64,000 bases of DNA from Flavobacteriales bacterium (GTDB lineage: Bacteria; Bacteroidota; Bacteroidia; Flavobacteriales_D; Sanyastnellaceae), in the NCBI GenBank assembly GCA_036747335.1, contig DAIOCL010000001.1:11537-75536 (forward strand), in the 5' to 3' direction. Under the pieces are notes generated by a model that was not told the origin of the DNA, made no database searches, and saw only the letters and a program-made list of their open reading frames with translations. Positions 1-64,000 of the stretch are shown one piece after another (the first letter of the stretch is position 1; each line of letters begins with the position of its first letter). Both the position numbers and the translations under genes were made by a program.

Positions 1-7
1 GCCTGAA

Positions 8-36
8 AACAATCGGGCGGCAGCGATTGTTATTTT
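8..36 (+). terminator. hairpin plus T-rich tract at the window edge, possibly the terminator of an upstream gene
   Basis: Perfect 8-bp inverted repeat AACAATCG (8-15) / CGATTGTT (24-31) with an 8-nt loop, followed by ATTTTCCTTT. Confidence 0.3.
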
Positions 37-46
37 CCTTTGCGTT

Positions 47-676
47 GTGCCCTATATAGAGTCGAAAATAGCCGAGGGTGAGCACCAGCAGCAGGACTTC
101 AAATACGCGGTCAATGATGCGCGGAAGCTTGCTGCCACCCTTTCTGCGTTTGCCAATACAGACGGCGGAACGCTATTGATCGGTGTACGCGACAATGGTT
201 CCGTGGCCGGTGTGCGGCCTGAGGAAGAAGCGCATATGCTGGAAGCTGCCGCATCGGTGTACTGCTCCCCGGCGGTTGACCTGACAACCCAGGTTTGGAG
301 AACTGACAACCGCTATGTGCTTGAGGCCCGCGTGGCAGCCTCACCGCTGCGCCCCCATTACGTTAGGCTAGCCACCGGTGAACAGAAAGCCTATATAAGA
401 GTCCATGACCAGAACCTGCCTGCACCCGCCGTTCTGATTGAAGTGTGGAAGGGTGAAATCAGTGAGCGGCCGCAGAAATATTTCCATACCGATAAGGAGA
501 AGAAAATTTTTGAGGTGCTGGAGCACCAGGAAACCGGCCTGACACTGAGTGCCCTCTGCCGGCAAACAGGCATTCCGCGAAAAATTCTGCTTCCCCTTGT
601 AGCGCGGTTGATACGGTGGAAGCTTCTCGACATGGGTTTCATGCAGCACGTGGCCGTGTTCAGGCTGGTTAGGTAA
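47..676 (+). CDS. AlbA_2 (Schlafen-like divergent AAA) DNA-binding domain protein with a C-terminal winged-HTH-like segment
   Basis: 209-aa ORF with a GTG start. The N-terminal motif FANTDGGTLLIGVRDNGSVAGV is typical of AlbA_2. The C-terminal segment LTLSALCRQTGIPRKILLPLVARLIRWKLL looks like an HTH. Confidence 0.7.
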   Translation: MPYIESKIAEGEHQQQDFKYAVNDARKLAATLSAFANTDGGTLLIGVRDNGSVAGVRPEEEAHMLEAAASVYCSPAVDLTTQVWRTDNRYVLEARVAASPLRPHYVRLATGEQKAYIRVHDQNLPAPAVLIEVWKGEISERPQKYFHTDKEKKIFEVLEHQETGLTLSALCRQTGIPRKILLPLVARLIRWKLLDMGFMQHVAVFRLVR

Positions 677-742
677 ACCACCCGTTTGACCCCGGGTTCG
701 TCAGGGCGCAGAGCAGGAAAATCGATTATTCTTGCGTAACCG

Positions 743-1096
743 ATGCCGTCCATACAGTACAAACAGCGTTTCGCTGAGAACCTCAACATCTTCTTCTGGC
801 TGCTCAAAGACGCTTGCTGGCTGATGGATTTTTCTACCCTGGCTGCACTGATGATTGCCCCTACCCTTATCGCCTCGGTTTGGTTCACGCGCAAAGCCCG
901 CTACAACTGGCCGGAGATGGCGCATAATCTCGCTGTAACACTTTGGATCTGTGCCAATTCCTGGTGGATGCTCAATGAATTGTTCTGGGATGACCGCTAT
1001 ACGTACTGGTCGCTGCTTCCTTTTGCGGCAGGCTTGATAATCCTGTTGATATATTATGTTCCTGTCTGCCTGCTGTGGCTGAAACGAAGGAAATAA
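743..1096 (+). CDS. small hypothetical integral membrane protein
   Basis: 117-aa ORF with 3-4 hydrophobic, Trp-rich segments. It fills the gap between flanking genes. I recognise no family. Confidence 0.5.
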   Translation: MPSIQYKQRFAENLNIFFWLLKDACWLMDFSTLAALMIAPTLIASVWFTRKARYNWPEMAHNLAVTLWICANSWWMLNELFWDDRYTYWSLLPFAAGLIILLIYYVPVCLLWLKRRK

Positions 1097-1147
1097 TCTA
1101 TTACGTTGCGTGCGCAAATCTTTACTACACACTAAATACATCCAGCC

Positions 1148-2152
1148 ATGAAAACAGCGCTACCCGCATTGCTATTATCGCTGCTATGCACGCATTTCGC
1201 GCATGCTCAGCAAAAAACCCTTTCCAAGGATGACGAAAAAAACATGAAAACCTTGTCGAGTACCGACACTGTCGGATGGAAACGGGGCGCCGTGCTCGGA
1301 CTCAGTAATACGCAGACCTATCTCTACCAGTGGGCTGCCGGGGGTAACAGCGCCGTAACGGTGACCGGATTGGTCAACTATTTCGCCAACTACCGGAAAG
1401 GCAAACATGCGTGGGACAACCAGCTCAATATGGCCTACGGGATTCTGCTGCAGGATATTGACAGCCGGGCTATCAAAATTGATGACCGCTTTGACTTCAC
1501 TAGCAAATACGGAAGAAAAATGTCTTCGAAATGGTACCTCGCGGCCCTGATGAATTTTCAGACCCAGTTTGCTCCGGGTTACAACTCCGTCGGCGGTCAG
1601 CCTGATTATTCCAATAAGATCTCAGACCTGCTCGCACCCGGCAGGTTGCTGGCAGGTCTTGGTCTCGACTTTAAACCGAGTACGAAATTCACCGCGTTTC
1701 TGTCGCCGGTAACGTACCGCGGCATCTTTGTGCTTGACCAGCAACTGGCCGATGCCGGCGCCTTCGGGGTCGATGATGCCATTGACGAAAATGGTGTCTT
1801 CACCGAAGGCACGGGAAAGAACGTGCGCAACGAGGTGGGTTTTTATGCCCGCGGAGAGTACTCAACGCAACTGATGGAAAACATCAATTTCTCGACAAAA
1901 CTTGAGCTTTTCGCCAATTACCTCGATGAACCGCAAAATATCGACGTCAATTGGGAAAATCTCGTGGCCATGAAGATCAACAAGTACTTCTCCTTCTCTA
2001 TTGCAACGCAGTTGCTCTATGACCACAACACCATACTGCAGAAAAAACCGGCCGTTACCGATGATCAGGGCAATGTAACCGCACCTGCACGCATCGGTCC
2101 CGGTGTGCAGTTCCGCGAAGTCGCCTCGCTGGGTATCACTTACCAGTTCTGA
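1148..2152 (+). CDS. DUF3078 family outer-membrane beta-barrel protein
   Basis: Signal peptide (LLLSLLCTHFAHAQQ). Contains GWKRGAVLGLSNTQTYLYQWAAGGNS, alternating beta-strand pattern and a C-terminal YQF, as in Bacteroidota DUF3078 proteins. Confidence 0.8.
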   Translation: MKTALPALLLSLLCTHFAHAQQKTLSKDDEKNMKTLSSTDTVGWKRGAVLGLSNTQTYLYQWAAGGNSAVTVTGLVNYFANYRKGKHAWDNQLNMAYGILLQDIDSRAIKIDDRFDFTSKYGRKMSSKWYLAALMNFQTQFAPGYNSVGGQPDYSNKISDLLAPGRLLAGLGLDFKPSTKFTAFLSPVTYRGIFVLDQQLADAGAFGVDDAIDENGVFTEGTGKNVRNEVGFYARGEYSTQLMENINFSTKLELFANYLDEPQNIDVNWENLVAMKINKYFSFSIATQLLYDHNTILQKKPAVTDDQGNVTAPARIGPGVQFREVASLGITYQF

Positions 2153-2177
2153 ACTGCACGTCATGATAACACCCAGG

Positions 2178-2204
2178 GCCCCGGTTGATCCGGGGCTTTT
2201 TCTT
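2178..2204 (+). terminator. rho-independent terminator after the DUF3078 gene
   Basis: Stem GCCCCGG (2178-2184) / CCGGGGC (2190-2196), 5-nt loop, then TTTTTCTTT. Confidence 0.6.
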
Positions 2205-2282
2205 TCACCCCTGTGCATACCACGAGCCGCTCATTCCGCCGTCCCTTCATACCTTTCGACCTGAATCCATAAATACTGCACC

Positions 2283-3164
2283 ATGAATGCTTACGTGTTT
2301 CCGGGACAAGGTTCTCAGTTCCCGGGTATGGGTAAAGACCTGTATGAACAGTCAGAAACTGCGAGAGCCCTTTTTGAAAAAGCGAACAACATGCTCGGCC
2401 ACCGGATTTCCGACACGATGTTTTCGGGAACGGAGGAGCAGCTCAAGGCGACCAATATCACCCAGCCTGCCATATTTCTTCATTCGGTGATTCTCGCCTA
2501 CTGCCTCGGCGAACGGTTTGCTCCGGATATGGTGGCCGGGCACAGCCTGGGCGAATTCAGTGCGCTTGTGGCTGCCGGCTCACTGTCGTTTGAAGACGGA
2601 CTTCGCCTGGTAGAAGCCCGGGCTCTTGCCATGCAGCGGGCCTGTGCGCAACAGCCCTCTACCATGGCCGCCATACTCGGACTGGAAGACAGCGCGATAG
2701 AAGAGATCTGCGGGCAAGTTACCGGCATAGTCGTACCGGCGAATTACAACTGCCCGGGTCAGCTGGTCATCTCCGGTGAGGTGGCTGCCATAGACGAGGC
2801 CTGCGAAAAAATGCTGGCCGCAGGCGCCAAACGTGCGCTTAAGCTACCGGTCGGAGGTGCTTTTCACTCACCGCTTATGGAGCCCGCGCGCAAAGACCTG
2901 GAGGCGATGATAGACAGCCTTGCTTTCAAAGCCCCCCGCTGTCCGGTCTACCAGAATGTAGCTGCGCGGGCGGAAAGCGACCCGGACACCATTAAAAAGA
3001 ATCTGATCAGCCAGCTCACGGCGCCGGTGCGCTGGACACAAAGCATGCACGCCATGCTTGCGGATGGCTGTACCCACGTGGTTGAAGTAGGGCCCGGCAA
3101 GGTTTTGCAGGGACTCTTCAAAAAAGTGAGCCGCGATCTTCCGGTAGAAAGCGCCTCACTGTAA
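2283..3164 (+). CDS. fabD: malonyl CoA-acyl carrier protein transacylase
   Basis: Starts FPGQGSQFPGMGKDL, has the active-site GHSLGEFSAL motif, and is 293 aa long. Confidence 0.95.
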   Translation: MNAYVFPGQGSQFPGMGKDLYEQSETARALFEKANNMLGHRISDTMFSGTEEQLKATNITQPAIFLHSVILAYCLGERFAPDMVAGHSLGEFSALVAAGSLSFEDGLRLVEARALAMQRACAQQPSTMAAILGLEDSAIEEICGQVTGIVVPANYNCPGQLVISGEVAAIDEACEKMLAAGAKRALKLPVGGAFHSPLMEPARKDLEAMIDSLAFKAPRCPVYQNVAARAESDPDTIKKNLISQLTAPVRWTQSMHAMLADGCTHVVEVGPGKVLQGLFKKVSRDLPVESASL

Positions 3165-3187
3165 GACCGAAGCACACTGAACGCGCA

Positions 3188-3219
3188 TAAAAAAACCCCG
3201 CCGGAAGCGGGGTTTTTTT
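3188..3219. terminator. bidirectional rho-independent terminator between convergent fabD and the S46 peptidase gene
   Basis: A-run (3188-3195), stem CCCCGC / GCGGGG with loop CGGAA, then T-run (3213-3219). Confidence 0.75.
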
Positions 3220-3258
3220 AAAGGCCTTCGTGCCTTAATAACTCTTTATTTCAGGCTT

Positions 3259-5433
3259 TTAACCCTTTGCATTCACAAATTTGATTTCCTTGATCAGGTT
3301 GCTCGCACCATAGTACTTGTCTATGATCCACATGACATAGCGGATGTCCACGCTGATGGTGCGCTGAAGCTCAGGTTCGAAAGCGATATCACCGCTCATC
3401 GCTTCCCAGTTACCGTCAAAAGCCAGTCCAATGAGGCTGCCATTGCCGTCAATCACCGGGCTGCCGCTGTTACCTCCGGTGATGTCGTTACCGGAAATAA
3501 AGCAAACAGGCAGTTCGCCCTTTTCATTGGCATAACGGCCAAAATCTTTCTTGCTCAGCATATCGGCCAGACGATCAGGAACAAGGAATTCCGGATTCTT
3601 GTCATCGCGCTTCTCAAGAATACCCGAAGAAGTGGTAAGGAAATCGTAGTGAACAGCATCCATCGGGAAGTAGTCGTTTACCTTGCCGTAGGTCAGCCGC
3701 ATGGTGCTATTGGCATCAGGATAAAAATTCTTATTGGGCTGCATCTCACGGAGTCCGGCTACAAAAAGCCTGTAACCCTGGTCAAATTTTTCTTCATAAG
3801 GATTACCCATGGTAGCCAAATAGCTATCGATGGCACTGACTGCCGTGATGATAGCCAGATCTTTCTCATACACCTTCTGGCTCGGTTTGTTGATGAAGGC
3901 ATAAAGTTTCTCCTTGCTGGCCAGGAAACTTGTAGAGAAGAGTTGATCGGCGTATGCTGCGACATTTCCCTTGTACTTCGTCTCCACCGTTTTAAGCCAG
4001 GACGGATGATCCTCTTTGGGCACGTCGTTGTAGTAACGCGTAATCAGGGCAACAAACACATCGCGGTCTGTTTCTGCATCGTAGTCTTTGAAGTGGGCCT
4101 CAGCCGTTTCCTTGAAACTTTCAAGTATGGTCTTTTGCTGGGCCACGTCCAACTTGGCACCTTCTGCCGGCAGTGAAGCCTGGTAGGTGCGGTGAAAGCG
4201 CCATGAGAACAGCACAATTTCCGCACCAACCAATCCTGCATGGATATGGTATTGGTTCTTCACCGACGTTTTTGACGTTTCAGCGTAAAACTCCTTAATC
4301 ATGTTAAGTGCATTGCCGTATTTGGCTTTTCTGGAGGCATCGGCCTCTACCCAACGGGTAAACTCATCCTCCAGTTTTTCCTTTTTTGCCTGCACATTCA
4401 GGCGCTTGAGCCCTTTCGTCTGACCGATGTAATATTTCCATCCGTTTGCTGTGGATGCGTATTTTGAGGCATACTGCAGGCGCACCTTGGGGTCTGCATC
4501 CATATGCTTTTTCCAGGTATCGAGTTTGATTCCGTTCAGTTCCACAAAGGCAGGATTCGACAATTCGATGGCCTGCTTTACCCCCCATGATGTCAGGTAA
4601 CGGTCTGTGCTTCCCGGGAAACCGAGGATCATAGTAAAATCTCCGTCCTTCACACCACCCAGTGATACTGGCAGGGAATGTTTGGGTTTGTAGGGCACAT
4701 TGGTCGCTGCATAGTCTGCCGGTTCATTGTCGGCGTTGGCATAAATACGGAGCATAGAAAAATCTCCGGTATGGCGGGGCCACATCCAGTTGTCGGTATC
4801 ACCACCGAATTTACCGATGCTCTCAGGCGGATTGCCGACCAGGCGTATGTCGCGGAAGGTCTGGTACACCATCATGTAAAATTCATTGTTGAAGAAAAAG
4901 CTTTTCACTTCGGCTTCGTACTTTCCTCCTTCCGAGGCGGCAGCCTCCAGTTCCTGCATGGCGGCCCCGATGGTGGCATTGCGTTCGGCCTCACTCATGG
5001 CATCGTTGAGCCGGCCCAGGATGTTGCCGGTCACATCTTCTATCCGCACCAGAAATGAAATCTGGAATCCCTCAATGGGACGCTCCTCGGCCAAACTTTT
5101 GGCCATAAAGCCATTGGTCAGAATATCGTCTTCAAGCGTAGCTAGCGACTGAATCGCATCATAGCCGCAGTGGTGGTTGGTCAACACCAGCCCCTGGTCA
5201 GAAATCACCTCTCCCGTGCACATGCCTCCGTTGAGCCGCACGATTGCGTCTTTGAGGCATGCCTTGTTGATCGAGTAAATATCTTCTGCGGAAAGGTTCA
5301 GACCCATTTGCCTCATCTCGGCCTCGTTCATGCGCTGCAAGAGATGGATCAGCCACATGCCTTCGTCGGCGCGGGCGATGGTGCCGATGAACAGCATCAC
5401 GGCGGCACAGGTGATTTTCAGGAATCTTTTCAT
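3259..5433 (-). CDS. S46 family dipeptidyl-peptidase (DPP7/DPP11-like serine peptidase)
   Basis: Signal peptide followed by DEGMWL, TNHHCGYD (catalytic His region) and GNSGSPV (catalytic Ser). 724 aa. Confidence 0.9.
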   Translation of the reverse strand: MKRFLKITCAAVMLFIGTIARADEGMWLIHLLQRMNEAEMRQMGLNLSAEDIYSINKACLKDAIVRLNGGMCTGEVISDQGLVLTNHHCGYDAIQSLATLEDDILTNGFMAKSLAEERPIEGFQISFLVRIEDVTGNILGRLNDAMSEAERNATIGAAMQELEAAASEGGKYEAEVKSFFFNNEFYMMVYQTFRDIRLVGNPPESIGKFGGDTDNWMWPRHTGDFSMLRIYANADNEPADYAATNVPYKPKHSLPVSLGGVKDGDFTMILGFPGSTDRYLTSWGVKQAIELSNPAFVELNGIKLDTWKKHMDADPKVRLQYASKYASTANGWKYYIGQTKGLKRLNVQAKKEKLEDEFTRWVEADASRKAKYGNALNMIKEFYAETSKTSVKNQYHIHAGLVGAEIVLFSWRFHRTYQASLPAEGAKLDVAQQKTILESFKETAEAHFKDYDAETDRDVFVALITRYYNDVPKEDHPSWLKTVETKYKGNVAAYADQLFSTSFLASKEKLYAFINKPSQKVYEKDLAIITAVSAIDSYLATMGNPYEEKFDQGYRLFVAGLREMQPNKNFYPDANSTMRLTYGKVNDYFPMDAVHYDFLTTSSGILEKRDDKNPEFLVPDRLADMLSKKDFGRYANEKGELPVCFISGNDITGGNSGSPVIDGNGSLIGLAFDGNWEAMSGDIAFEPELQRTISVDIRYVMWIIDKYYGASNLIKEIKFVNAKG

Positions 5434-5463
5434 AGTAGCGGTAAATTATTCTTTGTGTGTGAT

Positions 5464-6006
5464 TTATTGGTTCTTTTTCATGAGTGCCCAGGTGGACTGA
5501 GCGATTGCCTCATCGAGCGCGGTGTAGAGCCGTTGCAAACCTTCTGGCGCCTGGTAGCGGGCCATTACCCGCTGGCGCTCACCGGAAATCTGCAATTCGG
5601 TATAAATGGTTGGCAAGTCTGTAACATAGGCATTGTCATACACCTCTTGAAAACCAAAATAGCCGATTTCTGTGGCAACAGCGCTGATTTTTTGAAGAGA
5701 GGCTGCACTGAGTGTTGTGTGGTAAAACCCGATGAGATCCACAAAATTTTTGCCCTGATAGACCGCATAGCCGCTTTGGTAAATGGTCAATTCGAAGACC
5801 GGGCAACGTCCAAAACACGGTGTACGTTCATAGCGGCACAACAGGCTGTCGGCTGGATTGCTTGGCGGGACGGCCGCCTGTGCTTCAGGAATCACCTCCA
5901 CCGCTGGCGAAATCTCCTTCTGCTCCCTGCATGATACCAGCACGAGCAGCACGAGCATCGTCCGCGATGCCTTGTGAAATAACCCTGCAAACAGTACAGT
6001 GGACAT
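5464..6006 (-). CDS. DUF6438-like lipoprotein
   Basis: Lipobox LVLVSC. Contains the CFGRCPVFELTIYQSGYAVYQG motif seen in DUF6438 proteins. Confidence 0.7.
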   Translation of the reverse strand: MSTVLFAGLFHKASRTMLVLLVLVSCREQKEISPAVEVIPEAQAAVPPSNPADSLLCRYERTPCFGRCPVFELTIYQSGYAVYQGKNFVDLIGFYHTTLSAASLQKISAVATEIGYFGFQEVYDNAYVTDLPTIYTELQISGERQRVMARYQAPEGLQRLYTALDEAIAQSTWALMKKNQ

Positions 6007-6009
6007 GGC

Positions 6010-7914
6010 CTACTTTTTTAATTTTTGCTTCTGTTGTTCCAGCTTCTTTTTCTGTTCTTTCTGCATGTTCTCCAACCGCTCCGCAAAGCCGCTCTTTTTC
6101 TTCGGCTTCTTCTTGTTGTCTTCAATCCTGGACAGTAGTTTATCCTCTTCGATGATGTAGTTCTTGATCACCCTCATATGTCCGATAGAAATGAATTTGG
6201 CCGTTAGGTAATACAGGCTCAAGCCGCTGGCGAAGCCGTTGAAGAAGAAAAGCATCATCACCGTGAAGATGTGCATGATCACTTTCATATTGGGCATACC
6301 CGGCTGTGTGGGCGTGGCCGAGTTGGCCATAGTCATGCGGGTATAGAAAAACGTGGAGATACACATCAGCAGCGTAAATCCGCTCACGTGGCTGCCGTAG
6401 AAAGGAATGGGGAAAGGCAGGTTCAGAATGGAATCGTAGGCACCCAGGTCGTCAGCCCAAAGGAAGGATTGTCCGCGGAACTCAATGCTCGCGGGGAAAA
6501 ACCTAAACATCGCATAGAGGATGGGCATCTGGAGGAGCACCGGAATGCACCCGGCAAAAGGATTGACCCCGGTCTGGCGGTACAACGACATAATCGCCTG
6601 CTGCTTGCCCATCGGATCATCTTTGTGCTTCTCATTGATGGCGTCCATATCGGGCTTCAGCACACGCATCTTGGCACTGCTCAGGAAGTTTTTCCAGGTA
6701 ACCGGAAAAAGTATGAGCTTGATTATCAGTGTGATGATCAGTATAATGATCCCATAGTTCAGGTTAAAACCATCGAAAAACACAAACATCGGGCGAATGG
6801 CGTTTTTGTTAACCCAGCCTATAATACTCCATCCGTAGTCTATGATGCGGTCAAACTCTTCGACCTTAAGACCCTTCAGGGTTTTGAATTCATTGGGTCC
6901 GAAAAAGAAGCGCAACTGGTGGGTGCACGACTGGGGCACCGCCGAAGGAATGGCCATGGCCGCCGTGAAGTGCTTGGTGTGTGCCGAATCAACCGGTAGC
7001 CTGACACCCAATTGTGCGCCGGGCGCAAAACCTTGTTCGGAAATCACTGCACAACTGAAGTAATTCTGTTTGCAGGCCATCCAGTTAAGCCGCGTTTCAA
7101 CCACGGCATCATCGTCGCCGCCCTCGCTGAGGTAGTCGCGCTTTTCTTCAAACTCTCTGAAATATATGCTCGTATGCGAACGCTCATTGGCGAGTCCCTT
7201 TTCATTCTGATTTCCGGAGGCATTCCACCGCAACACCACCGGCCTTGCAGCGAGGTCAAAGTTGGACCCTGCCTTCAGCACGTTGATTTCGCAGGCGACT
7301 TCATAGCTATCCGGCTGAATGAAGTATACCAGTTCCAGCACGGCATCACCCGATGCGGAGGCGAGCTTCATGCGCAGCTCCTTTGCAGAAGCGGTAGCAT
7401 CTACAGCGCTGTCACTGGGCACAAAGAGAAAGTCTGACGATTTGAAGGTTCTGCCATCCCTTCCGGCAAATTCGAGGTTCATGGTCGATACCTTCTCGTC
7501 CCAGAGGGCGATATCGAGGCTGTCCCAGTAAGTTTTGTATCCGTCTTTTAGGGTTACCTGCTGCAGCATGCCGCCGCGGGTATTGAAAACAGCCTCCAGT
7601 TTGTTGTTACGCACCACCACCTGTTTTCCTTCAGCCGACGCAGCCTCGTCAAAAAATCCGAGCTCGGGCGTCAGCAGGGCCCTGCGGGCACTCCGCACGC
7701 TGTCGGTAACGGCAGTATCGGGCTGCTCACGTGAAGCATTTTCCAGGGAAGAAACCGCTGACGCTGCAGGCACTGCCGCCCGGGTCGCAAGGCTGTCAGC
7801 GATGGTAACGGTGCTGCTGCCCGTGGGCCTGTCCGGTGCCGTCCAATAGGTGAACCCAATCACCAGCAGCAGCATCAGCAGGAGGCCGATGATGGTATTT
7901 CTGTCAAAATTCAA
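6010..7914 (-). CDS. yidC: membrane protein insertase YidC
   Basis: 634 aa. N-terminal TM segment, large periplasmic domain, and a C-terminal 60-kDa insertase core (MRVLKPDMDAINEKHKDDPMGKQQAIMSLYRQTGVNP). Ends with a TAG stop. Confidence 0.95.
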   Translation of the reverse strand: MNFDRNTIIGLLLMLLLVIGFTYWTAPDRPTGSSTVTIADSLATRAAVPAASAVSSLENASREQPDTAVTDSVRSARRALLTPELGFFDEAASAEGKQVVVRNNKLEAVFNTRGGMLQQVTLKDGYKTYWDSLDIALWDEKVSTMNLEFAGRDGRTFKSSDFLFVPSDSAVDATASAKELRMKLASASGDAVLELVYFIQPDSYEVACEINVLKAGSNFDLAARPVVLRWNASGNQNEKGLANERSHTSIYFREFEEKRDYLSEGGDDDAVVETRLNWMACKQNYFSCAVISEQGFAPGAQLGVRLPVDSAHTKHFTAAMAIPSAVPQSCTHQLRFFFGPNEFKTLKGLKVEEFDRIIDYGWSIIGWVNKNAIRPMFVFFDGFNLNYGIIILIITLIIKLILFPVTWKNFLSSAKMRVLKPDMDAINEKHKDDPMGKQQAIMSLYRQTGVNPFAGCIPVLLQMPILYAMFRFFPASIEFRGQSFLWADDLGAYDSILNLPFPIPFYGSHVSGFTLLMCISTFFYTRMTMANSATPTQPGMPNMKVIMHIFTVMMLFFFNGFASGLSLYYLTAKFISIGHMRVIKNYIIEEDKLLSRIEDNKKKPKKKSGFAERLENMQKEQKKKLEQQKQKLKK

Positions 7915-7952
7915 TGCCTGTAGAGATTAAAAAATGGGCCGCGAAGATAGCC

Positions 7953-8477
7953 TTACCAATGCGTGGCATCATCATCCATCCAAAGCCCTTTTAATTTGAG
8001 GGCCTGCTCAAGAATATCACGCACGCAGCCCTGTCCTCCCGCCAGGGGCGATATATAGGCTGCCATCTGCCTGATTTCGGGCACTGCATCGGCCGGACAA
8101 CAAGCCAGTCCGGCGTGCGACATAACGGGTAGGTCAGGTATGTCATCGCCCATGTAGCATACCTCAGAGGGATGTAAGCCGAACTGTGCGAGTAATTCCT
8201 TGAATTTCGGGGCCTTGGAACCGATTCCAAGGTGAATTTCAGAGACGCCGAGCCCTTCAAACCTGCGCCTGACGGCATCACTCTTGCCCCCGGAGAGGAT
8301 GACAATCCTAAGGCCTTTTTTTACCGCGAGTTGGACGGCATATCCGTCCCTGACATTGGCGGTACGCATCTGTTCTCCGTCTGCCGTCAGGTAGACGATG
8401 TTGTTGGTGAACACGCCATCGACATCAAAACAAAAGGTATTGATGTCGCGCAACCGTGCTTTATAGTTCTTTTCCAT
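7953..8477 (-). CDS. kdsC: HAD-IIIA family phosphatase, KdsC-like (3-deoxy-D-manno-octulosonate 8-phosphate phosphatase)
   Basis: I chose the internal ATG (MEKNYKARL...). Has the FDVDGVFTN HAD motif I and GDDIPDL motif. The 35-codon N-terminal extension in the ORF track overlaps the upstream gene and is not family-like. Confidence 0.8.
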   Translation of the reverse strand: MEKNYKARLRDINTFCFDVDGVFTNNIVYLTADGEQMRTANVRDGYAVQLAVKKGLRIVILSGGKSDAVRRRFEGLGVSEIHLGIGSKAPKFKELLAQFGLHPSEVCYMGDDIPDLPVMSHAGLACCPADAVPEIRQMAAYISPLAGGQGCVRDILEQALKLKGLWMDDDATHW

Positions 8478-9228
8478 AGCGCTGGCGGTAAATCTCGGAA
8501 GAAACTTGTTGGTAGATATGCTTCCATTCGGGGAAGGCGGCGAGCATATCGCGTTGCCTGGCCAAGGTACCCCGGTCACCACGCACAGCAGGACCGGTCT
8601 GGGCCTCTTCCGGACCCACGGCTGCGGCTTTGGCGGCCGTTTCTTGCATCAGGGGCCCGAGCAGGGCGGGGTCGGCCTGTGCATGGCGGGCCAGCTGGGC
8701 ACCGATGGCAAACATGTGGTTGGCGAAGTTGTTGGTGAACACGGCCGCGAGGTGCAGTTGCCTGCGCTGTTCGCTGTTCATCACCACCGCCCTAGACGAA
8801 ACCGACTGCGCGAGGCCGAGCAGGACCTGCTCCGAAGCAGCGTCGCTGCCCTCCACGCAGAGTGGCACCCAGGCAAGCGGGGTTTCCCGCAGCGCCGAAA
8901 GTGTCTGGAGGGGATACAACACGCCGTAGTGACGCGCGGTGTTAAGCACCTCCATCGGCACGCTGCCCGATGTATGCACGAGCATCCATTTTCCCGCTAA
9001 CCACGCCGGTAGTTCGTGCAGCGCATCATCGGCCAGGCAGAGCAATACCAACTCGGTTGATTCGGGGATTTCACCCTCACGGGCCGCATGGGTACCCAGT
9101 CTTGCTGCGAGCGCTGATGCTTTTTCCCCATTGCGGCTCCATATACCCTCCAGCCGGTGGCCTGTTGCACGCAGCGCGAGGCCCAGGCAAGTGGCCGCAT
9201 TTCCCGACCCGGCGATAAACACATTCAT
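8461..9228 (-). CDS. Rossmann-fold plus DUF2520 domain protein
   Basis: I chose the start at MNVFIAGSGNAA (Rossmann GxGxxA). Its ATG overlaps the ccmF stop as ATGA at 9225-9228. The C-terminal part resembles DUF2520 (PAVRGD...). Confidence 0.75.
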   Translation of the reverse strand: MNVFIAGSGNAATCLGLALRATGHRLEGIWSRNGEKASALAARLGTHAAREGEIPESTELVLLCLADDALHELPAWLAGKWMLVHTSGSVPMEVLNTARHYGVLYPLQTLSALRETPLAWVPLCVEGSDAASEQVLLGLAQSVSSRAVVMNSEQRRQLHLAAVFTNNFANHMFAIGAQLARHAQADPALLGPLMQETAAKAAAVGPEEAQTGPAVRGDRGTLARQRDMLAAFPEWKHIYQQVSSEIYRQRYGKEL

Positions 9229-12095
9229 GACGCACGCTGGTTTTGCCTTCCCTGTCTGATGCGATGGCGTATGGCCATTACCGACCCGATGACCATCACA
9301 ATGCAGCCGAGCCAAAGCACGCTGATCTGCGGGAAAACCACGGCATGGTAAACAATAAAATCGCGCTTCATCGAGCGGTGCATCTGCATGGTCAGTTCGA
9401 TGCCGCCGCGCACCTCCTGCAGCGAAAGCTTCACCGGCCACAGCGTAGTCTCGGTTGCAAAGGGAATCGCCACACTGTCGGCCATCATGGCCATGGGTAT
9501 TGTTATTTCCTCTCCCCGCCCATGACCATGGCCATGCCCGTCATCCTCCCAAATGCGCACATAGGCACGCTTGATGTCGACATTTTGCGGCAGGTGGGGC
9601 GGAATGCTGTCGAGTTTTACGATGCTGTCTACCATCAACACAATTTCGGTTGTCAGTTCAACTTCCTTTCCGAGCGGAATAATATGCGATTGGGCAGGCA
9701 GGTACTCGGCTGTATCTGCTTTTTCCGTGTCGGCGTATTTCAGGAAGGTATAGAGGTCGTGACTCAGAAAATGCGCGATGCTCGGTTCACGGCTGTTGCC
9801 CTTGTTGGATTGCAGGATGGAAGGCTCGAGTGTGAAGAGGTAATTGCCCGGCTCACCGTGCGTCCAGGGCGCTACGCTTTCGAGCATTTCTTCTTTCGGG
9901 GGAAGCGGATACCACAGCGAATCGGTTTCCCAATCGTGCAGAAAACTGTCCGACGCTATATGGTCTTCCGCACACCGAAACAGCAGACCGCTGTTTTGTA
10001 CAATGTCATCTTTGCGGTACTGCCTCGGCCTGCTGTCGAGATAGTCGACACTGCATACCAGCCTGTCGCCCCGCCATTCCTTTCCCTTATACACCACAAA
10101 GTACTGGGCCAGAGGCAGCGTGTCGTGCTGCGTGAGGGCAATATCCTCGTTGTTTTTGAAATCGCTCGACAGGCTGCGTATATCGAAGGTGTCGTTGTGG
10201 CTGACGATACGCTGCCGCGACATGGACAACACTGCACCCAGCATCAACAGCGCAAATCCGATATGGGCCACACTGGCGCCCATGTGGTCAATGTTGCCCT
10301 TGAGGACAAGCCATGCGTAATCCACATTGGCCACCAGGGCAAATACACATGAAAAAACCAGCGCTACTTCAGGATAGTTGACACCGCCGAAATCGCCCGT
10401 TAGCAATATGCCGGCCGTCAGTGCCAGGGCGATACCTATTGACGGCAACACGCGCTTCATAAATTTCTGAAAGGGTGTGTCGCTGTATTTGAGAAACTGG
10501 CCAAAGCCGGTGAGCAGGGTTATGATGATGGCCAGTGGCACCTGAAACCTGTGGTATTCGGCAAAACGCGCAGACTCCTTACCGGCCGTGAAATTGGCCT
10601 GCTGAAGGTGCTGAAGAAATTCAGAATCCGTGCCTGCAAACCATGTCTGCAACCAGGGCTTGAAGGGCGCAATAAAAATATTGGCTACCGGAATGGAGGT
10701 GTAGAGTGTAATCTGCACCGCACTGACCAGTAGCACCAGGGCACCTATGAACATCCAGAATTCGCGGCTCCACAATGCCTCTTCCTTTTCCTGTCTGGGA
10801 AAATGCCGACGAAAGCTATGCACCATAAACCAGACCGATGAGAGCATAAAAAGCAGGGTGAGCAGGGGAACCCAGGTGCCTTCTCCGGGAATGGCACCCT
10901 CTTTCACTTCACCATCGGCACTGACTACACTGATGATGGAAAGAATGAACATGAGCGCCGAGGAGAGCAGGTAAGTATTGCGGTGAACCCTGCCCATAGG
11001 CAGCAGCGCGGTCGAAAGCAGCACAAAAAACAAGAGGTAAAACAGCAGCTGGGGCAAAATGCCGCTGTCTACAAATGAATGCACACTGCTGTCGCCCAAT
11101 ACCCCGCTGCGGTTGAGGAAGGTGGAATACAGCACCAGAATGAATGAGCCGATGGTAAGCAGAATTGCGGTGAATACCGCAGTGGGTTTGCGTCGGTTGA
11201 GAACCAACAGGTGGGCCGCCCCGGCCAGGGTAAGCCAAGGAACAAGGGAAGCATTTTCAACAGGATCCCAGGCCCAGAAACCGCCGAAGCCCAGGGCTTC
11301 ATAAGCCCATGCGCCGCCCATGAGAATACCCGCACCCAGGAAGGCCACTCCGAAGAAGGCCCAGGGTATGGCCGGTGCCATCCAGCCCGTCAGGTCGCGC
11401 TTCCACAGGCCTGCGACGGCGTATACAAAAGGAACGATGGTCGCGGCGAATCCCAGAAACAGCATGGGCGGATGAATGGTCATCCAATAATTCTGCAACA
11501 GCGGATTCAAGCCCCTGCCGTCGCGGAAGGCCTCAAAATCGGTGAGGTACGAAGGATTGATGGTCCATGGCAATCCGAAATTGGAAGGGTGCTCGCGCAT
11601 CAGCAGGAAAGGATTGCTTCCAAACTGGTAGTCTCCGAAATAGACACCCAGCAGCATGGAGGCCAGAAAAGCCTGCACCAGCGAGAAAATCGTCATCACA
11701 TGCGGCTCCCATGCTCCGGCTCGCCGCTGAAGGAACAATCCCAGCACTACATGCCAGATCGTCCAAAGCAGAAAACTTCCCTCCTGGCCTTCCCAAAGGC
11801 AGGAAAAGATGTACTGCATGGGCATGGCGTTGCTGAGGTGGTCCCAGGCATATTTGTATTCGTACAGGTGGTTAAAAAGGATGTAAAACAATGTGCCCAC
11901 AATGCCCACCACCGCAACGGCATGGATGCGAAACGCCCAACGCGCCGCGCGCTTCAGCACCGCATCTTCGGGCCGGCTGCTCAGCGTGTAATACAGCCAT
12001 GTGGCCACCAGGGATGCCACAAATGACAACACCACAAGAAAGTTCCCCAGTATGCCCGGTAGCCTGTGTTCACCGAGGTATTCTATTCCGTCCAT
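9225..12095 (-). CDS. ccmF: cytochrome c-type biogenesis protein CcmF with a long C-terminal periplasmic extension
   Basis: 956 aa and polytopic. Has a Trp-rich heme-handling region (GGFWAWDPVENASLVPW). Extra C-terminal domain of about 300 aa, then a final TM segment. Confidence 0.85.
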   Translation of the reverse strand: MDGIEYLGEHRLPGILGNFLVVLSFVASLVATWLYYTLSSRPEDAVLKRAARWAFRIHAVAVVGIVGTLFYILFNHLYEYKYAWDHLSNAMPMQYIFSCLWEGQEGSFLLWTIWHVVLGLFLQRRAGAWEPHVMTIFSLVQAFLASMLLGVYFGDYQFGSNPFLLMREHPSNFGLPWTINPSYLTDFEAFRDGRGLNPLLQNYWMTIHPPMLFLGFAATIVPFVYAVAGLWKRDLTGWMAPAIPWAFFGVAFLGAGILMGGAWAYEALGFGGFWAWDPVENASLVPWLTLAGAAHLLVLNRRKPTAVFTAILLTIGSFILVLYSTFLNRSGVLGDSSVHSFVDSGILPQLLFYLLFFVLLSTALLPMGRVHRNTYLLSSALMFILSIISVVSADGEVKEGAIPGEGTWVPLLTLLFMLSSVWFMVHSFRRHFPRQEKEEALWSREFWMFIGALVLLVSAVQITLYTSIPVANIFIAPFKPWLQTWFAGTDSEFLQHLQQANFTAGKESARFAEYHRFQVPLAIIITLLTGFGQFLKYSDTPFQKFMKRVLPSIGIALALTAGILLTGDFGGVNYPEVALVFSCVFALVANVDYAWLVLKGNIDHMGASVAHIGFALLMLGAVLSMSRQRIVSHNDTFDIRSLSSDFKNNEDIALTQHDTLPLAQYFVVYKGKEWRGDRLVCSVDYLDSRPRQYRKDDIVQNSGLLFRCAEDHIASDSFLHDWETDSLWYPLPPKEEMLESVAPWTHGEPGNYLFTLEPSILQSNKGNSREPSIAHFLSHDLYTFLKYADTEKADTAEYLPAQSHIIPLGKEVELTTEIVLMVDSIVKLDSIPPHLPQNVDIKRAYVRIWEDDGHGHGHGRGEEITIPMAMMADSVAIPFATETTLWPVKLSLQEVRGGIELTMQMHRSMKRDFIVYHAVVFPQISVLWLGCIVMVIGSVMAIRHRIRQGRQNQRAS

Positions 12096-12502
12096 CAGTT
12101 TTCCGCTGTATCAAGCAAGTGCTTATTCTGGTTGTATTTGGAAGGACATTTCATCTGTATGTCCGTGGCCTGAAAGCGGCCGTTCTCATCGTAGGCGCCA
12201 AAGAGGTTTACCGACTCTGAACGCTCCAGGTCCACCGGCCTTCCTTCCCGGCTTCTGAGGTATACCCGTTGCGAAAATCCGCTTTTGTCTTTCATGCTGA
12301 ACACCGTGAGGTTGGCGTCACGCAGGGGATCATTTTCCACCGGGTAAGCGGGATCAAAAAAACCCGACACCTTAAATTCTTTGCCCGGCTTTGCCAGGGC
12401 CTCACTGAAACTCACAGACGTGTTGGCCGCCGTGTAAGTAGACACAAGGATGGCCGACACCGCGGCAATCAGCACTATGAGTATGATGTGAATCTTCTTC
12501 AT
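12095..12502 (-). CDS. ccmE: cytochrome c maturation protein CcmE, CxxxY variant
   Basis: N-terminal TM anchor and an OB-fold-sized body. MKCPSKY sits where HxxxY is normally found. Position between ccmD and ccmF supports the call. Confidence 0.8.
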   Translation of the reverse strand: MKKIHIILIVLIAAVSAILVSTYTAANTSVSFSEALAKPGKEFKVSGFFDPAYPVENDPLRDANLTVFSMKDKSGFSQRVYLRSREGRPVDLERSESVNLFGAYDENGRFQATDIQMKCPSKYNQNKHLLDTAEN

Positions 12503-12511
12503 GACGCACGG

Positions 12512-12733
12512 TTATTTCTTTCTCAGCGATTTTTCAATCCGGCTCACCTTGCGGTCAAGTCGCCACACGTAGGCGAGTATGCCCAGCAGGATGACTGCGG
12601 CGACGGCAATGACCACTTTGATCTTGCCGGTTGAATAGAATACATCGTTCATGCGTTCTTCAAACTGCGCAAATGCCGGAATGCCGATGCACAAAAGGGC
12701 GCACAGGGCGAATATTTTATGGAATGTGTTCAT
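12512..12733 (-). CDS. ccmD: CcmD-like small membrane protein
   Basis: I chose the internal start MNTFHKIF. 73 aa with a TM segment followed by a basic tail (WRLDRKVSRIEKSLRKK). Lies between ccmC and ccmE. Confidence 0.6.
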   Translation of the reverse strand: MNTFHKIFALCALLCIGIPAFAQFEERMNDVFYSTGKIKVVIAVAAVILLGILAYVWRLDRKVSRIEKSLRKK

Positions 12734-13793
12734 AAGCGGTTTCCTGTAAACGGGAGATGCGGTGTCTGAGGTTGTAAAGCCAGTAACCGAAGAGTATCCA
12801 GGCAGCCACGGCGGGATAAAACACGGCGCGAAGTGAAGCATCGAGGTCATAACTCGAAAAAGCTGGTGTACCTTCCTTACCGGGATGCAGCGATGCCACA
12901 AACTTCGGCATCACCATAAGCAGCACCACCATCATAACAAAGGCAAAAATGTTATACACAGCGGAGAGCCGCGCACGCTTCTCATCATCCTCCACCGTGG
13001 CACGCAGCACGATATAGGAAGCATAAAGCAGAAAAACCACCAGCGCGCCATTCAGCTGGGGATCATTGGTCCACCAGGCTGTCCATGTAAACCTCGCCCA
13101 GATACTGCCTGTGAGCAGACCCAGTATACAAAATACGAGGCCTACAGACACGGCTGCTGCAGCCCGTCGGTCATGCACGAGGGCAGTGACACCTGATTGC
13201 CTGTCAAGCGCTTCGCCTGATGGTTTGCGCTGAAGTTTCAACATATAGGCCACACTCTGAACCACGGAAATGAACATCAGAAAAAACATAGTAAACCACA
13301 TAGGCACATGCCACATCAGGTTGCGAATACTCTCAAAAATCACCGGCTGAAACGGGAAGCCAAATGCGGTGTAAACATTGTTCTTCACTTTCACCTCACA
13401 CCGACCCGCATCTTTGCCGGATGATATCGCCGCTGCTGCGGTGCGCAATGCCAGTGGTAAATAAATCGTTCCATCGGTATCATTGTTCACATAGACCGAC
13501 ATGATGGGGGCACTCAGCGTATCAGGCAGCACACATTCGACCGCTAACTCATGGTCGCTCAGCGCTTGTACCTCCGTGCAGTAATAGACGCTGTCGCCTT
13601 CGAGGAAGGCCTGCAGTGATGCCGACGATTGGCTGAAATGGGTTCGGTAACCATATACCCTGAAGGTGTTGAGCCCGGGTTTGACCTCCCGCTTGTCGGT
13701 GCCTGTAAGGCCCGGCACCATGGGCACCCAAAGGCTGAAAACCGCCACATAGAGCAGCAGCGAGGCACAAATTACTTTGAGGACAGGGTGCAT
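12717..13793 (-). CDS. ccmC: heme exporter protein CcmC-like (cytochrome c assembly protein)
   Basis: Polytopic, with a Trp-rich motif WARFTWTAWWTNDPQLNG. Has an N-terminal extra domain. Confidence 0.8.
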   Translation of the reverse strand: MHPVLKVICASLLLYVAVFSLWVPMVPGLTGTDKREVKPGLNTFRVYGYRTHFSQSSASLQAFLEGDSVYYCTEVQALSDHELAVECVLPDTLSAPIMSVYVNNDTDGTIYLPLALRTAAAAISSGKDAGRCEVKVKNNVYTAFGFPFQPVIFESIRNLMWHVPMWFTMFFLMFISVVQSVAYMLKLQRKPSGEALDRQSGVTALVHDRRAAAAVSVGLVFCILGLLTGSIWARFTWTAWWTNDPQLNGALVVFLLYASYIVLRATVEDDEKRARLSAVYNIFAFVMMVVLLMVMPKFVASLHPGKEGTPAFSSYDLDASLRAVFYPAVAAWILFGYWLYNLRHRISRLQETAYEHIP

Positions 13794-13853
13794 ATTAATT
13801 GCTTGACTTTCATGCCAGTAACCAATTTTCTACGCTGCGTCACCGGCCTGCCA

Positions 13854-14564
13854 TTATTCACGCCAAAGGTAGGGAAACAACAGAGCAGCCAACAGAACCG
13901 CACTCACAGTAAGCACCCCCATGACCAACAGCTGAAACATGTTTTCACTCCACGGAAGCCCCTCCAGCGCGTGAAGGCTGAAACGCACTACCGAAAGGAG
14001 GAGCGGTATGAGTACCGGAAAACCAAGAATGGCCATAAGTCCCGGACTGTTGCCCGCCTTGTAGGCCAGTCCGGCAATAAAAGTGACCATCGCTGCCAGG
14101 CCGATACTGCCCACGGCCAGCCCCGTAAAAAACTGCACCATGTCAGCCTGTTCGGTAATTCCCTGGCCGAGGAACAACAGAAAAAGCGCCAGTGAAAACG
14201 TATTGAGCAGTAGCACCAACAGCGCATTGTACAACATTTTTCCGAGGATCACCGCCCGCGCGCTGACAAGGGTATAGAGGTAGAGCTGAACACCCTGACC
14301 TTCTGCCTGAAAGGTGCGCATGAGGGCATTGAATACGGTAAAAATGGCTGTAATCCAAACCAGGGCGCCCCAGGTGGCCACCTTGTCAACCCGCTGCAAG
14401 GTCAGGTAGCACACAAATACGGTGCTGATGACATAGATAACGATACCCGCAAGGGCGTGCCGCTGCCGAAATTCCAGCATAAATTCCTTTCTGACCAGAG
14501 CGGCGATTTCGCGAAACAGTAACACCCTGCAAATGAAACAAAAAAGAAGGCCGGTCATGACCAA
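13854..14564 (-). CDS. ccmB: heme exporter permease CcmB
   Basis: Six hydrophobic segments. The LFREIAALVRKEFMLEFRQRHA N-terminus is typical of CcmB. The true start may be the GTG at 14525. Confidence 0.8.
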   Translation of the reverse strand: MVMTGLLFCFICRVLLFREIAALVRKEFMLEFRQRHALAGIVIYVISTVFVCYLTLQRVDKVATWGALVWITAIFTVFNALMRTFQAEGQGVQLYLYTLVSARAVILGKMLYNALLVLLLNTFSLALFLLFLGQGITEQADMVQFFTGLAVGSIGLAAMVTFIAGLAYKAGNSPGLMAILGFPVLIPLLLSVVRFSLHALEGLPWSENMFQLLVMGVLTVSAVLLAALLFPYLWRE

Positions 14565-14657
14565 GGCGCAATTTATCCGTCAACCGGTTGGGATGCGCAG
14601 CACCCGCACCCAACGCCCCCGCGAAGCGCAAAGGGTGCAGGGCGTACCTTTAGCCCC

Positions 14658-15353
14658 ATGCCGGAGAAACGCAAAACGCTGGTCGTATTTACAGGGGCCG
14701 GAGTGAGTGCCGAAAGCGGAATACCCACCTTCCGGGGCAGCGACGGCCTGTGGGAAAACCACCGCATTGAAGACGTGGCTACACCCGGTGCCTGGCAGCG
14801 CAATCCTGCGCAGGTGCAGGAATTTTACAACCTACGGCGAAAAAAAATCCTGGAAAGCCAGCCCAACCGCGGCCACCATATTCTCGCCGAACTGGAAACC
14901 TCCTTCGACGTGCACATCATTACCCAAAACATCGACGACCTGCACGAGAGGGCCGGGTCAACGCAGGTGCTTCACCTCCATGGTGAAATCACCAAGTCAC
15001 GCAGCACTTTACCGCCCCATGCGGTATATTCCATTGAGGGCTGGTACCTCGACCCTGATGCGCGCTGCCCGCAAGGTGCACCGCTGCGTCCGCACATCGT
15101 CTGGTTTGGCGAAGAAGTGCCGCTGATGGAAGAAGCCCTGCGCATCACCTCCGGGGCAGACCTCTTTGCTGTGGTAGGCACTTCGCTTCAGGTTTATCCT
15201 GCAGCAGGACTTGTGCACGAGGTTTCTAAAGGAGTTCCGATGTATGTGGTTGACCCGGTGGTACCGGACATGGCAGACCGTTTGAGCATCACGCCCATTC
15301 GTGCGGTGGCTTCGGAAGGACTGGAAATCCTGCGCCGCCTGCTGGGCGAATGA
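14658..15353 (+). CDS. cobB: NAD-dependent protein deacylase, short Sir2/CobB family
   Basis: Contains GAGVSAESGIPTFRG, QNIDDLHERAG, HLHG and VWFGE motifs. 231 aa with only one Cys in the whole protein. Confidence 0.85.
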   Translation: MPEKRKTLVVFTGAGVSAESGIPTFRGSDGLWENHRIEDVATPGAWQRNPAQVQEFYNLRRKKILESQPNRGHHILAELETSFDVHIITQNIDDLHERAGSTQVLHLHGEITKSRSTLPPHAVYSIEGWYLDPDARCPQGAPLRPHIVWFGEEVPLMEEALRITSGADLFAVVGTSLQVYPAAGLVHEVSKGVPMYVVDPVVPDMADRLSITPIRAVASEGLEILRRLLGE

Positions 15354-15362
15354 CCGCCGCGC

Positions 15363-17264
15363 TCACATGCCTTCGACCTCGGTCGAGCAGTTACCTGTGC
15401 CGAAGTAAGACATCAGCAGAAGCAAATCACCCACATTGACCACTGAGGCGCCCGGTGTAGCCGCATAATCGCCGTCGCAGTAATAGCCGGGCTCTGAAAC
15501 ACAACCGAAGAGGCCAAGGAACAGGATCAGGTCGCTCACGTTGACACAAAAATCCTGCGTGAGGTCTCCGGGCACGGTTACAAAAATTTCTTTCTCCTGG
15601 GTAGTTCCTATGTCGCCGCTGGCATCGCGCATCCTCACATACAATTTATGCAGACCGAGCGAAGTGCCCTCCAGGTTGATGTTGTACTCCTCCTCCCACG
15701 TAGTGCCAGTAGCCGGGAATACGGTACCTGCTCCATAGCCTGGATCTTCGTCGAGAAAAAACTCTACCTGCTGGATATCGGGCTCAGGAGCCTCATCAGG
15801 CAACACGTAAATGGTGCGGCAAATGGTGGTGGAAAAACCGCCGTTTGCATCACTGCTGCGTATCGAAAGGCAATGCGGACCGGGAGCAAGTCCGGCAAGC
15901 GGCGCGGTGAACGTAATCTCCGACAAGGGGGAATCATTGGGGTTGAATTCAGCGAGGGCTGCCCCGAAGGAAGGGTCGTCGTCAATAAAAAACTCAATAC
16001 GGGTGACATTGGGCACCTGGTCATCGGCCTTCACCTGAAAATCCGACTCGCGCGAATGGCTCCACCGGCCATCTGATTGCCTGACCCGGTAGACGATACG
16101 GTGAAACCCATTGGCCAGGCCACCGGTGTTAACGGCAAAGCATGCCGTGCCTGAGACTCCGGAAACAGCAAAAGGTGTTCCGTTGCCAGGTCCGGGCTCG
16201 GTATCGATAAAGTACTCGCCGCCGTTCATGGCAATGGCGTCGGGAGAAACGAAACTGACTGTCACACAACCGGCCTGACCGGAAACGAAACAGGGCGGTA
16301 CGACCCCGAAATTGAGATAGGGCAAATCGAGGCCGCTCAGGATATACGGATCAGCGCCGCCAAACATGCCCACCTGTCCGCCGTCTTCCGCAATTCCGAG
16401 TGCAGGCGACAATGCGGACACCAGCCATTGGCTATCTCCCGCAGGTGTGGCGCCGGCAAAAAAACTGAACGGGTTGGCGTCAAATACGTTGGAGAATCCG
16501 GTTATAGATCCCTGAGGCACATTGAGCCCTGCCGAAAACAGGTTGTTGTTAAAAACGCTGCCCGCGTAGTTGACCAGCTGTGTCAGATAAAAGATGTTAT
16601 TGACGAGTAAAGAATTGCCCGGGCTGCATGTGCCGTCAGAGAAAGTGTTGTAAGAAAAAATTGTATTGACCGAAGCAGCAGACTCCACGATGAGTTGGTC
16701 TTGAAATGGTGGTGAAGCCGACCCGAAAAAATTGTTGCTGAAGGCGAGATTAAAACAACCCGACAGGCTCAGGGCCGTCTGGCCGGGCGGCGCAGCGAAA
16801 TAATTTTTTCTGAAGGCGCTGAATGCACAGTTGTTAAGCATGGCACGGCCGATTCTGCAGTGCGCTACGGTGAAGGGATTTCCACTCACCATCAGCAGCC
16901 TGACCGAAAGCCCGCTCAGCGTAGTACCCGCAGCCGAAGGCGTCAGGATAAGCGCATCAAATTCGGGTACCGCCATACCATCTGCATACACCACATTTTC
17001 GGAGAGGAAATAGCCCGTTCCGAAGAAGTGCAGTTTCTTATCAACGGTCACGGGCGGAAAAGGCGACAGCAAATCCGCACCACCGCTGCCGGCGATGCCT
17101 TCGATATAAAGGGTATCTCCGGGCTGCGCAGCCGCTATCGCTGCTGCCGGATCGTGGAAAGGCGTCAGGCTAAAAAGGTCGGGGTTCACCCTGAGGACCG
17201 CAGCACCGGCGTCTGAGACCGCCCCAAGCAGCATCAGCGCAATGGAAAATTTCAGGGAGTTCAT
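15363..17264 (-). CDS. secreted parallel-beta-helix protein with three EYFxDxDPGxG modules and a dockerin-like C-terminus
   Basis: I chose the start at MNSLKFSIALMLLGA (signal peptide). The N-terminal ~340 aa are paralogous to the next gene (GTGYFLSEN, MFGGADPY). Three ~90-aa repeats follow (GGEYFIDTEPGPGNG, RIEFFIDDDPSFG, QVEFFLDEDPGYGAG). The tail has a duplicated VNVxDLxLxxxxFG motif. Confidence 0.75.
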   Translation of the reverse strand: MNSLKFSIALMLLGAVSDAGAAVLRVNPDLFSLTPFHDPAAAIAAAQPGDTLYIEGIAGSGGADLLSPFPPVTVDKKLHFFGTGYFLSENVVYADGMAVPEFDALILTPSAAGTTLSGLSVRLLMVSGNPFTVAHCRIGRAMLNNCAFSAFRKNYFAAPPGQTALSLSGCFNLAFSNNFFGSASPPFQDQLIVESAASVNTIFSYNTFSDGTCSPGNSLLVNNIFYLTQLVNYAGSVFNNNLFSAGLNVPQGSITGFSNVFDANPFSFFAGATPAGDSQWLVSALSPALGIAEDGGQVGMFGGADPYILSGLDLPYLNFGVVPPCFVSGQAGCVTVSFVSPDAIAMNGGEYFIDTEPGPGNGTPFAVSGVSGTACFAVNTGGLANGFHRIVYRVRQSDGRWSHSRESDFQVKADDQVPNVTRIEFFIDDDPSFGAALAEFNPNDSPLSEITFTAPLAGLAPGPHCLSIRSSDANGGFSTTICRTIYVLPDEAPEPDIQQVEFFLDEDPGYGAGTVFPATGTTWEEEYNINLEGTSLGLHKLYVRMRDASGDIGTTQEKEIFVTVPGDLTQDFCVNVSDLILFLGLFGCVSEPGYYCDGDYAATPGASVVNVGDLLLLMSYFGTGNCSTEVEGM

Positions 17265-17275
17265 GGGGCTGCGGT

Positions 17276-18334
17276 TTAGTTTCTTGCTTTTGATTTGACA
17301 GTAACCGTTACACCACCCGATTGGGTGCCTGTACTTTGGGTTTGGTAAAACCATGTACTGGGTATGGGCGGCATACCGCTGGCCTTGTAGGGTGCAGCTC
17401 CTCCCCACATACCCATGTCTTTACCGTCGGCCCCGCCCAGTACCGCCGGATTACCACCTGACACCGAAATACCCGGATTGGTTTCAAGCCTGTACTTGAT
17501 ATCCGGACTGGGATTCATCGAGAAGCATACAATCGAATCGGGCAGGTAACTCGAACTGGCATAATTGAAATTGGTGACACCCCCGTAGAAGGTGTTGAGG
17601 AAGTTTAGGTTGCTCAGGTTGTGGCTCACGGTGAGGTTAGAAGAATTGACCGTATCAATAATTCCGAAAAAGAAGAGGTTGTTTTGTACCGTGGCATTCC
17701 TGATCTGGTTTTTCGGATTGCCATAAAAAATATTGTTAATCACCAGTCCGGTCCCATTGTCAACCCGCAGGGAATAATCCGCCGAAGAAGTATTGTTGTT
17801 TCTCAACAGGTTGTTGGCCAGCACATAGTTGGTGCCGTTGTAGATCCTGACGGCCTCTGTCTCATTCACATCAATAAAACACTGGTTGATATTCGGATTG
17901 AGCACCGCGCCGGCCTGGCCGACAAAAACCTGCCCGGTAATGCGGCAGCGGCTCAACGTGATGTTGTTGGCGTTAATATAGACATCTCCCAATTCGAAAC
18001 CCTGAATGACCGAACCTTCGCTGCCGGCGTTAAAGGTGACGACAGGAATGTGCGCGGGCCGTGCATCGGCCTGGGTGCTGTCGAGTGCGAGGTTTTCCGA
18101 AAGGAAATAACCCGGACCGTACACCGAGAGTTTTTTGGTAAATACCGGTGAGTCGTAATTGACATTGCTGTGGTCTGCAATGAGGATATCGTTCACGGCG
18201 GCTGCTGTCTGTGCAGCAGCGAAGGATACGTAGACGTTTGTGCCAGTGGCACCTGAGTTGTTTACCCGCAGGCGATTCTGGCCCCACAGCGAAGCGGCGG
18301 GCACCACCAGCAGCAATAGCAGCATTCGTTTCAT
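17276..18334 (-). CDS. secreted right-handed parallel-beta-helix repeat protein
   Basis: Signal peptide MKRMLLLLLVVPAASLWG. Asn-rich ~22-aa periodicity (NNLLRNNN, VINNIFYGN, VQNNLFFF). 352 aa. Confidence 0.75.
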   Translation of the reverse strand: MKRMLLLLLVVPAASLWGQNRLRVNNSGATGTNVYVSFAAAQTAAAVNDILIADHSNVNYDSPVFTKKLSVYGPGYFLSENLALDSTQADARPAHIPVVTFNAGSEGSVIQGFELGDVYINANNITLSRCRITGQVFVGQAGAVLNPNINQCFIDVNETEAVRIYNGTNYVLANNLLRNNNTSSADYSLRVDNGTGLVINNIFYGNPKNQIRNATVQNNLFFFGIIDTVNSSNLTVSHNLSNLNFLNTFYGGVTNFNYASSSYLPDSIVCFSMNPSPDIKYRLETNPGISVSGGNPAVLGGADGKDMGMWGGAAPYKASGMPPIPSTWFYQTQSTGTQSGGVTVTVKSKARN

Positions 18335-18491
18335 GGCGTTGCGTGTTGCGATTTAGAACCAGTGCAAAATAGTGTCGACGGCACCACAGTCAAGCCGGTG
18401 GATGAGAATTTGGCGGCATTTTCTGAATACGCGGCATCGTCAGCCGGATTGGCGGTCTGAAGGTCCCGCTCCAGCGCGGTATGACCTTTCC

Positions 18492-18499
18492 TATCTTCG
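18492..18499 (+). promoter_or_regulatory. putative Bacteroidota -7 promoter box (TATCTTCG, one mismatch to TAnnTTTG)
   Basis: Lies 25 nt upstream of the ATG at 18524. The same 10-mer CTATCTTCGC occurs upstream of sucC. Confidence 0.3.
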
Positions 18500-18523
18500 C
18501 CCTTTCTGCGATTACACATCCTT

Positions 18524-21500
18524 ATGAAGCCGCTGCTGCTGGCTTGTATGCTCGCCCCCATGGTTGCCGTGCAGGCCCAGGTAGCCTTCGATCCGCTGCG
18601 CAGCGAGGCCGTGCAGTGGGATACTGTTGCCTATACAATGTCTGCGCGGGAAGCCGGCGCCTGGTCATACGCGCCCGAAAAGCGAAAAAATTTCTCCTCT
18701 CTATCCCGCTACGAAAACCTCGACGTATCCCAGGTCTTTTCTCTGTGCGTGGATTCTCGCCAGCAGGTTTGGATTGGCGGCGGAATGGGAGAGGTTGTGC
18801 GGTTCAACGGGCGCAGTTTTGACCACTTTCAGTTCAGCTCCTTTTCCGCCAATCCGGTCTACGACATTTTCGAGGATGCCTCCGGCGCCATGTGGTTCGG
18901 ATCACTGGCCGATGGCTTAGTGAAATTTGACGGACACCAGTGCCTGTCACTGAAAGCCCCCTCCACCGCCGACCTGCCTGAGATCGGGGTGTTTGATCTC
19001 CACCAGTCGCCCGATGGTGTGCTGTGGATCTGCACCAACGGAAATGGCATCATGGGCCTGCGCGGCGACCGGCTAATGCATGTGAAGGCTCCAGGGCCTC
19101 TGGCCGAGCAGGCGGTGACCTGCGCGGCGACCGGATAAGACGGAACCCTCTGGGGCGGGTACTACACGGCGGGCCTCAGCGCGCGGTCGCCCGGCCGCGC
19201 GACACATTTTGGTCGGGAAGCAGGCCTCGCAGGCAACAAGGTTTTCTCTCTCTGCTTGTTGGAAGGCAATATGCTGTCGGGTACCCGCAACGGCCGCTAC
19301 GTTTGTTCCGTTGACGCGGGCATTCGCCTGCTGCCATGGTCAGAGGGGATTTTTGTGTTTGACATGGCTGAAGACAAAAACCACGGGCTGTGGATTGCCA
19401 CCAACGGAGCCGGACTGGTGCGCCTTTCGCCGACCGGGGGTACACATGCCCTGCTGCATCCTACCTGGTTTACAGAAGACGACGGGCTCAGCAACAACCG
19501 GCTGCTGGATGTCGTATGTGATGCCGACGGCAACGTGTGGGCAGGCACTTTCGGCAGCGGTATCGCCCGGCACAGCCCTGATATTTTTTCCAATTTCGAT
19601 TCGCGAAGCGGACTGCCAGCCGACAAGGTCTGGTCATTGCTGCCGGTTAGCCCCGACGAACTCTGGGCCGGCACTTCACGCGGGGGACTTGCATCAGTGC
19701 GCGCAGATACCTGCAAAGCGCTGAAACCTGTGCGGGATATTCAAACAGGCGATATCCATGATATTGTGCGCCTCCGCAACGGCAGCATCGCTTTCAGCGT
19801 TTCCGGGCAAGGCCTGTACATCGGCAATGGATCTCGATGGAAAAAAATTCCTTTTTCAAAACGGCTGTCACTGCAGACCGTTTTAGACATCTGCGAAACC
19901 GACAGCCTCACAGGCTGGGAGTCGCCTGTGTTGTGCGCCTCCTTTAACGGACTGCTCGCCGTCGAAAACGACTCCCTGCAGCCGGCGCGTTTTGCCAACG
20001 GGAGCATGCCGCTGGATGTCAACCAGGTCGAGCCCGGGCCACATGGCACCTACTGGGTCGCCTCCAGTGACGGACTATGGTGTATTCACCGCGAGCAGCC
20101 CGGTGACAGCCTCATGCGTTGCGTTCCCATGCCACAATCTTCCGGATTGCGCGGCCAGAAAATCACGGGCCTGCATGCATCTGAAGACCACCTCTATGCC
20201 GGCTCACAGGGCGCAGGCGTATGGATCTTTTCACACGATGACTTGCAGGATTGGCTCATTCACAAAGACACTGTATTCAATGCCATCCGCTGGAACGAAG
20301 CCGCAGGTATTAACTCTGATTATGTGTCGGCCGTATTTGTTGACAGCGGTAAGCATGTATGGATCGGCACCTCACATGGCATCAACCGGCTCGATGCGAC
20401 CCAAGCCGCGCGGGCGCTTGACCCCAGCTTTACCGGTATCATTCCTTTTGAGCATTTTGGTATCAGTGCCGGATTGGTGAATCCGGAAGTGAGTTACCAC
20501 CACGTGCTTGAAACAGCACGCGGACATGTGTGGTTTGCTACCAACAGTGCCCTGGCGCGATTCAACCCGGAAGCATACCACAGCGACAGCCAGCCGCCCG
20601 AAATCGACCTGACCGGACTGCGGCTTTACTTTGAACCGGTGGACTGGCAGCGCGACGAACGGCGTCGGCAAAACCCCTCTCCCATCCGCCCGTATTTCAG
20701 CGGCTTCATGCAATACAGCCACTTCGTGCCCTTTCAGCCGTTGCCGGTGGCGCCCGTATTCAGTTACGATCTCAACCACCTGACCTTTGAATTCGCTTCG
20801 CGCGACTGGAGCTTTAACCAGGAAGTAACGCACTACATCAAACTCGATGGTCTCGACGGACAATGGAATGCCATTCCTGCAGGAACCATCACCTATTCGG
20901 CGCTGGCCCCCGGAACGTACGTGCTGCGCTATAAAGCCATCAACGCAGCCGGACTGGAAAGCACTGAGCACCGCTTTGCCTTCACCATCATGCCCCCGCT
21001 ATGGAAAACACGCGGCTTCATGCTCGCCCTTGCCGCGTTGGCGGTTTCTATCCTCCTTGTGCTTTACAAGTGGCGGGTTCGGGCGCTGGAGCGCGACAAG
21101 AAAAACCTCGAAATCAAGGTAGCCGAGCGCACCGAAGAGTTGCGCGCAGCGCGTGACAAGTCAGACAACCTGCTGCTCAACATCCTGCCGCTGCAAACCG
21201 CCATCGAACTCAAGGAAAAGGGCGAAGCCGCCACACGGGTCTATGACCATGCCTCTGTGCTGTTTACCGATTTTGAAGGTTTTACCCGGCTGACCGGCAC
21301 CATGGACAGCGATGCGCTCGTGCGCATACTAGACAATTACTTTAAAGCCTTTGACCGTATTTCATCACAGTACCGCATTGAAAAAATCAAGACCATCGGC
21401 GATGCATACATGTGTGCAAGCGGATTGTTTACGCCCAACCCCAGCCACGCCGCCGAGCTGGTGGCCTGCGGCCTGGCGTTTCTTCATGCTGTGGAAGCCA

Positions 21501-21862
21501 TCAACCGCGAGCGCAGCCACCGGGGGGAAATACCCTGGCAGGTGCGCATCGGCATACACAGCGGACCGGTAATCGCCGGGGTGGTGGGTAAGAAAAAATT
21601 TGCTTATGACATCTGGGGCGATACCGTCAACCTCGCTTCACGGATGGAGAGTGCCGGAGAACCGGGTAAACTCAATGTCTCTGCCGCCACCGCTGATGCA
21701 TGCGGTAGTTTTTTTGAATTTACCCCACGCGGACTGGTGCCCATCAAGGGACGGGGAAGCATGGAAATGTATTTTGTGCGTGGATTTGCTGCGCCTTACC
21801 AATCTGCCGGCGAACCGCTGCTGCCCTCAGCCACTTTCAGGGATGCCGTTATGCGCTTTTGA
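18524..21862 (+). pseudogene. two-component-regulator propeller / Y_Y_Y / TM / class III adenylate-guanylate cyclase gene interrupted by one in-frame TAA (19136-19138)
   Basis: ORF fragments 18524-19138 and 19256-21862 share a frame. Codons 19139-19255 have no stop and continue the DxxGxLWxGxxxxGL repeats. The cyclase motifs FTDFEGFT, KTIGDAYM and YDIWGDTVNLASRME are intact. Confidence refers to the one-gene-split interpretation. Confidence 0.7.
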
Positions 21863-21897
21863 TGGTTCCCCTGCAGCCATGCCGCAGGCAACGGACG

Positions 21898-22572
21898 TTA
21901 GTCTTTCCGCACCAGCTGGTTTTGCATGAAGGGATCGACGTGAAAAAGAGACACGGGGATATCACCAGACTCAATGCGGTCAACGATGTTTTCAATCAGC
22001 AGGTCGTCTCCTTCGGGATTGTAATCGGTTTTCAGGTTGTGTCCGAAAAGCCTGGCGACACTCTGCCACATAAACGCGTTAAAACGGCCTTTGAGCTGCC
22101 TGATCAGGTCGAATGAGGTTTCTCCTGTCTCGCGGTCAATGAGCTTGATAAGCAGTAGTCCTTCACTGACCGTCATGCGGCGAAGGTCTTTCTCAAACTG
22201 TCTTTTCATTTCCGCTTCTGCCAGGTTCAGCAACGCACGCCGCTCTCGTTCTTCATTGACCTCAAGAAACCGGGCTTCACACTGGGCCATGATATCTGCT
22301 GCAGCACGCGCGTAGGGGTAGACCTTGACCACACGTTGCTGCAAACGATCGTATTTCTGTTTCTTCTTCCGGTCGGGGGCCTGCTCGGTGCAGGTGGTGG
22401 TCGCCCAGGTTATGTAGATCAGGGTATCCTGAGAAGAAAAATAGATAAACCGGCTGAATTGTGGCGTACAGGTGCTGTCAACGAGCACGTATTCTGCCTG
22501 TGACCGCACCGATGCCGGAAACAGTTGTGCCACAGCGATTGACAATACCGGAAATACGCCTTTCAGAGCCAT
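21898..22572 (-). CDS. DUF4294 domain protein
   Basis: Contains VKVYPYA...AEAEMKRQFEKDLRRMTVSEGLLLIKLIDRETGETSFDLI, as in the Bacteroidota DUF4294 family. Confidence 0.75.
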   Translation of the reverse strand: MALKGVFPVLSIAVAQLFPASVRSQAEYVLVDSTCTPQFSRFIYFSSQDTLIYITWATTTCTEQAPDRKKKQKYDRLQQRVVKVYPYARAAADIMAQCEARFLEVNEERERRALLNLAEAEMKRQFEKDLRRMTVSEGLLLIKLIDRETGETSFDLIRQLKGRFNAFMWQSVARLFGHNLKTDYNPEGDDLLIENIVDRIESGDIPVSLFHVDPFMQNQLVRKD

Positions 22573-22636
22573 ATACTGCCGTTTATTCCTTTACAGGCGC
22601 TGGGATTAAAACCCCACGCTTTTACGAAGATACAAT

Positions 22637-24124
22637 TTATTGCGTTCTGTTAACCCGCCAGGCCCCGTTATTATTGTCCGAAACCGTCTGAACGGCTTGT
22701 TTTTGTGGTTTTTTGCCTGTGAACCAAGCGGCAGCCAGCGCGGCGGCCTCAAGTTCAACCTCATCGGCTGCCGGTTTGAGCACGCCCGGCTTGAAATAGG
22801 TGGCAACAAAATGGGTGTCGAAATTTCCGCCGCGGAACGCCTCGTGGTCAATGGCCCAGGCACAAAAAGGCAGGGTGGTCTGTACCCCGGAAATCCGGTA
22901 ATCCGCAATAGCCCTGAGCATGCGGTCGATGGCCTGCTCGCGCGTAGCCGCGTACACGATGAGTTTGGCAATCATCGGGTCGTAATAAATGGGAATGGAC
23001 ATACCCTCCTCAAAGCCGTCGTCTACCCGAATGCCCGGGCCGGCGGGGCGGCGATACGTGTGCAGCGTGCCGATATCGGGCAGGAAGTTGTTTTCCGGAT
23101 CTTCGGCATATACCCGTACCTCGATGGCGTGGCCACTGATGGACAGGTCGTCCTGGGTAAAACTGAGTTTTTCTCCCCGCGCCACCCGGATTTGCTCCTT
23201 GACCAGGTCGATGCCGGTGATCAGCTCAGATACCGGGTGTTCAACCTGAAGTCGCGTATTCATCTCCAGGAAGTAGTAGTTGTGCTGATCGTCGAGCAGA
23301 AACTCCACAGTCCCTGCCCCGGAATAATTGCAGCTGCGGGCCACGTCGCAGGCGCTTTTTCCCATTGCCTTCCGCAAGGCGGGGGTGAGCACTGCCGAGG
23401 GCGCTTCCTCGACCACCTTCTGGTGACGGCGCTGTATGGAGCATTCCCTTTCAAAAAGATGTACCACATTGCCGTGGTTGTCGGCCAGCACCTGAATTTC
23501 AATATGCCTGGGGGAGCTCACATAGCGCTCAATAAACACGGAACCATCGCCAAACGAAGACTCGGCTTCGCTGATGGCCCTTGCCATCTGTTCTTCGAGC
23601 TCTTCAATGGCCTTCACGATGCGCATGCCCTTGCCGCCACCTCCGGCACTCGCCTTAATCAGCACCGGTAGTCCTACTTCGAGGGCCGTCTTTTTTGCCT
23701 CGGCCGGGTCTTTGACGGCACCGTCGGTGCCCGGAACCATCGGAATTTTGTAGCCTTTGGCCGCAGCCTTCGCCGACAGCTTGTCTCCCATGGTTTCCAT
23801 GGCCTGGGGCGAGGGACCGATAAAAGTGATGCCCGCCTCCTTGACCATGCGGGCAAAGGCAGCGTTTTCCGAGAGAAATCCGTATCCGGGATGAATACCA
23901 TCAACGCCCAGTGCGCGGCATACTTCAATGATCTTTTCACCACGCAGGTAAGATTGGGATGACGGTGGAGGCCCTATGCAGACCGCTTCGTCGGCGTAGC
24001 GCACAAAAGGCGCCAGTCGATCGGCTTCAGAATACACCGCGACGGTGCTGATGCCCATTTCTTTGGCCGAGCGCATGATGCGCAGGGCGATTTCGCCTCG
24101 GTTGGCAACCAGAATTTTTTTCAT
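22637..24124 (-). CDS. accC: biotin carboxylase subunit of an acyl-CoA carboxylase
   Basis: Starts MKKILVANRGEIALRI. Has ATP-grasp motifs (GGGGKGMRIV, EMNTRLQVEHPVSE). 495 aa with a short C-terminal extension. No BCCP or carboxyltransferase gene is adjacent. Confidence 0.9.
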   Translation of the reverse strand: MKKILVANRGEIALRIMRSAKEMGISTVAVYSEADRLAPFVRYADEAVCIGPPPSSQSYLRGEKIIEVCRALGVDGIHPGYGFLSENAAFARMVKEAGITFIGPSPQAMETMGDKLSAKAAAKGYKIPMVPGTDGAVKDPAEAKKTALEVGLPVLIKASAGGGGKGMRIVKAIEELEEQMARAISEAESSFGDGSVFIERYVSSPRHIEIQVLADNHGNVVHLFERECSIQRRHQKVVEEAPSAVLTPALRKAMGKSACDVARSCNYSGAGTVEFLLDDQHNYYFLEMNTRLQVEHPVSELITGIDLVKEQIRVARGEKLSFTQDDLSISGHAIEVRVYAEDPENNFLPDIGTLHTYRRPAGPGIRVDDGFEEGMSIPIYYDPMIAKLIVYAATREQAIDRMLRAIADYRISGVQTTLPFCAWAIDHEAFRGGNFDTHFVATYFKPGVLKPAADEVELEAAALAAAWFTGKKPQKQAVQTVSDNNNGAWRVNRTQ

Positions 24125-24209
24125 AAAGGTCCTCTGGGCGCAAATAAACGCACAAAACAGTCCGTCGAACCCAGCGGGGCGGGCTCAGCCCCTTACTCAG
24201 CGATTACGC

Positions 24210-25484
24210 TCAGGCCCAGGAAGCAATTTTTTCCGCACGGTACTGGCCGGCCTCAAGCTTTTCGCGAACCTTCTTAAACGACTCAATGGTGTAATTGACA
24301 TCCTCCAGGGTATGCACCACCGTCGGAATGAGCCTGAGCATAATCACGTCTTTTGGTACCACCGGGTACACCACAATAGAGCAGAATATGCCGTAGGTTT
24401 CCCGCAGGTCAAGCGTCACATTGGTGGCCTCGCCCAGCGAGCCCTTCATAAACACAGGCGTAACGACTGAGTCGGTATGGCCGATGTCAAAGCCAGCCTG
24501 TTTGAGACCGTTTTGAAGCGACTTGGCTATATGCCAGAGCTGTGCTTGCAGTTCCGGTCGCGTGCGCATCATTTCAAGACGCTTGATGGCGCCAACGACA
24601 ATCGGAAGGGGAAGCGACTTGGCAAAGGTTTGAGAGCGCATGTTGTAGCGCATGTACTCTATCACGTGCGCATCGCTCGCCACAAAGGCACCGATGGTGG
24701 CCATGGCTTTGGCAAAGGTGCCGAAATACACATCGACCTTGTCCTGCACGCCCTGCACATCAGCAGCACCGCGTCCGCAATTGCCGATGGTACCAAATCC
24801 GTGCGCATCGTCGATAAACAGGCGGAAGCCGTATTCATCCTTAAACTTCACAATATCCTTGAGCCTGGCCATATCGCCCGCCATTCCAAATACCCCTTCC
24901 GTTAAGACGAGGATGCCTCCGCCGGTCTGGCTGGTGACCTGTTTGGCGTGCTTCAGCTGCTTTTCAAAACTCTCCATGTCGTTGTGCTGAAACACAAAAC
25001 GCCTGCCGTGATGAAGGCGAACGCCGTCTACCATGCACGCATGGCATTCACTGTCATAGACAATCACATCGTGCCGGCCGACCAGACACTCAATGGCACT
25101 CATGCAGCCCTGGTAACCGAAATTGAGCAGAAACGCATCTTCCTTGCCCATAAAACTGGCCAGGTCTGCCTCGAGTTGCTCGTGGTATTTGGTCTGTCCG
25201 CTCATCATCCGCGCACCCATCGGATACGCCATGCCCCACTGCGCAGAGGCTTCGGTATCTATCTGACGTACTTCAGGGTTGTTGGCCAGTCCGATGTAGT
25301 TGTTGAGGCTCCACACCAGCACGGGCTTGCCCCGGAAGGTCATGTGGGCACCCAGTTCGCCTTCCAGCTTAGGAAAGGTGAAATAGCCGTGAGATTCTTT
25401 GGAGTGCTGACCCAGGGGTCCGCGGTTTTTTTTGATGCGTTCGAAAATGTCCAATGCAGTAAGATTTACTTGATTACGGCACAA
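24210..25484 (-). CDS. PLP-dependent alpha-oxoamine synthase family acyltransferase (Kbl/BioF/Spt-like)
   Basis: Has the DDAHGFG and GTFAKAMA (PLP lysine) motifs. The ORF-track start is TTG. A downstream TTG at 25454 (MDIFERIKK) is an alternative start. Confidence 0.85.
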   Translation of the reverse strand: MCRNQVNLTALDIFERIKKNRGPLGQHSKESHGYFTFPKLEGELGAHMTFRGKPVLVWSLNNYIGLANNPEVRQIDTEASAQWGMAYPMGARMMSGQTKYHEQLEADLASFMGKEDAFLLNFGYQGCMSAIECLVGRHDVIVYDSECHACMVDGVRLHHGRRFVFQHNDMESFEKQLKHAKQVTSQTGGGILVLTEGVFGMAGDMARLKDIVKFKDEYGFRLFIDDAHGFGTIGNCGRGAADVQGVQDKVDVYFGTFAKAMATIGAFVASDAHVIEYMRYNMRSQTFAKSLPLPIVVGAIKRLEMMRTRPELQAQLWHIAKSLQNGLKQAGFDIGHTDSVVTPVFMKGSLGEATNVTLDLRETYGIFCSIVVYPVVPKDVIMLRLIPTVVHTLEDVNYTIESFKKVREKLEAGQYRAEKIASWA

Positions 25485-25542
25485 AATTACAAGAAAGTCG
25501 GGACGAAGGTTTGGGCTGCGAAAATTGACCCGCCCGAAACGG

Positions 25543-27513
25543 TTACAGGCGCATGCCGATCAGCAGGATGTCGTCCAGTTGCTTGCGGCTACCCATCCAT
25601 TCGCGCAGCAGGCGGTCGCAGTTTTCCTTGGCCGTGGAAAGCCCCGAGGCAGTGAGGCTCACAATAAGGTTGCGAAAGCCTGACTTATTCAATTTCCGGT
25701 CGTGCGGTCCGCCATACTGGTCCAACAGTCCGTCTGTAAACATGTACAGGTGGTCGCCGGGCTCGTAATGATACACGGTATTGCGGAAACTTTTCTTCGC
25801 CAGGTTGAGCTCCCTGAATCCGATTGAACCACCGAGTGCCATGACACAAGGCCGGAGTTCTTCCACACGGCCATCGCGCGCAATAACATAGGCTCCGCTT
25901 CCGGAACCCGCGAATGTGATGGTTTTTGACTGCGTGTCAATGACGCTGAGGCTGATTTCCAGTCCGTCATGCGCAATGCCGTATTCCTTGTCCTGATTGA
26001 GTATAACCACAATTTCATCGTTGAGGCATTTGAGCACCTTCGAGGGGTCACAGGATCCGACTTCACCGATTACCTTTCGGAGTTTGTTGCTGGCAATGAG
26101 CGACAGAAAGGCACCCGGCACACCATGGCCGGTACAGTCCACTGCAGCGATCGTGATCAGGTCGTTTTCACGGTAAAACCAGTAGAAATCGCCGCTGACA
26201 ATATCGCGCGGACGGAAATAAATGAAGCTCTCATCAAAGTGCTGTTTCAGCTCTGACTCCGGTATGAGTATCGACTCCTGTATGCGCTTGGCATAATTGA
26301 TACTGGCCATCACCTGCTGCCGCTGCAGGTTGATTTCCCTGTTTTGGTTTTTAAACAATGCATTGGTTTTCCGCTTTTTTGCCAACAGGAATGCCGTAAA
26401 GCCGATAAGCAGCAACAAGACGCCGAGCCCTGCAGAAGTCAACCGGATCATTGAGGCCTTGTGTTTGTTTTCCCTGTCAAGCCTTTCCATCCTGAGCTGG
26501 TTCTTTTCCGTCTCGTATTTCAGATTGAGTTCGCTGACCCGGTTAAGGTTGTCAATGCGGCGAAGGCTGTCGTTCATCACCGTATATTGCTTCTGCAGCT
26601 TGAAAGCCTGTTGGTGCAGCCCCTGGCGGTGGCTGAGTTCGGCTTCCAGTTTAAGGCACTCCAGGATCATTTCATTGAAGCCCAGTTGGGTGATTTTGGC
26701 ATGGACGGCATCTGCCTCCTGGTGCGATTCGTAGTACCTGCCCATTTTCATGAGGCATTCTGCCCGCTGGAGTTTCGCATAATTGATGAGCAATTCCTCG
26801 CGTTCTTTCTCATAACTGCTGATGGCGCGGCTCAGGTACACGAGCGCAGAATCAGTCTGACCATTTTCAAGCAACCATTCCCCCTCGACCAGATCCGTAT
26901 TGATCAGACCGGGCGATGTTTTCATCCGCTCCTTGAGTTCGGCCAGTTTATAACCCGCCGTGTCGAAACTCCCCAGTGAAAGGTATTCCACACACACATT
27001 AAACAGGCAATGCAATTCATTGTCTTTCCGGTTTGCCTGCGCGGCCAGTTCCGCCGCCGACGAGAAACTCCTGATAGCATTGCGGTGCTCCTTTAGGTTG
27101 CTGTACACCACGCCGATGTTGTTGGTCACCATAGCCGCACCGTTGATGTCGCCGATGGCATTGTAGAAACCGAGTGACGTCTGGTAATTTTCTATCGCCG
27201 TGAGGTAATGAGCGCGGTTACAGGCCAGAATACCTTCAAAATTGTAGGCCCGTGCCAGCATGTCTTTTTTGCGCTGGGCCAATGACCAGGTGAGCACCAT
27301 GTCTGTCAGGCGCCGGGCTACCTCCGGTTCGGTGACCAGCAGGGAATCGGCCCATGCGAGGTACTGCCGGGCCCTAGCGGAATCAGCCGGTGCGGTACCG
27401 AGCTCAGCGGGCGCCTTTTCTAATTTAATCCCCTGTCCATCAATCTCTTGCAGGCTGACAAAGAGTACCATACCACTGAGTAGGGTGGTCAGGTATGTGG
27501 AGGGGAACTTCAT
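25543..27513 (-). CDS. TPR-repeat / transmembrane / PP2C (SpoIIE-type) protein phosphatase
   Basis: Signal/anchor, TPR-like helices, coiled coil and a TM segment ([16 protein letters not shown]). C-terminal SGDFYWF...[14 protein letters not shown]...TDGLLDQ motifs. Confidence 0.85.
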
Positions 27514-27652
27514 AGATGGCGAGGGCTTATACGCAAGGATCGGCCGCAGGTTCCACCGGGGTGATGCAGGCCGGCGCGGTGCGGCACACAGGGTATGCGG
27601 ACTATTTGGGGGAAAAAACCGGTTAAGCAGGTGGAATGGAGCCGGGTCGGAT

Positions 27653-27660
27653 TATATTTG
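27653..27660 (+). promoter_or_regulatory. putative Bacteroidota -7 promoter box TATATTTG for rpsT
   Basis: Perfect match to TAnnTTTG, 23 nt upstream of the rpsT ATG. Confidence 0.45.
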
Positions 27661-27682
27661 CGCCCCCATAGAAAAAAACGCC

Positions 27683-27937
27683 ATGGCGAATCATAAATCA
27701 TCCATCAAGCGCATCAGGTCCACAGAGGCTAAAAACGCCCGCAACAAGTATTACCACAAGACCACCCGCAACGCGGTGCGCAAACTGAGGGGTGCCAACT
27801 CCCCGAAGGAAGCTTCCGGCCTGCTGCCGGTGATTTCCGCCATGCTGGATAAGCTTGCCAAGCGCAACGTGATCCATAAAAACAAAGCAGCCAATCTTAA
27901 GAGTAGTCTGCAGGTCCATGTGAATGGCCTGAAATAA
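27683..27937 (+). CDS. rpsT: 30S ribosomal protein S20
   Basis: I chose the internal [39 protein letters not shown] is a canonical S20 N-terminus. 84 aa. Confidence 0.95.
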
Positions 27938-27963
27938 TTCACCAAAACCAAACCGCTTACATG

Positions 27964-27993
27964 GCCCCCGCCCCCAGGCGGGGGCTTTTTTTT
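27964..27993 (+). terminator. rho-independent terminator after rpsT
   Basis: Stem GCCCCCGC (27964-27971) / GCGGGGGC (27978-27985), then a T8 run. Confidence 0.8.
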
Positions 27994-28011
27994 GTGCCAA
28001 AGTGTTTTGAG

Positions 28012-28716
28012 ATGGAGAAGGAATGGCACGGGGAGGGAAATATCCGCGAATGGCTGCCCGATGAGCGCCCGCGGGAAAAACTGATTGGAAACGGGGTGAG
28101 GGCACTGAGCGACGCCGAGCTGCTGGCCATCCTCCTTGGTTCGGGCACGCGGCGCTTGTCGGCGGTGGCACTGGCCCGCCATGTGCTGGCGCAGGCGGGG
28201 GGCAACCTGATTGAACTTGGCAACCTTAGCCTCCACAGGCTCGTGTCGATCCATGGCATGGGTACCGCGCGGGCGGCCTCCCTCATGGCTGCCATCGAAC
28301 TCGGGCGGCGCCGGCGGGCAGCCTCGCCGGCTGAGCGGAAAAAAATTGCAGCCTCACGCGAGGCCTTCGAGCAACTCGTGGGCGTGCTGGGCGACCTGCA
28401 GCATGAAGAATTCTGGGTGATGCTGCTTTCGCGGGCCAACCACGTGATTGCCCTGAAGAAGGTGAGTGAAGGCGGCATATCCTCCACCACGGTGGACCCA
28501 AAACGCATTTTCCGGACAGCCATTGAAGCCGGTGCCAGCAGTATCATTGTGGCGCATAACCATCCGTCGGGGAATACCGAACCGAGCCAGCAAGACAAAA
28601 CACTCACGCAGCGCCTAAAACAAGCCGGCACCGTGCTGGAGTGTCCGCTTCTCGACCATCTGGTCGTAACCGCTACGCAGTATTTCAGTTTTGCCGACGA
28701 AGGATTATTGACATGA
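28012..28716 (+). CDS. radC: RadC-family JAB/MPN domain protein
   Basis: I chose the start at MEKEW. Contains ERPREKL, SDAELLAILLGSG and the HNHPSG...PS JAMM motif. Confidence 0.9.
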   Translation: MEKEWHGEGNIREWLPDERPREKLIGNGVRALSDAELLAILLGSGTRRLSAVALARHVLAQAGGNLIELGNLSLHRLVSIHGMGTARAASLMAAIELGRRRRAASPAERKKIAASREAFEQLVGVLGDLQHEEFWVMLLSRANHVIALKKVSEGGISSTTVDPKRIFRTAIEAGASSIIVAHNHPSGNTEPSQQDKTLTQRLKQAGTVLECPLLDHLVVTATQYFSFADEGLLT

Positions 28717-29849
28717 CGAAAAAGATTCTCACCATCATCGGGGCAAGGCCCCAGATCATCAAGTCGGCTGCCATCAGCACAGCGGTACGCACGCGTTTCT
28801 CCGGCCTACTGAGTGAGGTCATTGTGCATACCGGCCAGCACTATGACACCAACATGTCGGAGGTATTTTTTACCCAGATGAACCTCCCCCGGCCGGCCTA
28901 TAACCTGGGCGTCGGGTCGGGCCAGCACGGCGCGCAAACGGCAGCCATGATTGAAGGCATAGAACGCATACTGCTGGAAGAACGCCCTCAGGCCGTGCTG
29001 GTGTACGGCGATACGAATTCAACCCTGGCAGCTGCGGTAGCTGCCTCGAAACTGCGCGTCCCTTTGGTCCACGTGGAAGCAGGGCTGCGCTCTTTCAACA
29101 AAGGAATGCCTGAGGAAATCAACCGTATCATGTGCGACCATGCCTCTACCCTTCTGTTTTCCCCTACCCTTGCAGGCATTGAAAACCTCAGGCGGGAGGG
29201 ATTTGCGATAGGGGCCGAACCGCCTTACTCGGCTGATCATCCCGGCGTATTTCACTGCGGCGATGTTATGTACGACAATGCGTTGCATTTCGCTCCGCTG
29301 GCCGACACCGTTGCTGCCCCGCCTAAAATCCGGGAACTCGACGGCAAACCCTTTGTACTGGCCACTATTCACCGGGATGCGAACACCGATGACCCCAAAA
29401 GGCTGCGCCTTGTGGTTAGCGCGCTGAAGGCCGCCGCCGACGAACTGAACTGCAAGGTAGTCTGGCCCATGCACCCCCGGACACGTAAGATGTGCCTGCA
29501 GTTTGGCATGGCACCGGAAGCCATGGGAAACCAGCTGGTCATTACCGAACCGGCCTCATACCTCGAGGTGCTCAGGCTTGAACAGCATTGCACCCTGGTG
29601 ATTACCGATTCGGGAGGCGTGCAGAAAGAAGCGTACTATTTCAAAAAACCCTGCATCATCATACGCCCGGAAACGGAATGGATCGAACTCGTGGAAAACG
29701 GCAACGCCGTGTTGAGCGAACCCGATCCAGCCACCGTGGCGGCACACGGACGGCACTTTGCGGAAACACAGCACGCGATGACATGGCCAGCAATTTTCGG
29801 AGACGGGGATGCCGCGGGATTCATCTGCAACAAGGTGGCGGCCCTCTGA
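28713..29849 (+). CDS. wecB: UDP-N-acetylglucosamine 2-epimerase (non-hydrolysing)
   Basis: The start MTKKILTIIGARPQIIK overlaps the radC stop as ATGA. Contains HTGQHYD, HVEAGLRS and DSGGVQKEA motifs. Confidence 0.9.
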   Translation: MTKKILTIIGARPQIIKSAAISTAVRTRFSGLLSEVIVHTGQHYDTNMSEVFFTQMNLPRPAYNLGVGSGQHGAQTAAMIEGIERILLEERPQAVLVYGDTNSTLAAAVAASKLRVPLVHVEAGLRSFNKGMPEEINRIMCDHASTLLFSPTLAGIENLRREGFAIGAEPPYSADHPGVFHCGDVMYDNALHFAPLADTVAAPPKIRELDGKPFVLATIHRDANTDDPKRLRLVVSALKAAADELNCKVVWPMHPRTRKMCLQFGMAPEAMGNQLVITEPASYLEVLRLEQHCTLVITDSGGVQKEAYYFKKPCIIIRPETEWIELVENGNAVLSEPDPATVAAHGRHFAETQHAMTWPAIFGDGDAAGFICNKVAAL

Positions 29850-30064
29850 GTGTCGGGCCAAACGGCCTCCATGCCGTCATGAGGTCGTGCATGCAGGTGT
29901 TTCTTCTTATACCCTTAGCGACCGGCGGGCCCACTGAAAACGCATGTAGTATCGCCGGCACTAGAACGCACTGACCGACACCTGAAGAATTTTGAAAACC
30001 GGCAGCGCAAACTGGTATGCGCGTTTGGCGTAAATTCGTCACTCCAATTAACTCCGGCCCTACC

Positions 30065-30712
30065 ATGGTTCATGAACTCACGCGGCACGCCTCAGTGCTC
30101 TCCGACATACTCAGCCAGCTGCGCGATGAACAGGTTCAGAAAGACAGCCTGAAATTCAGAACCAACCTGGAACGGGTAGGTGAAATCATCGCCTATGAAA
30201 TTTCAAAAACACTGCGTTACGAAAAGCGCGATATCAATACTCCGCTCGGTGTAGCCGAAGTAGAAGAAGTGGCAGAGCAGCCCGTGCTGCTCACTATTCT
30301 GCGCGCCGGACTGCCTTTTCATCAGGGCATGTTGCGCATGCTGGACCGCGCAGAAAACGCGTTTGTTTCCGCGTACCGGAGGCACCACAAGGGCGGCGAA
30401 TTTGAAATAGATGTTGAATATGTCAGCGCGCCTTCACTCGAAGGCAAAACGCTGATCATCGCCGACCCGATGATTGCCACCGGTATGAGTATTGAAATGG
30501 TTTACAAGGCCATACTCCGAAAAGGAAATCCATCAAAACTCCATATTGCTTCGGTGATTGCCACCGACACCGGCATCAACCACCTGCGCAGTAAGCTGCC
30601 CGAGCAGACCACCTTCTGGACCGCTGCAGTAGACAAGGAACTCACGGCTCAGGCCTACATCGTACCGGGACTTGGCGATGCCGGAGACCTCGCATTCGGG
30701 AGGAAAGACTGA
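30065..30712 (+). CDS. upp: uracil phosphoribosyltransferase
   Basis: I chose the internal ATG (MVHELT). Has the PRPP-binding loop LIIADPMIATGMS and a C-terminal YIVPGLGDAGD. Confidence 0.85.
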   Translation: MVHELTRHASVLSDILSQLRDEQVQKDSLKFRTNLERVGEIIAYEISKTLRYEKRDINTPLGVAEVEEVAEQPVLLTILRAGLPFHQGMLRMLDRAENAFVSAYRRHHKGGEFEIDVEYVSAPSLEGKTLIIADPMIATGMSIEMVYKAILRKGNPSKLHIASVIATDTGINHLRSKLPEQTTFWTAAVDKELTAQAYIVPGLGDAGDLAFGRKD

Positions 30713-31173
30713 TGGCAGGTATTTTTTTTAAAATTTGTCTTTGGTGGCTGGCTTGTATCGGCAAGTTTCTGTTTGTGCCGTTTGTGATGATTATGGATGA
30801 AGGCGGCGAACACTGGTCGTGGCTCGGCACCATCTGCATTACCTCTTCGGGCGCAGCCCTGGGCGTGTACATCTTCTTCCATTTCGGAGAAGTAATCTTC
30901 AGCCACCTGCACAAGTGGTTCGGCGCACCGAAAAAGAATTTTAAACCCTGGAAGCGGCGCATCATCAGGCTGAAATGGCGCTACGGCATCAAGGGACTGA
31001 TGCTGGTTTCGGGAATGATCAGCGTGCCGGTAGCTTCACTGGTGGCCGCAAAATTTTACCGCCATAACCCGCACGCACTGCCGCTGATGATCATCGGATT
31101 TTTCTTCTGGGCGATTCTGCTGTCTTCACTCGCCTACGTCATGAAACTGGCAGGCATTACCTTTTCGTTTTGA
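30712..31173 (+). CDS. small hypothetical membrane protein, 4 predicted TM segments
   Basis: 153 aa. Its start overlaps the upp stop by 1 nt (TGATG). Its stop overlaps the next gene's TTG start (TTGA). Confidence 0.6.
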   Translation: MAGIFFKICLWWLACIGKFLFVPFVMIMDEGGEHWSWLGTICITSSGAALGVYIFFHFGEVIFSHLHKWFGAPKKNFKPWKRRIIRLKWRYGIKGLMLVSGMISVPVASLVAAKFYRHNPHALPLMIIGFFFWAILLSSLAYVMKLAGITFSF

Positions 31174-31889
31174 AATCCTACGAACATATTTTTTTCGACC
31201 TGGACGGCACCCTGTGGGACCTACTCACCAACTCGCGCAAAGCACTGGGCGAGATGTTTGGCCGCTACCCGGGGCTGGAAGACCGGGCCGCAGATTTCGA
31301 AACGTTCTACGCGCACTATTACCGCCACAACCACCGGTTATGGACCTTGCTGCGCGAGCAACGCATCAGTAAGGAAGAACTCCGGGTGCTGCGTTTCCGG
31401 CTGGCCTTCGGTGACATGGCCATTGACTGCGCGCAATGGGTGGAGCCTTTTGCAGACGAATTCATGGAACTGTGCCCGCGGCAGGGGTACCTGATGAATG
31501 GTGCAGCTGCGCTGCTGGAAAAGCTCAGTACGCGCTATCCGCTGCACATCATTTCGAACGGATTCCCTGAAGTACAGTACATCAAGATGGAAACCTCGGG
31601 CATTCTCGGCTATTTCGGAGAGGTCATTCTCTCTGAACAATGCGGGGTAGCCAAACCCCACCCCGATATCTTCAGGCAAGCCATGGCGGCGACGGGTGCC
31701 CGTGCTGAAACAAGCCTGATGATCGGAGATGACTGGGAAGCCGATATTCTCGGGGCCCTTGGCGCCGGTATCGACCAGGCCTTTCTTACCAGCACAGAAT
31801 CACAGGTTGACCCCGCCTTCGACCGGCACCGGATTCAGCCACCCACCTACGTGCTCGAAAGCCTTGGTGAACTGCATAGCATTCTGTGA
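31170..31889 (+). CDS. HAD-superfamily hydrolase, YjjG-like pyrimidine 5'-nucleotidase
   Basis: Has FFDLDGTLWD motif I and GDDWEADILGA motif IV. Only a TTG start fits upstream of the DxD motif. Confidence 0.8.
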   Translation: MKSYEHIFFDLDGTLWDLLTNSRKALGEMFGRYPGLEDRAADFETFYAHYYRHNHRLWTLLREQRISKEELRVLRFRLAFGDMAIDCAQWVEPFADEFMELCPRQGYLMNGAAALLEKLSTRYPLHIISNGFPEVQYIKMETSGILGYFGEVILSEQCGVAKPHPDIFRQAMAATGARAETSLMIGDDWEADILGALGAGIDQAFLTSTESQVDPAFDRHRIQPPTYVLESLGELHSIL

Positions 31890-31999
31890 GCCATCATTTC
31901 ACTTTCTTTTATTGATGCGTTGGCAGGGCCTGGTTGGATTTCACCGCCATTCATGCCGACATTTGCCTGCGATACATTAGATTACCATTTCCATTTCCC

Positions 32000-32317
32000 A
32001 TGAGTGAAAATAAGAGCCAACCCCAACTGAATATCGAATTGTCGGAAGACGTAGCTCAGGGCGTGTACAGCAACCTCGCCGTTATCACGCACAGCGCAGC
32101 AGAATTTGTTGTTGACTTTATCCGTGTCGTGCCCGGAGTGCCGAAGGCCAAGGTAAAGTCACGGGTCATACTGACACCACAGCATGCCAAGCGGCTTATG
32201 CGGGCGCTGGCAGACAACATCAGCAAGTTTGAATCTCAGCACGGAAAAATTGCAGAGTCAGTGCCGGGTGAACAGCAACTTCCCATCCACTTTGGCGGGC
32301 CCCAGGGTCAGGCCTGA
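32000..32317 (+). CDS. DUF3467 domain protein
   Basis: I chose the internal ATG (MSENKSQPQLNIEL). GVYSNLAVITHSAAEFVVDF is typical of DUF3467. Confidence 0.75.
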   Translation: MSENKSQPQLNIELSEDVAQGVYSNLAVITHSAAEFVVDFIRVVPGVPKAKVKSRVILTPQHAKRLMRALADNISKFESQHGKIAESVPGEQQLPIHFGGPQGQA

Positions 32318-33586
32318 GTGGTTGTTACCCGAATGTACTGTGGCCCAGATCCTGCCTGACAGCGTCTTCCCGATAAAAGGGGAGTTGGCTGATTTTGATT
32401 TCCAAATACCGTCAGTAACTGTGGTCTCTGTATCGTCTGAAAACACTGTAAGGTGAGCGGGTGCTCCTTCGGTTACATGCAGTTCGGGTAATCCAAGAAT
32501 TTTCCTGGGTGCAGCCGACAGCCGCTGCACCAGCGTGGCGGTGTCGATGCGCTTGGCTGCAGCCGTGAGCGCCACATTCCAAACCAACTGAATGCCACTC
32601 ATACCGGGTGTGGCATGGTCAAATTCACAATCTTTCGACTCGGGCTCCAGCGGGGTATGGTCGCTGCAAATGGCATCGATGGTGCCGTCAGCCAGTCCGG
32701 CGAGAAGTGCCTCAGCATCCCGTGAGGTGCGCAGCGGAGGCAACACCTTGCACTGCTGGTCAAAGTGGCGAAGGGCCTCGTCGGTCAGCAGCAGCTGGTG
32801 GGCGGCGACGGAAGCGGTTATCTGTAATTTTTCCTTTTTGGCCTTGCGCAACAGTTCAACGCCCCGTGCGGTGGAGAGTGCCACCACGTGCATGCGTCCG
32901 CCGCAGTAACGGAGCAGTTCGATGTCGCGCATCAGCCGCAGTTCCTCGCTGAGTGATGGAATACCCTTCAGTCCCAGCGACACACTCATCTTACCCTCAT
33001 GCATCTGACCGCCCCGGCAAGAGCCGCTGTCGTGTGGAAAGGCGTAAACAAGTCCACCGAAATTTTTCGCGTACTCCAGTGCACGCATCATCAGCTCAGT
33101 GGATACATTGTGGTGGTCATCGGAGAAAGCCACCGCTCCGGCCTGGTGCATATCAAACATGTCGGCGAGTTGCTTGCCGGCCATCTGACGTGAGATAGCG
33201 CCCGCGGGCAGCACGGAGGCGGGCAGTCCGTCGGAGCCTTTGACCAGGTATTCGACCGCAGCCTTGTTGTCGGTTACCGGGTCGTTGGCCGGCAGAACGA
33301 CCACATGGGTAAAACCACCTGCGGCTGCCGCGGCTGTGCCTGTAGCCAGGTCTTCGCGCTGTTCAAAACCCGGATCGCCGAAACGGGCGCACATATCCAC
33401 CCAACCGGGCGAGAGCATGGCACCTTTCCATTGAACTGCCTTGTGACCGGCATCCGCAATGCGGGCAGCTACTTTTTCAATGCGGCCCTTGCCGATGAGC
33501 ACATCGCGCACCTTGCCATCGTGGATGCCGGCGGGGTCAACGATTTTGACTGATTTGATGAGTATACCCATGCGATAAATTGTCAA
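32258..33586 (-). CDS. dihydroorotase-like cyclic amidohydrolase lacking the N-terminal HxH metal ligands
   Basis: Dihydroorotase/allantoinase fold (GGFTHVVVLPANDP, AFSDD, ICSDHTP). It has VDMCARFGDPG where DxHxH is expected. An alternative start is the ATG at 33571. Confidence 0.8.
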   Translation of the reverse strand: MTIYRMGILIKSVKIVDPAGIHDGKVRDVLIGKGRIEKVAARIADAGHKAVQWKGAMLSPGWVDMCARFGDPGFEQREDLATGTAAAAAGGFTHVVVLPANDPVTDNKAAVEYLVKGSDGLPASVLPAGAISRQMAGKQLADMFDMHQAGAVAFSDDHHNVSTELMMRALEYAKNFGGLVYAFPHDSGSCRGGQMHEGKMSVSLGLKGIPSLSEELRLMRDIELLRYCGGRMHVVALSTARGVELLRKAKKEKLQITASVAAHQLLLTDEALRHFDQQCKVLPPLRTSRDAEALLAGLADGTIDAICSDHTPLEPESKDCEFDHATPGMSGIQLVWNVALTAAAKRIDTATLVQRLSAAPRKILGLPELHVTEGAPAHLTVFSDDTETTVTDGIWKSKSANSPFIGKTLSGRIWATVHSGNNHSGLTLGPAKVDGKLLFTRH

Positions 33587-33621
33587 TTCAAAAATGCACC
33601 CGGCGACCGCTTTTGGACAGG

Positions 33622-35667
33622 CTATCGCCAGAATTTTATCAGCAGCACTTCAACCGCCAGCCAAATCAGGGCCCAGACCACGAAGGTCCACCACAGTTTT
33701 TTGCCCTCACTGCGTTCAAGCGCACCCTTGCGGATGCTGGCCGTATCGTTCGTCAGCACGCGTGCACCCTGCAGTGCAGGTTCTCCGGTGAGGGCCTCCA
33801 GCGCAGCGGCGGAGAGTGCCGCGGTGGCCGATTCGGCGCGGTCATAATTGAAGGCAAGGGGTGCCAGCACCTGGTCACCCTGCAAAAGCCGGTAATTGCC
33901 CGATGTGCGCACCGAATGCTGCATGGAAAACTCCATTACCGGTCCCGCAAGACGGTGGGTAGGAATAAATGCCGTACTGTCAGAATACCCCTTAACCCTG
34001 AAAGCAATTTCACCGCTTACGGCTACATTTTTCAAGGCGATAGTCTCGTCTTTGCCGATGGTGTAGCAGAGCGGTGCATTAGCCCGGCTGTAATTGGCAA
34101 CATTCAGCATGGTCACAGGAAAGAGCCAGTTGCGCTCAAAGTCTGTCGCTTCCTCGCTGAGCGGAGATGCCAGCAGGTACCACCGTCCTCTGCCGGTATT
34201 TCCTGTTGACAGGAAAGCAAGGCCTGAACGCGTGCCCAGCAACACATCCGCTGCCGGCGCTGTTCTCGGATCTACGGCATAACTGCCAGTGGCAGCGGGC
34301 ATCGACACCCTGTCTCCCGCTGATTCGGTTACCGAGCGGTATAGCGGATGTTGCATGTTTACCGTGCTGACCGCAGCCGCTTCCTGCAGCCATGTACCCA
34401 ACTGGGGAGCGCCTGACGCGGCGAGCAGGTTGTTGTAATTACCCACGTTGCACGCTGCCGAGGGAATGATGAATACATGGCCTCCCTCCTGCATGAGTTT
34501 GCTGAGTTCAGCCTGCAGTCCTGTCGGAATATCCGCAAGCTGGTTGACAATCACAAGGTTTTGCTGGGCAAGGGCACCAAAGTCCACCCGTGCCGCATCC
34601 ATGCGGGTATAGCTGAAGGCGGAGTTGTCATCAAAAACCAATGACAGCGACCGTGACGGACTGCCTTCGGCATACAATTCGGTGACCAGCACCTTGTCGG
34701 CCACATCATAGCCGAAATACATGGTGTTGTCGAAAACCACGGGACTATCGTCCACCGAAACGGCACAATGGTGTTCGCCGGTGGCGGTATTGGAATACGT
34801 GAGCTGAAGCACCGCATCTCCGCCTGCGGTCACATCGGCTGCGCCCACGGCCTTTTGCTGGCCATTGACTGTAAGTACTACAGGAACGGCATTTTCATCT
34901 TCAGCACCGGTGTTTCGTATGCGCACGCTGAGTACCTCCGGCACATTGACGGTGCGCACCGGACTTTCAAACCAGAGTGAGTCGATAAACAGGTTGCGCG
35001 AAGCCTGCACGCCGTTTGGCACCAGTTGCAGCGAAATGGAAGTATCCTGGCGCACGTTCATGAGGTCGGCAGTGGATTGCTGAAAATCGGAAATGAGGAA
35101 AACCGAACGGTTGGGGGTTTCTTCCCTCACCACCGATTCGCGCAGCCGGCTGTATGCCTCGGAAACAAGACGTACGGCGGGCGACACTTCCACGTCTTGC
35201 AGCCACTCGATCATTTCTTCCTGGCTGACTACGCGTTGGTGACGGCCCTCGAAATCGTTGGTGGCAAGGGTAAAGCGATCGGCCGGACCATAGGCGCTGA
35301 CAATCTCAATGGCCCTGTTGCGGGCGAGATCAAGCATTCTCACGCGTCCGTCTTCCGCCTCCATGCTGAAACTGTTGTCGAGGTAGATACCGGTCACCCG
35401 GTGGGCACCGGCCTGTTCCTGCTTACCCGCCGGAATAAAGGGTTGGGCAAAGGCCATCACGATAGCTGCCACTGCCAGCAGGCGGGCGGCGAGAATCAGG
35501 AGGTGTTTGAGTTTGTTTTTTGACTGCGTTTCCTGCCGAATTTCCCGCAGGAATGAGACATTGGGAAAAAGTACTTTCTTGAAACGCCTAAAATTGAAAA
35601 GATGAACGATAACCGGAATGGCCAAGGCGCCCAGTGCCCATAATATTTCCGGATGGATAAACTTCAT
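33622..35667 (-). CDS. BatA-domain (aerotolerance regulator N-terminal) membrane protein
   Basis: I chose the start at MKFIHPEILWALGALAIPVIVHLFNFRRFKKVLFPNVSFL, a canonical BatA N-terminus. Has a C-terminal TM segment. Confidence 0.85.
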   Translation of the reverse strand: MKFIHPEILWALGALAIPVIVHLFNFRRFKKVLFPNVSFLREIRQETQSKNKLKHLLILAARLLAVAAIVMAFAQPFIPAGKQEQAGAHRVTGIYLDNSFSMEAEDGRVRMLDLARNRAIEIVSAYGPADRFTLATNDFEGRHQRVVSQEEMIEWLQDVEVSPAVRLVSEAYSRLRESVVREETPNRSVFLISDFQQSTADLMNVRQDTSISLQLVPNGVQASRNLFIDSLWFESPVRTVNVPEVLSVRIRNTGAEDENAVPVVLTVNGQQKAVGAADVTAGGDAVLQLTYSNTATGEHHCAVSVDDSPVVFDNTMYFGYDVADKVLVTELYAEGSPSRSLSLVFDDNSAFSYTRMDAARVDFGALAQQNLVIVNQLADIPTGLQAELSKLMQEGGHVFIIPSAACNVGNYNNLLAASGAPQLGTWLQEAAAVSTVNMQHPLYRSVTESAGDRVSMPAATGSYAVDPRTAPAADVLLGTRSGLAFLSTGNTGRGRWYLLASPLSEEATDFERNWLFPVTMLNVANYSRANAPLCYTIGKDETIALKNVAVSGEIAFRVKGYSDSTAFIPTHRLAGPVMEFSMQHSVRTSGNYRLLQGDQVLAPLAFNYDRAESATAALSAAALEALTGEPALQGARVLTNDTASIRKGALERSEGKKLWWTFVVWALIWLAVEVLLIKFWR

Positions 35668-35783
35668 AATTCCAGTGTTCAAAATTACAGCATCCGTGAA
35701 CCGGAGACCAACCCGGCAGACTGAACCGGGCAAGATATTTCCAGAAAACCGCCTGCGGCGCTGCTTAGGGATACCTTCGCTGC

Positions 35784-36545
35784 GTGGATATGCACGAGCT
35801 GAAATCGTTTTTAGACGAAAAATACCTCGCCTTCAACCGAACGGGTTTCATTGACGATGATCCTGTCTCGGTGCCGCACCGGTATGTGCACAAGGAAGAC
35901 CGCGAAGTAGCTGCCTTTCTGACGGCCACCATTTCCTGGGGAAACCGCGTGAGCATACTGGCCAGTGCGCAACGGATGCTTGCACCCATGGGTGAGAGTC
36001 CGTACGACTTCATCATGTCGGGTACACGCTGGCGCGGGCAGGGCTCCGTGCACCGCACCTTCATGCACGACGACCTGCGGCACTTTTTGGGAGCGCTGAG
36101 GCAGCTCTATGCGCAGCCCGGCGGATTTGAGCGGCTGATGACCGAAGCCATGCGGGGCCGGGAAGACACGGCACAAGCCATTGCGGCGCTGAGAAATACT
36201 TTTCTGTCGCTTCCCCACGCCGCGCGGGTGCGCAAGCACCTGCCGAATCCTGAAGCGGGTGCGGCGGCCAAGCGCGTCAATATGTTTTTGCGGTGGATGG
36301 TCAGGCGCGACCGGCATGGGGTCGACCTCGGCCTGTGGAAGGGCATCAGTACGGCCGCCCTCTGCGTTCCCCTCGATGTGCATAGCGGCAACGTGGCCAG
36401 GCAGCTCGGTCTGCTCAGCAGGAAGGCCAATGACTGGAAGGCTGTCAGGGAACTCGATACCGCGCTGCGGGCGTTTGACCCGCATGATCCGGTCAAGTAT
36501 GACTACGCCTTGTTTGGACTGGGTGCGATCGAAAAATTCGCCTGA
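35784..36545 (+). CDS. TIGR02757 (DUF2400) family protein
   Basis: DPVSVPHRY...EVAAFLTATISWGNR and PLDVHSGNVARQLGLL are typical of the family. Confidence 0.8.
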   Translation: MDMHELKSFLDEKYLAFNRTGFIDDDPVSVPHRYVHKEDREVAAFLTATISWGNRVSILASAQRMLAPMGESPYDFIMSGTRWRGQGSVHRTFMHDDLRHFLGALRQLYAQPGGFERLMTEAMRGREDTAQAIAALRNTFLSLPHAARVRKHLPNPEAGAAAKRVNMFLRWMVRRDRHGVDLGLWKGISTAALCVPLDVHSGNVARQLGLLSRKANDWKAVRELDTALRAFDPHDPVKYDYALFGLGAIEKFA

Positions 36546-36565
36546 CCGCGTCAGGAACACCATCT

Positions 36566-38350
36566 TCAGAATGCGAAAGTCCCGCCTCCCAGGGCGGCTG
36601 CCGCGATGTTTCTGCGGCATTGAATGATGTCAATGGGCTCGGTTTTGGTAAACCGGCGGATACCCATCATCATCATGCGCATGGTATCGCCTTCGGCAAT
36701 AGCCGACACGGCTTCTGCACCTGAACGGCCTATCCGTGAAGCAGCATCGTAATAGAGCGCGCGCATCAGTTCGGTCTGAAGCCCGCAATGGTCTGTTCCC
36801 TTTGTTTCGGCCAGTTTCCAGGTTCTCAGCAGGGCGCTCTCTGCGATATACGTCTGTATGACCATATCGGCGATGTTCATAAGCACTTCCTGCTCCTTAT
36901 CGAGCTGCATCATAAATTTTTGAACGGCCGCGCCGGCTGTGAGCAATACAGCTTTTTTGAATCCTGACAGGTAATGCCGGTAAGTTTCAAATACTGATTC
37001 TCCGCCGGAAGGCATTTCGGGGATACTCATCAGTTCGGCAGAAACCCTGAGTGCCGGTGTCATCAGGTCAAGCTCTCCCTTCATGGCTTTTTTGAGCATC
37101 ATGTCTACCATCAGCAGCCTGTTAATTTCGTTGGTTCCTTCAAAAATCCGGTTGATGCGAGCATCGCGGAAGGCCCTTTCTACTCTGGATTCTGCGCTGT
37201 AGCCCATACCGCCATGGATCTGCACGCCCTCATCGACCACATAGTCGAGCACTTCACTCCCGTACACCTTCAGGATGGCACACTCAGGCGCGAACGAGGC
37301 AATGCCCTTCAGCACTGCCTCCCCTTTCTCCATGCCGCCGGCTGCCAGTCCGGCAATGGCATCGTCTATGTGCTGGGTTGCCCGGTAGAGCGCGCTTTCC
37401 AGGCCGTAAACCTGTACAGCCATCGTGGCTATCTTATGGCGAATGGCTCCGTATTTGGCAATGGGACGTCCAAACTGCTGGCGCTCGTTGGCATAGGCAA
37501 TGGAATCGCGGAATGTGGCTTTGGCACCGCCCAAGACGCCGCCCCCGAGTTTGATACGCCCGATATTGAGAATGTTGACCGCTATTTTGAATCCGCCTCC
37601 CCGCTCTCCCAACAAGTTGCCTGAAGGCACACGAACCTGGTTGAAAAAGACCTGGCGTGTCGATGAGCCCTTGATGCCCATTTTCTTTTCCTCCGGGTTG
37701 AGGGTTATGCCGTCCATCGTTTTGTCGACAATAAAGGCCGAAAGGTTTTCATCATTGTCAATCTTGGCAAATACCGTAAATACATCGGCGAAGCCGCCAT
37801 TGGTAATCCACATTTTTTGCCCGTTTAACACGTAGTGTGTGCCGTCTTCGCTGAGAACAGCGCGTGTTTTTCCGCTGTTGGCATCACTGCCGCTATCGGG
37901 CTCCGTGAGGCAATAGCAGCCCTTCCATTCGCCGGTTGCCAATTTGGGAATGTACTTGCGCCGCTATTCGTCCGTGCCATAATAGAGGATGGGGAGGGTA
38001 CCAATGCCGGTGTGGGCGCCGTATGCCACCGAAAAGCTATGACCCGCGCCCAGGGCCTCGGTGCACAACATGGTCGTCTTGAAGTCAAGGCCCATGCCGC
38101 CTAATTCTTCGGGAACCGAAATCGACAGCAGCCCCAGTGCTCCGCTTTTGTCGAGCAGTGCCTGCATAAGTCCATCCTCCTGGTGGTCAATGGCCTCGAG
38201 GCGCGGCGTGATTTCCTGAGCAACAAAATCTTCACAGGTTTTTTTCATCATCAAGAGTTCTTCGGTGAACTCTTCTGGAATGAATACCTCGGATGGCTGT
38301 GAATCCCTGACCAGGAATTCACCTCCGGTAATGGGTTTGGTGGATGTCAT
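36566..38350 (-). pseudogene. acyl-CoA dehydrogenase (about 595 codons) interrupted by an in-frame TAG at 37964-37966
   Basis: Fragments 37964-38350 and 36566-37942 share a frame. Across the junction the sequence reads [37 protein letters not shown]. The ACAD consensus at that position is GT(E/D)EQKxKYLP. Confidence 0.75.
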
Positions 38351-38479
38351 GGGTGTGTTGCGATCTTGGTTTTGCTTGCGGTCACTTCAGCAGTCTGTTG
38401 GCAATGTTACGCGGACTGCTGTTATTTTGTTATGCATGCTTAGTTAAATTTTCATATCCATTCGCAGGCTCAGTGCGCC

Positions 38480-39655
38480 TCAGAGCCGTTCGTATATCCC
38501 TGCGGCGCCCTGCCCGGTTCCCACGCACATGGTGACCATACCATATCGCCCATTGCGGCGGCGCAGTTCGTTAAAAAGCTGCACAGACAGCTTGGCGCCG
38601 GTGCACCCAAGGGGATGTCCGAGGGCAATAGCGCCTCCGTTGACATTGACGATACCGGGATCCAGCCCGAGGGTTTGCATGACTGCCACCGCCTGTGATG
38701 CGAAGGCCTCGTTGAGTTCGATGAGTCCGACGTCACCGGCCGAGAGTCCGGCGCGGCGGAGAGCGGCGGGTATGGCATGCACAGGGCCGACGCCCATAAT
38801 TCTCGGCTCCAGCGCGGCCACATGGTAGGCAACCAGGCGTGCGATGGGTTTTTCGTTGAGCTCCCTGAGCATCTTCTCGCTGACGATCATGACAAAGGCG
38901 GCTCCGTCGCTGGTCTGGGAAGAATTGCCGGCGGTTACCGTGCCATTTGCGTCAAACACCGGTTTCAGTTTTGCCAGTGCTTCGGGCGAAGTATCGTGCC
39001 TCGGTCCTTCATCGGTGGCGACGGTATAGCTGCGTTCCGTGCGCCGCTCCGCTTCATCAAGAAAAACCTCCCTGACTTCGACCGGAACGATTTCTTCGGA
39101 GAACTTGCCTGACGCGATGGCGGCGAGGGCCTTACGGTGCGAGTCAAGGGCAAAGGCATCCTGGGCTTCGCGGCTCACCTTGTATTCGGCTGCCACGGCT
39201 TCTGCAGTGAGGCCCATACTCCAGTACCATTCGGGGTGGGTACGGATTACGGCGGGATTAGGCACAATACGCCATCCTCCAAACGGAATCGGCGACATGG
39301 TTTCCACCCCGCCTGCGATGATGCAGTCGGCCAGACCCGCGTGAATCTTCGCCGATGCGATCGCGATGGTTTCCAGTCCGCTGGCACAATAGCGGTTTAT
39401 GGTCATGCCGGGCACCTTGACCGTATCGAGCCCCATCAGCGCAATCATGCGGCCTATGTTGAGTCCCTGTTCAGCCTCGGGGGTTGCGTTGCCGACCATC
39501 ACATCATCGATACGTGCCGGATCGAGACCGGGCACATCGGACACAAGGTTTCTTACCACGGCAGCCCCGAGTTCGTCTGGGCGGTAAAACCTGAAGAGGC
39601 CACGCGGGGCCTTGCCGACAGCAGTGCGTTTTGCGCGTATTATATAAGCGTTCAT
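38480..39655 (-). CDS. fadA: acetyl-CoA C-acyltransferase (3-ketoacyl-CoA thiolase)
   Basis: Active-site region NRYCASGLE. C-terminal NVNGGAIALGHPLGCTGA and MCVGTGQG motifs. Confidence 0.9.
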   Translation of the reverse strand: MNAYIIRAKRTAVGKAPRGLFRFYRPDELGAAVVRNLVSDVPGLDPARIDDVMVGNATPEAEQGLNIGRMIALMGLDTVKVPGMTINRYCASGLETIAIASAKIHAGLADCIIAGGVETMSPIPFGGWRIVPNPAVIRTHPEWYWSMGLTAEAVAAEYKVSREAQDAFALDSHRKALAAIASGKFSEEIVPVEVREVFLDEAERRTERSYTVATDEGPRHDTSPEALAKLKPVFDANGTVTAGNSSQTSDGAAFVMIVSEKMLRELNEKPIARLVAYHVAALEPRIMGVGPVHAIPAALRRAGLSAGDVGLIELNEAFASQAVAVMQTLGLDPGIVNVNGGAIALGHPLGCTGAKLSVQLFNELRRRNGRYGMVTMCVGTGQGAAGIYERL

Positions 39656-39719
39656 GTACGTGAGTTTTGATTATAGCCGGCTGAAATATGCCCGTGCGTA
39701 TGAGCGCGTGCAACGGTCA

Positions 39720-42125
39720 TCAGTTCCTGAGTATTTTTCCGGTAGTCACCAGGCTTTGCATTCTTTCGAGTGTTTTGCGCTGCATGCACAACTCCAGGAA
39801 GGCCTTGCGCTCGAGGTCGAGCAGGTAGGCTTCGCTGACGCGTGTAGGGGCACTCAGGTCTCCACCGGCCAGCACAAATCCGAGCTTTTCGCTGATGAGC
39901 TGGTCATGCGCACTGATAAAATTTCCGCTGCGCATGGCATTGGCTCCGCCGTAGACGATACCCAATGCTTCATTGCCCAGCACGGTGATGTCTTTGCGCG
40001 GCACCGGCTGGGTGTAGCCGCCATTGGCCAGCTCAAGACAGGCCTCTTTGGCGCGCGCCAGCTGAAGATCCCTGCTCATGATTACCTCATCGACACCCGG
40101 CCGGAGGTAACCGAGATCGAAAGCCTCCCAGGCAGAGGTGGAAACCTTGGCCTGGGCAATGGTGAGAAAACGGTTTCTGAAGGTATTTAGGCGGATGTCT
40201 CCTTCGCGCAATTCGTCGCTGATGCGCAGGGCAAATTCTTTGGTACCGGCGCCACCGGGAATAATGCCTACACCAAATTCTACCAGGCCCATATAGAGTT
40301 CGGCATGGGCCACCACCTTGTCGACGTGCAGGTTCAGTTCGCAGCCTCCACCCAGTGCCAGGTTATGGGGGGCACCCACCACGGGCACCGCTGAGTAACG
40401 CATGCGCATGACCACCTGCTGAAAGGCCCGCACTGCTACATCCACCTCTTCCATTTCCTGCTCGGCTGCCAGCATGAAGATGAGTCCGACGTTGGCTCCG
40501 GCAGAAAAATTCTCACCATCGTTGTAGAGTACCAATCCGCGATAGTCGCGCTCGGCCAGGTCCAGAGCCTTGTTTAACCCTTCAATGACCTCACCGCCGA
40601 TGGTATTCATCTTGGTTTGCCAGCTGCAGCAGAGTATACCATCGCCCAGGTGGCGCACCTTGACGGCGGCATTTTGCCAAACCACTGATGACGCAGGCAA
40701 CTGGGCGAGCACCAGTTGTGCTTCCGGGGCGGGTACCTGCCGGTATGATTTCGACGCAGGGTCGTAACAGCGTTTTTTGCCGTTTTCGATCTTGTAGAAA
40801 GATGCAATACCGGCCGCCGCCATGTCAGACACCCATGACGCCGTGGTGTGTCCTGCAGCAGAAGCCGCAGCGTTTCCTGCCTCCAACCCGACGAGATCCC
40901 AGTATTCAAACGGTCCCCATTTCCAGCCAAAGCCGGCTTTCATAGCCTCATCGATACTATATATATGGTCGCTGATTTCGGGTATGCGGTGGCTGACATA
41001 GGCAAAGAGACCGCCGAAGGACTGGCGGTAAAAATCACCGGCCTTGTCTGTTGCCTGAAAAAGCATCTGGAAACGTGCTTCATCATTTTCGAGTGCGCGC
41101 GCCTGGTCGAGGGAAGGGATACGCACCTTCTTTTTTTCTCCGTATTCCAATGTGACCAGGTCAAGAGCGAGGATTTCGCTTTCACCGTTTTCCTTTCTGA
41201 CTTTTTTATAAAAACCCTGTTTGGTTTTATCACCCAGCCAGCGGCGGTTGATCATTTCGGAGAGGAAAGGAGGAATTTCAAAAGCAGCCGATGCTTCGTC
41301 TGCCGGGCAATTGTCGCGCACGCCGTTGGCCACATGCACCAGCGTAGCGAGGCCAACCACATCACAGGTGCGGAAGGTGGCGCGCTTGGGTCGGCCAATG
41401 AGCGGACCGGTGAGCTGGTCCACTTCGTCAATGGTCAGTCCGGAAGCCACTACCTGATGGAAAAGCGCCTGTATGCCGTAAACCCCGATGCGGTTGGCGA
41501 TGAATGCGGGGGTATCCTTACAGCGTACCACGGTCTTGCCCAACCAGCGTTGTCCGTAGTCTTCCATGAAGGCGATTACTTCAGGCAGCGTGTCGGGGCC
41601 GGGAATCACCTCCAGCAAGCGCAGATAGCGCGGGGGATTGAAGAAGTGCGTTCCGAAAAAGTGTTGTCTGAAATCTTCGCTGCGCCCTGATGCGAGCAAC
41701 TTCACCGGTATGCCCGAAGTGTTGGTGGTAATAAGGCTCCCGGGTTTTCTCACCTTTTCGACTGCCTCAAACAGCTGTTGTTTGATGTCGGGGCGCTCCA
41801 CCACGGCTTCCAGGATCCAGTCGCATGTAGAAAGCAGCGCCATATCGTCTTGGAAGTTTCCGGTGGTGATTCGCGATGCCCATGCTTTGCGGTACAGCGG
41901 CGCAGGAGAGGAGCGGATGGCAGCGTCAAGCGCCTCATTGACGATTCGGTTGCGCACCTGCTTGTCGTTGAGGGTCTTTCCTGCCGCGGCTTCCTTTTCG
42001 CCGGGCTTGTCAGGAACGATGTCGAGCAATACGACGCGCAGGCCGGCATTGGCGAAATGACAGGCAATGCGGGAGCCCATAACTCCGGAACCGAGGACTG
42101 CCACCTGGGTGATGGTTCTTTTCAT
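39720..42125 (-). CDS. bifunctional 3-hydroxyacyl-CoA dehydrogenase / enoyl-CoA hydratase
   Basis: N-terminal Rossmann motif VAVLGSGVMGSRIA. C-terminal crotonase motifs FSAGAN, GGGCEL and GIIPGGAGT. The domain order is reversed relative to E. coli FadB. Confidence 0.9.
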   Translation of the reverse strand: MKRTITQVAVLGSGVMGSRIACHFANAGLRVVLLDIVPDKPGEKEAAAGKTLNDKQVRNRIVNEALDAAIRSSPAPLYRKAWASRITTGNFQDDMALLSTCDWILEAVVERPDIKQQLFEAVEKVRKPGSLITTNTSGIPVKLLASGRSEDFRQHFFGTHFFNPPRYLRLLEVIPGPDTLPEVIAFMEDYGQRWLGKTVVRCKDTPAFIANRIGVYGIQALFHQVVASGLTIDEVDQLTGPLIGRPKRATFRTCDVVGLATLVHVANGVRDNCPADEASAAFEIPPFLSEMINRRWLGDKTKQGFYKKVRKENGESEILALDLVTLEYGEKKKVRIPSLDQARALENDEARFQMLFQATDKAGDFYRQSFGGLFAYVSHRIPEISDHIYSIDEAMKAGFGWKWGPFEYWDLVGLEAGNAAASAAGHTTASWVSDMAAAGIASFYKIENGKKRCYDPASKSYRQVPAPEAQLVLAQLPASSVVWQNAAVKVRHLGDGILCCSWQTKMNTIGGEVIEGLNKALDLAERDYRGLVLYNDGENFSAGANVGLIFMLAAEQEMEEVDVAVRAFQQVVMRMRYSAVPVVGAPHNLALGGGCELNLHVDKVVAHAELYMGLVEFGVGIIPGGAGTKEFALRISDELREGDIRLNTFRNRFLTIAQAKVSTSAWEAFDLGYLRPGVDEVIMSRDLQLARAKEACLELANGGYTQPVPRKDITVLGNEALGIVYGGANAMRSGNFISAHDQLISEKLGFVLAGGDLSAPTRVSEAYLLDLERKAFLELCMQRKTLERMQSLVTTGKILRN

Positions 42126-42144
42126 GCGGTTTGATTGATCTTGT

Positions 42145-42597
42145 TTATGTTTTTTTTACCTGCCGGCCAAAGATGTCGTCTTGCTCCATGATGCGGTTAA
42201 TCTTTTGTATCACCTGAAAAAACTGGTCGAGCTGTGCGGCCGGAATGCGGCTTGCGAGGTATTCATTGAACCGTATGACCTTTTCTCTTGCCCTTTCGCG
42301 CATGGATCTCCCCTTTCGCGTCAGTTTGACCAGAACCACGCGGCGGTCACCTTCCCGGGCTACACGCACGATAAGTCCGTTTTGTTCCATGGATTTGAGA
42401 ATACGGGTGAGTCCGGTGGGTTCCATACCCATCTTCGGACCCAGTTTGGTGGCCGGAGTTCCTTCTTTGTCGATGCTCAGGAGTACATAGGCAATGGCCA
42501 TGGTGGAGTCATAATGGGCAGCCTCGGCATTATAGAGTTTGGAAATTTTGGCCCATGCCCATCGTATGTGGAAATCAACGGTCTCTTCGGGCTTCAT
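42145..42597 (-). CDS. MarR family transcriptional regulator
   Basis: 150 aa with a winged-HTH core (GTPATKLGPKMGMEPTGLTRILKSMEQNGLIVR...DRRVVLVKLT). First gene of the beta-oxidation operon. Confidence 0.85.
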   Translation of the reverse strand: MKPEETVDFHIRWAWAKISKLYNAEAAHYDSTMAIAYVLLSIDKEGTPATKLGPKMGMEPTGLTRILKSMEQNGLIVRVAREGDRRVVLVKLTRKGRSMRERAREKVIRFNEYLASRIPAAQLDQFFQVIQKINRIMEQDDIFGRQVKKT

Positions 42598-42696
42598 GCG
42601 GTGACGATTCAGTGGCTCCTAAAGTACAACCGGGTCACGGGTGCCCGCAAACAAATTGGCAAAGGTTGAAAGCAGCTGAAGACAACCCCATGAGCA

Positions 42697-43347
42697 TCAG
42701 GCCAGCAAGCCGTCTTGCATCACCAACTTCCTGTCTGCCAATGCAGCGAGTTCTTCGTTGTGCGTGACAATAACAAAGGTCTGCCCGAAAGTGTCGCGCA
42801 GGTTGAAAAACAACTGATGCAGTTCGCGGGCCCTGGCGGAATCAAGATTGCCGGAGGGCTCGTCGGCGAGAATGACATCGGGGTTGTTCATCAGCGCCCG
42901 GGCCACCGAAACGCGCTGCTGTTCGCCGCCGCTGAGCTGAGCCGGCTTATGTTCCATCCGGTCTGCCAGTCCTAAGAAACCGAGCAATTCACCGGCGCGC
43001 TTCTCCGCCTCTGACCGGCTTTTGCGCGCAATAAATGCAGGAATGCACACATTTTCCAGCGACGTAAATTCCGGCAGCAGGTTATGGAACTGAATGATGA
43101 AACCAATGTGTTTGTTTCTGAACCTGGCCAGGCCCGAGGCTGACTGGGCGAATACGTCGGTGCCGTCAAATTCGAGGCGGCCGCTATCGGGATAGTCGAG
43201 GGTACCGAGGATGTGCAGCAGGGTGCTTTTGCCGGCACCGCTGGCCCCGACAACCGACACCACTTCACCCCTGCCCACCGCAAGATCAACGCCCCGCACC
43301 ACCTGCAGGCTGCCATACGCTTTCTTGATTCCCGTAGCCTTGATCAT
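42697..43347 (-). CDS. ABC transporter ATP-binding protein (LolD/FtsE-like)
   Basis: Walker [10 protein letters not shown], signature LSGGEQQRV, Walker B ILADEP. 216 aa. Confidence 0.9.
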
Positions 43348-43429
43348 TTCTGATACTTCACTGATTGCCCTGCAAATAACGCACAGGGTGTCAAAAAAAA
43401 CACCATGCCATTTGCACCCCGGGTAATTC

Positions 43430-43437
43430 TATCTTCG
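43430..43437 (+). promoter_or_regulatory. putative -7 promoter box TATCTTCG upstream of sucC
   Basis: One mismatch to TAnnTTTG, 19 nt upstream of the ATG at 43456. Confidence 0.3.
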
Positions 43438-43455
43438 CGCGACATTTTTATCGCT

Positions 43456-44667
43456 ATGAATATTCACGAATACCAAGGCAAATCCATCCTCGCATCCTTC
43501 GGGGTGCCCATTCAGCGTGGCGTTGTAGCCGCCACTCCGGAAGCAGCGCTGGAAGGGGCGCGGCAATTGCAGGCAGAAACAGGAACCGGCTGGTTTGTTT
43601 TGAAAGCCCAGATCCATGCAGGGGGACGTGGAAAAGGAACCATTACCGAAACCGGCTCCCGCGGTGTTGTGCTGGCCAAATCGCTGGATGAAGTGCCCCT
43701 GAAGGCCCGTGATATTCTGGGCGGACACCTGGTGACCCTGCAGACCAAGGCTTCGGGGAAAAAAGTCAACAAGATCTATATCGCTGAAGACGTATATGGG
43801 CCGGGTGCTTCAGCACCCAAGGAATTCTATATGTCGGTACTGCTCGACCGCGCCATCAGCCGCGTGGTAGTGGTGTACTCTCCCGACGGCGGGATGAACA
43901 TTGAGGAGGTAGCGCACAACACACCCGAACGCATTTTCAGGGAAACCATTGATCCGCTGACCGGGCTCACGGATTTTCAGGCGAGAAAAATTGCCTTCAA
44001 CCTCGGTCTGGGAGGAACGGCTTTCAAGAACATGATCGGCTTCGTGAAAAAACTCTACAAAGCCTATGTTTCCATCGATGCTTCCCTGTTTGAGATCAAT
44101 CCCGTGCTGAAAACATCCGACGACCGGGTGATCGCGGTGGACGCCAAGGTAAGTCTCGACGGCAACGGTCTCGACCGCCATCCCGATTATGCGGCCATGC
44201 GCGATACGTCGGAAGAGGATCCCATTGAAGTGGAAGCTTCCAATGCCGAACTGAACTACGTAAAACTCGAAGGCAACGTAGGTTGTATGGTGAACGGTGC
44301 AGGGCTGGCCATGGCTACCATGGACATCATTAAACTCAGTGGCGGAGAACCAGCCAACTTTTTGGATGTGGGAGGAACGGCAGATGCGAAAAGGGTGGAA
44401 ACCGCATTCAGGATAATCCTGCGCGACACAGCGGTGAAGGCCATTCTCGTCAACATTTTCGGTGGAATCGTGCGCTGCGACCGTGTGGCACAGGGTATAG
44501 TGGATGCCTACCGGAATATCGGAGAAATACCCGTGCCCATCATCGTACGTCTGCAGGGAACCAATGCGCGTGAAGCCAAGGAATTGCTCGATGCTTCGGG
44601 ACTCAAAGTACATAGCGTGATTACCCTGCAGGAAGCGGCAGACAAGGTGAGCGCCGTGCTCAAATAA
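43456..44667 (+). CDS. sucC: succinate--CoA ligase (ADP-forming) beta subunit
   Basis: I chose the internal ATG. Starts MNIHEYQGKSILASFGVP. Also has KAQIHAGGRGKG and GCMVNGAGLAMATMD motifs. Confidence 0.95.
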   Translation: MNIHEYQGKSILASFGVPIQRGVVAATPEAALEGARQLQAETGTGWFVLKAQIHAGGRGKGTITETGSRGVVLAKSLDEVPLKARDILGGHLVTLQTKASGKKVNKIYIAEDVYGPGASAPKEFYMSVLLDRAISRVVVVYSPDGGMNIEEVAHNTPERIFRETIDPLTGLTDFQARKIAFNLGLGGTAFKNMIGFVKKLYKAYVSIDASLFEINPVLKTSDDRVIAVDAKVSLDGNGLDRHPDYAAMRDTSEEDPIEVEASNAELNYVKLEGNVGCMVNGAGLAMATMDIIKLSGGEPANFLDVGGTADAKRVETAFRIILRDTAVKAILVNIFGGIVRCDRVAQGIVDAYRNIGEIPVPIIVRLQGTNAREAKELLDASGLKVHSVITLQEAADKVSAVLK

Positions 44668-44680
44668 TGACATTCCGGGA

Positions 44681-45244
44681 ATGCGGATTCTGGTAGTAGA
44701 CAACTACGACAGTTTTACCTATAACCTCGTGCATGCGCTGACCTGTCACGCAGGTGTCGATGTGGTTGTCGAACGAAACGATGCGGTTCGCTTAGACCTG
44801 GTTTCCGGATATGACGGTATTGTGCTGTCGCCGGGACCTGGTATACCGGAAGAATCGGGTCAGTGTCTCGGTATCATTCATCAGTTTGCGGAAACCAAAA
44901 AAATACTGGGCGTATGTCTCGGCCATCAGGCCATTGCGGTGGCAATGGGAGGCCAGCTGAAAAATCTTGCATCGGTCAAACACGGCATTGCCACCACCGC
45001 ACATCAGACGAGGCACGATGTGCTGTTTGAAGGAATTGAAGACGCCTTTCAGATCGGGCATTATCACAGTTGGGTGGTGGCGGAACCACTGCCCACCTGC
45101 CTTGAGGTGCTTTCCATCGATGACGATGGCGAGGTGATGGCCATGAGGCACACTGAATTCAATCTCTGCGGTGTTCAGTTTCATCCCGAAAGTATCCTGA
45201 CGCCTGCAGGTGCCACCTTGCTGGGCAACTGGCTGAGGAGGTAA
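44681..45244 (+). CDS. class I glutamine amidotransferase, anthranilate/aminodeoxychorismate synthase component II
   Basis: Starts MRILVVDNYDSFTYNL. Has the GVCLGHQ nucleophile elbow and FHPES. Confidence 0.9.
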   Translation: MRILVVDNYDSFTYNLVHALTCHAGVDVVVERNDAVRLDLVSGYDGIVLSPGPGIPEESGQCLGIIHQFAETKKILGVCLGHQAIAVAMGGQLKNLASVKHGIATTAHQTRHDVLFEGIEDAFQIGHYHSWVVAEPLPTCLEVLSIDDDGEVMAMRHTEFNLCGVQFHPESILTPAGATLLGNWLRR

Positions 45245-45361
45245 TGCCTGGTGGACACTTTTAGCCGTGATGCTGATGTGGTTATGACGAGGGCAAGGCT
45301 TCCTGAGTCCCTGGCTGGTTAACATCAACCCGTATGGCTTTTCGCGAACACAAACCCGTTA

Positions 45362-46081
45362 CTACCTATTCAACCATTTTTTAAAACGTCCGATCCGGTC
45401 AATCGACACCAGAATAACATCATTGTTATCCGGCTCTGGTTTAATATGAACCCTTAATCTTGATTGAGAAATCTGGTTTATTTTCACAATTGATGATATC
45501 GAAATCAAATAGTTGCGGTTTATTCTCAGAAAATCGTTGGGATTCAGTTCTTCTTCCAAAGCGACTAACGTATCTTCCAGTAAATATCTTTTTCCATTGA
45601 AACCTACTGCCATCGTGTATTTGTTTTCATAAACAAAATAACTAATGTCTTTGGTAAAGACAATGGCATAGGATGTACCTAACTTAATTAGAAATTTTTC
45701 CTTATGCCCTTTTGGCAGATTACTTTCGTTGAACTGGGTGTACTTGATCAGACTTTTTTCCAGCTTTTCCCGGGTGATTGGTTTGATAAGATAATCAATC
45801 GTATTTAGCGCAAATGAATTTATTGCATATTCCGAATAAGCTGTTGTGATGATAATTTTTGACTTGATTAGTTTATCTTCAAAATAAGACAAGCTGTTCA
45901 CCTCATGCATGTTAACGTCCAGGAAAATGAGATCCGGCTCATTGTATTTAAGATATTCCAAAGCCTCATGGATGGTCGCTATAGTCTTCTCCACTTTGAC
46001 ATTATAATCTAAGGAGCTAATAATCATTTTGAGTTGATCTGAAACCAACTGTTCGTCTTCAATAATGATGGCCCGTATCAT
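45362..46081 (-). CDS. LytTR-family response regulator (REC + LytTR DNA-binding domain)
   Basis: REC motifs (IIEDE, DLIFLDVNM). C-terminal LytTR motifs (FLRINRNYLISI). Its start overlaps the kinase stop by 1 nt. Confidence 0.9.
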   Translation of the reverse strand: MIRAIIIEDEQLVSDQLKMIISSLDYNVKVEKTIATIHEALEYLKYNEPDLIFLDVNMHEVNSLSYFEDKLIKSKIIITTAYSEYAINSFALNTIDYLIKPITREKLEKSLIKYTQFNESNLPKGHKEKFLIKLGTSYAIVFTKDISYFVYENKYTMAVGFNGKRYLLEDTLVALEEELNPNDFLRINRNYLISISSIVKINQISQSRLRVHIKPEPDNNDVILVSIDRIGRFKKWLNR

Positions 46082-47151
46082 CAGTAAACCGTGATTAAGT
46101 GAATTTTTACACTAAACAAATTATTTTCAATTTTGTATTCCGGCTCTGGATATTCCAATAGCTCAAATTGTTTCGCCAGGTTCTCTTTTCCCGTGCCTCC
46201 ATTGCTTTTTGCTTTATTTATGACAGGGTTAAAAGAGTTTGAAACTGTAATAATGTCATTTTCTCGACTGATACTTATAACTAAGGGACTATCAACACTA
46301 AACATATTGTGTTTTACTGCATTTTCAATTAACGAAAGCAGCGTTAACGGGGGCAAATAGTAGTCGGTTGTCTGCATGTCACCAATCACATTTACTTTTA
46401 TGGCATCGGGATATCTCATCATCATCAATTGCACATAAGAATCTGAATTGGCATATTCCTCTTGAAGGGTAATAACGAGCTCGTCATCTTTATGTATAGA
46501 AGAACGGTAAATATTTGCCAGGTGAATAACGAATTTCTCGGCTTTTTCCGGCGATTTTTGAATCAACCCAAGAAGAGATGAAAATGAATTAAAAAGGAAA
46601 TGAGGACTAAGTTGCTTCTTCAGCGTGATTTGATGAAACTTATTTCGTTCATATTCAATATCTGATATGGTACTTCTTAATCTTTGTTCCGTGATTACTT
46701 TTACAAGAAGATTTTCAATCAGAAAAATTGTTCCAAAGGTGGTAGTGACGATTAATAAGTACAGAAAAAAATTAGCGTTTAAGAAAGCCTCATTATCTTC
46801 ATCATTCATCAGAAAGAACCATATTGACCTTACCGAGAGCGAAATCAAAACTGAAACCAGCAGAAATCCAAGAATAATGGTAGTTTTCAGATTCGTGATT
46901 CTGGGTTTAAAGTATGAGTTCATCATCTCAGAAGCACTAATAATCCATCTATGGCACAAGAGGAGAATCAATAAGCCTATACTCGTTGTTGGAATAAACA
47001 CCAACGCGTCTGCTATTGCCTCTTGGATGCTCGTGTCATTAACAAGATCAATAATAAAATTATAGACCACCAGAAGTAATAAAAGCGCACTATAAATAAG
47101 CCATCTTGTCTTCCTTACTTCATTGAATAAGTATCGTTTTTTCTGATACAT
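46081..47151 (-). CDS. LytS-type sensor histidine kinase (multi-TM input, His_kinase + HATPase_c)
   Basis: About 5-6 TM segments with short loops. LSPHFLFNSFSSL is the phospho-acceptor region of the LytS/YehU type. NAVKHN is the N-box. Confidence 0.85.
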   Translation of the reverse strand: MYQKKRYLFNEVRKTRWLIYSALLLLLVVYNFIIDLVNDTSIQEAIADALVFIPTTSIGLLILLLCHRWIISASEMMNSYFKPRITNLKTTIILGFLLVSVLISLSVRSIWFFLMNDEDNEAFLNANFFLYLLIVTTTFGTIFLIENLLVKVITEQRLRSTISDIEYERNKFHQITLKKQLSPHFLFNSFSSLLGLIQKSPEKAEKFVIHLANIYRSSIHKDDELVITLQEEYANSDSYVQLMMMRYPDAIKVNVIGDMQTTDYYLPPLTLLSLIENAVKHNMFSVDSPLVISISRENDIITVSNSFNPVINKAKSNGGTGKENLAKQFELLEYPEPEYKIENNLFSVKIHLITVY

Positions 47152-47998
47152 AGCTGGTGTAAAAGTATCCTACCGGATACAAAGATGGGGTTGTCTCATT
47201 GATTACATTACTTCGTATTGGTGCAGGAGGAGGATTTCCAACTACACTCAAGCCCTGATTACCCGTTTGGGTGAATATGTTGTAAAGATAGTCATAGTGT
47301 CCTTTCGAAATTCCGAGCATTTGCACCGTAACTTCATCTCCCAGCTCAAGCCTGATTTCTTCGTTTGGGTTGACGCCAATGCTTGTTTGACCGTCAAAGA
47401 ACTTGTCTGAAAGTAAGAGGTTTCGATTATTACCTCTGTCGGGGATTATGAAAGGAATACCGTTTACCAATGTTTTGAAGTAATAGTAATTTTCTATCCC
47501 GGCCGGGTCCGTTAGATCCAGTCTTGCAAAATAACCTTCCTCGGTGATACCTGTGGCCTGTTCATATGCAAAATACAGTGTGTCAATTTCTGGTGAAGGC
47601 ATAATGACACTGGAAGCACTAAACGTGTTTCCTTCCCAATCAATATTGAGCGTATAAGCAGCGTTGAGGGAAAGCTCAATTTCGTTTGACTCATACCACC
47701 CATCCTGCGTATGGGTAAAGGGGTAGGATACTCCATTGCTTTCAACAAAAACCTCAGCATCCGTAACGATCGGAATTGCGTCCTGAGACAAGTACGGCAG
47801 CGTGGTTGTTAGTTTAATCTTTTGAGGTTGGTCTGGTCTGGACGGGTTTAATTCCAGGCCACCATCAATGACCAATCTGCGAATTGTGCCACTTTCATTT
47901 AAATTTTCCGTTACCACTTTCTCACATGAGATAGCTGTAGCAGCAACTACCAATAGGCACCCGATGCTTATTTTATTAAAATGAAATTTCATTGCCAT
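47120..47998 (-). CDS. DUF4249 family lipoprotein
   Basis: Lipobox VAATAISC. The size and position immediately after a TonB-dependent receptor gene are characteristic of DUF4249. Confidence 0.7.
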   Translation of the reverse strand: MAMKFHFNKISIGCLLVVAATAISCEKVVTENLNESGTIRRLVIDGGLELNPSRPDQPQKIKLTTTLPYLSQDAIPIVTDAEVFVESNGVSYPFTHTQDGWYESNEIELSLNAAYTLNIDWEGNTFSASSVIMPSPEIDTLYFAYEQATGITEEGYFARLDLTDPAGIENYYYFKTLVNGIPFIIPDRGNNRNLLLSDKFFDGQTSIGVNPNEEIRLELGDEVTVQMLGISKGHYDYLYNIFTQTGNQGLSVVGNPPPAPIRSNVINETTPSLYPVGYFYTSYVSEKTILIQ

Positions 47999-50382
47999 TA
48001 GAATTTAAAATTATATGTTACTGAAGGTATAATAGGGAAATATGCGATTTGAACCGCTTCTGTGGTACCCGTCGCGAGTTCAACACCATTTATCTCACTA
48101 ATTTCTCTGAAGAAAATTGATGCCGCATTGAGACGGTTGTAGACATTAATGATACTAAAAACCCACTGTCCTTTGATCCGTGCATCTTCTTTCGGATTAA
48201 GCGTAGCCGAGATATCCAATCTGTGATAGTCCGGCAGCCTGCCCGAGTTGCGACTGCTAAAATCAGCCACTATAAGTCCATTGCTCTGGTATTTGCCGGA
48301 AGGATATGTAACCGGTCTGCCAGACCCATAAATGAAGTTAGCACTCAGCTCCAATCTTTTGTTAAGTTTATAGAAGCCGATAAGATTCAGTTGATGGCGC
48401 TGGTCACTATTCGTGCTATACCATTCATTGTTGTTAATTCCGGTAACTTTAGCTTCCGACCTGGACAATGTATAGCTTATCCAGCCTGTAAATTTCCCTT
48501 CGGTTTTGCTTATTTGAAGCTCTACTCCATAAGATCGGCCATTGCCCTTAGCGATTTGCGACTCGATGTTCTCATTGAACAATAAATCCGCTCCATCAAT
48601 AAAATCAGTAATATTGTTTAAGCTTTTGTAATATGTTTCTGATGATATTTCAAATTTACCATTTTTAGTATTTTTGAAATAGCCAAGTGCAAATTGATCA
48701 GCATTTTGCGGATCTATGTATGGACCTGATGGAGTCCAAACATCTAAGGGGGTTGGTGATGTTGTGTTAGAAATAAGGTGGATATATTGATACATCTTGT
48801 TATATCCAAATTTTACTGATTCCAATTCAGACAACTTGTATCTTACATTAAGTCTTGGCTCTAGCCCATTATCTGTGGAGATCAATTCTCCGCGTCTGTA
48901 CTGCCGTTCACCAAGAATGGTGTTTTGGCTATATGTATTAAACACCTCATTATAGGTAAGCGGAGTTGCACTTGCGTATTCTCTTATTCTTTCTCCTCCC
49001 AATCTAAAGAAATTAGAAGCGCGCAGTCCATATTGGATGGAAAGTTTACTTGTTAGCTTTTGCTCATTGTCCACATAAAATGCCACCTCACTCGCATAAT
49101 TCTGCTGGAAGGTCTGTGCTTTTATTGGTGATTCCAGCAGCGGACTAATCTGCCCCGGTCGGAAATTATAGTACAGAGCATCTGCGCCGAACCGTATTGT
49201 GGTTTTGTCATTTAAGTAATAGGTTGCGCGTGGTCTAAGATTATAATTAATGATGTTGGATTTCCAGGAGAACTCATACCCCGAGCGTAAGTTGTCAAGA
49301 TTATAATCGTACTGGCTTCCAATAAGCGAAGTTTGTATGAACCATTTTTCCCCACCGGTTCTTGTCCATCTAATTGTTCCAGATGAATTGCCCCATTGAG
49401 CTCCAACCAGACCTGGTAGTTTAAAGTTATCCCTGCCAAAATACCCACTCACGTAGAGGCGATTTTTTGAATTGATAGCGTAATTGGTTTTTAAGTTCAG
49501 GTCATAAAAAAACAGTTTATTATTTCTAAACTCCTCTGACAAATTAGTAAAAAGGTCTACGTACGATCTCCTCCCGGCAACGATAAACGATCCTTTTGCT
49601 TCTTCTTCTTTAGCTCTTCCTATAGGACCCTCTATTAAAGCCCTGCTTGAAATAAGTCCTATACCCATTTCCCTGACGAATTTCTTTGAGTTACCTTCCC
49701 TTTGCCTCACGTCAAGCACTGAAGATAAACGGCCGCCGTATGTGGCAGGTACCCCTCCTTTATACAGCTTCGCTTCCTTGATTACATCAGCATTAAAGAC
49801 TGAAAAAAGTCCAAACAAATGGGTTGCATTGAATATAGTTGCTTCATCAAGGAGTATGAGGTTTTGGTCTGCGCCTCCACCACGAACATTAAAGCCTGAG
49901 GAGGCTTCACTAGTTGTCGAAACACCAGGAAGTAGTTGGATGGCCCTTAAGACGTCTGCCTCCCCAAGAACTGCGGGTAACTGTTTTATCACCTGTGCGT
50001 TCAGTGTTTTAACGCCCATCTCAGTGCTTTGAATCAGTTCATTTTTTGCCACTGAGCTGACTACTACTTCTGATAAAGTTTTGGAAGAGGAATCAAGAGA
50101 TATGTTTAAAACCGTATTCGCTTTTAAATCAAGTTCTATTCGTTTCGTTTCCATACCAATATACCTCACTTCAAGCGTATACACTCCCGCAGTCAGATCA
50201 AAAGAATAAAAGCCATATTCATTTGAAATTGCAACGCCCGCTCCGTTGACAACGAGTGTGGCTCCAATTAGGGTCTCGCCACTTGATTTTTCACTCACTT
50301 CACCAGAAACGGTAAATTTTGATTGTCCTTTAGCCATGCCAACGATTGTTAGCATCATGCAGCAAATAATTAGGTACTTCAT
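47998..50382 (-). CDS. TonB-dependent receptor with an N-terminal carboxypeptidase-regulatory-like domain
   Basis: I chose the start at MKYLIICCMM (signal peptide). FTVSGEV...GATLVV matches the CarboxypepD_reg-like fold. Has a plug region (LPGVSTTSEASSGFNVRGGGADQNLILLDEA) and a terminal NFKF. Confidence 0.9.
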   Translation of the reverse strand: MKYLIICCMMLTIVGMAKGQSKFTVSGEVSEKSSGETLIGATLVVNGAGVAISNEYGFYSFDLTAGVYTLEVRYIGMETKRIELDLKANTVLNISLDSSSKTLSEVVVSSVAKNELIQSTEMGVKTLNAQVIKQLPAVLGEADVLRAIQLLPGVSTTSEASSGFNVRGGGADQNLILLDEATIFNATHLFGLFSVFNADVIKEAKLYKGGVPATYGGRLSSVLDVRQREGNSKKFVREMGIGLISSRALIEGPIGRAKEEEAKGSFIVAGRRSYVDLFTNLSEEFRNNKLFFYDLNLKTNYAINSKNRLYVSGYFGRDNFKLPGLVGAQWGNSSGTIRWTRTGGEKWFIQTSLIGSQYDYNLDNLRSGYEFSWKSNIINYNLRPRATYYLNDKTTIRFGADALYYNFRPGQISPLLESPIKAQTFQQNYASEVAFYVDNEQKLTSKLSIQYGLRASNFFRLGGERIREYASATPLTYNEVFNTYSQNTILGERQYRRGELISTDNGLEPRLNVRYKLSELESVKFGYNKMYQYIHLISNTTSPTPLDVWTPSGPYIDPQNADQFALGYFKNTKNGKFEISSETYYKSLNNITDFIDGADLLFNENIESQIAKGNGRSYGVELQISKTEGKFTGWISYTLSRSEAKVTGINNNEWYSTNSDQRHQLNLIGFYKLNKRLELSANFIYGSGRPVTYPSGKYQSNGLIVADFSSRNSGRLPDYHRLDISATLNPKEDARIKGQWVFSIINVYNRLNAASIFFREISEINGVELATGTTEAVQIAYFPIIPSVTYNFKF

Positions 50383-50767
50383 TAACTTTAATTTTCCGCT
50401 AAGCACCCGCTACTTTGGGTATTTCATACTTATTTATTGGCTGAATGACGTAAACCCACCGTTGAATGGCGTATTTTGACATTAAATGAATATTGCAACA
50501 TGAAATTGAGCTACCTCGTTTATAATTAGACCATTAACCTGTAGCGCCAGCCTGTTTCTCACACCCAAAAAATGTCATTAGCCTGGATGGCGTGCGTGTT
50601 TTCTCCTTGCAGCCTCCATCTATTTGAAGGCGCAAAAAAGTTGCTTATCAGAGAACAGAAACCAAGATGAACGCCACGCCTGCTGCAAAGCTCTATGGCA
50701 GCATGAAACCGTTTACGGGGAAACGCAAGCCAAAAAATCGATGTGGTTTTTGAACTAAGAACTCCGC

Positions 50768-51412
50768 TTATCCAACTACCCTGGCACACATCAGTCCGTC
50801 GCGCAAAGGAAGCAGAACGGGCTGTATCCGGGGATCCTTTCGGATTTCATCATTGAATGCCTGGAGGGCCCTGGTTTCCGCATCACCGGTGGCAGCCGGT
50901 GTCACCACCTTTCCGCTCCAGAGCACATTGTCGGCCAGAATCAGCCCTCCGGGAGCCATCATCGGCAATACCTGGTAGTAATAATGCAGGTAGTTTTCTT
51001 TGTCGGCATCTATGAACACGAGGTCAATGGGTCCGGAAAGGGTGGGTATGATATCGCGTGCATTTCCAACATGACGCTCCACCTTGTCAACGATGCCCGC
51101 CATTGCAAAGTATTTGTCCTGAATCCACTTCAGTTCATCGTTGATGTCGATGGTAATTAACCTGCCGCCGGCTTGCAATCCCTCGCAGAGGCAGATGGCC
51201 GAATATCCGGTATATGTGCCAATTTCGAGGATTACCGATGGCCGGGTTAGGTGCGACAACAAACTGAGCATACGGCCCTGGATGTGTCCGCTAAGCATGC
51301 GGGGCATCAGCACTTTTTGCCAGGTTTCGCGGGTAAGGGCTTTCAACACCTCCGGTTCGGGCTGGGTATGTTCGGTTGCGTAGTTTTCAATCGCCTCCGG
51401 GAGAAAGTTCAT
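50768..51412 (-). CDS. class I SAM-dependent O-methyltransferase (caffeoyl-CoA O-methyltransferase-like)
   Basis: I chose the internal ATG (MNFLPEAIENY). VILEIGTYTGYS is the SAM motif. Also has LVFIDADKENY. Confidence 0.85.
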   Translation of the reverse strand: MNFLPEAIENYATEHTQPEPEVLKALTRETWQKVLMPRMLSGHIQGRMLSLLSHLTRPSVILEIGTYTGYSAICLCEGLQAGGRLITIDINDELKWIQDKYFAMAGIVDKVERHVGNARDIIPTLSGPIDLVFIDADKENYLHYYYQVLPMMAPGGLILADNVLWSGKVVTPAATGDAETRALQAFNDEIRKDPRIQPVLLPLRDGLMCARVVG

Positions 51413-51551
51413 GTCGGTTCTTTTTGCAAAGATGTGCCAGGCCCCGGAGAGACACGACCCCCTTTTCCTGCCAATATGCTCATCGGGGATTCGCGCATTC
51501 AGGCCTAATTTCGCCCCGATGAATTTTCTGTAGTTATCTGAGGCCCTTCGC

Positions 51552-52799
51552 ATGTGGCTTGCGCACTGGATTGCCGAAGAGTGGGTGTCTTTTGGCACCT
51601 TCATCACCGGCTTCGGGGTGCTGGCAGCCCTGTGTTTCACTATCTGGTTTTTTACACGGGTAGTCATCATCCGTGTGATCAGGCGTATCGTCACTCGGAC
51701 GGAAACCCGCTGGGATGACAAACTTTTTGAATACAAGGTTTTCCGGCAACTTGCCATGATTGTTATCGCCATCGTGATTACGCATGCCGTGCCGGTGCTG
51801 TTCAGGCATTATCCCGACTGGCTCGTGTTTTCTCTTCCGCTGGCGCAGGTCTATGTGGTGGTGGCCATCTTGCGGGCCCTTCACGCCGTGCTGAACGCCA
51901 TCAGCGACCTGCTTGAAACGACACCCAGCCTTTCCGACAAGCCTATAAGAAGCTACAAACAGGTAGCCAAGATTATTTTTCTGCTGATCGGACTGGTGTT
52001 CATTCTGAGCATCCTGCTGCGTCAGTCACCCCTTTACATTCTCACCGGGTTCGGTGCCGTAACGGCCATATTGCTGCTCATTTTTAAGGATGCCATCCTC
52101 GGCTTTACGGCGAGTATACAAATGAGTGCCATTGACCTGGTAAGAATCGGAGACTGGATTACCGTGGAGAAGTTTGGGGCAGACGGAGAGGTCATCGAAA
52201 TCAACCTTACCACCGTAAAGGTCAGAAACTGGGACATGACCGTAACCCTTGTGCCATCCTATGCGCTGGTGAGTGAAAGTTTCAGGAACTGGCGCGGCAT
52301 GCAGGAGAGCGAAGGACGACGCATCAAACGGTTTATGTACATCAAAATCTCCAGCATCAAATACTGCGATGAGGACCTGTACAACCGGCTGCTCAAGGTT
52401 GAGCGCATACGCGACTACCTGCTGGAACGTCACCGAGAGATCGAGACTTTCAACACCACAGGTGGTATCGATAAATCTGTGCTGATCAACGGCAGGCACA
52501 TGACCAATATCGGCATCTTCCGCCAGTATGCAGAGGCCTATCTGAGGCAAAATCCGAAAATCAACAGCGACATGACCTACATGGTGCGCCATCTTCAGGC
52601 TACGCACCACGGCCTCCCGATAGAGGTCTATGCTTTTTCCCGGGAGAAAGAACTGGAACGATTTGAAGAAGTCGCAGCCGATATATTCGATCACCTGTTT
52701 GCCGCCATAGCCTACTTTGACCTGGAAGTTTTTGAAAGTCCGTCAGGCGGAGAGCGCAAGATGGCCGAAGAAAATTCCGGACCCGTAATCGAAGAATGA
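51552..52799 (+). CDS. mechanosensitive ion channel (MscS family) protein
   Basis: N-terminal TM helices and the MscS beta-domain region (IGDWITVEKFGADGEVIEINLTTVKVRNWD). Confidence 0.85.
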   Translation: MWLAHWIAEEWVSFGTFITGFGVLAALCFTIWFFTRVVIIRVIRRIVTRTETRWDDKLFEYKVFRQLAMIVIAIVITHAVPVLFRHYPDWLVFSLPLAQVYVVVAILRALHAVLNAISDLLETTPSLSDKPIRSYKQVAKIIFLLIGLVFILSILLRQSPLYILTGFGAVTAILLLIFKDAILGFTASIQMSAIDLVRIGDWITVEKFGADGEVIEINLTTVKVRNWDMTVTLVPSYALVSESFRNWRGMQESEGRRIKRFMYIKISSIKYCDEDLYNRLLKVERIRDYLLERHREIETFNTTGGIDKSVLINGRHMTNIGIFRQYAEAYLRQNPKINSDMTYMVRHLQATHHGLPIEVYAFSREKELERFEEVAADIFDHLFAAIAYFDLEVFESPSGGERKMAEENSGPVIEE

Positions 52800-53371
52800 A
52801 CAAGAATGTAGTGTTGCAGCTGGCCCTGCTCACCCTGGTGGGCATGCCGATTATCGCGCTGGTCGTTGACCACTACAGCGAGGATCGGGTCAACCTGGCT
52901 GCATCATTGGCCGGACCCTCCCACCCTTTGCTGCAACTGGTGTACGGACTAACCGGCGGGGCAGCCGCCGCGGCCGTCGCCAGCCTGACCATCTCGATGA
53001 AATTTATGCAAGGCATTAGTTCGCGTTATGTGAACCTGTTTGGTCATTTCAACCTCAACCGAAATGAAATTGTGCTCATCTCACTCTGCGCCGGTGTAGG
53101 CGAAGAACTGCTCTTTCGCGGGGCATTGCAGCCCTTCCTCGGCATCGCGCTGACCTCATTCATTTTCGTGGGCATGCACGGCTACTACAGCATTCGGTCT
53201 TGGCAGATAACGGTGTACGGCGCTGTGATGACCCTCATCATTGCAGCCATCGGTTGGATGAGCGTTGCCTTCGGACTCATAAGTGCCATGGTTGCCCACA
53301 CGGTGATCGATGTGGTGCTGCTGCACCGCTTACAGGAGTCAGGCCGCCGCCAGGTGCAGGAGGAAGACTGA
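52796..53371 (+). CDS. CPBP family intramembrane glutamic endopeptidase (CAAX protease-like)
   Basis: ATGA overlap with the mscS-like stop. Has the EELLFRG motif and a downstream H...H motif (AHTVID). Confidence 0.8.
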   Translation: MNKNVVLQLALLTLVGMPIIALVVDHYSEDRVNLAASLAGPSHPLLQLVYGLTGGAAAAAVASLTISMKFMQGISSRYVNLFGHFNLNRNEIVLISLCAGVGEELLFRGALQPFLGIALTSFIFVGMHGYYSIRSWQITVYGAVMTLIIAAIGWMSVAFGLISAMVAHTVIDVVLLHRLQESGRRQVQEED

Positions 53372-53433
53372 TTGATACAGGTATTCCGGGGCGGTTAACC
53401 CAGGCGTGGAAGCAAGGCTTTTGGTATTCTCGC

Positions 53434-53441
53434 TATTTTTG
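53434..53441 (+). promoter_or_regulatory. putative Bacteroidota -7 promoter box TATTTTTG
   Basis: Perfect TAnnTTTG match, 19 nt upstream of the ATG at 53461. Confidence 0.4.
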
Positions 53442-53460
53442 AACGATTATTCGCAAGGCT

Positions 53461-53799
53461 ATGAGTGCAAAACCGAAATCAGGCTCCGGCGGCTTCGTCT
53501 ATTCCACCAATCCTGACTTTTTCCGGGAGGAGGAGGCTGCGGCAGGCTCCGGTAGCGGGCCCCAGGAGCTCCGCGTCTGGCTGGAAAAAAATCACCGCGG
53601 CGGCAAGACGGTTACGGTCGTGCGGGGCTTCTCCGGCAGCGATGCCGAATTGGAAGACCTGGGCCGCACACTCAGACAAAAATGTGGATCGGGTGGCAGC
53701 GTGAAAGACGGAGAAATTCTCATCCAGGGCGATCACCGCCAGAAAGTCATTCAATGGCTCACCCAGCTGAAGCACCGTGTAAAAAGTGCAGGAAGCTGA
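53461..53799 (+). CDS. SUI1/eIF1-family translation initiation factor (YciH-like)
   Basis: Contains RGGKTVTVVRGF...LRQKCGSGGSVKDGEILIQGDHR. Confidence 0.85.
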   Translation: MSAKPKSGSGGFVYSTNPDFFREEEAAAGSGSGPQELRVWLEKNHRGGKTVTVVRGFSGSDAELEDLGRTLRQKCGSGGSVKDGEILIQGDHRQKVIQWLTQLKHRVKSAGS

Positions 53800-55007
53800 T
53801 GACCAATACCCCTGCCCCGGGCGATGAGCGGTTTGCCATTGCCATCAAAACATTTCAGGCATTCGAACCGCTGGTTGCCGCTGAATTGCGCCGACTGGGC
53901 TTCACCGATCCCGCCGAAGATACCCGCCTTGTAACGGTGTCAGGCACACTTGAAGACGTGTACCGACTTAATTACATGATGCGCACTGCGCTGCGTATTC
54001 TTATTCCTGTCAGAAAATTCATCGTGCATTCGCCTGATGACCTCTACCGTAAAATCAAAAAAACAGACTGGACACCCTGGCTGAGTGCAGACAGCACCTT
54101 TGCGATAGACCCGCACATCAGCAGCGGACTCTTCAGACATCCGCACTTCGCATCCCTTCGTATGAAGGATGCCATCGCTGACCAGTTCACCGAACGTGTA
54201 AACCGACGGCCCGATGTAGACCCTGGGTCACCCGATGTGCGCTTCGACCTGCATATTGACGCGGGAAACAGGGTTACCGTTTCGCTCGACAGCAGTGGCA
54301 CCTCGCTTAACCAGCGTGGATACAGGGTTTCCGGCGGAGAGGCACCCCTCAATGAAGTGCTGGCGGCCGGACTCCTGGAGCGTGCGGGCTATACCGGTCG
54401 GGAAACGCTCTATGTGCCCATGTGCGGCAGCGGAACACTGGCCATCGAAGCAGCGATGATGACCACCGGTGCACCGGCCAGGCTGCTCAACCCTCAGTTT
54501 GGGTTTATGAAATGGAAGGATTTCAATCCGGACCTGTGGAAGCAGGTGAAGGCCCGCTGCGACAGCAGCATGCATGCGGCGTATGCACCCATCATGGCTT
54601 CTGACCTGAAGGCTGCTGCTGCCGATGAATGCCGGCGCAACCTCGTCAGGGCCGGAATGAGCGATCATGTGGCCGTGCGTACGGAAGACTTTTTCGACCT
54701 GAAACCCACCGGTGAATCGGGCATGGTGATACTCAATCCGCCTTACGGAGAGCGAATGCCGTTGGCCGAGATCCAATCATTCTACCGCCGCATCGGTGAC
54801 CAGCTCAAGCGCCATTGGGCCGGCCATACCGCCTGGCTGATCTCGTCCAACCTGGAAGCACTCAAACATATCGGACTCAAACCTTCCGCAAAGTTCAAGC
54901 TGCTCAACGGCAGCCTGCCTTGTCTCTACCAGCAGTTCGAACTCTTCAGGGGTGACCGAAAGTCGCGGCTTCAGGCTTCGGGGTCCGAAGCGGACAGCAC
55001 GCCGTGA
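53799..55007 (+). CDS. THUMP-domain class I SAM-dependent RNA methyltransferase (RlmL/K N-terminal-like)
   Basis: I chose the internal ATG, which overlaps the SUI1 stop by 1 nt. Has the MCGSGTLAIEA SAM motif and the NPPYGER catalytic motif. Confidence 0.85.
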   Translation: MTNTPAPGDERFAIAIKTFQAFEPLVAAELRRLGFTDPAEDTRLVTVSGTLEDVYRLNYMMRTALRILIPVRKFIVHSPDDLYRKIKKTDWTPWLSADSTFAIDPHISSGLFRHPHFASLRMKDAIADQFTERVNRRPDVDPGSPDVRFDLHIDAGNRVTVSLDSSGTSLNQRGYRVSGGEAPLNEVLAAGLLERAGYTGRETLYVPMCGSGTLAIEAAMMTTGAPARLLNPQFGFMKWKDFNPDLWKQVKARCDSSMHAAYAPIMASDLKAAAADECRRNLVRAGMSDHVAVRTEDFFDLKPTGESGMVILNPPYGERMPLAEIQSFYRRIGDQLKRHWAGHTAWLISSNLEALKHIGLKPSAKFKLLNGSLPCLYQQFELFRGDRKSRLQASGSEADSTP

Positions 55008-55039
55008 GGTAAATTCACGGCCTCAACCATTGATACCGC

Positions 55040-55807
55040 ATGAGCTCAGGAACCATACTTGTCACCGGTGCCACCTCCGGATTCGGAGAAGCCATCGCAT
55101 GGATTTTTGCCGAAAAAGGCTACCGGCTCATCATCACAGGCCGCCGCCGCGAACGGCTGGAAGCACTGCAGCAGGCCCTGGTTGAGCGCTGCAGCGCAGA
55201 GGTGCTCCCCCTGTGCTTTGATGTACGCAGCCGCGACCAGGTGGAAAAAGCCATCGGCGGACTGGAAGCCACCTGGAGAACGATTGACGTACTGGTCAAC
55301 AATGCGGGCCTGGCACTCGGCCGAGATGCGGTGCACGAAGCAGATCCCGACGACTGGAGTACCATGTTAGAAACCAATGTGATGGGGCTGCTGTACGTTT
55401 CCCGTGCAGTGATTCCCCTTATGATTGCCCGGCAGTCTGGGACCGTGATCAATATCGGATCGATTGCCGGCAAAGAAGCCTACCCCGGCGGCAATGTCTA
55501 CAGTGCATCGAAGTTTGCCGTTGACGCACTTACGAAAAGCATGCGCATCGATCTGCTGCCCCACCGCATACGGGTTTGCCAGGTTGCACCCGGGGCAGCC
55601 GAGACCGAATTCTCGCACGTGCGGTTTAAGGGAGACAGCGAAAAAGCCCGGCAGGTGTACCGGGGCTTTGCACCCCTCAGGGCCTCAGACATCGCTGAAG
55701 CCGTCTGGTTTATCGCCTCGCGGCCTGCCCATGTCTGTATCAACGACATGGTCATCATGCCGACCGCACAGGCCTCAGCCGCTCACCTCCACAAAAGCGA
55801 ACACTGA
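55040..55807 (+). CDS. SDR family NAD(P)-dependent oxidoreductase (YdfG-like)
   Basis: Has TGATSGFG, NNAG and YSASK motifs. Confidence 0.9.
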   Translation: MSSGTILVTGATSGFGEAIAWIFAEKGYRLIITGRRRERLEALQQALVERCSAEVLPLCFDVRSRDQVEKAIGGLEATWRTIDVLVNNAGLALGRDAVHEADPDDWSTMLETNVMGLLYVSRAVIPLMIARQSGTVINIGSIAGKEAYPGGNVYSASKFAVDALTKSMRIDLLPHRIRVCQVAPGAAETEFSHVRFKGDSEKARQVYRGFAPLRASDIAEAVWFIASRPAHVCINDMVIMPTAQASAAHLHKSEH

Positions 55808-55818
55808 AAAAAGCCTTT

Positions 55819-57543
55819 ATGAAAAAACGCCCCTGCCCCGGTTCACTGCTTGTTGCCCTGGCTTTCGTGGCCGGTGTACAATGCAACTTTGTCAAGCCGG
55901 AAGTGGACATGATCGTGCACAACGCCGTCATCTACACCGTCAATGAGCAATGGGAAGTTGTTGAAGCCATGGCCATCGACGACGGGAAGATTGTCAAGCT
56001 CGGTCGAAGTGCCGACATCCTCCACGACTTTGTGTCGCGCCAGGTAATAGATGCAAACAAAAAACCCATCTATCCGGGTTTCATCGATGCGCACTGCCAT
56101 TTTCTCGCCTATGGCAGAACGCTGCGCCATGCCGATCTCTCGACAACCACGTCGTGGGAGGAAGTGCTCGCGACGATTACAGCGCACCGCGAAGCCAATC
56201 CCCAACAACCCTGGCTCCACGGACGCGGATGGGACCAGAATGACTGGTCAGAAAGCTACCGGAAGGAACTTGCTGCAGCCGGGGTAACGGTATCAGCAGA
56301 CGAAGACGTAGTGGTTCCCTTTCCCTCCAATGAACGCCTCAATGCCCTGTTTCCCGAAACGCCGGTTGTGCTGCGGCGCATCGACGGACATGCCATGATC
56401 GTCAATGATGTGGTACTCCGAATGGCCGGCATCACCGCGGGCATGGACATACAAGGCGGAGAAGTCGTTGAGCTGAACGGAAAACCCACCGGTGTGCTCA
56501 TCGACAATGCCATGAAGCCCGTGGAAGCCATCATTCCCGCACCGGGTGCCGATGAAGAATCAAAGGCACTGCTTTTTGCACAGGAAAAGTGTGTTGCTGT
56601 CGGTCTCACCACCGTATCGGATGCAGGATTGATGAAGAAAGACATTGACCTTATTGACCAACTGCAAAAACGGGGAGAACTCAACATGCGGCTCTATGTG
56701 ATGCTCTCCGACGATTCGCTCAACCTCGCCTATTACCTCCGCACGGGCATTGATACCTCTGCCCGCCTCAATGTGCGCGCCTTCAAGTTTTATGCAGATG
56801 GTGCGCTGGGTTCACGCGGTGCTTGCCTCACCCTTCCCTATGACGATGTGCTGCCGAAGAAGCGATACGGCGCACTGCTCGACAGCGTTGGTTATTTCGA
56901 AATGCGGGCGAAACAAATGCTGGAAGCCGGATTCCAGATGTGCACACACGCCATCGGAGACAGTGCCAACCGGGTCATGCTCGACATCTACCGCAACCTG
57001 CTTCCACCGGGCAACGACCTGCGGTGGCGGATTGAGCACGCCCAGGTCATTCACAAGGCCGACATCCATAAGTTTGGCGAGGCCGGCATCATTCCGTCCA
57101 TACAGCCCACCCATGCCACCAGCGACATGTACTGGGCCTGGCAGCGGCTGGGCCGAAACCGTGTCAAACGCGCATACGCCTACCGCGAACTGAAAGAACA
57201 ACTGGGTATGGTCGCACTAGGTACCGATTTCCCCATAGAAGGAATCAACCCTGTCAACACCTTCTATGCCGCTGTGGTGCGCAAAGACGCACAGGGTTAT
57301 CCGGCCGAAGGATTTCAGATGGAAAACGCACTGACCCGTGAAGAGGCCTTACGGGGGATGACGATCTGGGCAGCCATCTCCAATGTTGAGGAAAAGGTGA
57401 AAGGCTCGCTGGAGCCCGGAAAGTTCGCCGACTTTGTGATGCTTGACCAGGACCTGATGACCGCACCCGACGAAAACCTCCTGCAGACACATACGCTGCT
57501 AACCGTCATTGACGGGGCGATCTTATTCGACGGTAGACCCTGA
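55819..57543 (+). CDS. Amidohydro_3-type metal-dependent amidohydrolase, exported
   Basis: Signal/lipobox-like N-terminus. Has the PGFIDAHCH HxH motif. 574 aa. Confidence 0.85.
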   Translation: MKKRPCPGSLLVALAFVAGVQCNFVKPEVDMIVHNAVIYTVNEQWEVVEAMAIDDGKIVKLGRSADILHDFVSRQVIDANKKPIYPGFIDAHCHFLAYGRTLRHADLSTTTSWEEVLATITAHREANPQQPWLHGRGWDQNDWSESYRKELAAAGVTVSADEDVVVPFPSNERLNALFPETPVVLRRIDGHAMIVNDVVLRMAGITAGMDIQGGEVVELNGKPTGVLIDNAMKPVEAIIPAPGADEESKALLFAQEKCVAVGLTTVSDAGLMKKDIDLIDQLQKRGELNMRLYVMLSDDSLNLAYYLRTGIDTSARLNVRAFKFYADGALGSRGACLTLPYDDVLPKKRYGALLDSVGYFEMRAKQMLEAGFQMCTHAIGDSANRVMLDIYRNLLPPGNDLRWRIEHAQVIHKADIHKFGEAGIIPSIQPTHATSDMYWAWQRLGRNRVKRAYAYRELKEQLGMVALGTDFPIEGINPVNTFYAAVVRKDAQGYPAEGFQMENALTREEALRGMTIWAAISNVEEKVKGSLEPGKFADFVMLDQDLMTAPDENLLQTHTLLTVIDGAILFDGRP

Positions 57544-57581
57544 CGAACTCCTGCGGCGGGTAGAAAGGTCGCGAAGAAGAA

Positions 57582-59045
57582 TTACTTCTTCAGGGCTTCA
57601 GACAGGATATTGCTGATACGCTCCTCTTCTTCGCGGGCGAGGTCGGCGTCAACAATGATGCGGCCTGAGTGCTCATCTACAATGACCTTCTTGCGCGCAG
57701 CCACGTCAAGCTGTTTTTGCGGAGGAAGGGTAATAAAACTTCCCGCGCTGGCTTCGCGCTCGATCGGTACCACCGCCAATCCGTTGCGCGAACTGCCGCG
57801 AATGCGCTCATATGCCTGCAGCAGACGCGGCTCAATTAATGTGCGCGCTTCATCTGACTTGCTGACCAGCAGGGTCTCTTCGGTCTCTGTCTCACGGATA
57901 ATCTCATTGAGTTCATCGCGTTTTACCTGCAGATCTGCCTTGCGCTCATTCAACTTGAGCTCCGTCTGTGCAATCACGTCGCCCTTGGTCACTTTGAAAA
58001 TCTCACTCTCCTTGATTTTCTTCTTAAAGCCCAGGATTTCAAGTTCCTGAAACTCCATCTCCTTGGCGAGCGACTCAAATTCGCGGTTGTTGCGCACCTT
58101 ATCCTGCTGCTCCTTGTACTTTTTAATCAGCGCTTCCGCATCTTTAATGGCCTGTTTGCGCGACGAAATATCTTTGTCCAACTCACCCATTTCGTTGTTG
58201 AGATTCTGGAGGCGGGTTTCCAACTGGCTCACTTCATCCGCAAGGCCGTCTACCTCCAGGGGAAGTTCTCCACGCACGGAGCGCAACTTGTCAATGCGGG
58301 TATCAATCAGCTGTATATCATACAACGCTCTCAGCTTTTGCTCTACCGTTACGCCCTTCTTCAGGTCTTCGCTTGAAATGGGAAATCTCATCAGTTCTTT
58401 ATTGATTGGTTTGTTTTCGTTCTCAGTTTTTGACTCCACCTGGCGCACATAGACCCTCGGGCCCTGGGCGTCCTTGGGCGCGATGTAGGGCGTCTTTGGA
58501 CGCTCGACCACCACTTCCTCACCCGGGGCTACTACCTGCGGCTTAATCACCTTAGGCACAAATTCCGCGGTTTCGGTTACGTTTTTCTTCTCTTTGGCAA
58601 CCGCAGGTTTTGCCGGTGCGGCTTTTTCGGGTGCTGCCTTCGCGGGCGCAGGGGCCGGAGTCTTGGCAGCCTGTACTTTCTCTGCCGGCTTTGCCGCCTT
58701 TTCCTTGACGGGATTCTCTGCCTGGGTTTTATCCTTCACCGTTTTCTCTGCCGCGGGAGCAGGCTTTTCAGCCTTTTCAACCACTGCTTTTGGCAGTGCC
58801 GGGGCGGTTTTAACGGGTGATTTGCTCACTGCCTTTGCCGGCAACGTCTTTATCCCCTTTTCTGCCGACCCCGCCGTTTCAGCGTTGGCCTTAGGGGCTG
58901 CAGGGGCTACCGCTTTTTTCGCAGGTGCGGCCTTCCCGATACCCACCGGCTTTTTGGACGCAGCAGGCTTGGCAGCCTTTGAGGCTGAGGAACTCTTATT
59001 GTCCAAAGCCTTCGCTTTCGTCGCCGTCACAGGTTTTTTTGCCAT
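57582..59045 (-). CDS. COG1579-type coiled-coil protein with a degenerate zinc ribbon and an Ala/Lys/Pro-rich N-terminal extension
   Basis: The first ~165 aa are AKP-rich low complexity. Long coiled coils follow. The tail ...VVPIEREASAGSFITLPPQKQLDV..VIVDEHSGRIIVD resembles the zinc-ribbon tail but contains no Cys. Lies directly downstream of the Nif3 gene. Confidence 0.8.
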   Translation of the reverse strand: MAKKPVTATKAKALDNKSSSASKAAKPAASKKPVGIGKAAPAKKAVAPAAPKANAETAGSAEKGIKTLPAKAVSKSPVKTAPALPKAVVEKAEKPAPAAEKTVKDKTQAENPVKEKAAKPAEKVQAAKTPAPAPAKAAPEKAAPAKPAVAKEKKNVTETAEFVPKVIKPQVVAPGEEVVVERPKTPYIAPKDAQGPRVYVRQVESKTENENKPINKELMRFPISSEDLKKGVTVEQKLRALYDIQLIDTRIDKLRSVRGELPLEVDGLADEVSQLETRLQNLNNEMGELDKDISSRKQAIKDAEALIKKYKEQQDKVRNNREFESLAKEMEFQELEILGFKKKIKESEIFKVTKGDVIAQTELKLNERKADLQVKRDELNEIIRETETEETLLVSKSDEARTLIEPRLLQAYERIRGSSRNGLAVVPIEREASAGSFITLPPQKQLDVAARKKVIVDEHSGRIIVDADLAREEEERISNILSEALKK

Positions 59046-59047
59046 GG

Positions 59048-60142
59048 TCAGAAATAATGCACGGGGTTGGTTACCACCGCAGTTAAATGGGTCGCGAAAG
59101 TATTAAATTTTCGACGAAGCCTGTCGGCGAGGAGTCCGATGGTAAACTGCTCACTCTCATAATGACCGATATCGGCTATAATAATTTGATTATCAGCATC
59201 AAAGAACTCGTGGTATTTAAAGTCGGCGCTGACGAATACGTCGGCACCCTCAGCGATTGCCCTCGTGAGCAGGAAACTGCCGGCGCCTCCGCACAGCGCC
59301 ACATTTTGTATTGTTTCGCGGCACAGGTGCGTGTGCCGGATGCACGCCAATTGCAGGTCTTGCTTCAGCGCAGCCAGAAAATGTGCAGCCGGCACAGGTT
59401 CGGGAAGGCGTCCGATCAGGCCCGCGCCCCAGTCGCCCGAGGTATTTTCCAATGCGTACACGTCGTAGGCGACTTCTTCATAGGGATGGGCGGCCATCAT
59501 GGCGCCGAGCACCGCCTGCAGCCGCCAACGCGGCATAATTACTTCAATACGTGTTTCGGCCTCCTGGTGTATGCTGCCCGGGGTACCCACAAAAGGATGC
59601 GTATCGGGACCTCCGCGGAAGGTACCCGAACCCTCGAGGTTGAAACTGCATTGGTCATAAGCGCCGATGCTGCCTGCTCCCGCGCTGAACATGGCACTTC
59701 TTACGCTGTCCGCGCTGTCATGGGGCACAAAAACGACAAGTTTGCACAGCCGGTCTTTCAGTGGGCTCAGCACCCTTGTTTCTTGCAAGCCGATACGGGC
59801 GGCCAGGGCTGCATTGACCCCTTCGCGCACATGGTCGAGGTTGGTGTGAATGGCGTATATGGCGATGTCGTGTTTGAGCGCCATAATGACCGTTCGCTCC
59901 ACATAGTTGCGACCGGTGAGTGACTTCAGTCCGCGGAACACGATAGGGTGATGCGCCACCACCAGGTTGCATCCCAGGCTGATCGCCTCCTGCAGCACGG
60001 CTTCGGTGCAATCGAGCGCTACCAGCACCCCGGTGACCTCCATGCCTGGCGTTCCGGCTATGAGTCCGCTGTTGTCGTAGTCCTCCTGAAGGGCGGGGGG
60101 AGCGAGTTCCTCGAGCCAGCCGATAATACTTTTGAGTTGCAT
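59048..60142 (-). CDS. Nif3-like dinuclear metal centre protein (YqfO/YbgI family)
   Basis: I chose the internal ATG (MQLKSIIGWLEELAPPALQEDYDNSGL). Has VVAHHP and HTNLD motifs. The 152-codon N-terminal extension in the ORF track overlaps lpxK on the opposite strand. Confidence 0.85.
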   Translation of the reverse strand: MQLKSIIGWLEELAPPALQEDYDNSGLIAGTPGMEVTGVLVALDCTEAVLQEAISLGCNLVVAHHPIVFRGLKSLTGRNYVERTVIMALKHDIAIYAIHTNLDHVREGVNAALAARIGLQETRVLSPLKDRLCKLVVFVPHDSADSVRSAMFSAGAGSIGAYDQCSFNLEGSGTFRGGPDTHPFVGTPGSIHQEAETRIEVIMPRWRLQAVLGAMMAAHPYEEVAYDVYALENTSGDWGAGLIGRLPEPVPAAHFLAALKQDLQLACIRHTHLCRETIQNVALCGGAGSFLLTRAIAEGADVFVSADFKYHEFFDADNQIIIADIGHYESEQFTIGLLADRLRRKFNTFATHLTAVVTNPVHYF

Positions 60143-60169
60143 TGCGTTTCTTTGGCACAAAGTAAATCG

Positions 60170-61210
60170 ATGAAGCCCCTTCAGGTTCTGCTCTATCCAT
60201 TTTCGCTGCTCTACGGCCTCGGCCTTGTGGTACGCAACGGGCTGTATGACCTGGGCTGGATGGCCAGCCGGAGGGCCGCACTTCCCACCGTGGTGGTAGG
60301 CAACCTGAGCGTGGGCGGATCGGGAAAAACCCCAATGGTCGAATGGCTCTGTGCACGGCTCAGTGTGCCCTGCAAGCCGGCTGTGCTCTCGAGGGGCTAT
60401 GGAAGAAAAACTGAGGGTTTTCTCTGGGTAAGGCCCGGTATGCCGAGTTCCGACACGGGCGATGAACCGCTGCAGATTGCCCGCAAATACGGCCAGGTGC
60501 CTGTGGCTGTCTGCGAAGATCGGTTGGCGGGTATTGACCGGATTGCCGCAGAGCGACCCGGCATAAACCTTGTGCTGCTGGACGACGCCTACCAGCACCG
60601 TAAACTGAAGGCCGATGTGTATGTCCTGCTGACGGAATACGGACTAACCTGGGCCGACGACTACCTGTTGCCCGCAGGCCGCCTCCGCGACCTGCGCGCT
60701 CAACGCAGGCGGGCCGCAGCCGTAGTGGTTACCAAGTGTCCCGGTCACCTCTCGCCGGAAGCGCAATCCGCATACCGCCAGCGGCTGAAACTCTCTCCCG
60801 GCCAGGCGCTCTTTTTTTCTTCACTCACCTATGAAAGGGCGCAACACGTCGCTGGTCCGGCTGCTACCCTGCAAGCGGGTGATGCCATAACCGCCTTTGC
60901 CGGTATAGCCCGCCCGGACGCCTTTCAGGCACACCTGGCTTCGGCCTATGTCCTTAAAAAATTCAAAACCTTTGCCGATCACCGTCCTTTTACCCCCGAC
61001 CAACTGCAGCGGCTCGCAGATGATTGCGTTACCTTTGCGGGCCCTGCGGGGAAAATGGTGTGCACCGAAAAAGACGCCGTCCGAATCGGTCACCTGACAG
61101 CATCGGTGGAATGGAAAATTCCACTCTTCTGTATTCCCGTTGGCACAACCTTCCTTCACGGCCAAGACCCCGTTTCGCTCATCACCGGGCGGCTCGGCAA
61201 CGGGAAGTGA
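60170..61210 (+). CDS. lpxK: tetraacyldisaccharide 4'-kinase
   Basis: I chose the internal ATG (MKPLQVLLYPFSLLYGL). Has the P-loop GNLSVGGSGKTP and LLDDAYQH. Confidence 0.9.
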   Translation: MKPLQVLLYPFSLLYGLGLVVRNGLYDLGWMASRRAALPTVVVGNLSVGGSGKTPMVEWLCARLSVPCKPAVLSRGYGRKTEGFLWVRPGMPSSDTGDEPLQIARKYGQVPVAVCEDRLAGIDRIAAERPGINLVLLDDAYQHRKLKADVYVLLTEYGLTWADDYLLPAGRLRDLRAQRRRAAAVVVTKCPGHLSPEAQSAYRQRLKLSPGQALFFSSLTYERAQHVAGPAATLQAGDAITAFAGIARPDAFQAHLASAYVLKKFKTFADHRPFTPDQLQRLADDCVTFAGPAGKMVCTEKDAVRIGHLTASVEWKIPLFCIPVGTTFLHGQDPVSLITGRLGNGK

Positions 61211-61219
61211 GGAGAAAGC

Positions 61220-62677
61220 ATGAACGCAACAAGCGACACATACGAACTGGTCGTAGGCCTGGAGGTCCACATGCAATTGCTTACCCACAGCAAGGCCTAC
61301 TGCGCTGATCCCAACCAATACGGAGAGCTGCCCAACACCCTGGTGTCGCCGGTAAGTCTCGGCCATCCGGGTACATTGCCTATGCTCAACCGCCAGTCGG
61401 TGAAGTTTGCTGTGATGCTCGGTCATGCCTGCCACATGGAGGTACACAAATACACCCATTTTGCCAGAAAAAACTACTTCTATGCAGACCTTCCCAAAGG
61501 CTACCAGATAACGCAAGACAAAACCCCGATCTGCACGGGAGGCTACCTGATGATCCGTGACGAGAAGGGGGAAGAAAAACGCATCGGACTCACCCGGGCG
61601 CACCTGGAGGAAGACGCGGGAAAAAGCCTGCATGACCAGGATCCCTTCGATACGCTGGTAGACCTGAACCGTGCGGGTGTGCCGCTGATTGAACTCGTCA
61701 GCGAACCCGATATCCGCACACCGAAAGAGGCCTATAACTACCTCACCGAAGTGCGCAAACTCGTGCGCTACCTCGGGATTTGTGATGGCAATATGGAAGA
61801 AGGTTCGCTACGGTGCGATGCCAATGTGAGTGTCAGGCGCAGGGGAGAAACCCGTTTGAATACGCGGTGTGAAATCAAAAACATGAATTCCATTCGCAAC
61901 GTACAGCGCGCTATAGAATTCGAATTTCAGCGTCAGGTCGAATGCATGGAAAAGGGAGAAGCCATCGTGCAGGAGACACGCGGTTTTGACGCGCCGTCGG
62001 GTACCACCTTCCCGATGAGAACCAAGGAACTTGCGCACGACTACCGCTATTTCCCCGAACCGGATTTGCAGCCTGTGCGCCTGAGCGATGCCGATATTGC
62101 AGAGGCACGCGCACTGATGCCCGCATTGCCCTCGGCCCTGTATGCGCGGTACGTCAATGCGCTCGGCCTCTCCGCCTATGATGCCACCATGCTGACCAAC
62201 GAGAAGGAGACGGCGCGCTGGTACGAGCAACTTATCCGGCACACCGACAACTACAAGGCAGCGTGCAACTGGCTGATTGGACCTGTGAAAGCATGGCTCA
62301 ATGAAAATGCAGTAGAACTAGACGCTTTTTCTGCTACGCCCGAACAGGTTGCCGGCATCATCGCGCTGGTAGATGCGGGTAAGGTGAGTGCCAGCACAGC
62401 CGCAGAAAAAATACTGCCTGTGCTCGCGTCCGGAGACGGTACGACGGCAGAAGCCGTGGCCGCGGCACTCAACCTTGTACAAGACGCCGACACCGACGAA
62501 ATCGTGCAGGCAGCGCGGGAAGTCATTGCAGCCTGGCCCGACAAGGCGGAGGCATACCGAAACGGAAACAAAGGACTGCTCGGCCTTTTTATGGGAGAGT
62601 TTATGAAAAAAACCCGCGGCAAGGCCAATCCCAAAACAGCCAGCAAAATCATTCAGGATATTCTTGACAAACCATAA
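61220..62677 (+). CDS. gatB: Asp-tRNA(Asn)/Glu-tRNA(Gln) amidotransferase subunit B
   Basis: Contains YELVVGLEVHMQL, NRAGVPLIELVSEPD and LRCDANVSV. 485 aa. Confidence 0.95.
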   Translation: MNATSDTYELVVGLEVHMQLLTHSKAYCADPNQYGELPNTLVSPVSLGHPGTLPMLNRQSVKFAVMLGHACHMEVHKYTHFARKNYFYADLPKGYQITQDKTPICTGGYLMIRDEKGEEKRIGLTRAHLEEDAGKSLHDQDPFDTLVDLNRAGVPLIELVSEPDIRTPKEAYNYLTEVRKLVRYLGICDGNMEEGSLRCDANVSVRRRGETRLNTRCEIKNMNSIRNVQRAIEFEFQRQVECMEKGEAIVQETRGFDAPSGTTFPMRTKELAHDYRYFPEPDLQPVRLSDADIAEARALMPALPSALYARYVNALGLSAYDATMLTNEKETARWYEQLIRHTDNYKAACNWLIGPVKAWLNENAVELDAFSATPEQVAGIIALVDAGKVSASTAAEKILPVLASGDGTTAEAVAAALNLVQDADTDEIVQAAREVIAAWPDKAEAYRNGNKGLLGLFMGEFMKKTRGKANPKTASKIIQDILDKP

Positions 62678-62683
62678 TCCCTC

Positions 62684-63910
62684 ATGAAGAATTACACATT
62701 CATCATCATGGCCGTTGCAGTGCTTTCGGTCGCATGTTCCCCCTCAGGATCCCGCAGCACCATCACCGGCAACATCAGCGGTGCTGAAGGAAAAACGGTT
62801 TTCCTGGAAAGGTTCATCAACAACCAGCAGGTGCGTACCGACAGCGCCACCATTCAAGCCGACGGAAGTTTCTCACTCACGCCGAACCCTCCGCTCGAAC
62901 TCAACTTCTACCGGTTGCTGTTTGACAATGAGCACTACACCGTGCTCATCACCGACAGCACCGAGTCACCTGAGATCAGCGCCGCATTCGACAACATGAA
63001 GTCGGGCCCGGAAGTGAGTGGATCAACCCACACAGAAAAACTCGTCGGACTCTATAGCCAACTCTCAGGCTTTCAGCAGAAGATGTCCGACATGCGCACG
63101 CGTATCCAGTCGAGCGCCAATGAGGCCGAATCAGCGCAGCTGAAGACAGATTTCACCAACCTGCAGAAAGAGCGGATTGACTTCTGCAAAAAATGGCTCG
63201 AATCGGAAAGCGCAAGCCCTGCAGCCCTCGCGGCCGTAAGCGAACTTGACCTGCGTTCCGAATTACCCGTCTACAAAAAAGTGATCGAATCACTGGCACC
63301 TGTTTTCAGTCATTCCATGTACTACAAAGACGTGGCGATGCGGGTTGCCAACCAGGAAAAGGCGGCCAGCATGCCCCAAAACAACGAGGCGAACTCAGCG
63401 GCCACCATGGAAGAAATCCAACGAAAACTGCGTGAAAACGCCAACCAGTCTTATGACACACAAGACGTTCCGGGTTCGGTTGGTCCGGGAACTCGCGCAC
63501 CTGAAATTGCCGATAAATCTCCCGATGGCAAAATCTACAAGCTGAGCGACCTGAAAGGCAAGGTCGTGCTCATCGATTTCTGGGCATCATGGTGCGGTCC
63601 GTGCCGCAAGGAAAACCCGTATGTAGTGGCCGCATACCAGAAATTCCACAAGAAAGGGTTTGAGGTTTTTTCCGTTTCGCTCGACAACAATGCGGAGCGC
63701 TGGAAACAGGCCATTCAGCAGGATGCGCTGCCCTGGCCCTACCACGTGAGCGACCTCAAAGGATGGCAAAGCAGCCATGCCGCGAAGTACGGTGTGCGCA
63801 GTATTCCCGCTCCATTTCTGGTAGGCAAAGACGGCATCGTCATCGCAACCGGCAGTGATGTGCGTGGCCCCGGACTGGAAGCCGAACTGGAGAATATCTT
63901 TGGTTATTAA
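62684..63910 (+). CDS. TlpA-family thiol-disulfide oxidoreductase lipoprotein with a DUF4369-like N-domain
   Basis: Lipobox LSVAC. C-terminal thioredoxin fold with WASWCGPCRKE. Confidence 0.85.
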   Translation: MKNYTFIIMAVAVLSVACSPSGSRSTITGNISGAEGKTVFLERFINNQQVRTDSATIQADGSFSLTPNPPLELNFYRLLFDNEHYTVLITDSTESPEISAAFDNMKSGPEVSGSTHTEKLVGLYSQLSGFQQKMSDMRTRIQSSANEAESAQLKTDFTNLQKERIDFCKKWLESESASPAALAAVSELDLRSELPVYKKVIESLAPVFSHSMYYKDVAMRVANQEKAASMPQNNEANSAATMEEIQRKLRENANQSYDTQDVPGSVGPGTRAPEIADKSPDGKIYKLSDLKGKVVLIDFWASWCGPCRKENPYVVAAYQKFHKKGFEVFSVSLDNNAERWKQAIQQDALPWPYHVSDLKGWQSSHAAKYGVRSIPAPFLVGKDGIVIATGSDVRGPGLEAELENIFGY

Positions 63911-64000
63911 GCGGTGCTGCCAGCCGAAGTCTCGCTGCGCCGGGCCGACAAATAACGCCTGATGGCGATGTGACCGGCGTAAATCAGCGGGGTAAGGGCT

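What the first reader, a model, noticed from the sequence alone, without database searches (positions are those of the whole stretch)
45345..50545. AT-rich 5-kb island: coupled TonB-dependent receptor / DUF4249 lipoprotein / LytS-type kinase / LytTR regulator operon
Seen in sequence: between the GC-rich amidotransferase gene (ends 45244) and the GC-rich O-methyltransferase gene (ends 50768), the composition switches abruptly to AT-rich with A/T-ending codons. This is a visual estimate and has not been computed. The four same-strand genes are chained by 1-nt TGATG overlaps at 47998 and 46081 and by a 32-nt overlap at 47120-47151, so they form one translationally coupled operon. The receptor has a signal peptide, a carboxypeptidase-regulatory-like domain, a plug and a C-terminal NFKF. 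The DUF4249 protein has a lipobox (AISC). The kinase input is about 5-6 TM helices with no sizeable periplasmic loop. The regulator is REC+LytTR. Inference: this looks like an outer-membrane gate hard-wired to an intramembrane-sensing two-component system. That would be a trans-envelope signalling or uptake module different from the SusC/SusD-hybrid two-component and FecA/FecR/ECF-sigma paradigms. Its lipoprotein partner (DUF4249) has no assigned function. The block appears foreign, yet I found no integrase, transposase, tRNA or convincing flanking repeat, so how it arrived is unexplained.
Basis: partly seen in the sequence, partly recalled or inferred. Interest (0 to 1): 0.7.

Follow-up and report, generated by a model that had tools for sequence, protein, structure and literature searches.

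The report
Imported self-regulating outer-membrane uptake cassette
A 5.2-kb stretch of foreign, AT-rich DNA in an uncultured Flavobacteriales genome carries a complete four-gene import unit (outer-membrane transporter, surface "lid" lipoprotein, membrane sensor kinase, DNA-binding regulator, plus its own regulator-binding site). The same unit recurs across many Bacteroidota; it is a tidy new combination of known part types, not a new kind of system.

Summary
Window 45,340-50,540 has 38.9% GC against 55.0% for the rest (z = -12.8) and a deviant tetranucleotide signature. It holds four tightly packed minus-strand genes: a TonB-dependent transporter (TBDT), a DUF4249 lipoprotein, a PF06580 histidine kinase and a REC-LytTR regulator.

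The block is an insertion. A related species (86-89% nt identity in the flanks) has the amidotransferase and O-methyltransferase genes adjacent with full synteny. A more distant relative also lacks the block.

The four-gene order is conserved in 38 of 39 evaluable species-level loci (Flavobacteriaceae, Saprospiraceae, Chitinophagales), in unrelated genomic contexts.

A tandem direct repeat with a 20-21 bp period lies about 100-140 bp upstream of the TBDT gene in most loci. This is the classic LytTR site layout, so the regulator probably autoactivates the operon.

Parts of this are already known or ordinary. The TBDT-DUF4249 "lid" pairing was published by Price et al. in 2023. TBDT genes with a neighbouring two-component system are also known (PfeS/PfeR-PfeA). 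Nothing supports a physical "hard-wired" trans-envelope link: there is no STN domain, and the kinase has four transmembrane helices with 11-13-residue loops.

Substrate and transfer vehicle remain unknown.

Verdict: a real, recently acquired, portable sense-and-import cassette, and a new variant of a known kind.

The parts
45340..50540 (.). AT-rich inserted segment: promoter plus four genes, and nothing else.
   Evidence: GC is 0.389 against 0.550 for the rest (z = -12.8) and the tetranucleotide signature deviates. Edges come from 60-bp GC windows. The empty-site comparison bounds the insertion within 45244-50757. Homology to the Flavobacteriales MAG cassette runs from about 50495 to 45364.
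47998..50382 (-). TonB-dependent transporter, non-SusC type, 794 aa from ATG 50382. It has a signal peptide, a periplasmic carboxypeptidase-regulatory-like N-terminal domain, a TonB-box-like SEVVVSS, a plug, a barrel, and a C-terminal ...YNFKF.
   Evidence: Pfam gives CarbopepD_reg_2 at 8.7e-14 and Plug at 1.9e-8. There is no STN hit and no barrel-model hit. NCBIfam gives no hit, so it is not TIGR04056 SusC. The start is conserved with L014/L005. It is 90% identical to the L014 orthologue and 54-71% identical to the others.
47120..47998 (-). DUF4249 lipoprotein (292 aa), the putative surface lid of the transporter.
   Evidence: PF14054 scores E = 2.1e-25. Cys25 of the lipobox is invariant in 17 homologues. 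The AF2 model (pLDDT 81, pTM 0.75) shows two beta-sandwich domains, and the PDB search gives only generic Ig/FnIII hits. The lid role is proposed in 10.1101/2023.03.17.533168.
46081..47151 (-). Membrane histidine kinase (356 aa). It has four TM helices (about 19-37, 49-71, 92-110, 127-150) with short loops, His184 in LSPHFLFNS, an N-box LIENAVKHN, and a G-box GTGKENL.
   Evidence: PF06580 scores 9.5e-19, with no 5TMR_LYT, GAF or HATPase_c Pfam hit. The AF2 model has pLDDT 78, and its cytoplasmic part best matches the GanS kinase domain (6swk, TMt 0.60), then DesK, AgrC and BceS. The core is invariant across 39-42 homologues, while the TM region is poorly conserved apart from E146.
45362..46081 (-). 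Response regulator, REC + LytTR (239 aa). The acidic pocket E8/D9, Asp55, Thr80 and Lys100 are all present.
   Evidence: Pfam gives Response_reg at 4.1e-14 and LytTR at 2.1e-15. The best NCBIfam matches are BtsR and LytR, both below the equivalog cut-offs. The 1-nt TGATG overlap with the kinase is shown. A kinase-regulator overlap of 1-8 nt occurs in all 38 other loci (4 nt in 32 of them).
50463..50473 (-). Distal half-site TACGCCATTCA of the putative LytTR binding site.
   Evidence: It forms a direct repeat with the proximal half-site at a 21-bp period, matching 10 of 11 positions. It is conserved in L014/L005.
50442..50452 (-). Proximal half-site TACGTCATTCA, ending 59 nt upstream of ATG 50382.
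   Evidence: Same evidence as the distal half-site. A positionally equivalent repeat (consensus AGGTTTATCA, 20-bp period) occurs in about 30 of the 43 orthologous loci with upstream DNA; 27 match the strict paired-core pattern, and others carry variant cores. It is followed about 35 nt later by TAnnTTTG.
45245..45361 (.). Spacer with host-like GC between the amidotransferase stop and the regulator stop. This is the left junction.
   Evidence: It cannot be aligned to the 149-bp spacer of the empty site. It is only 88.9% identical between conspecific strains, against 99.2% overall.
50541..50767 (.). Spacer with host-like GC between the island and the O-methyltransferase gene. This is the right junction.
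   Evidence: GC returns to about 0.5 at 50540. It has no homology to the empty-site spacer or to the donor-like contigs.
44681..45244 (+). Host class-I glutamine amidotransferase. This is the left flank.
   Evidence: Pfam GATase scores 5.3e-48. In the empty-site contigs L140-L142 it lies directly next to the O-methyltransferase gene.
50768..51412 (-). Host O-methyltransferase (214 aa). This is the right flank.
   Evidence: PF01596 scores 7.5e-46. The gene is called at 214 aa in L002 and L140.

Best explanation
This is a horizontally acquired, self-contained 'sense-and-import' cassette. It was inserted between the host's amidotransferase and O-methyltransferase genes in an uncultured, roughly 55%-GC Flavobacteriales lineage. 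The source was a low-GC Bacteroidota donor. The nearest known copy, in a freshwater Flavobacteriales MAG, is 75% identical at the nucleotide level.

The cassette encodes a non-SusC TonB-dependent transporter and its DUF4249 surface lipoprotein lid, which together capture and import an unknown cargo. It also encodes a dedicated two-component system: a 4-TM PF06580 kinase and a REC-LytTR regulator.

The proposed mechanism is as follows. The phosphorylated regulator binds the tandem direct repeat 60-90 bp upstream of the transporter gene and activates the whole operon, giving positive autoregulation. The kinase is switched on by the cargo, or a product of it, once the transporter has brought it to the periplasm or inner membrane. 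The transporter is therefore made in quantity only when its cargo is available.

Shown here: foreign origin, empty site, conserved four-gene linkage, intact catalytic residues, purifying selection in the new host, and a conserved repeat at a fixed promoter position.

Inferred: that the regulator binds that repeat, that binding activates rather than represses, and what the kinase senses.
For: Foreign origin:
- GC and tetranucleotide break.
- Empty site with full synteny in L140-L142, with flanks 85.6-89.4% nt identical.
- The outgroup L143-L145 also lacks the block.
- In other lineages the cassette has the GC of its host.
- Homology to the nearest cassette (L014/L005: 75% nt; TBDR 90%, DUF4249 82%, kinase 69%, regulator 84% aa) covers exactly the promoter-to-stop interval.

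Functional in the new host:
- Between 99.2%-identical strains the four genes differ at 35 synonymous and 7 non-synonymous codons.
- Island divergence equals flank divergence.

Linkage:
- TBDR-DUF4249-kinase-regulator occur in the same order and strand, with gaps mostly between -38 and +30 nt, in 38 of 39 evaluable GTDB species loci.
- Five unrelated genomic contexts were inspected gene by gene.

Autoregulation:
- An unbiased search found a 10-nt direct repeat at 20-21 bp spacing, 104-126 nt upstream of the TBDR start. It matches at >=8/10 positions in 41% of loci, against 4.5% of control windows and 2.3% of shuffles.
- A PWM scan of 845 kb found 33 pairs at 20-bp spacing, against 0-4 at other spacings, and 25 of them are at this promoter.
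- In Flavobacteriaceae the repeat lies about 35 nt upstream of a TAnnTTTG box.
- LytTR regulators are known to bind 9-bp direct repeats separated by 11-13 bp just upstream of promoters, and to autoactivate (PMC6193735; AgrA, PMC4227749).

Kinase competence:
- H, N and G boxes are invariant.
- The model matches the GanS, DesK and AgrC kinase cores.

Precedents:
- Lid role: 10.1101/2023.03.17.533168.
- The same regulatory logic: PfeS senses ferri-enterobactin only after PfeA/PirA import and induces pfeA (PMC8001512).
Against: - There is no expression or binding data.
- The cargo is unknown, and neighbouring genes give no consistent hint.
- The kinase's membrane domain is the fastest-evolving part of the cassette: 69% identity against 90% for the TBDR versus L014, and about 30% elsewhere. 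Only E146 is invariant. That is odd for a site binding one conserved ligand.
- The half-site in the window and L014 (CGYCATTCA) differs from the majority motif (GGTTYATCA).
- I could not identify a Bacteroidota -7/-33 promoter downstream of the repeat in the window.
- The PWM test is partly circular, because the matrix was trained on the promoter sites.
- The regulators sit at the 3' end of the operon they would activate, so basal expression has to be assumed.
- One locus (L048, 38% identity) and the 25%-identity pairs have no adjacent two-component system. The transporter-lid pair therefore does not need this regulator in principle.
Confidence: 0.6

Rival explanations
1. The two-component system does not sense the cargo. 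It responds to a general cue such as membrane state, envelope stress, starvation or growth phase, and simply gates expression of the transporter and lid.
For: The sensor consists only of four TM helices with 11-13-residue outward loops and has no recognisable ligand-binding domain. Its sequence is poorly conserved. Structural neighbours include the membrane-state sensor DesK and the intramembrane-sensing BceS. Paralogous ~350-aa PF06580/LytTR pairs occur in many unrelated contexts in Bacteroidota.
Against: A general-stress regulator would not need to stay physically fused to one transporter-lid pair across orders and through horizontal transfer. The repeat is essentially confined to this promoter in the 845 kb scanned.
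Confidence: 0.22
2. This is the first reader's idea: direct trans-envelope signalling. Cargo binding at the TBDT is passed physically, via its N-terminal periplasmic domain or via TonB, to the kinase without the cargo reaching it. This would be analogous to FecA-FecR.
For: Genetic linkage is strict. The TBDT carries a periplasmic N-terminal domain ahead of the TonB box. Intramembrane-sensing kinases such as BceS are known to read out a partner transporter (structural neighbour 8g3a).
Against: There is no STN domain. The carboxypeptidase-regulatory-like N-terminal domain is present in related TBDRs that have no linked kinase (L057-L059; other TBDR types). The kinase exposes only about 11 and 13 residues to the periplasm. 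No inner-membrane adaptor is encoded in the cassette. Complex modelling could not be run with the tools available.
Confidence: 0.07
3. The cassette imports a signalling molecule rather than a nutrient, such as a peptide, bacteriocin-like compound or other exogenous cue. It would then act as a cell-cell or interspecies sensing device, as many LytTR systems do (Agr, Com, Blp).
For: The LytTR family is strongly associated with peptide quorum sensing and positive autoregulation (PMC6193735). No catabolic or inner-membrane transport genes travel with the cassette. In three Aquimarina loci a second repeat faces a divergent operon, which suggests a small regulon beyond the transporter.
Against: No peptide precursor or exporter gene is linked. 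TBDT-lid pairs with known roles are nutrient importers. The second target operon is seen in only three closely related loci.
Confidence: 0.08
4. The block is not foreign. It is an ancestral AT-rich region that was deleted in the compared relatives.
For: Junctions cannot be resolved to the nucleotide, and no mobility gene, tRNA or target duplication is present.
Against: GC3 is 0.36-0.41 against 0.57-0.70 in flanking genes. The tetranucleotide signature is as close to the low-GC MAG's background as that MAG's own cassette is. Both the sister species and the outgroup lack the block. The cassette's nearest relatives are in low-GC genomes, in other contexts.
Confidence: 0.03

Closest known systems
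BT2172/BT2173 of Bacteroides thetaiotaomicron: a non-SusC TBDT with a DUF4249 'lid' lipoprotein (Price, Deutschbauer & Arkin 2023, bioRxiv 10.1101/2023.03.17.533168; PMC11003636).
   Same: The same two families are adjacent on the same strand. The lipoprotein has a lipobox. The TBDT subfamily is almost always next to a DUF4249 gene.
   Different: The window's DUF4249 protein is a distant relative within the family. Those papers do not mention a linked kinase or LytTR regulator. Here one subclade has a two-component system and a cis-site fixed to the pair.
PfeS/PfeR-PfeA (and PirS/PirR-PirA) of Pseudomonas aeruginosa.
   Same: A TBDT gene sits next to a dedicated two-component system. The sensor responds to cargo only after TBDT-mediated import and induces the TBDT gene (PMC8001512). 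This is the logic proposed here.
   Different: That system uses an OmpR-type regulator and a kinase with a periplasmic sensor domain. Its cargo is a siderophore and it has no lid lipoprotein. The present system has a LytTR regulator, a 4-TM kinase without a periplasmic domain, and an unknown cargo.
SusC/SusD polysaccharide utilisation loci with hybrid two-component sensors (HTCS).
   Same: A Bacteroidota TBDT plus surface lipoprotein lid, with a linked inner-membrane sensor that induces the locus.
   Different: The TBDT is not a SusC-family member (no TIGR04056 hit). There is no SusD, no CAZymes, and no beta-propeller/Y_Y_Y periplasmic sensor. The kinase and regulator are separate proteins of the PF06580/LytTR type.
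FecA/FecR/FecI TonB-dependent transducers.
   Same: An outer-membrane TBDT is genetically coupled to a transcription-control system.
   Different: The defining STN signalling domain is absent. There is no anti-sigma/ECF sigma pair. No evidence exists for signalling without import.
LytS/LytR and BtsS/BtsR (YehU/YehT), AgrC/AgrA, and LytTR regulatory systems.
   Same: A PF06580 kinase core and a REC-LytTR regulator. Direct-repeat operator with a 20-21 bp period. Positive autoregulation is typical.
   Different: The kinase lacks the 5TMR-LYT and GAF input domains of LytS/BtsS. The regulator scores far below the BtsR and LytR equivalog cut-offs. The target is an outer-membrane transporter operon.
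BceS-BceAB and other intramembrane-sensing kinases.
   Same: A kinase with minimal extracytoplasmic loops encoded next to a transporter. It is a structural neighbour in the fold search (8g3a).
   Different: The partner here is an outer-membrane TBDT, not an inner-membrane ABC transporter. No physical coupling has been shown.

Membership tests
TonB-dependent transporter | Plug domain. | tested here: met
   PF07715 scores 1.9e-8, above the gathering score.
TonB-dependent transporter | 22-strand beta-barrel with a C-terminal aromatic residue. | tested here: inconclusive
   No Pfam barrel model hits. About 570 residues follow the plug, the protein ends in ...YNFKF, and it is 54-90% identical to proteins annotated as TonB-dependent receptors. 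No structure was predicted.
TonB-dependent transporter | TonB box between the N-terminal extension and the plug. | tested here: inconclusive
   A candidate, LSEVVVSSV, is read directly from the sequence. There is no formal model for this feature.
SusC/RagA family and PUL | Match to TIGR04056, with an adjacent SusD-family gene and CAZymes. | tested here: not met
   NCBIfam gives no hit at E <= 0.01. The neighbour is DUF4249, not SusD, and there are no CAZymes.
TonB-dependent transducer (FecA type) | N-terminal STN signalling domain, with an adjacent anti-sigma/ECF sigma pair. | tested here: not met
   There is no STN hit even at E <= 10. The neighbours are a kinase and a LytTR regulator.
DUF4249 (PF14054) TBDT-lid lipoproteins | Pfam match above the gathering score. 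| tested here: met
   90.3 bits against a cut-off of 28.5.
DUF4249 (PF14054) TBDT-lid lipoproteins | Lipoprotein signal with an invariant Cys. | tested here: met
   Cys25 is invariant in 17 homologues.
DUF4249 (PF14054) TBDT-lid lipoproteins | Encoded immediately downstream of its TBDT. | tested here: met
   Every locus with upstream DNA has the TBDR directly upstream.
DUF4249 (PF14054) TBDT-lid lipoproteins | [quoted passage not shown] | not testable with these tools
   Complex modelling is not available. The export signal after Cys (EKVVTENLNE) is ambiguous.
LytS/YehU(BtsS)-type histidine kinase | PF06580 phospho-acceptor region with a conserved His. | tested here: met
   PF06580 scores 9.5e-19. 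His184 in PHFLFNS is invariant.
LytS/YehU(BtsS)-type histidine kinase | ATP-binding (Bergerat) domain. | tested here: met
   There is no Pfam HATPase_c hit. However, the N and G boxes are invariant, and the model matches the GanS, DesK and AgrC catalytic cores.
LytS/YehU(BtsS)-type histidine kinase | 5TMR-LYT membrane input domain and GAF domain. | tested here: not met
   Neither domain is detected at E <= 10. The kinase has four TM helices and is only 356 aa long.
LytTR response regulator | REC domain with a phospho-acceptor Asp, plus a LytTR DNA-binding domain. | tested here: met
   Both Pfam domains score above their cut-offs. Asp55, Thr80 and Lys100 are read from the sequence.
LytTR response regulator | Operator made of two direct repeats about 9-10 bp long with a 20-22 bp period upstream of the target promoter. 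| tested here: met
   The repeat lies at 50442-50473 and at the equivalent position in about 30 of the 43 orthologous loci with upstream DNA. Binding itself was not tested.
Horizontally acquired genomic island | Compositional deviation, plus absence from the same site in relatives. | tested here: met
Horizontally acquired genomic island | Mobility signatures: integrase or transposase, tRNA target, flanking direct repeats. | tested here: not met
   No tRNA, no flanking repeat, only four genes, and no phage or close plasmid copy.

The most novel reading that the evidence does not exclude
A kinase with essentially no periplasmic surface, permanently fused to an outer-membrane transporter-lid pair, acts as a readout of transporter activity. 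It would either detect a lipophilic cargo as it partitions into the inner membrane, or read the TonB/ExbBD-TBDT transport cycle itself (flux sensing). The cassette would then be a portable trans-envelope sensor that works in any Bacteroidota host it enters. It would also be the first LytTR-controlled TBDT family described in the phylum.
Probability: 0.15. Interest if true: 0.65.

Novelty: new variant of a known kind. Interest (0 to 1): 0.4.

Why it matters
DUF4249-type TBDTs are widespread in aquatic and gut Bacteroidota, and none has a known cargo. A dedicated regulator with a defined operator gives a practical way in. A reporter on the repeat-bearing promoter could be used to screen for inducers and so identify the cargo of this family.

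The finding also adds a PF06580/LytTR two-component system to the short list of regulators known or predicted for Bacteroidota outer-membrane uptake loci (HTCS, ECF/anti-sigma, SusR, AraC/GntR types, and the recently reported BguR one-component system).

Finally, it shows a clean case of a complete import-plus-sensing-plus-operator unit moving between lineages that differ by 16-18 GC points without any visible mobility machinery.

Tried and rejected
- An exact-protein look-up of the window's DUF4249 protein found nothing. Homologue search worked instead.
- The 17-sequence alignment was too diverse for the genome scan, so a 13-sequence alignment was used.
- A metagenome scan with the amidotransferase returned only <=58%-identical relatives with no conserved synteny. 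The empty site was found instead through 90%-identity cluster members.
- The junction spacers could not be aligned to the empty-site spacer, so no exact breakpoint or target duplication could be defined.
- No remnants of the trp genes that occupy this interval in the outgroup were found in the window.
- Flanking repeats, tRNAs, sigma-70 promoter and terminator scans (no better than shuffles, and the wrong promoter model for Bacteroidota), and Rfam were all uninformative.
- A sequence search of the PDB with the DUF4249 protein found nothing. The fold search gave only generic tandem beta-sandwich matches, so it offered no clue to the ligand.
- Phage records have no homologue. Plasmids have only 25%-identical DUF4249 pairs without LytTR, so no transfer vehicle was identified.
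- The reverse census from the kinase side was uninformative. Beyond the 70% orthologues, hits form a cloud of ~350-aa PF06580 kinases at 25-40% identity. The three contexts sampled were all different, so the kinase family is generic and only one branch is tied to this transporter.
- Literature searches for the four-gene combination found no prior description, but the searchable library is limited to open-access papers.

Full report

Yes. A sliding GC profile drops from 0.52-0.59 to 0.34-0.44 between about 45,250 and 50,600. The stated interval has GC 0.389, against 0.550 for the rest of the window, and no other 1-kb bin is below 0.49. Against 481 host windows of the same length the island lies 12.8 SD below the mean. 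Its strand-symmetric tetranucleotide deviation from the host is 0.256, whereas host windows give 0.127 +/- 0.014 with a maximum of 0.153. Third-position GC is 0.36-0.41 in the four island genes and 0.57-0.70 in five flanking genes. Sixty-base windows place the edges at about 45,320-45,360 and about 50,540.

The four minus-strand ORFs and their domains are as described:
- TBDR with CarbopepD_reg_2 + Plug.
- DUF4249 with E = 2e-25 and an invariant lipobox cysteine.
- A PF06580 kinase.
- A REC + LytTR regulator.

Small corrections:
- The junction at 47998 reads TAATG, not TGATG. The junction at 46081 is TGATG.
- The 32-nt DUF4249/kinase overlap is real and is conserved in four other lineages.
- The kinase has four, not 5-6, hydrophobic helices.
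- The transporter most likely starts at ATG 50382, because the sequence MKYLIICC and the 17 nt before it are conserved with the nearest relatives.

**2. Is it foreign?**

Yes, and this can be shown directly. Cluster look-ups showed that the host flanking proteins, but not the island proteins, have >=90%-identical members on a 245-kb ENA scaffold. On that scaffold and two further contigs (L140-L142, GC 0.55) the amidotransferase gene is followed after 149 bp by the O-methyltransferase gene. Gene order is identical for about 10 kb on each side.

At the nucleotide level, L140 5026-10563 matches window 39706-45243 at 89.4%, and L140 10704-20563 matches window 50758-60600 at 85.6%. So 5.5 kb in the window replaces 140 bp. 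A more distant relative (succinyl-CoA ligase beta subunit 85% identical) carries a trp operon in this interval and also has no cassette. Two Logan contigs that are 99.2% identical to the window carry the island at the same site. The insertion therefore post-dates the split from the L140 lineage and pre-dates the divergence of these strains.

Between those strains the four island genes differ at 35 synonymous and 7 non-synonymous codons, and their divergence (0.6-1.1%) is like that of the flanks. The genes are therefore being maintained in the new host.

The host is an uncultured Flavobacteriales lineage: its best named matches to the succinyl-CoA ligase beta subunit are 'MAG: Flavobacteriales bacterium' at 81-85%.

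How the block arrived remains unresolved. There is no tRNA, no flanking repeat and no mobility gene. The spacers on both sides have host-like GC but cannot be aligned with the empty-site spacer. No phage or close plasmid copy exists in the collections searched.

**3. Where did it come from?**

The closest cassette is on a Lake Mendota Flavobacteriales MAG contig (L014, GC 0.37) and on a 570-kb ENA contig (L005). Amino-acid identities are TBDR 90%, DUF4249 82%, kinase 69% and regulator 84%. Nucleotide homology (75%) runs from the transporter start to the regulator stop. With a finer alignment it continues about 115 nt upstream through a pair of direct repeats, and it stops exactly at the regulator's stop codon.

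The transferred unit is therefore the promoter/operator plus four genes and nothing else. At 75% identity, that MAG is a relative of the donor and not the donor itself. The island's tetranucleotide signature is as close to that contig's background as the contig's own cassette is. In nine other lineages checked, the cassette has the GC of its surroundings.

**4. Is the four-gene set a unit?**

A genome scan with a DUF4249 alignment returned 46 loci from GTDB species representatives. tblastn with the four window proteins and ORF reconstruction give the following:
- In 38 loci the order is transporter, DUF4249, kinase, regulator on one strand. Intergenic distances are mostly between -38 and +30 nt, and the kinase and regulator genes overlap by 1-8 nt in all 38 (by 4 nt in 32 of them). 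These loci come from Aquimarina, Kordia, Maribacter, Tenacibaculum, Croceivirga, Ascidiimonas, uncultured Flavobacteriaceae, Saprospiraceae and Chitinophagales MAGs.
- Three loci end too early to judge, and one is a frameshifted fragment.
- One locus (L048, 38% identity) has the pair but no two-component system within 10 kb.
- Three Salibacter/Cryomorphaceae loci at 25% identity, and two Cytophagales plasmid loci, likewise have only the transporter-DUF4249 pair.

Five contexts inspected gene by gene share nothing beyond the four genes. The linkage is thus specific to one subclade of the TBDT-DUF4249 family. It has been kept while DUF4249 diverged to about 40% identity and the kinase to about 30%.

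From the kinase side the relationship is not exclusive. Roughly 350-aa PF06580 kinases at 25-40% identity are very common in Bacteroidota, and the three contexts sampled were all different.

**5. A conserved operator**

In the window, TACGCCATTCA (50473-50463) and TACGTCATTCA (50452-50442) form a direct repeat with a 21-bp period, ending 59 nt before the start codon. An unbiased search for 10-nt repeats spaced 19-23 bp apart in the 320 nt upstream of each orthologous transporter gene found the best pair at about -113 to -126 in most loci.

At that position 41% of loci have >=8/10 matches, compared with 4.5% of control windows and 2.3% of shuffles. The common half-site is AGGTTTATCA with a strict 20-bp period. 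It occurs in 27 of 44 upstream regions by a simple pattern and in more loci with variant cores. Two loci (L042, L054) carry three tandem copies by that pattern, and three half-sites in a row are also visible in L018 and L047. In Flavobacteriaceae it is followed about 35 nt later by TAnnTTTG, the Bacteroidota -7 element (the consensus is from my own knowledge).

A matrix built from these sites finds 33 pairs at 20-bp spacing in 845 kb on both strands, against 0-4 at other spacings. Twenty-five of the 33 lie at this promoter. This test is partly circular, because the matrix was trained on the promoter sites.

Two 9-10-bp direct repeats separated by 11-13 bp just upstream of the promoter, driving positive autoregulation, is the documented LytTR layout (PMC6193735; AgrA, PMC4227749). 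I therefore infer that the cassette's own regulator binds here and activates the operon.

**6. The proteins**

Transporter. It has a periplasmic carboxypeptidase-regulatory-like N-terminal domain, a TonB-box-like SEVVVSS, a plug, and a C-terminal ...NFKF. It has no STN domain and no match to any NCBIfam model, including SusC.

DUF4249. The model is confident (pLDDT 81) and shows two beta-sandwich domains, with only generic Ig/FnIII neighbours in the PDB.

Kinase. The N-terminus is rich in K/R. Four helices follow, with outward loops of 11 and 13 residues, and then a DHp-like hairpin carrying His184 and an ATP-binding domain. The model's cytoplasmic half matches the GanS kinase domain best (TMt 0.60), then DesK, AgrC and BceS. 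The core is invariant across homologues, whereas the membrane part is poorly conserved apart from Glu146.

Regulator. It has all the REC signature residues.

**7. Mechanism**

The best-supported reading is a cargo-inducible, positively autoregulated import operon. The transporter and lid bring a still unknown cargo across the outer membrane. The 4-TM kinase detects it, or a derivative, at the inner membrane. The LytTR regulator then binds the tandem repeat and raises expression of all four genes.

This is the logic shown experimentally for PfeS/PfeR-PfeA, where ferri-enterobactin must first be imported by the TBDT to activate the sensor (PMC8001512). It is also the logic generally assumed for PUL sensors.

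I give the composite model 0.6. By step:
- Foreign origin: about 0.95.
- The four genes as a functional unit: about 0.9.
- Regulator binding to the repeat: about 0.65.
- Cargo sensing by the kinase: about 0.45.

The main rival (0.22) is that the kinase reads a general membrane or stress cue. This fits its minimal and fast-evolving sensor. A signalling-molecule import role gets 0.08.

**8. Comparison with what is known, and novelty**

The transporter-DUF4249 pairing and its lid interpretation are published (10.1101/2023.03.17.533168; PMC11003636). TBDT genes controlled by an adjacent two-component system are also known. The horizontal-transfer aspect is ordinary.

What I could not find described in the open-access library available to me is threefold: the fixed coupling of a PF06580/LytTR system to this transporter-lid subfamily, its conserved operator, and its movement as a minimal promoter-to-stop cassette. 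I rate it a new variant of a known kind, with interest 0.4.

Its practical value is that the operator and regulator offer a route to identifying the cargo of an orphan TBDT family.

Noticed in passing
L005 14742-14879: This is a 138-bp relic. Seventy-nine nt are 96% identical to that contig's own transporter 5' region. They are joined, through an 8-nt overlap, to 67 nt that are 98.5% identical to its own regulator 3' region. The relic lies 2.1 kb downstream of the intact cassette and is absent from the sister contig L014. It looks like the remains of a second cassette copy with its interior deleted.
   Followed up: partly
window 43405-51412; L143 8001-17212: In a more distant relative the interval between the succinyl-CoA ligase and O-methyltransferase genes holds a full trpE-G-D-C-F-B-A plus DAHP synthase operon. 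The window and L140 keep only a lone amidotransferase, 57% identical to that trpG, and no trp remnants. This interval has changed gene content repeatedly.
   Followed up: partly
window 45245-45361: The 117-bp spacer between the amidotransferase and the island is only 88.9% identical between the window and conspecific contigs L002/L003. Those contigs are otherwise 99.2% identical to the window. This is a local divergence hot spot at the left junction.
   Followed up: no
L039 2472-7400 (also L033, L046): In three Aquimarina loci a second, oppositely oriented pair of half-sites lies about 100 bp upstream of the main one and faces a divergent operon. That operon encodes two small membrane proteins without a Pfam match, a cytochrome-c-like protein, and a 2Fe-2S + molybdopterin aldehyde-oxidase/IorAB-like pair. 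These may be extra regulon members and a weak hint about the chemistry involved.
   Followed up: partly
L149 (Runella pRUNSL04) and L150 (Hymenobacter canadensis plasmid): Distant (25% identical) transporter-DUF4249 pairs on Cytophagales plasmids sit next to RND efflux genes. Their regulators are different (HTH proteins, or a generic (non-LytTR-annotated) response regulator + kinase pair).
   Followed up: no
L147 4048-8699: A paralogous ~350-aa PF06580 kinase + LytTR pair lies downstream of a different TonB-dependent receptor type (OMP_b-brl_3) with no DUF4249. Small LytTR systems may be a recurrent regulator of non-SusC receptors in Bacteroidota.
   Followed up: no
window 50768-51772: The mechanical ORF of 334 aa over-extends the O-methyltransferase gene. 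Relatives call a 214-aa product starting at window 51412.
   Followed up: yes
L056 (Okeania hirsuta assembly contig): A frameshifted DUF4249 fragment, 37-45% identical to the window protein, sits on a contig of a cyanobacterial assembly in gene-poor sequence. It is probably contamination from an associated Bacteroidota organism, or a decayed remnant.
   Followed up: no
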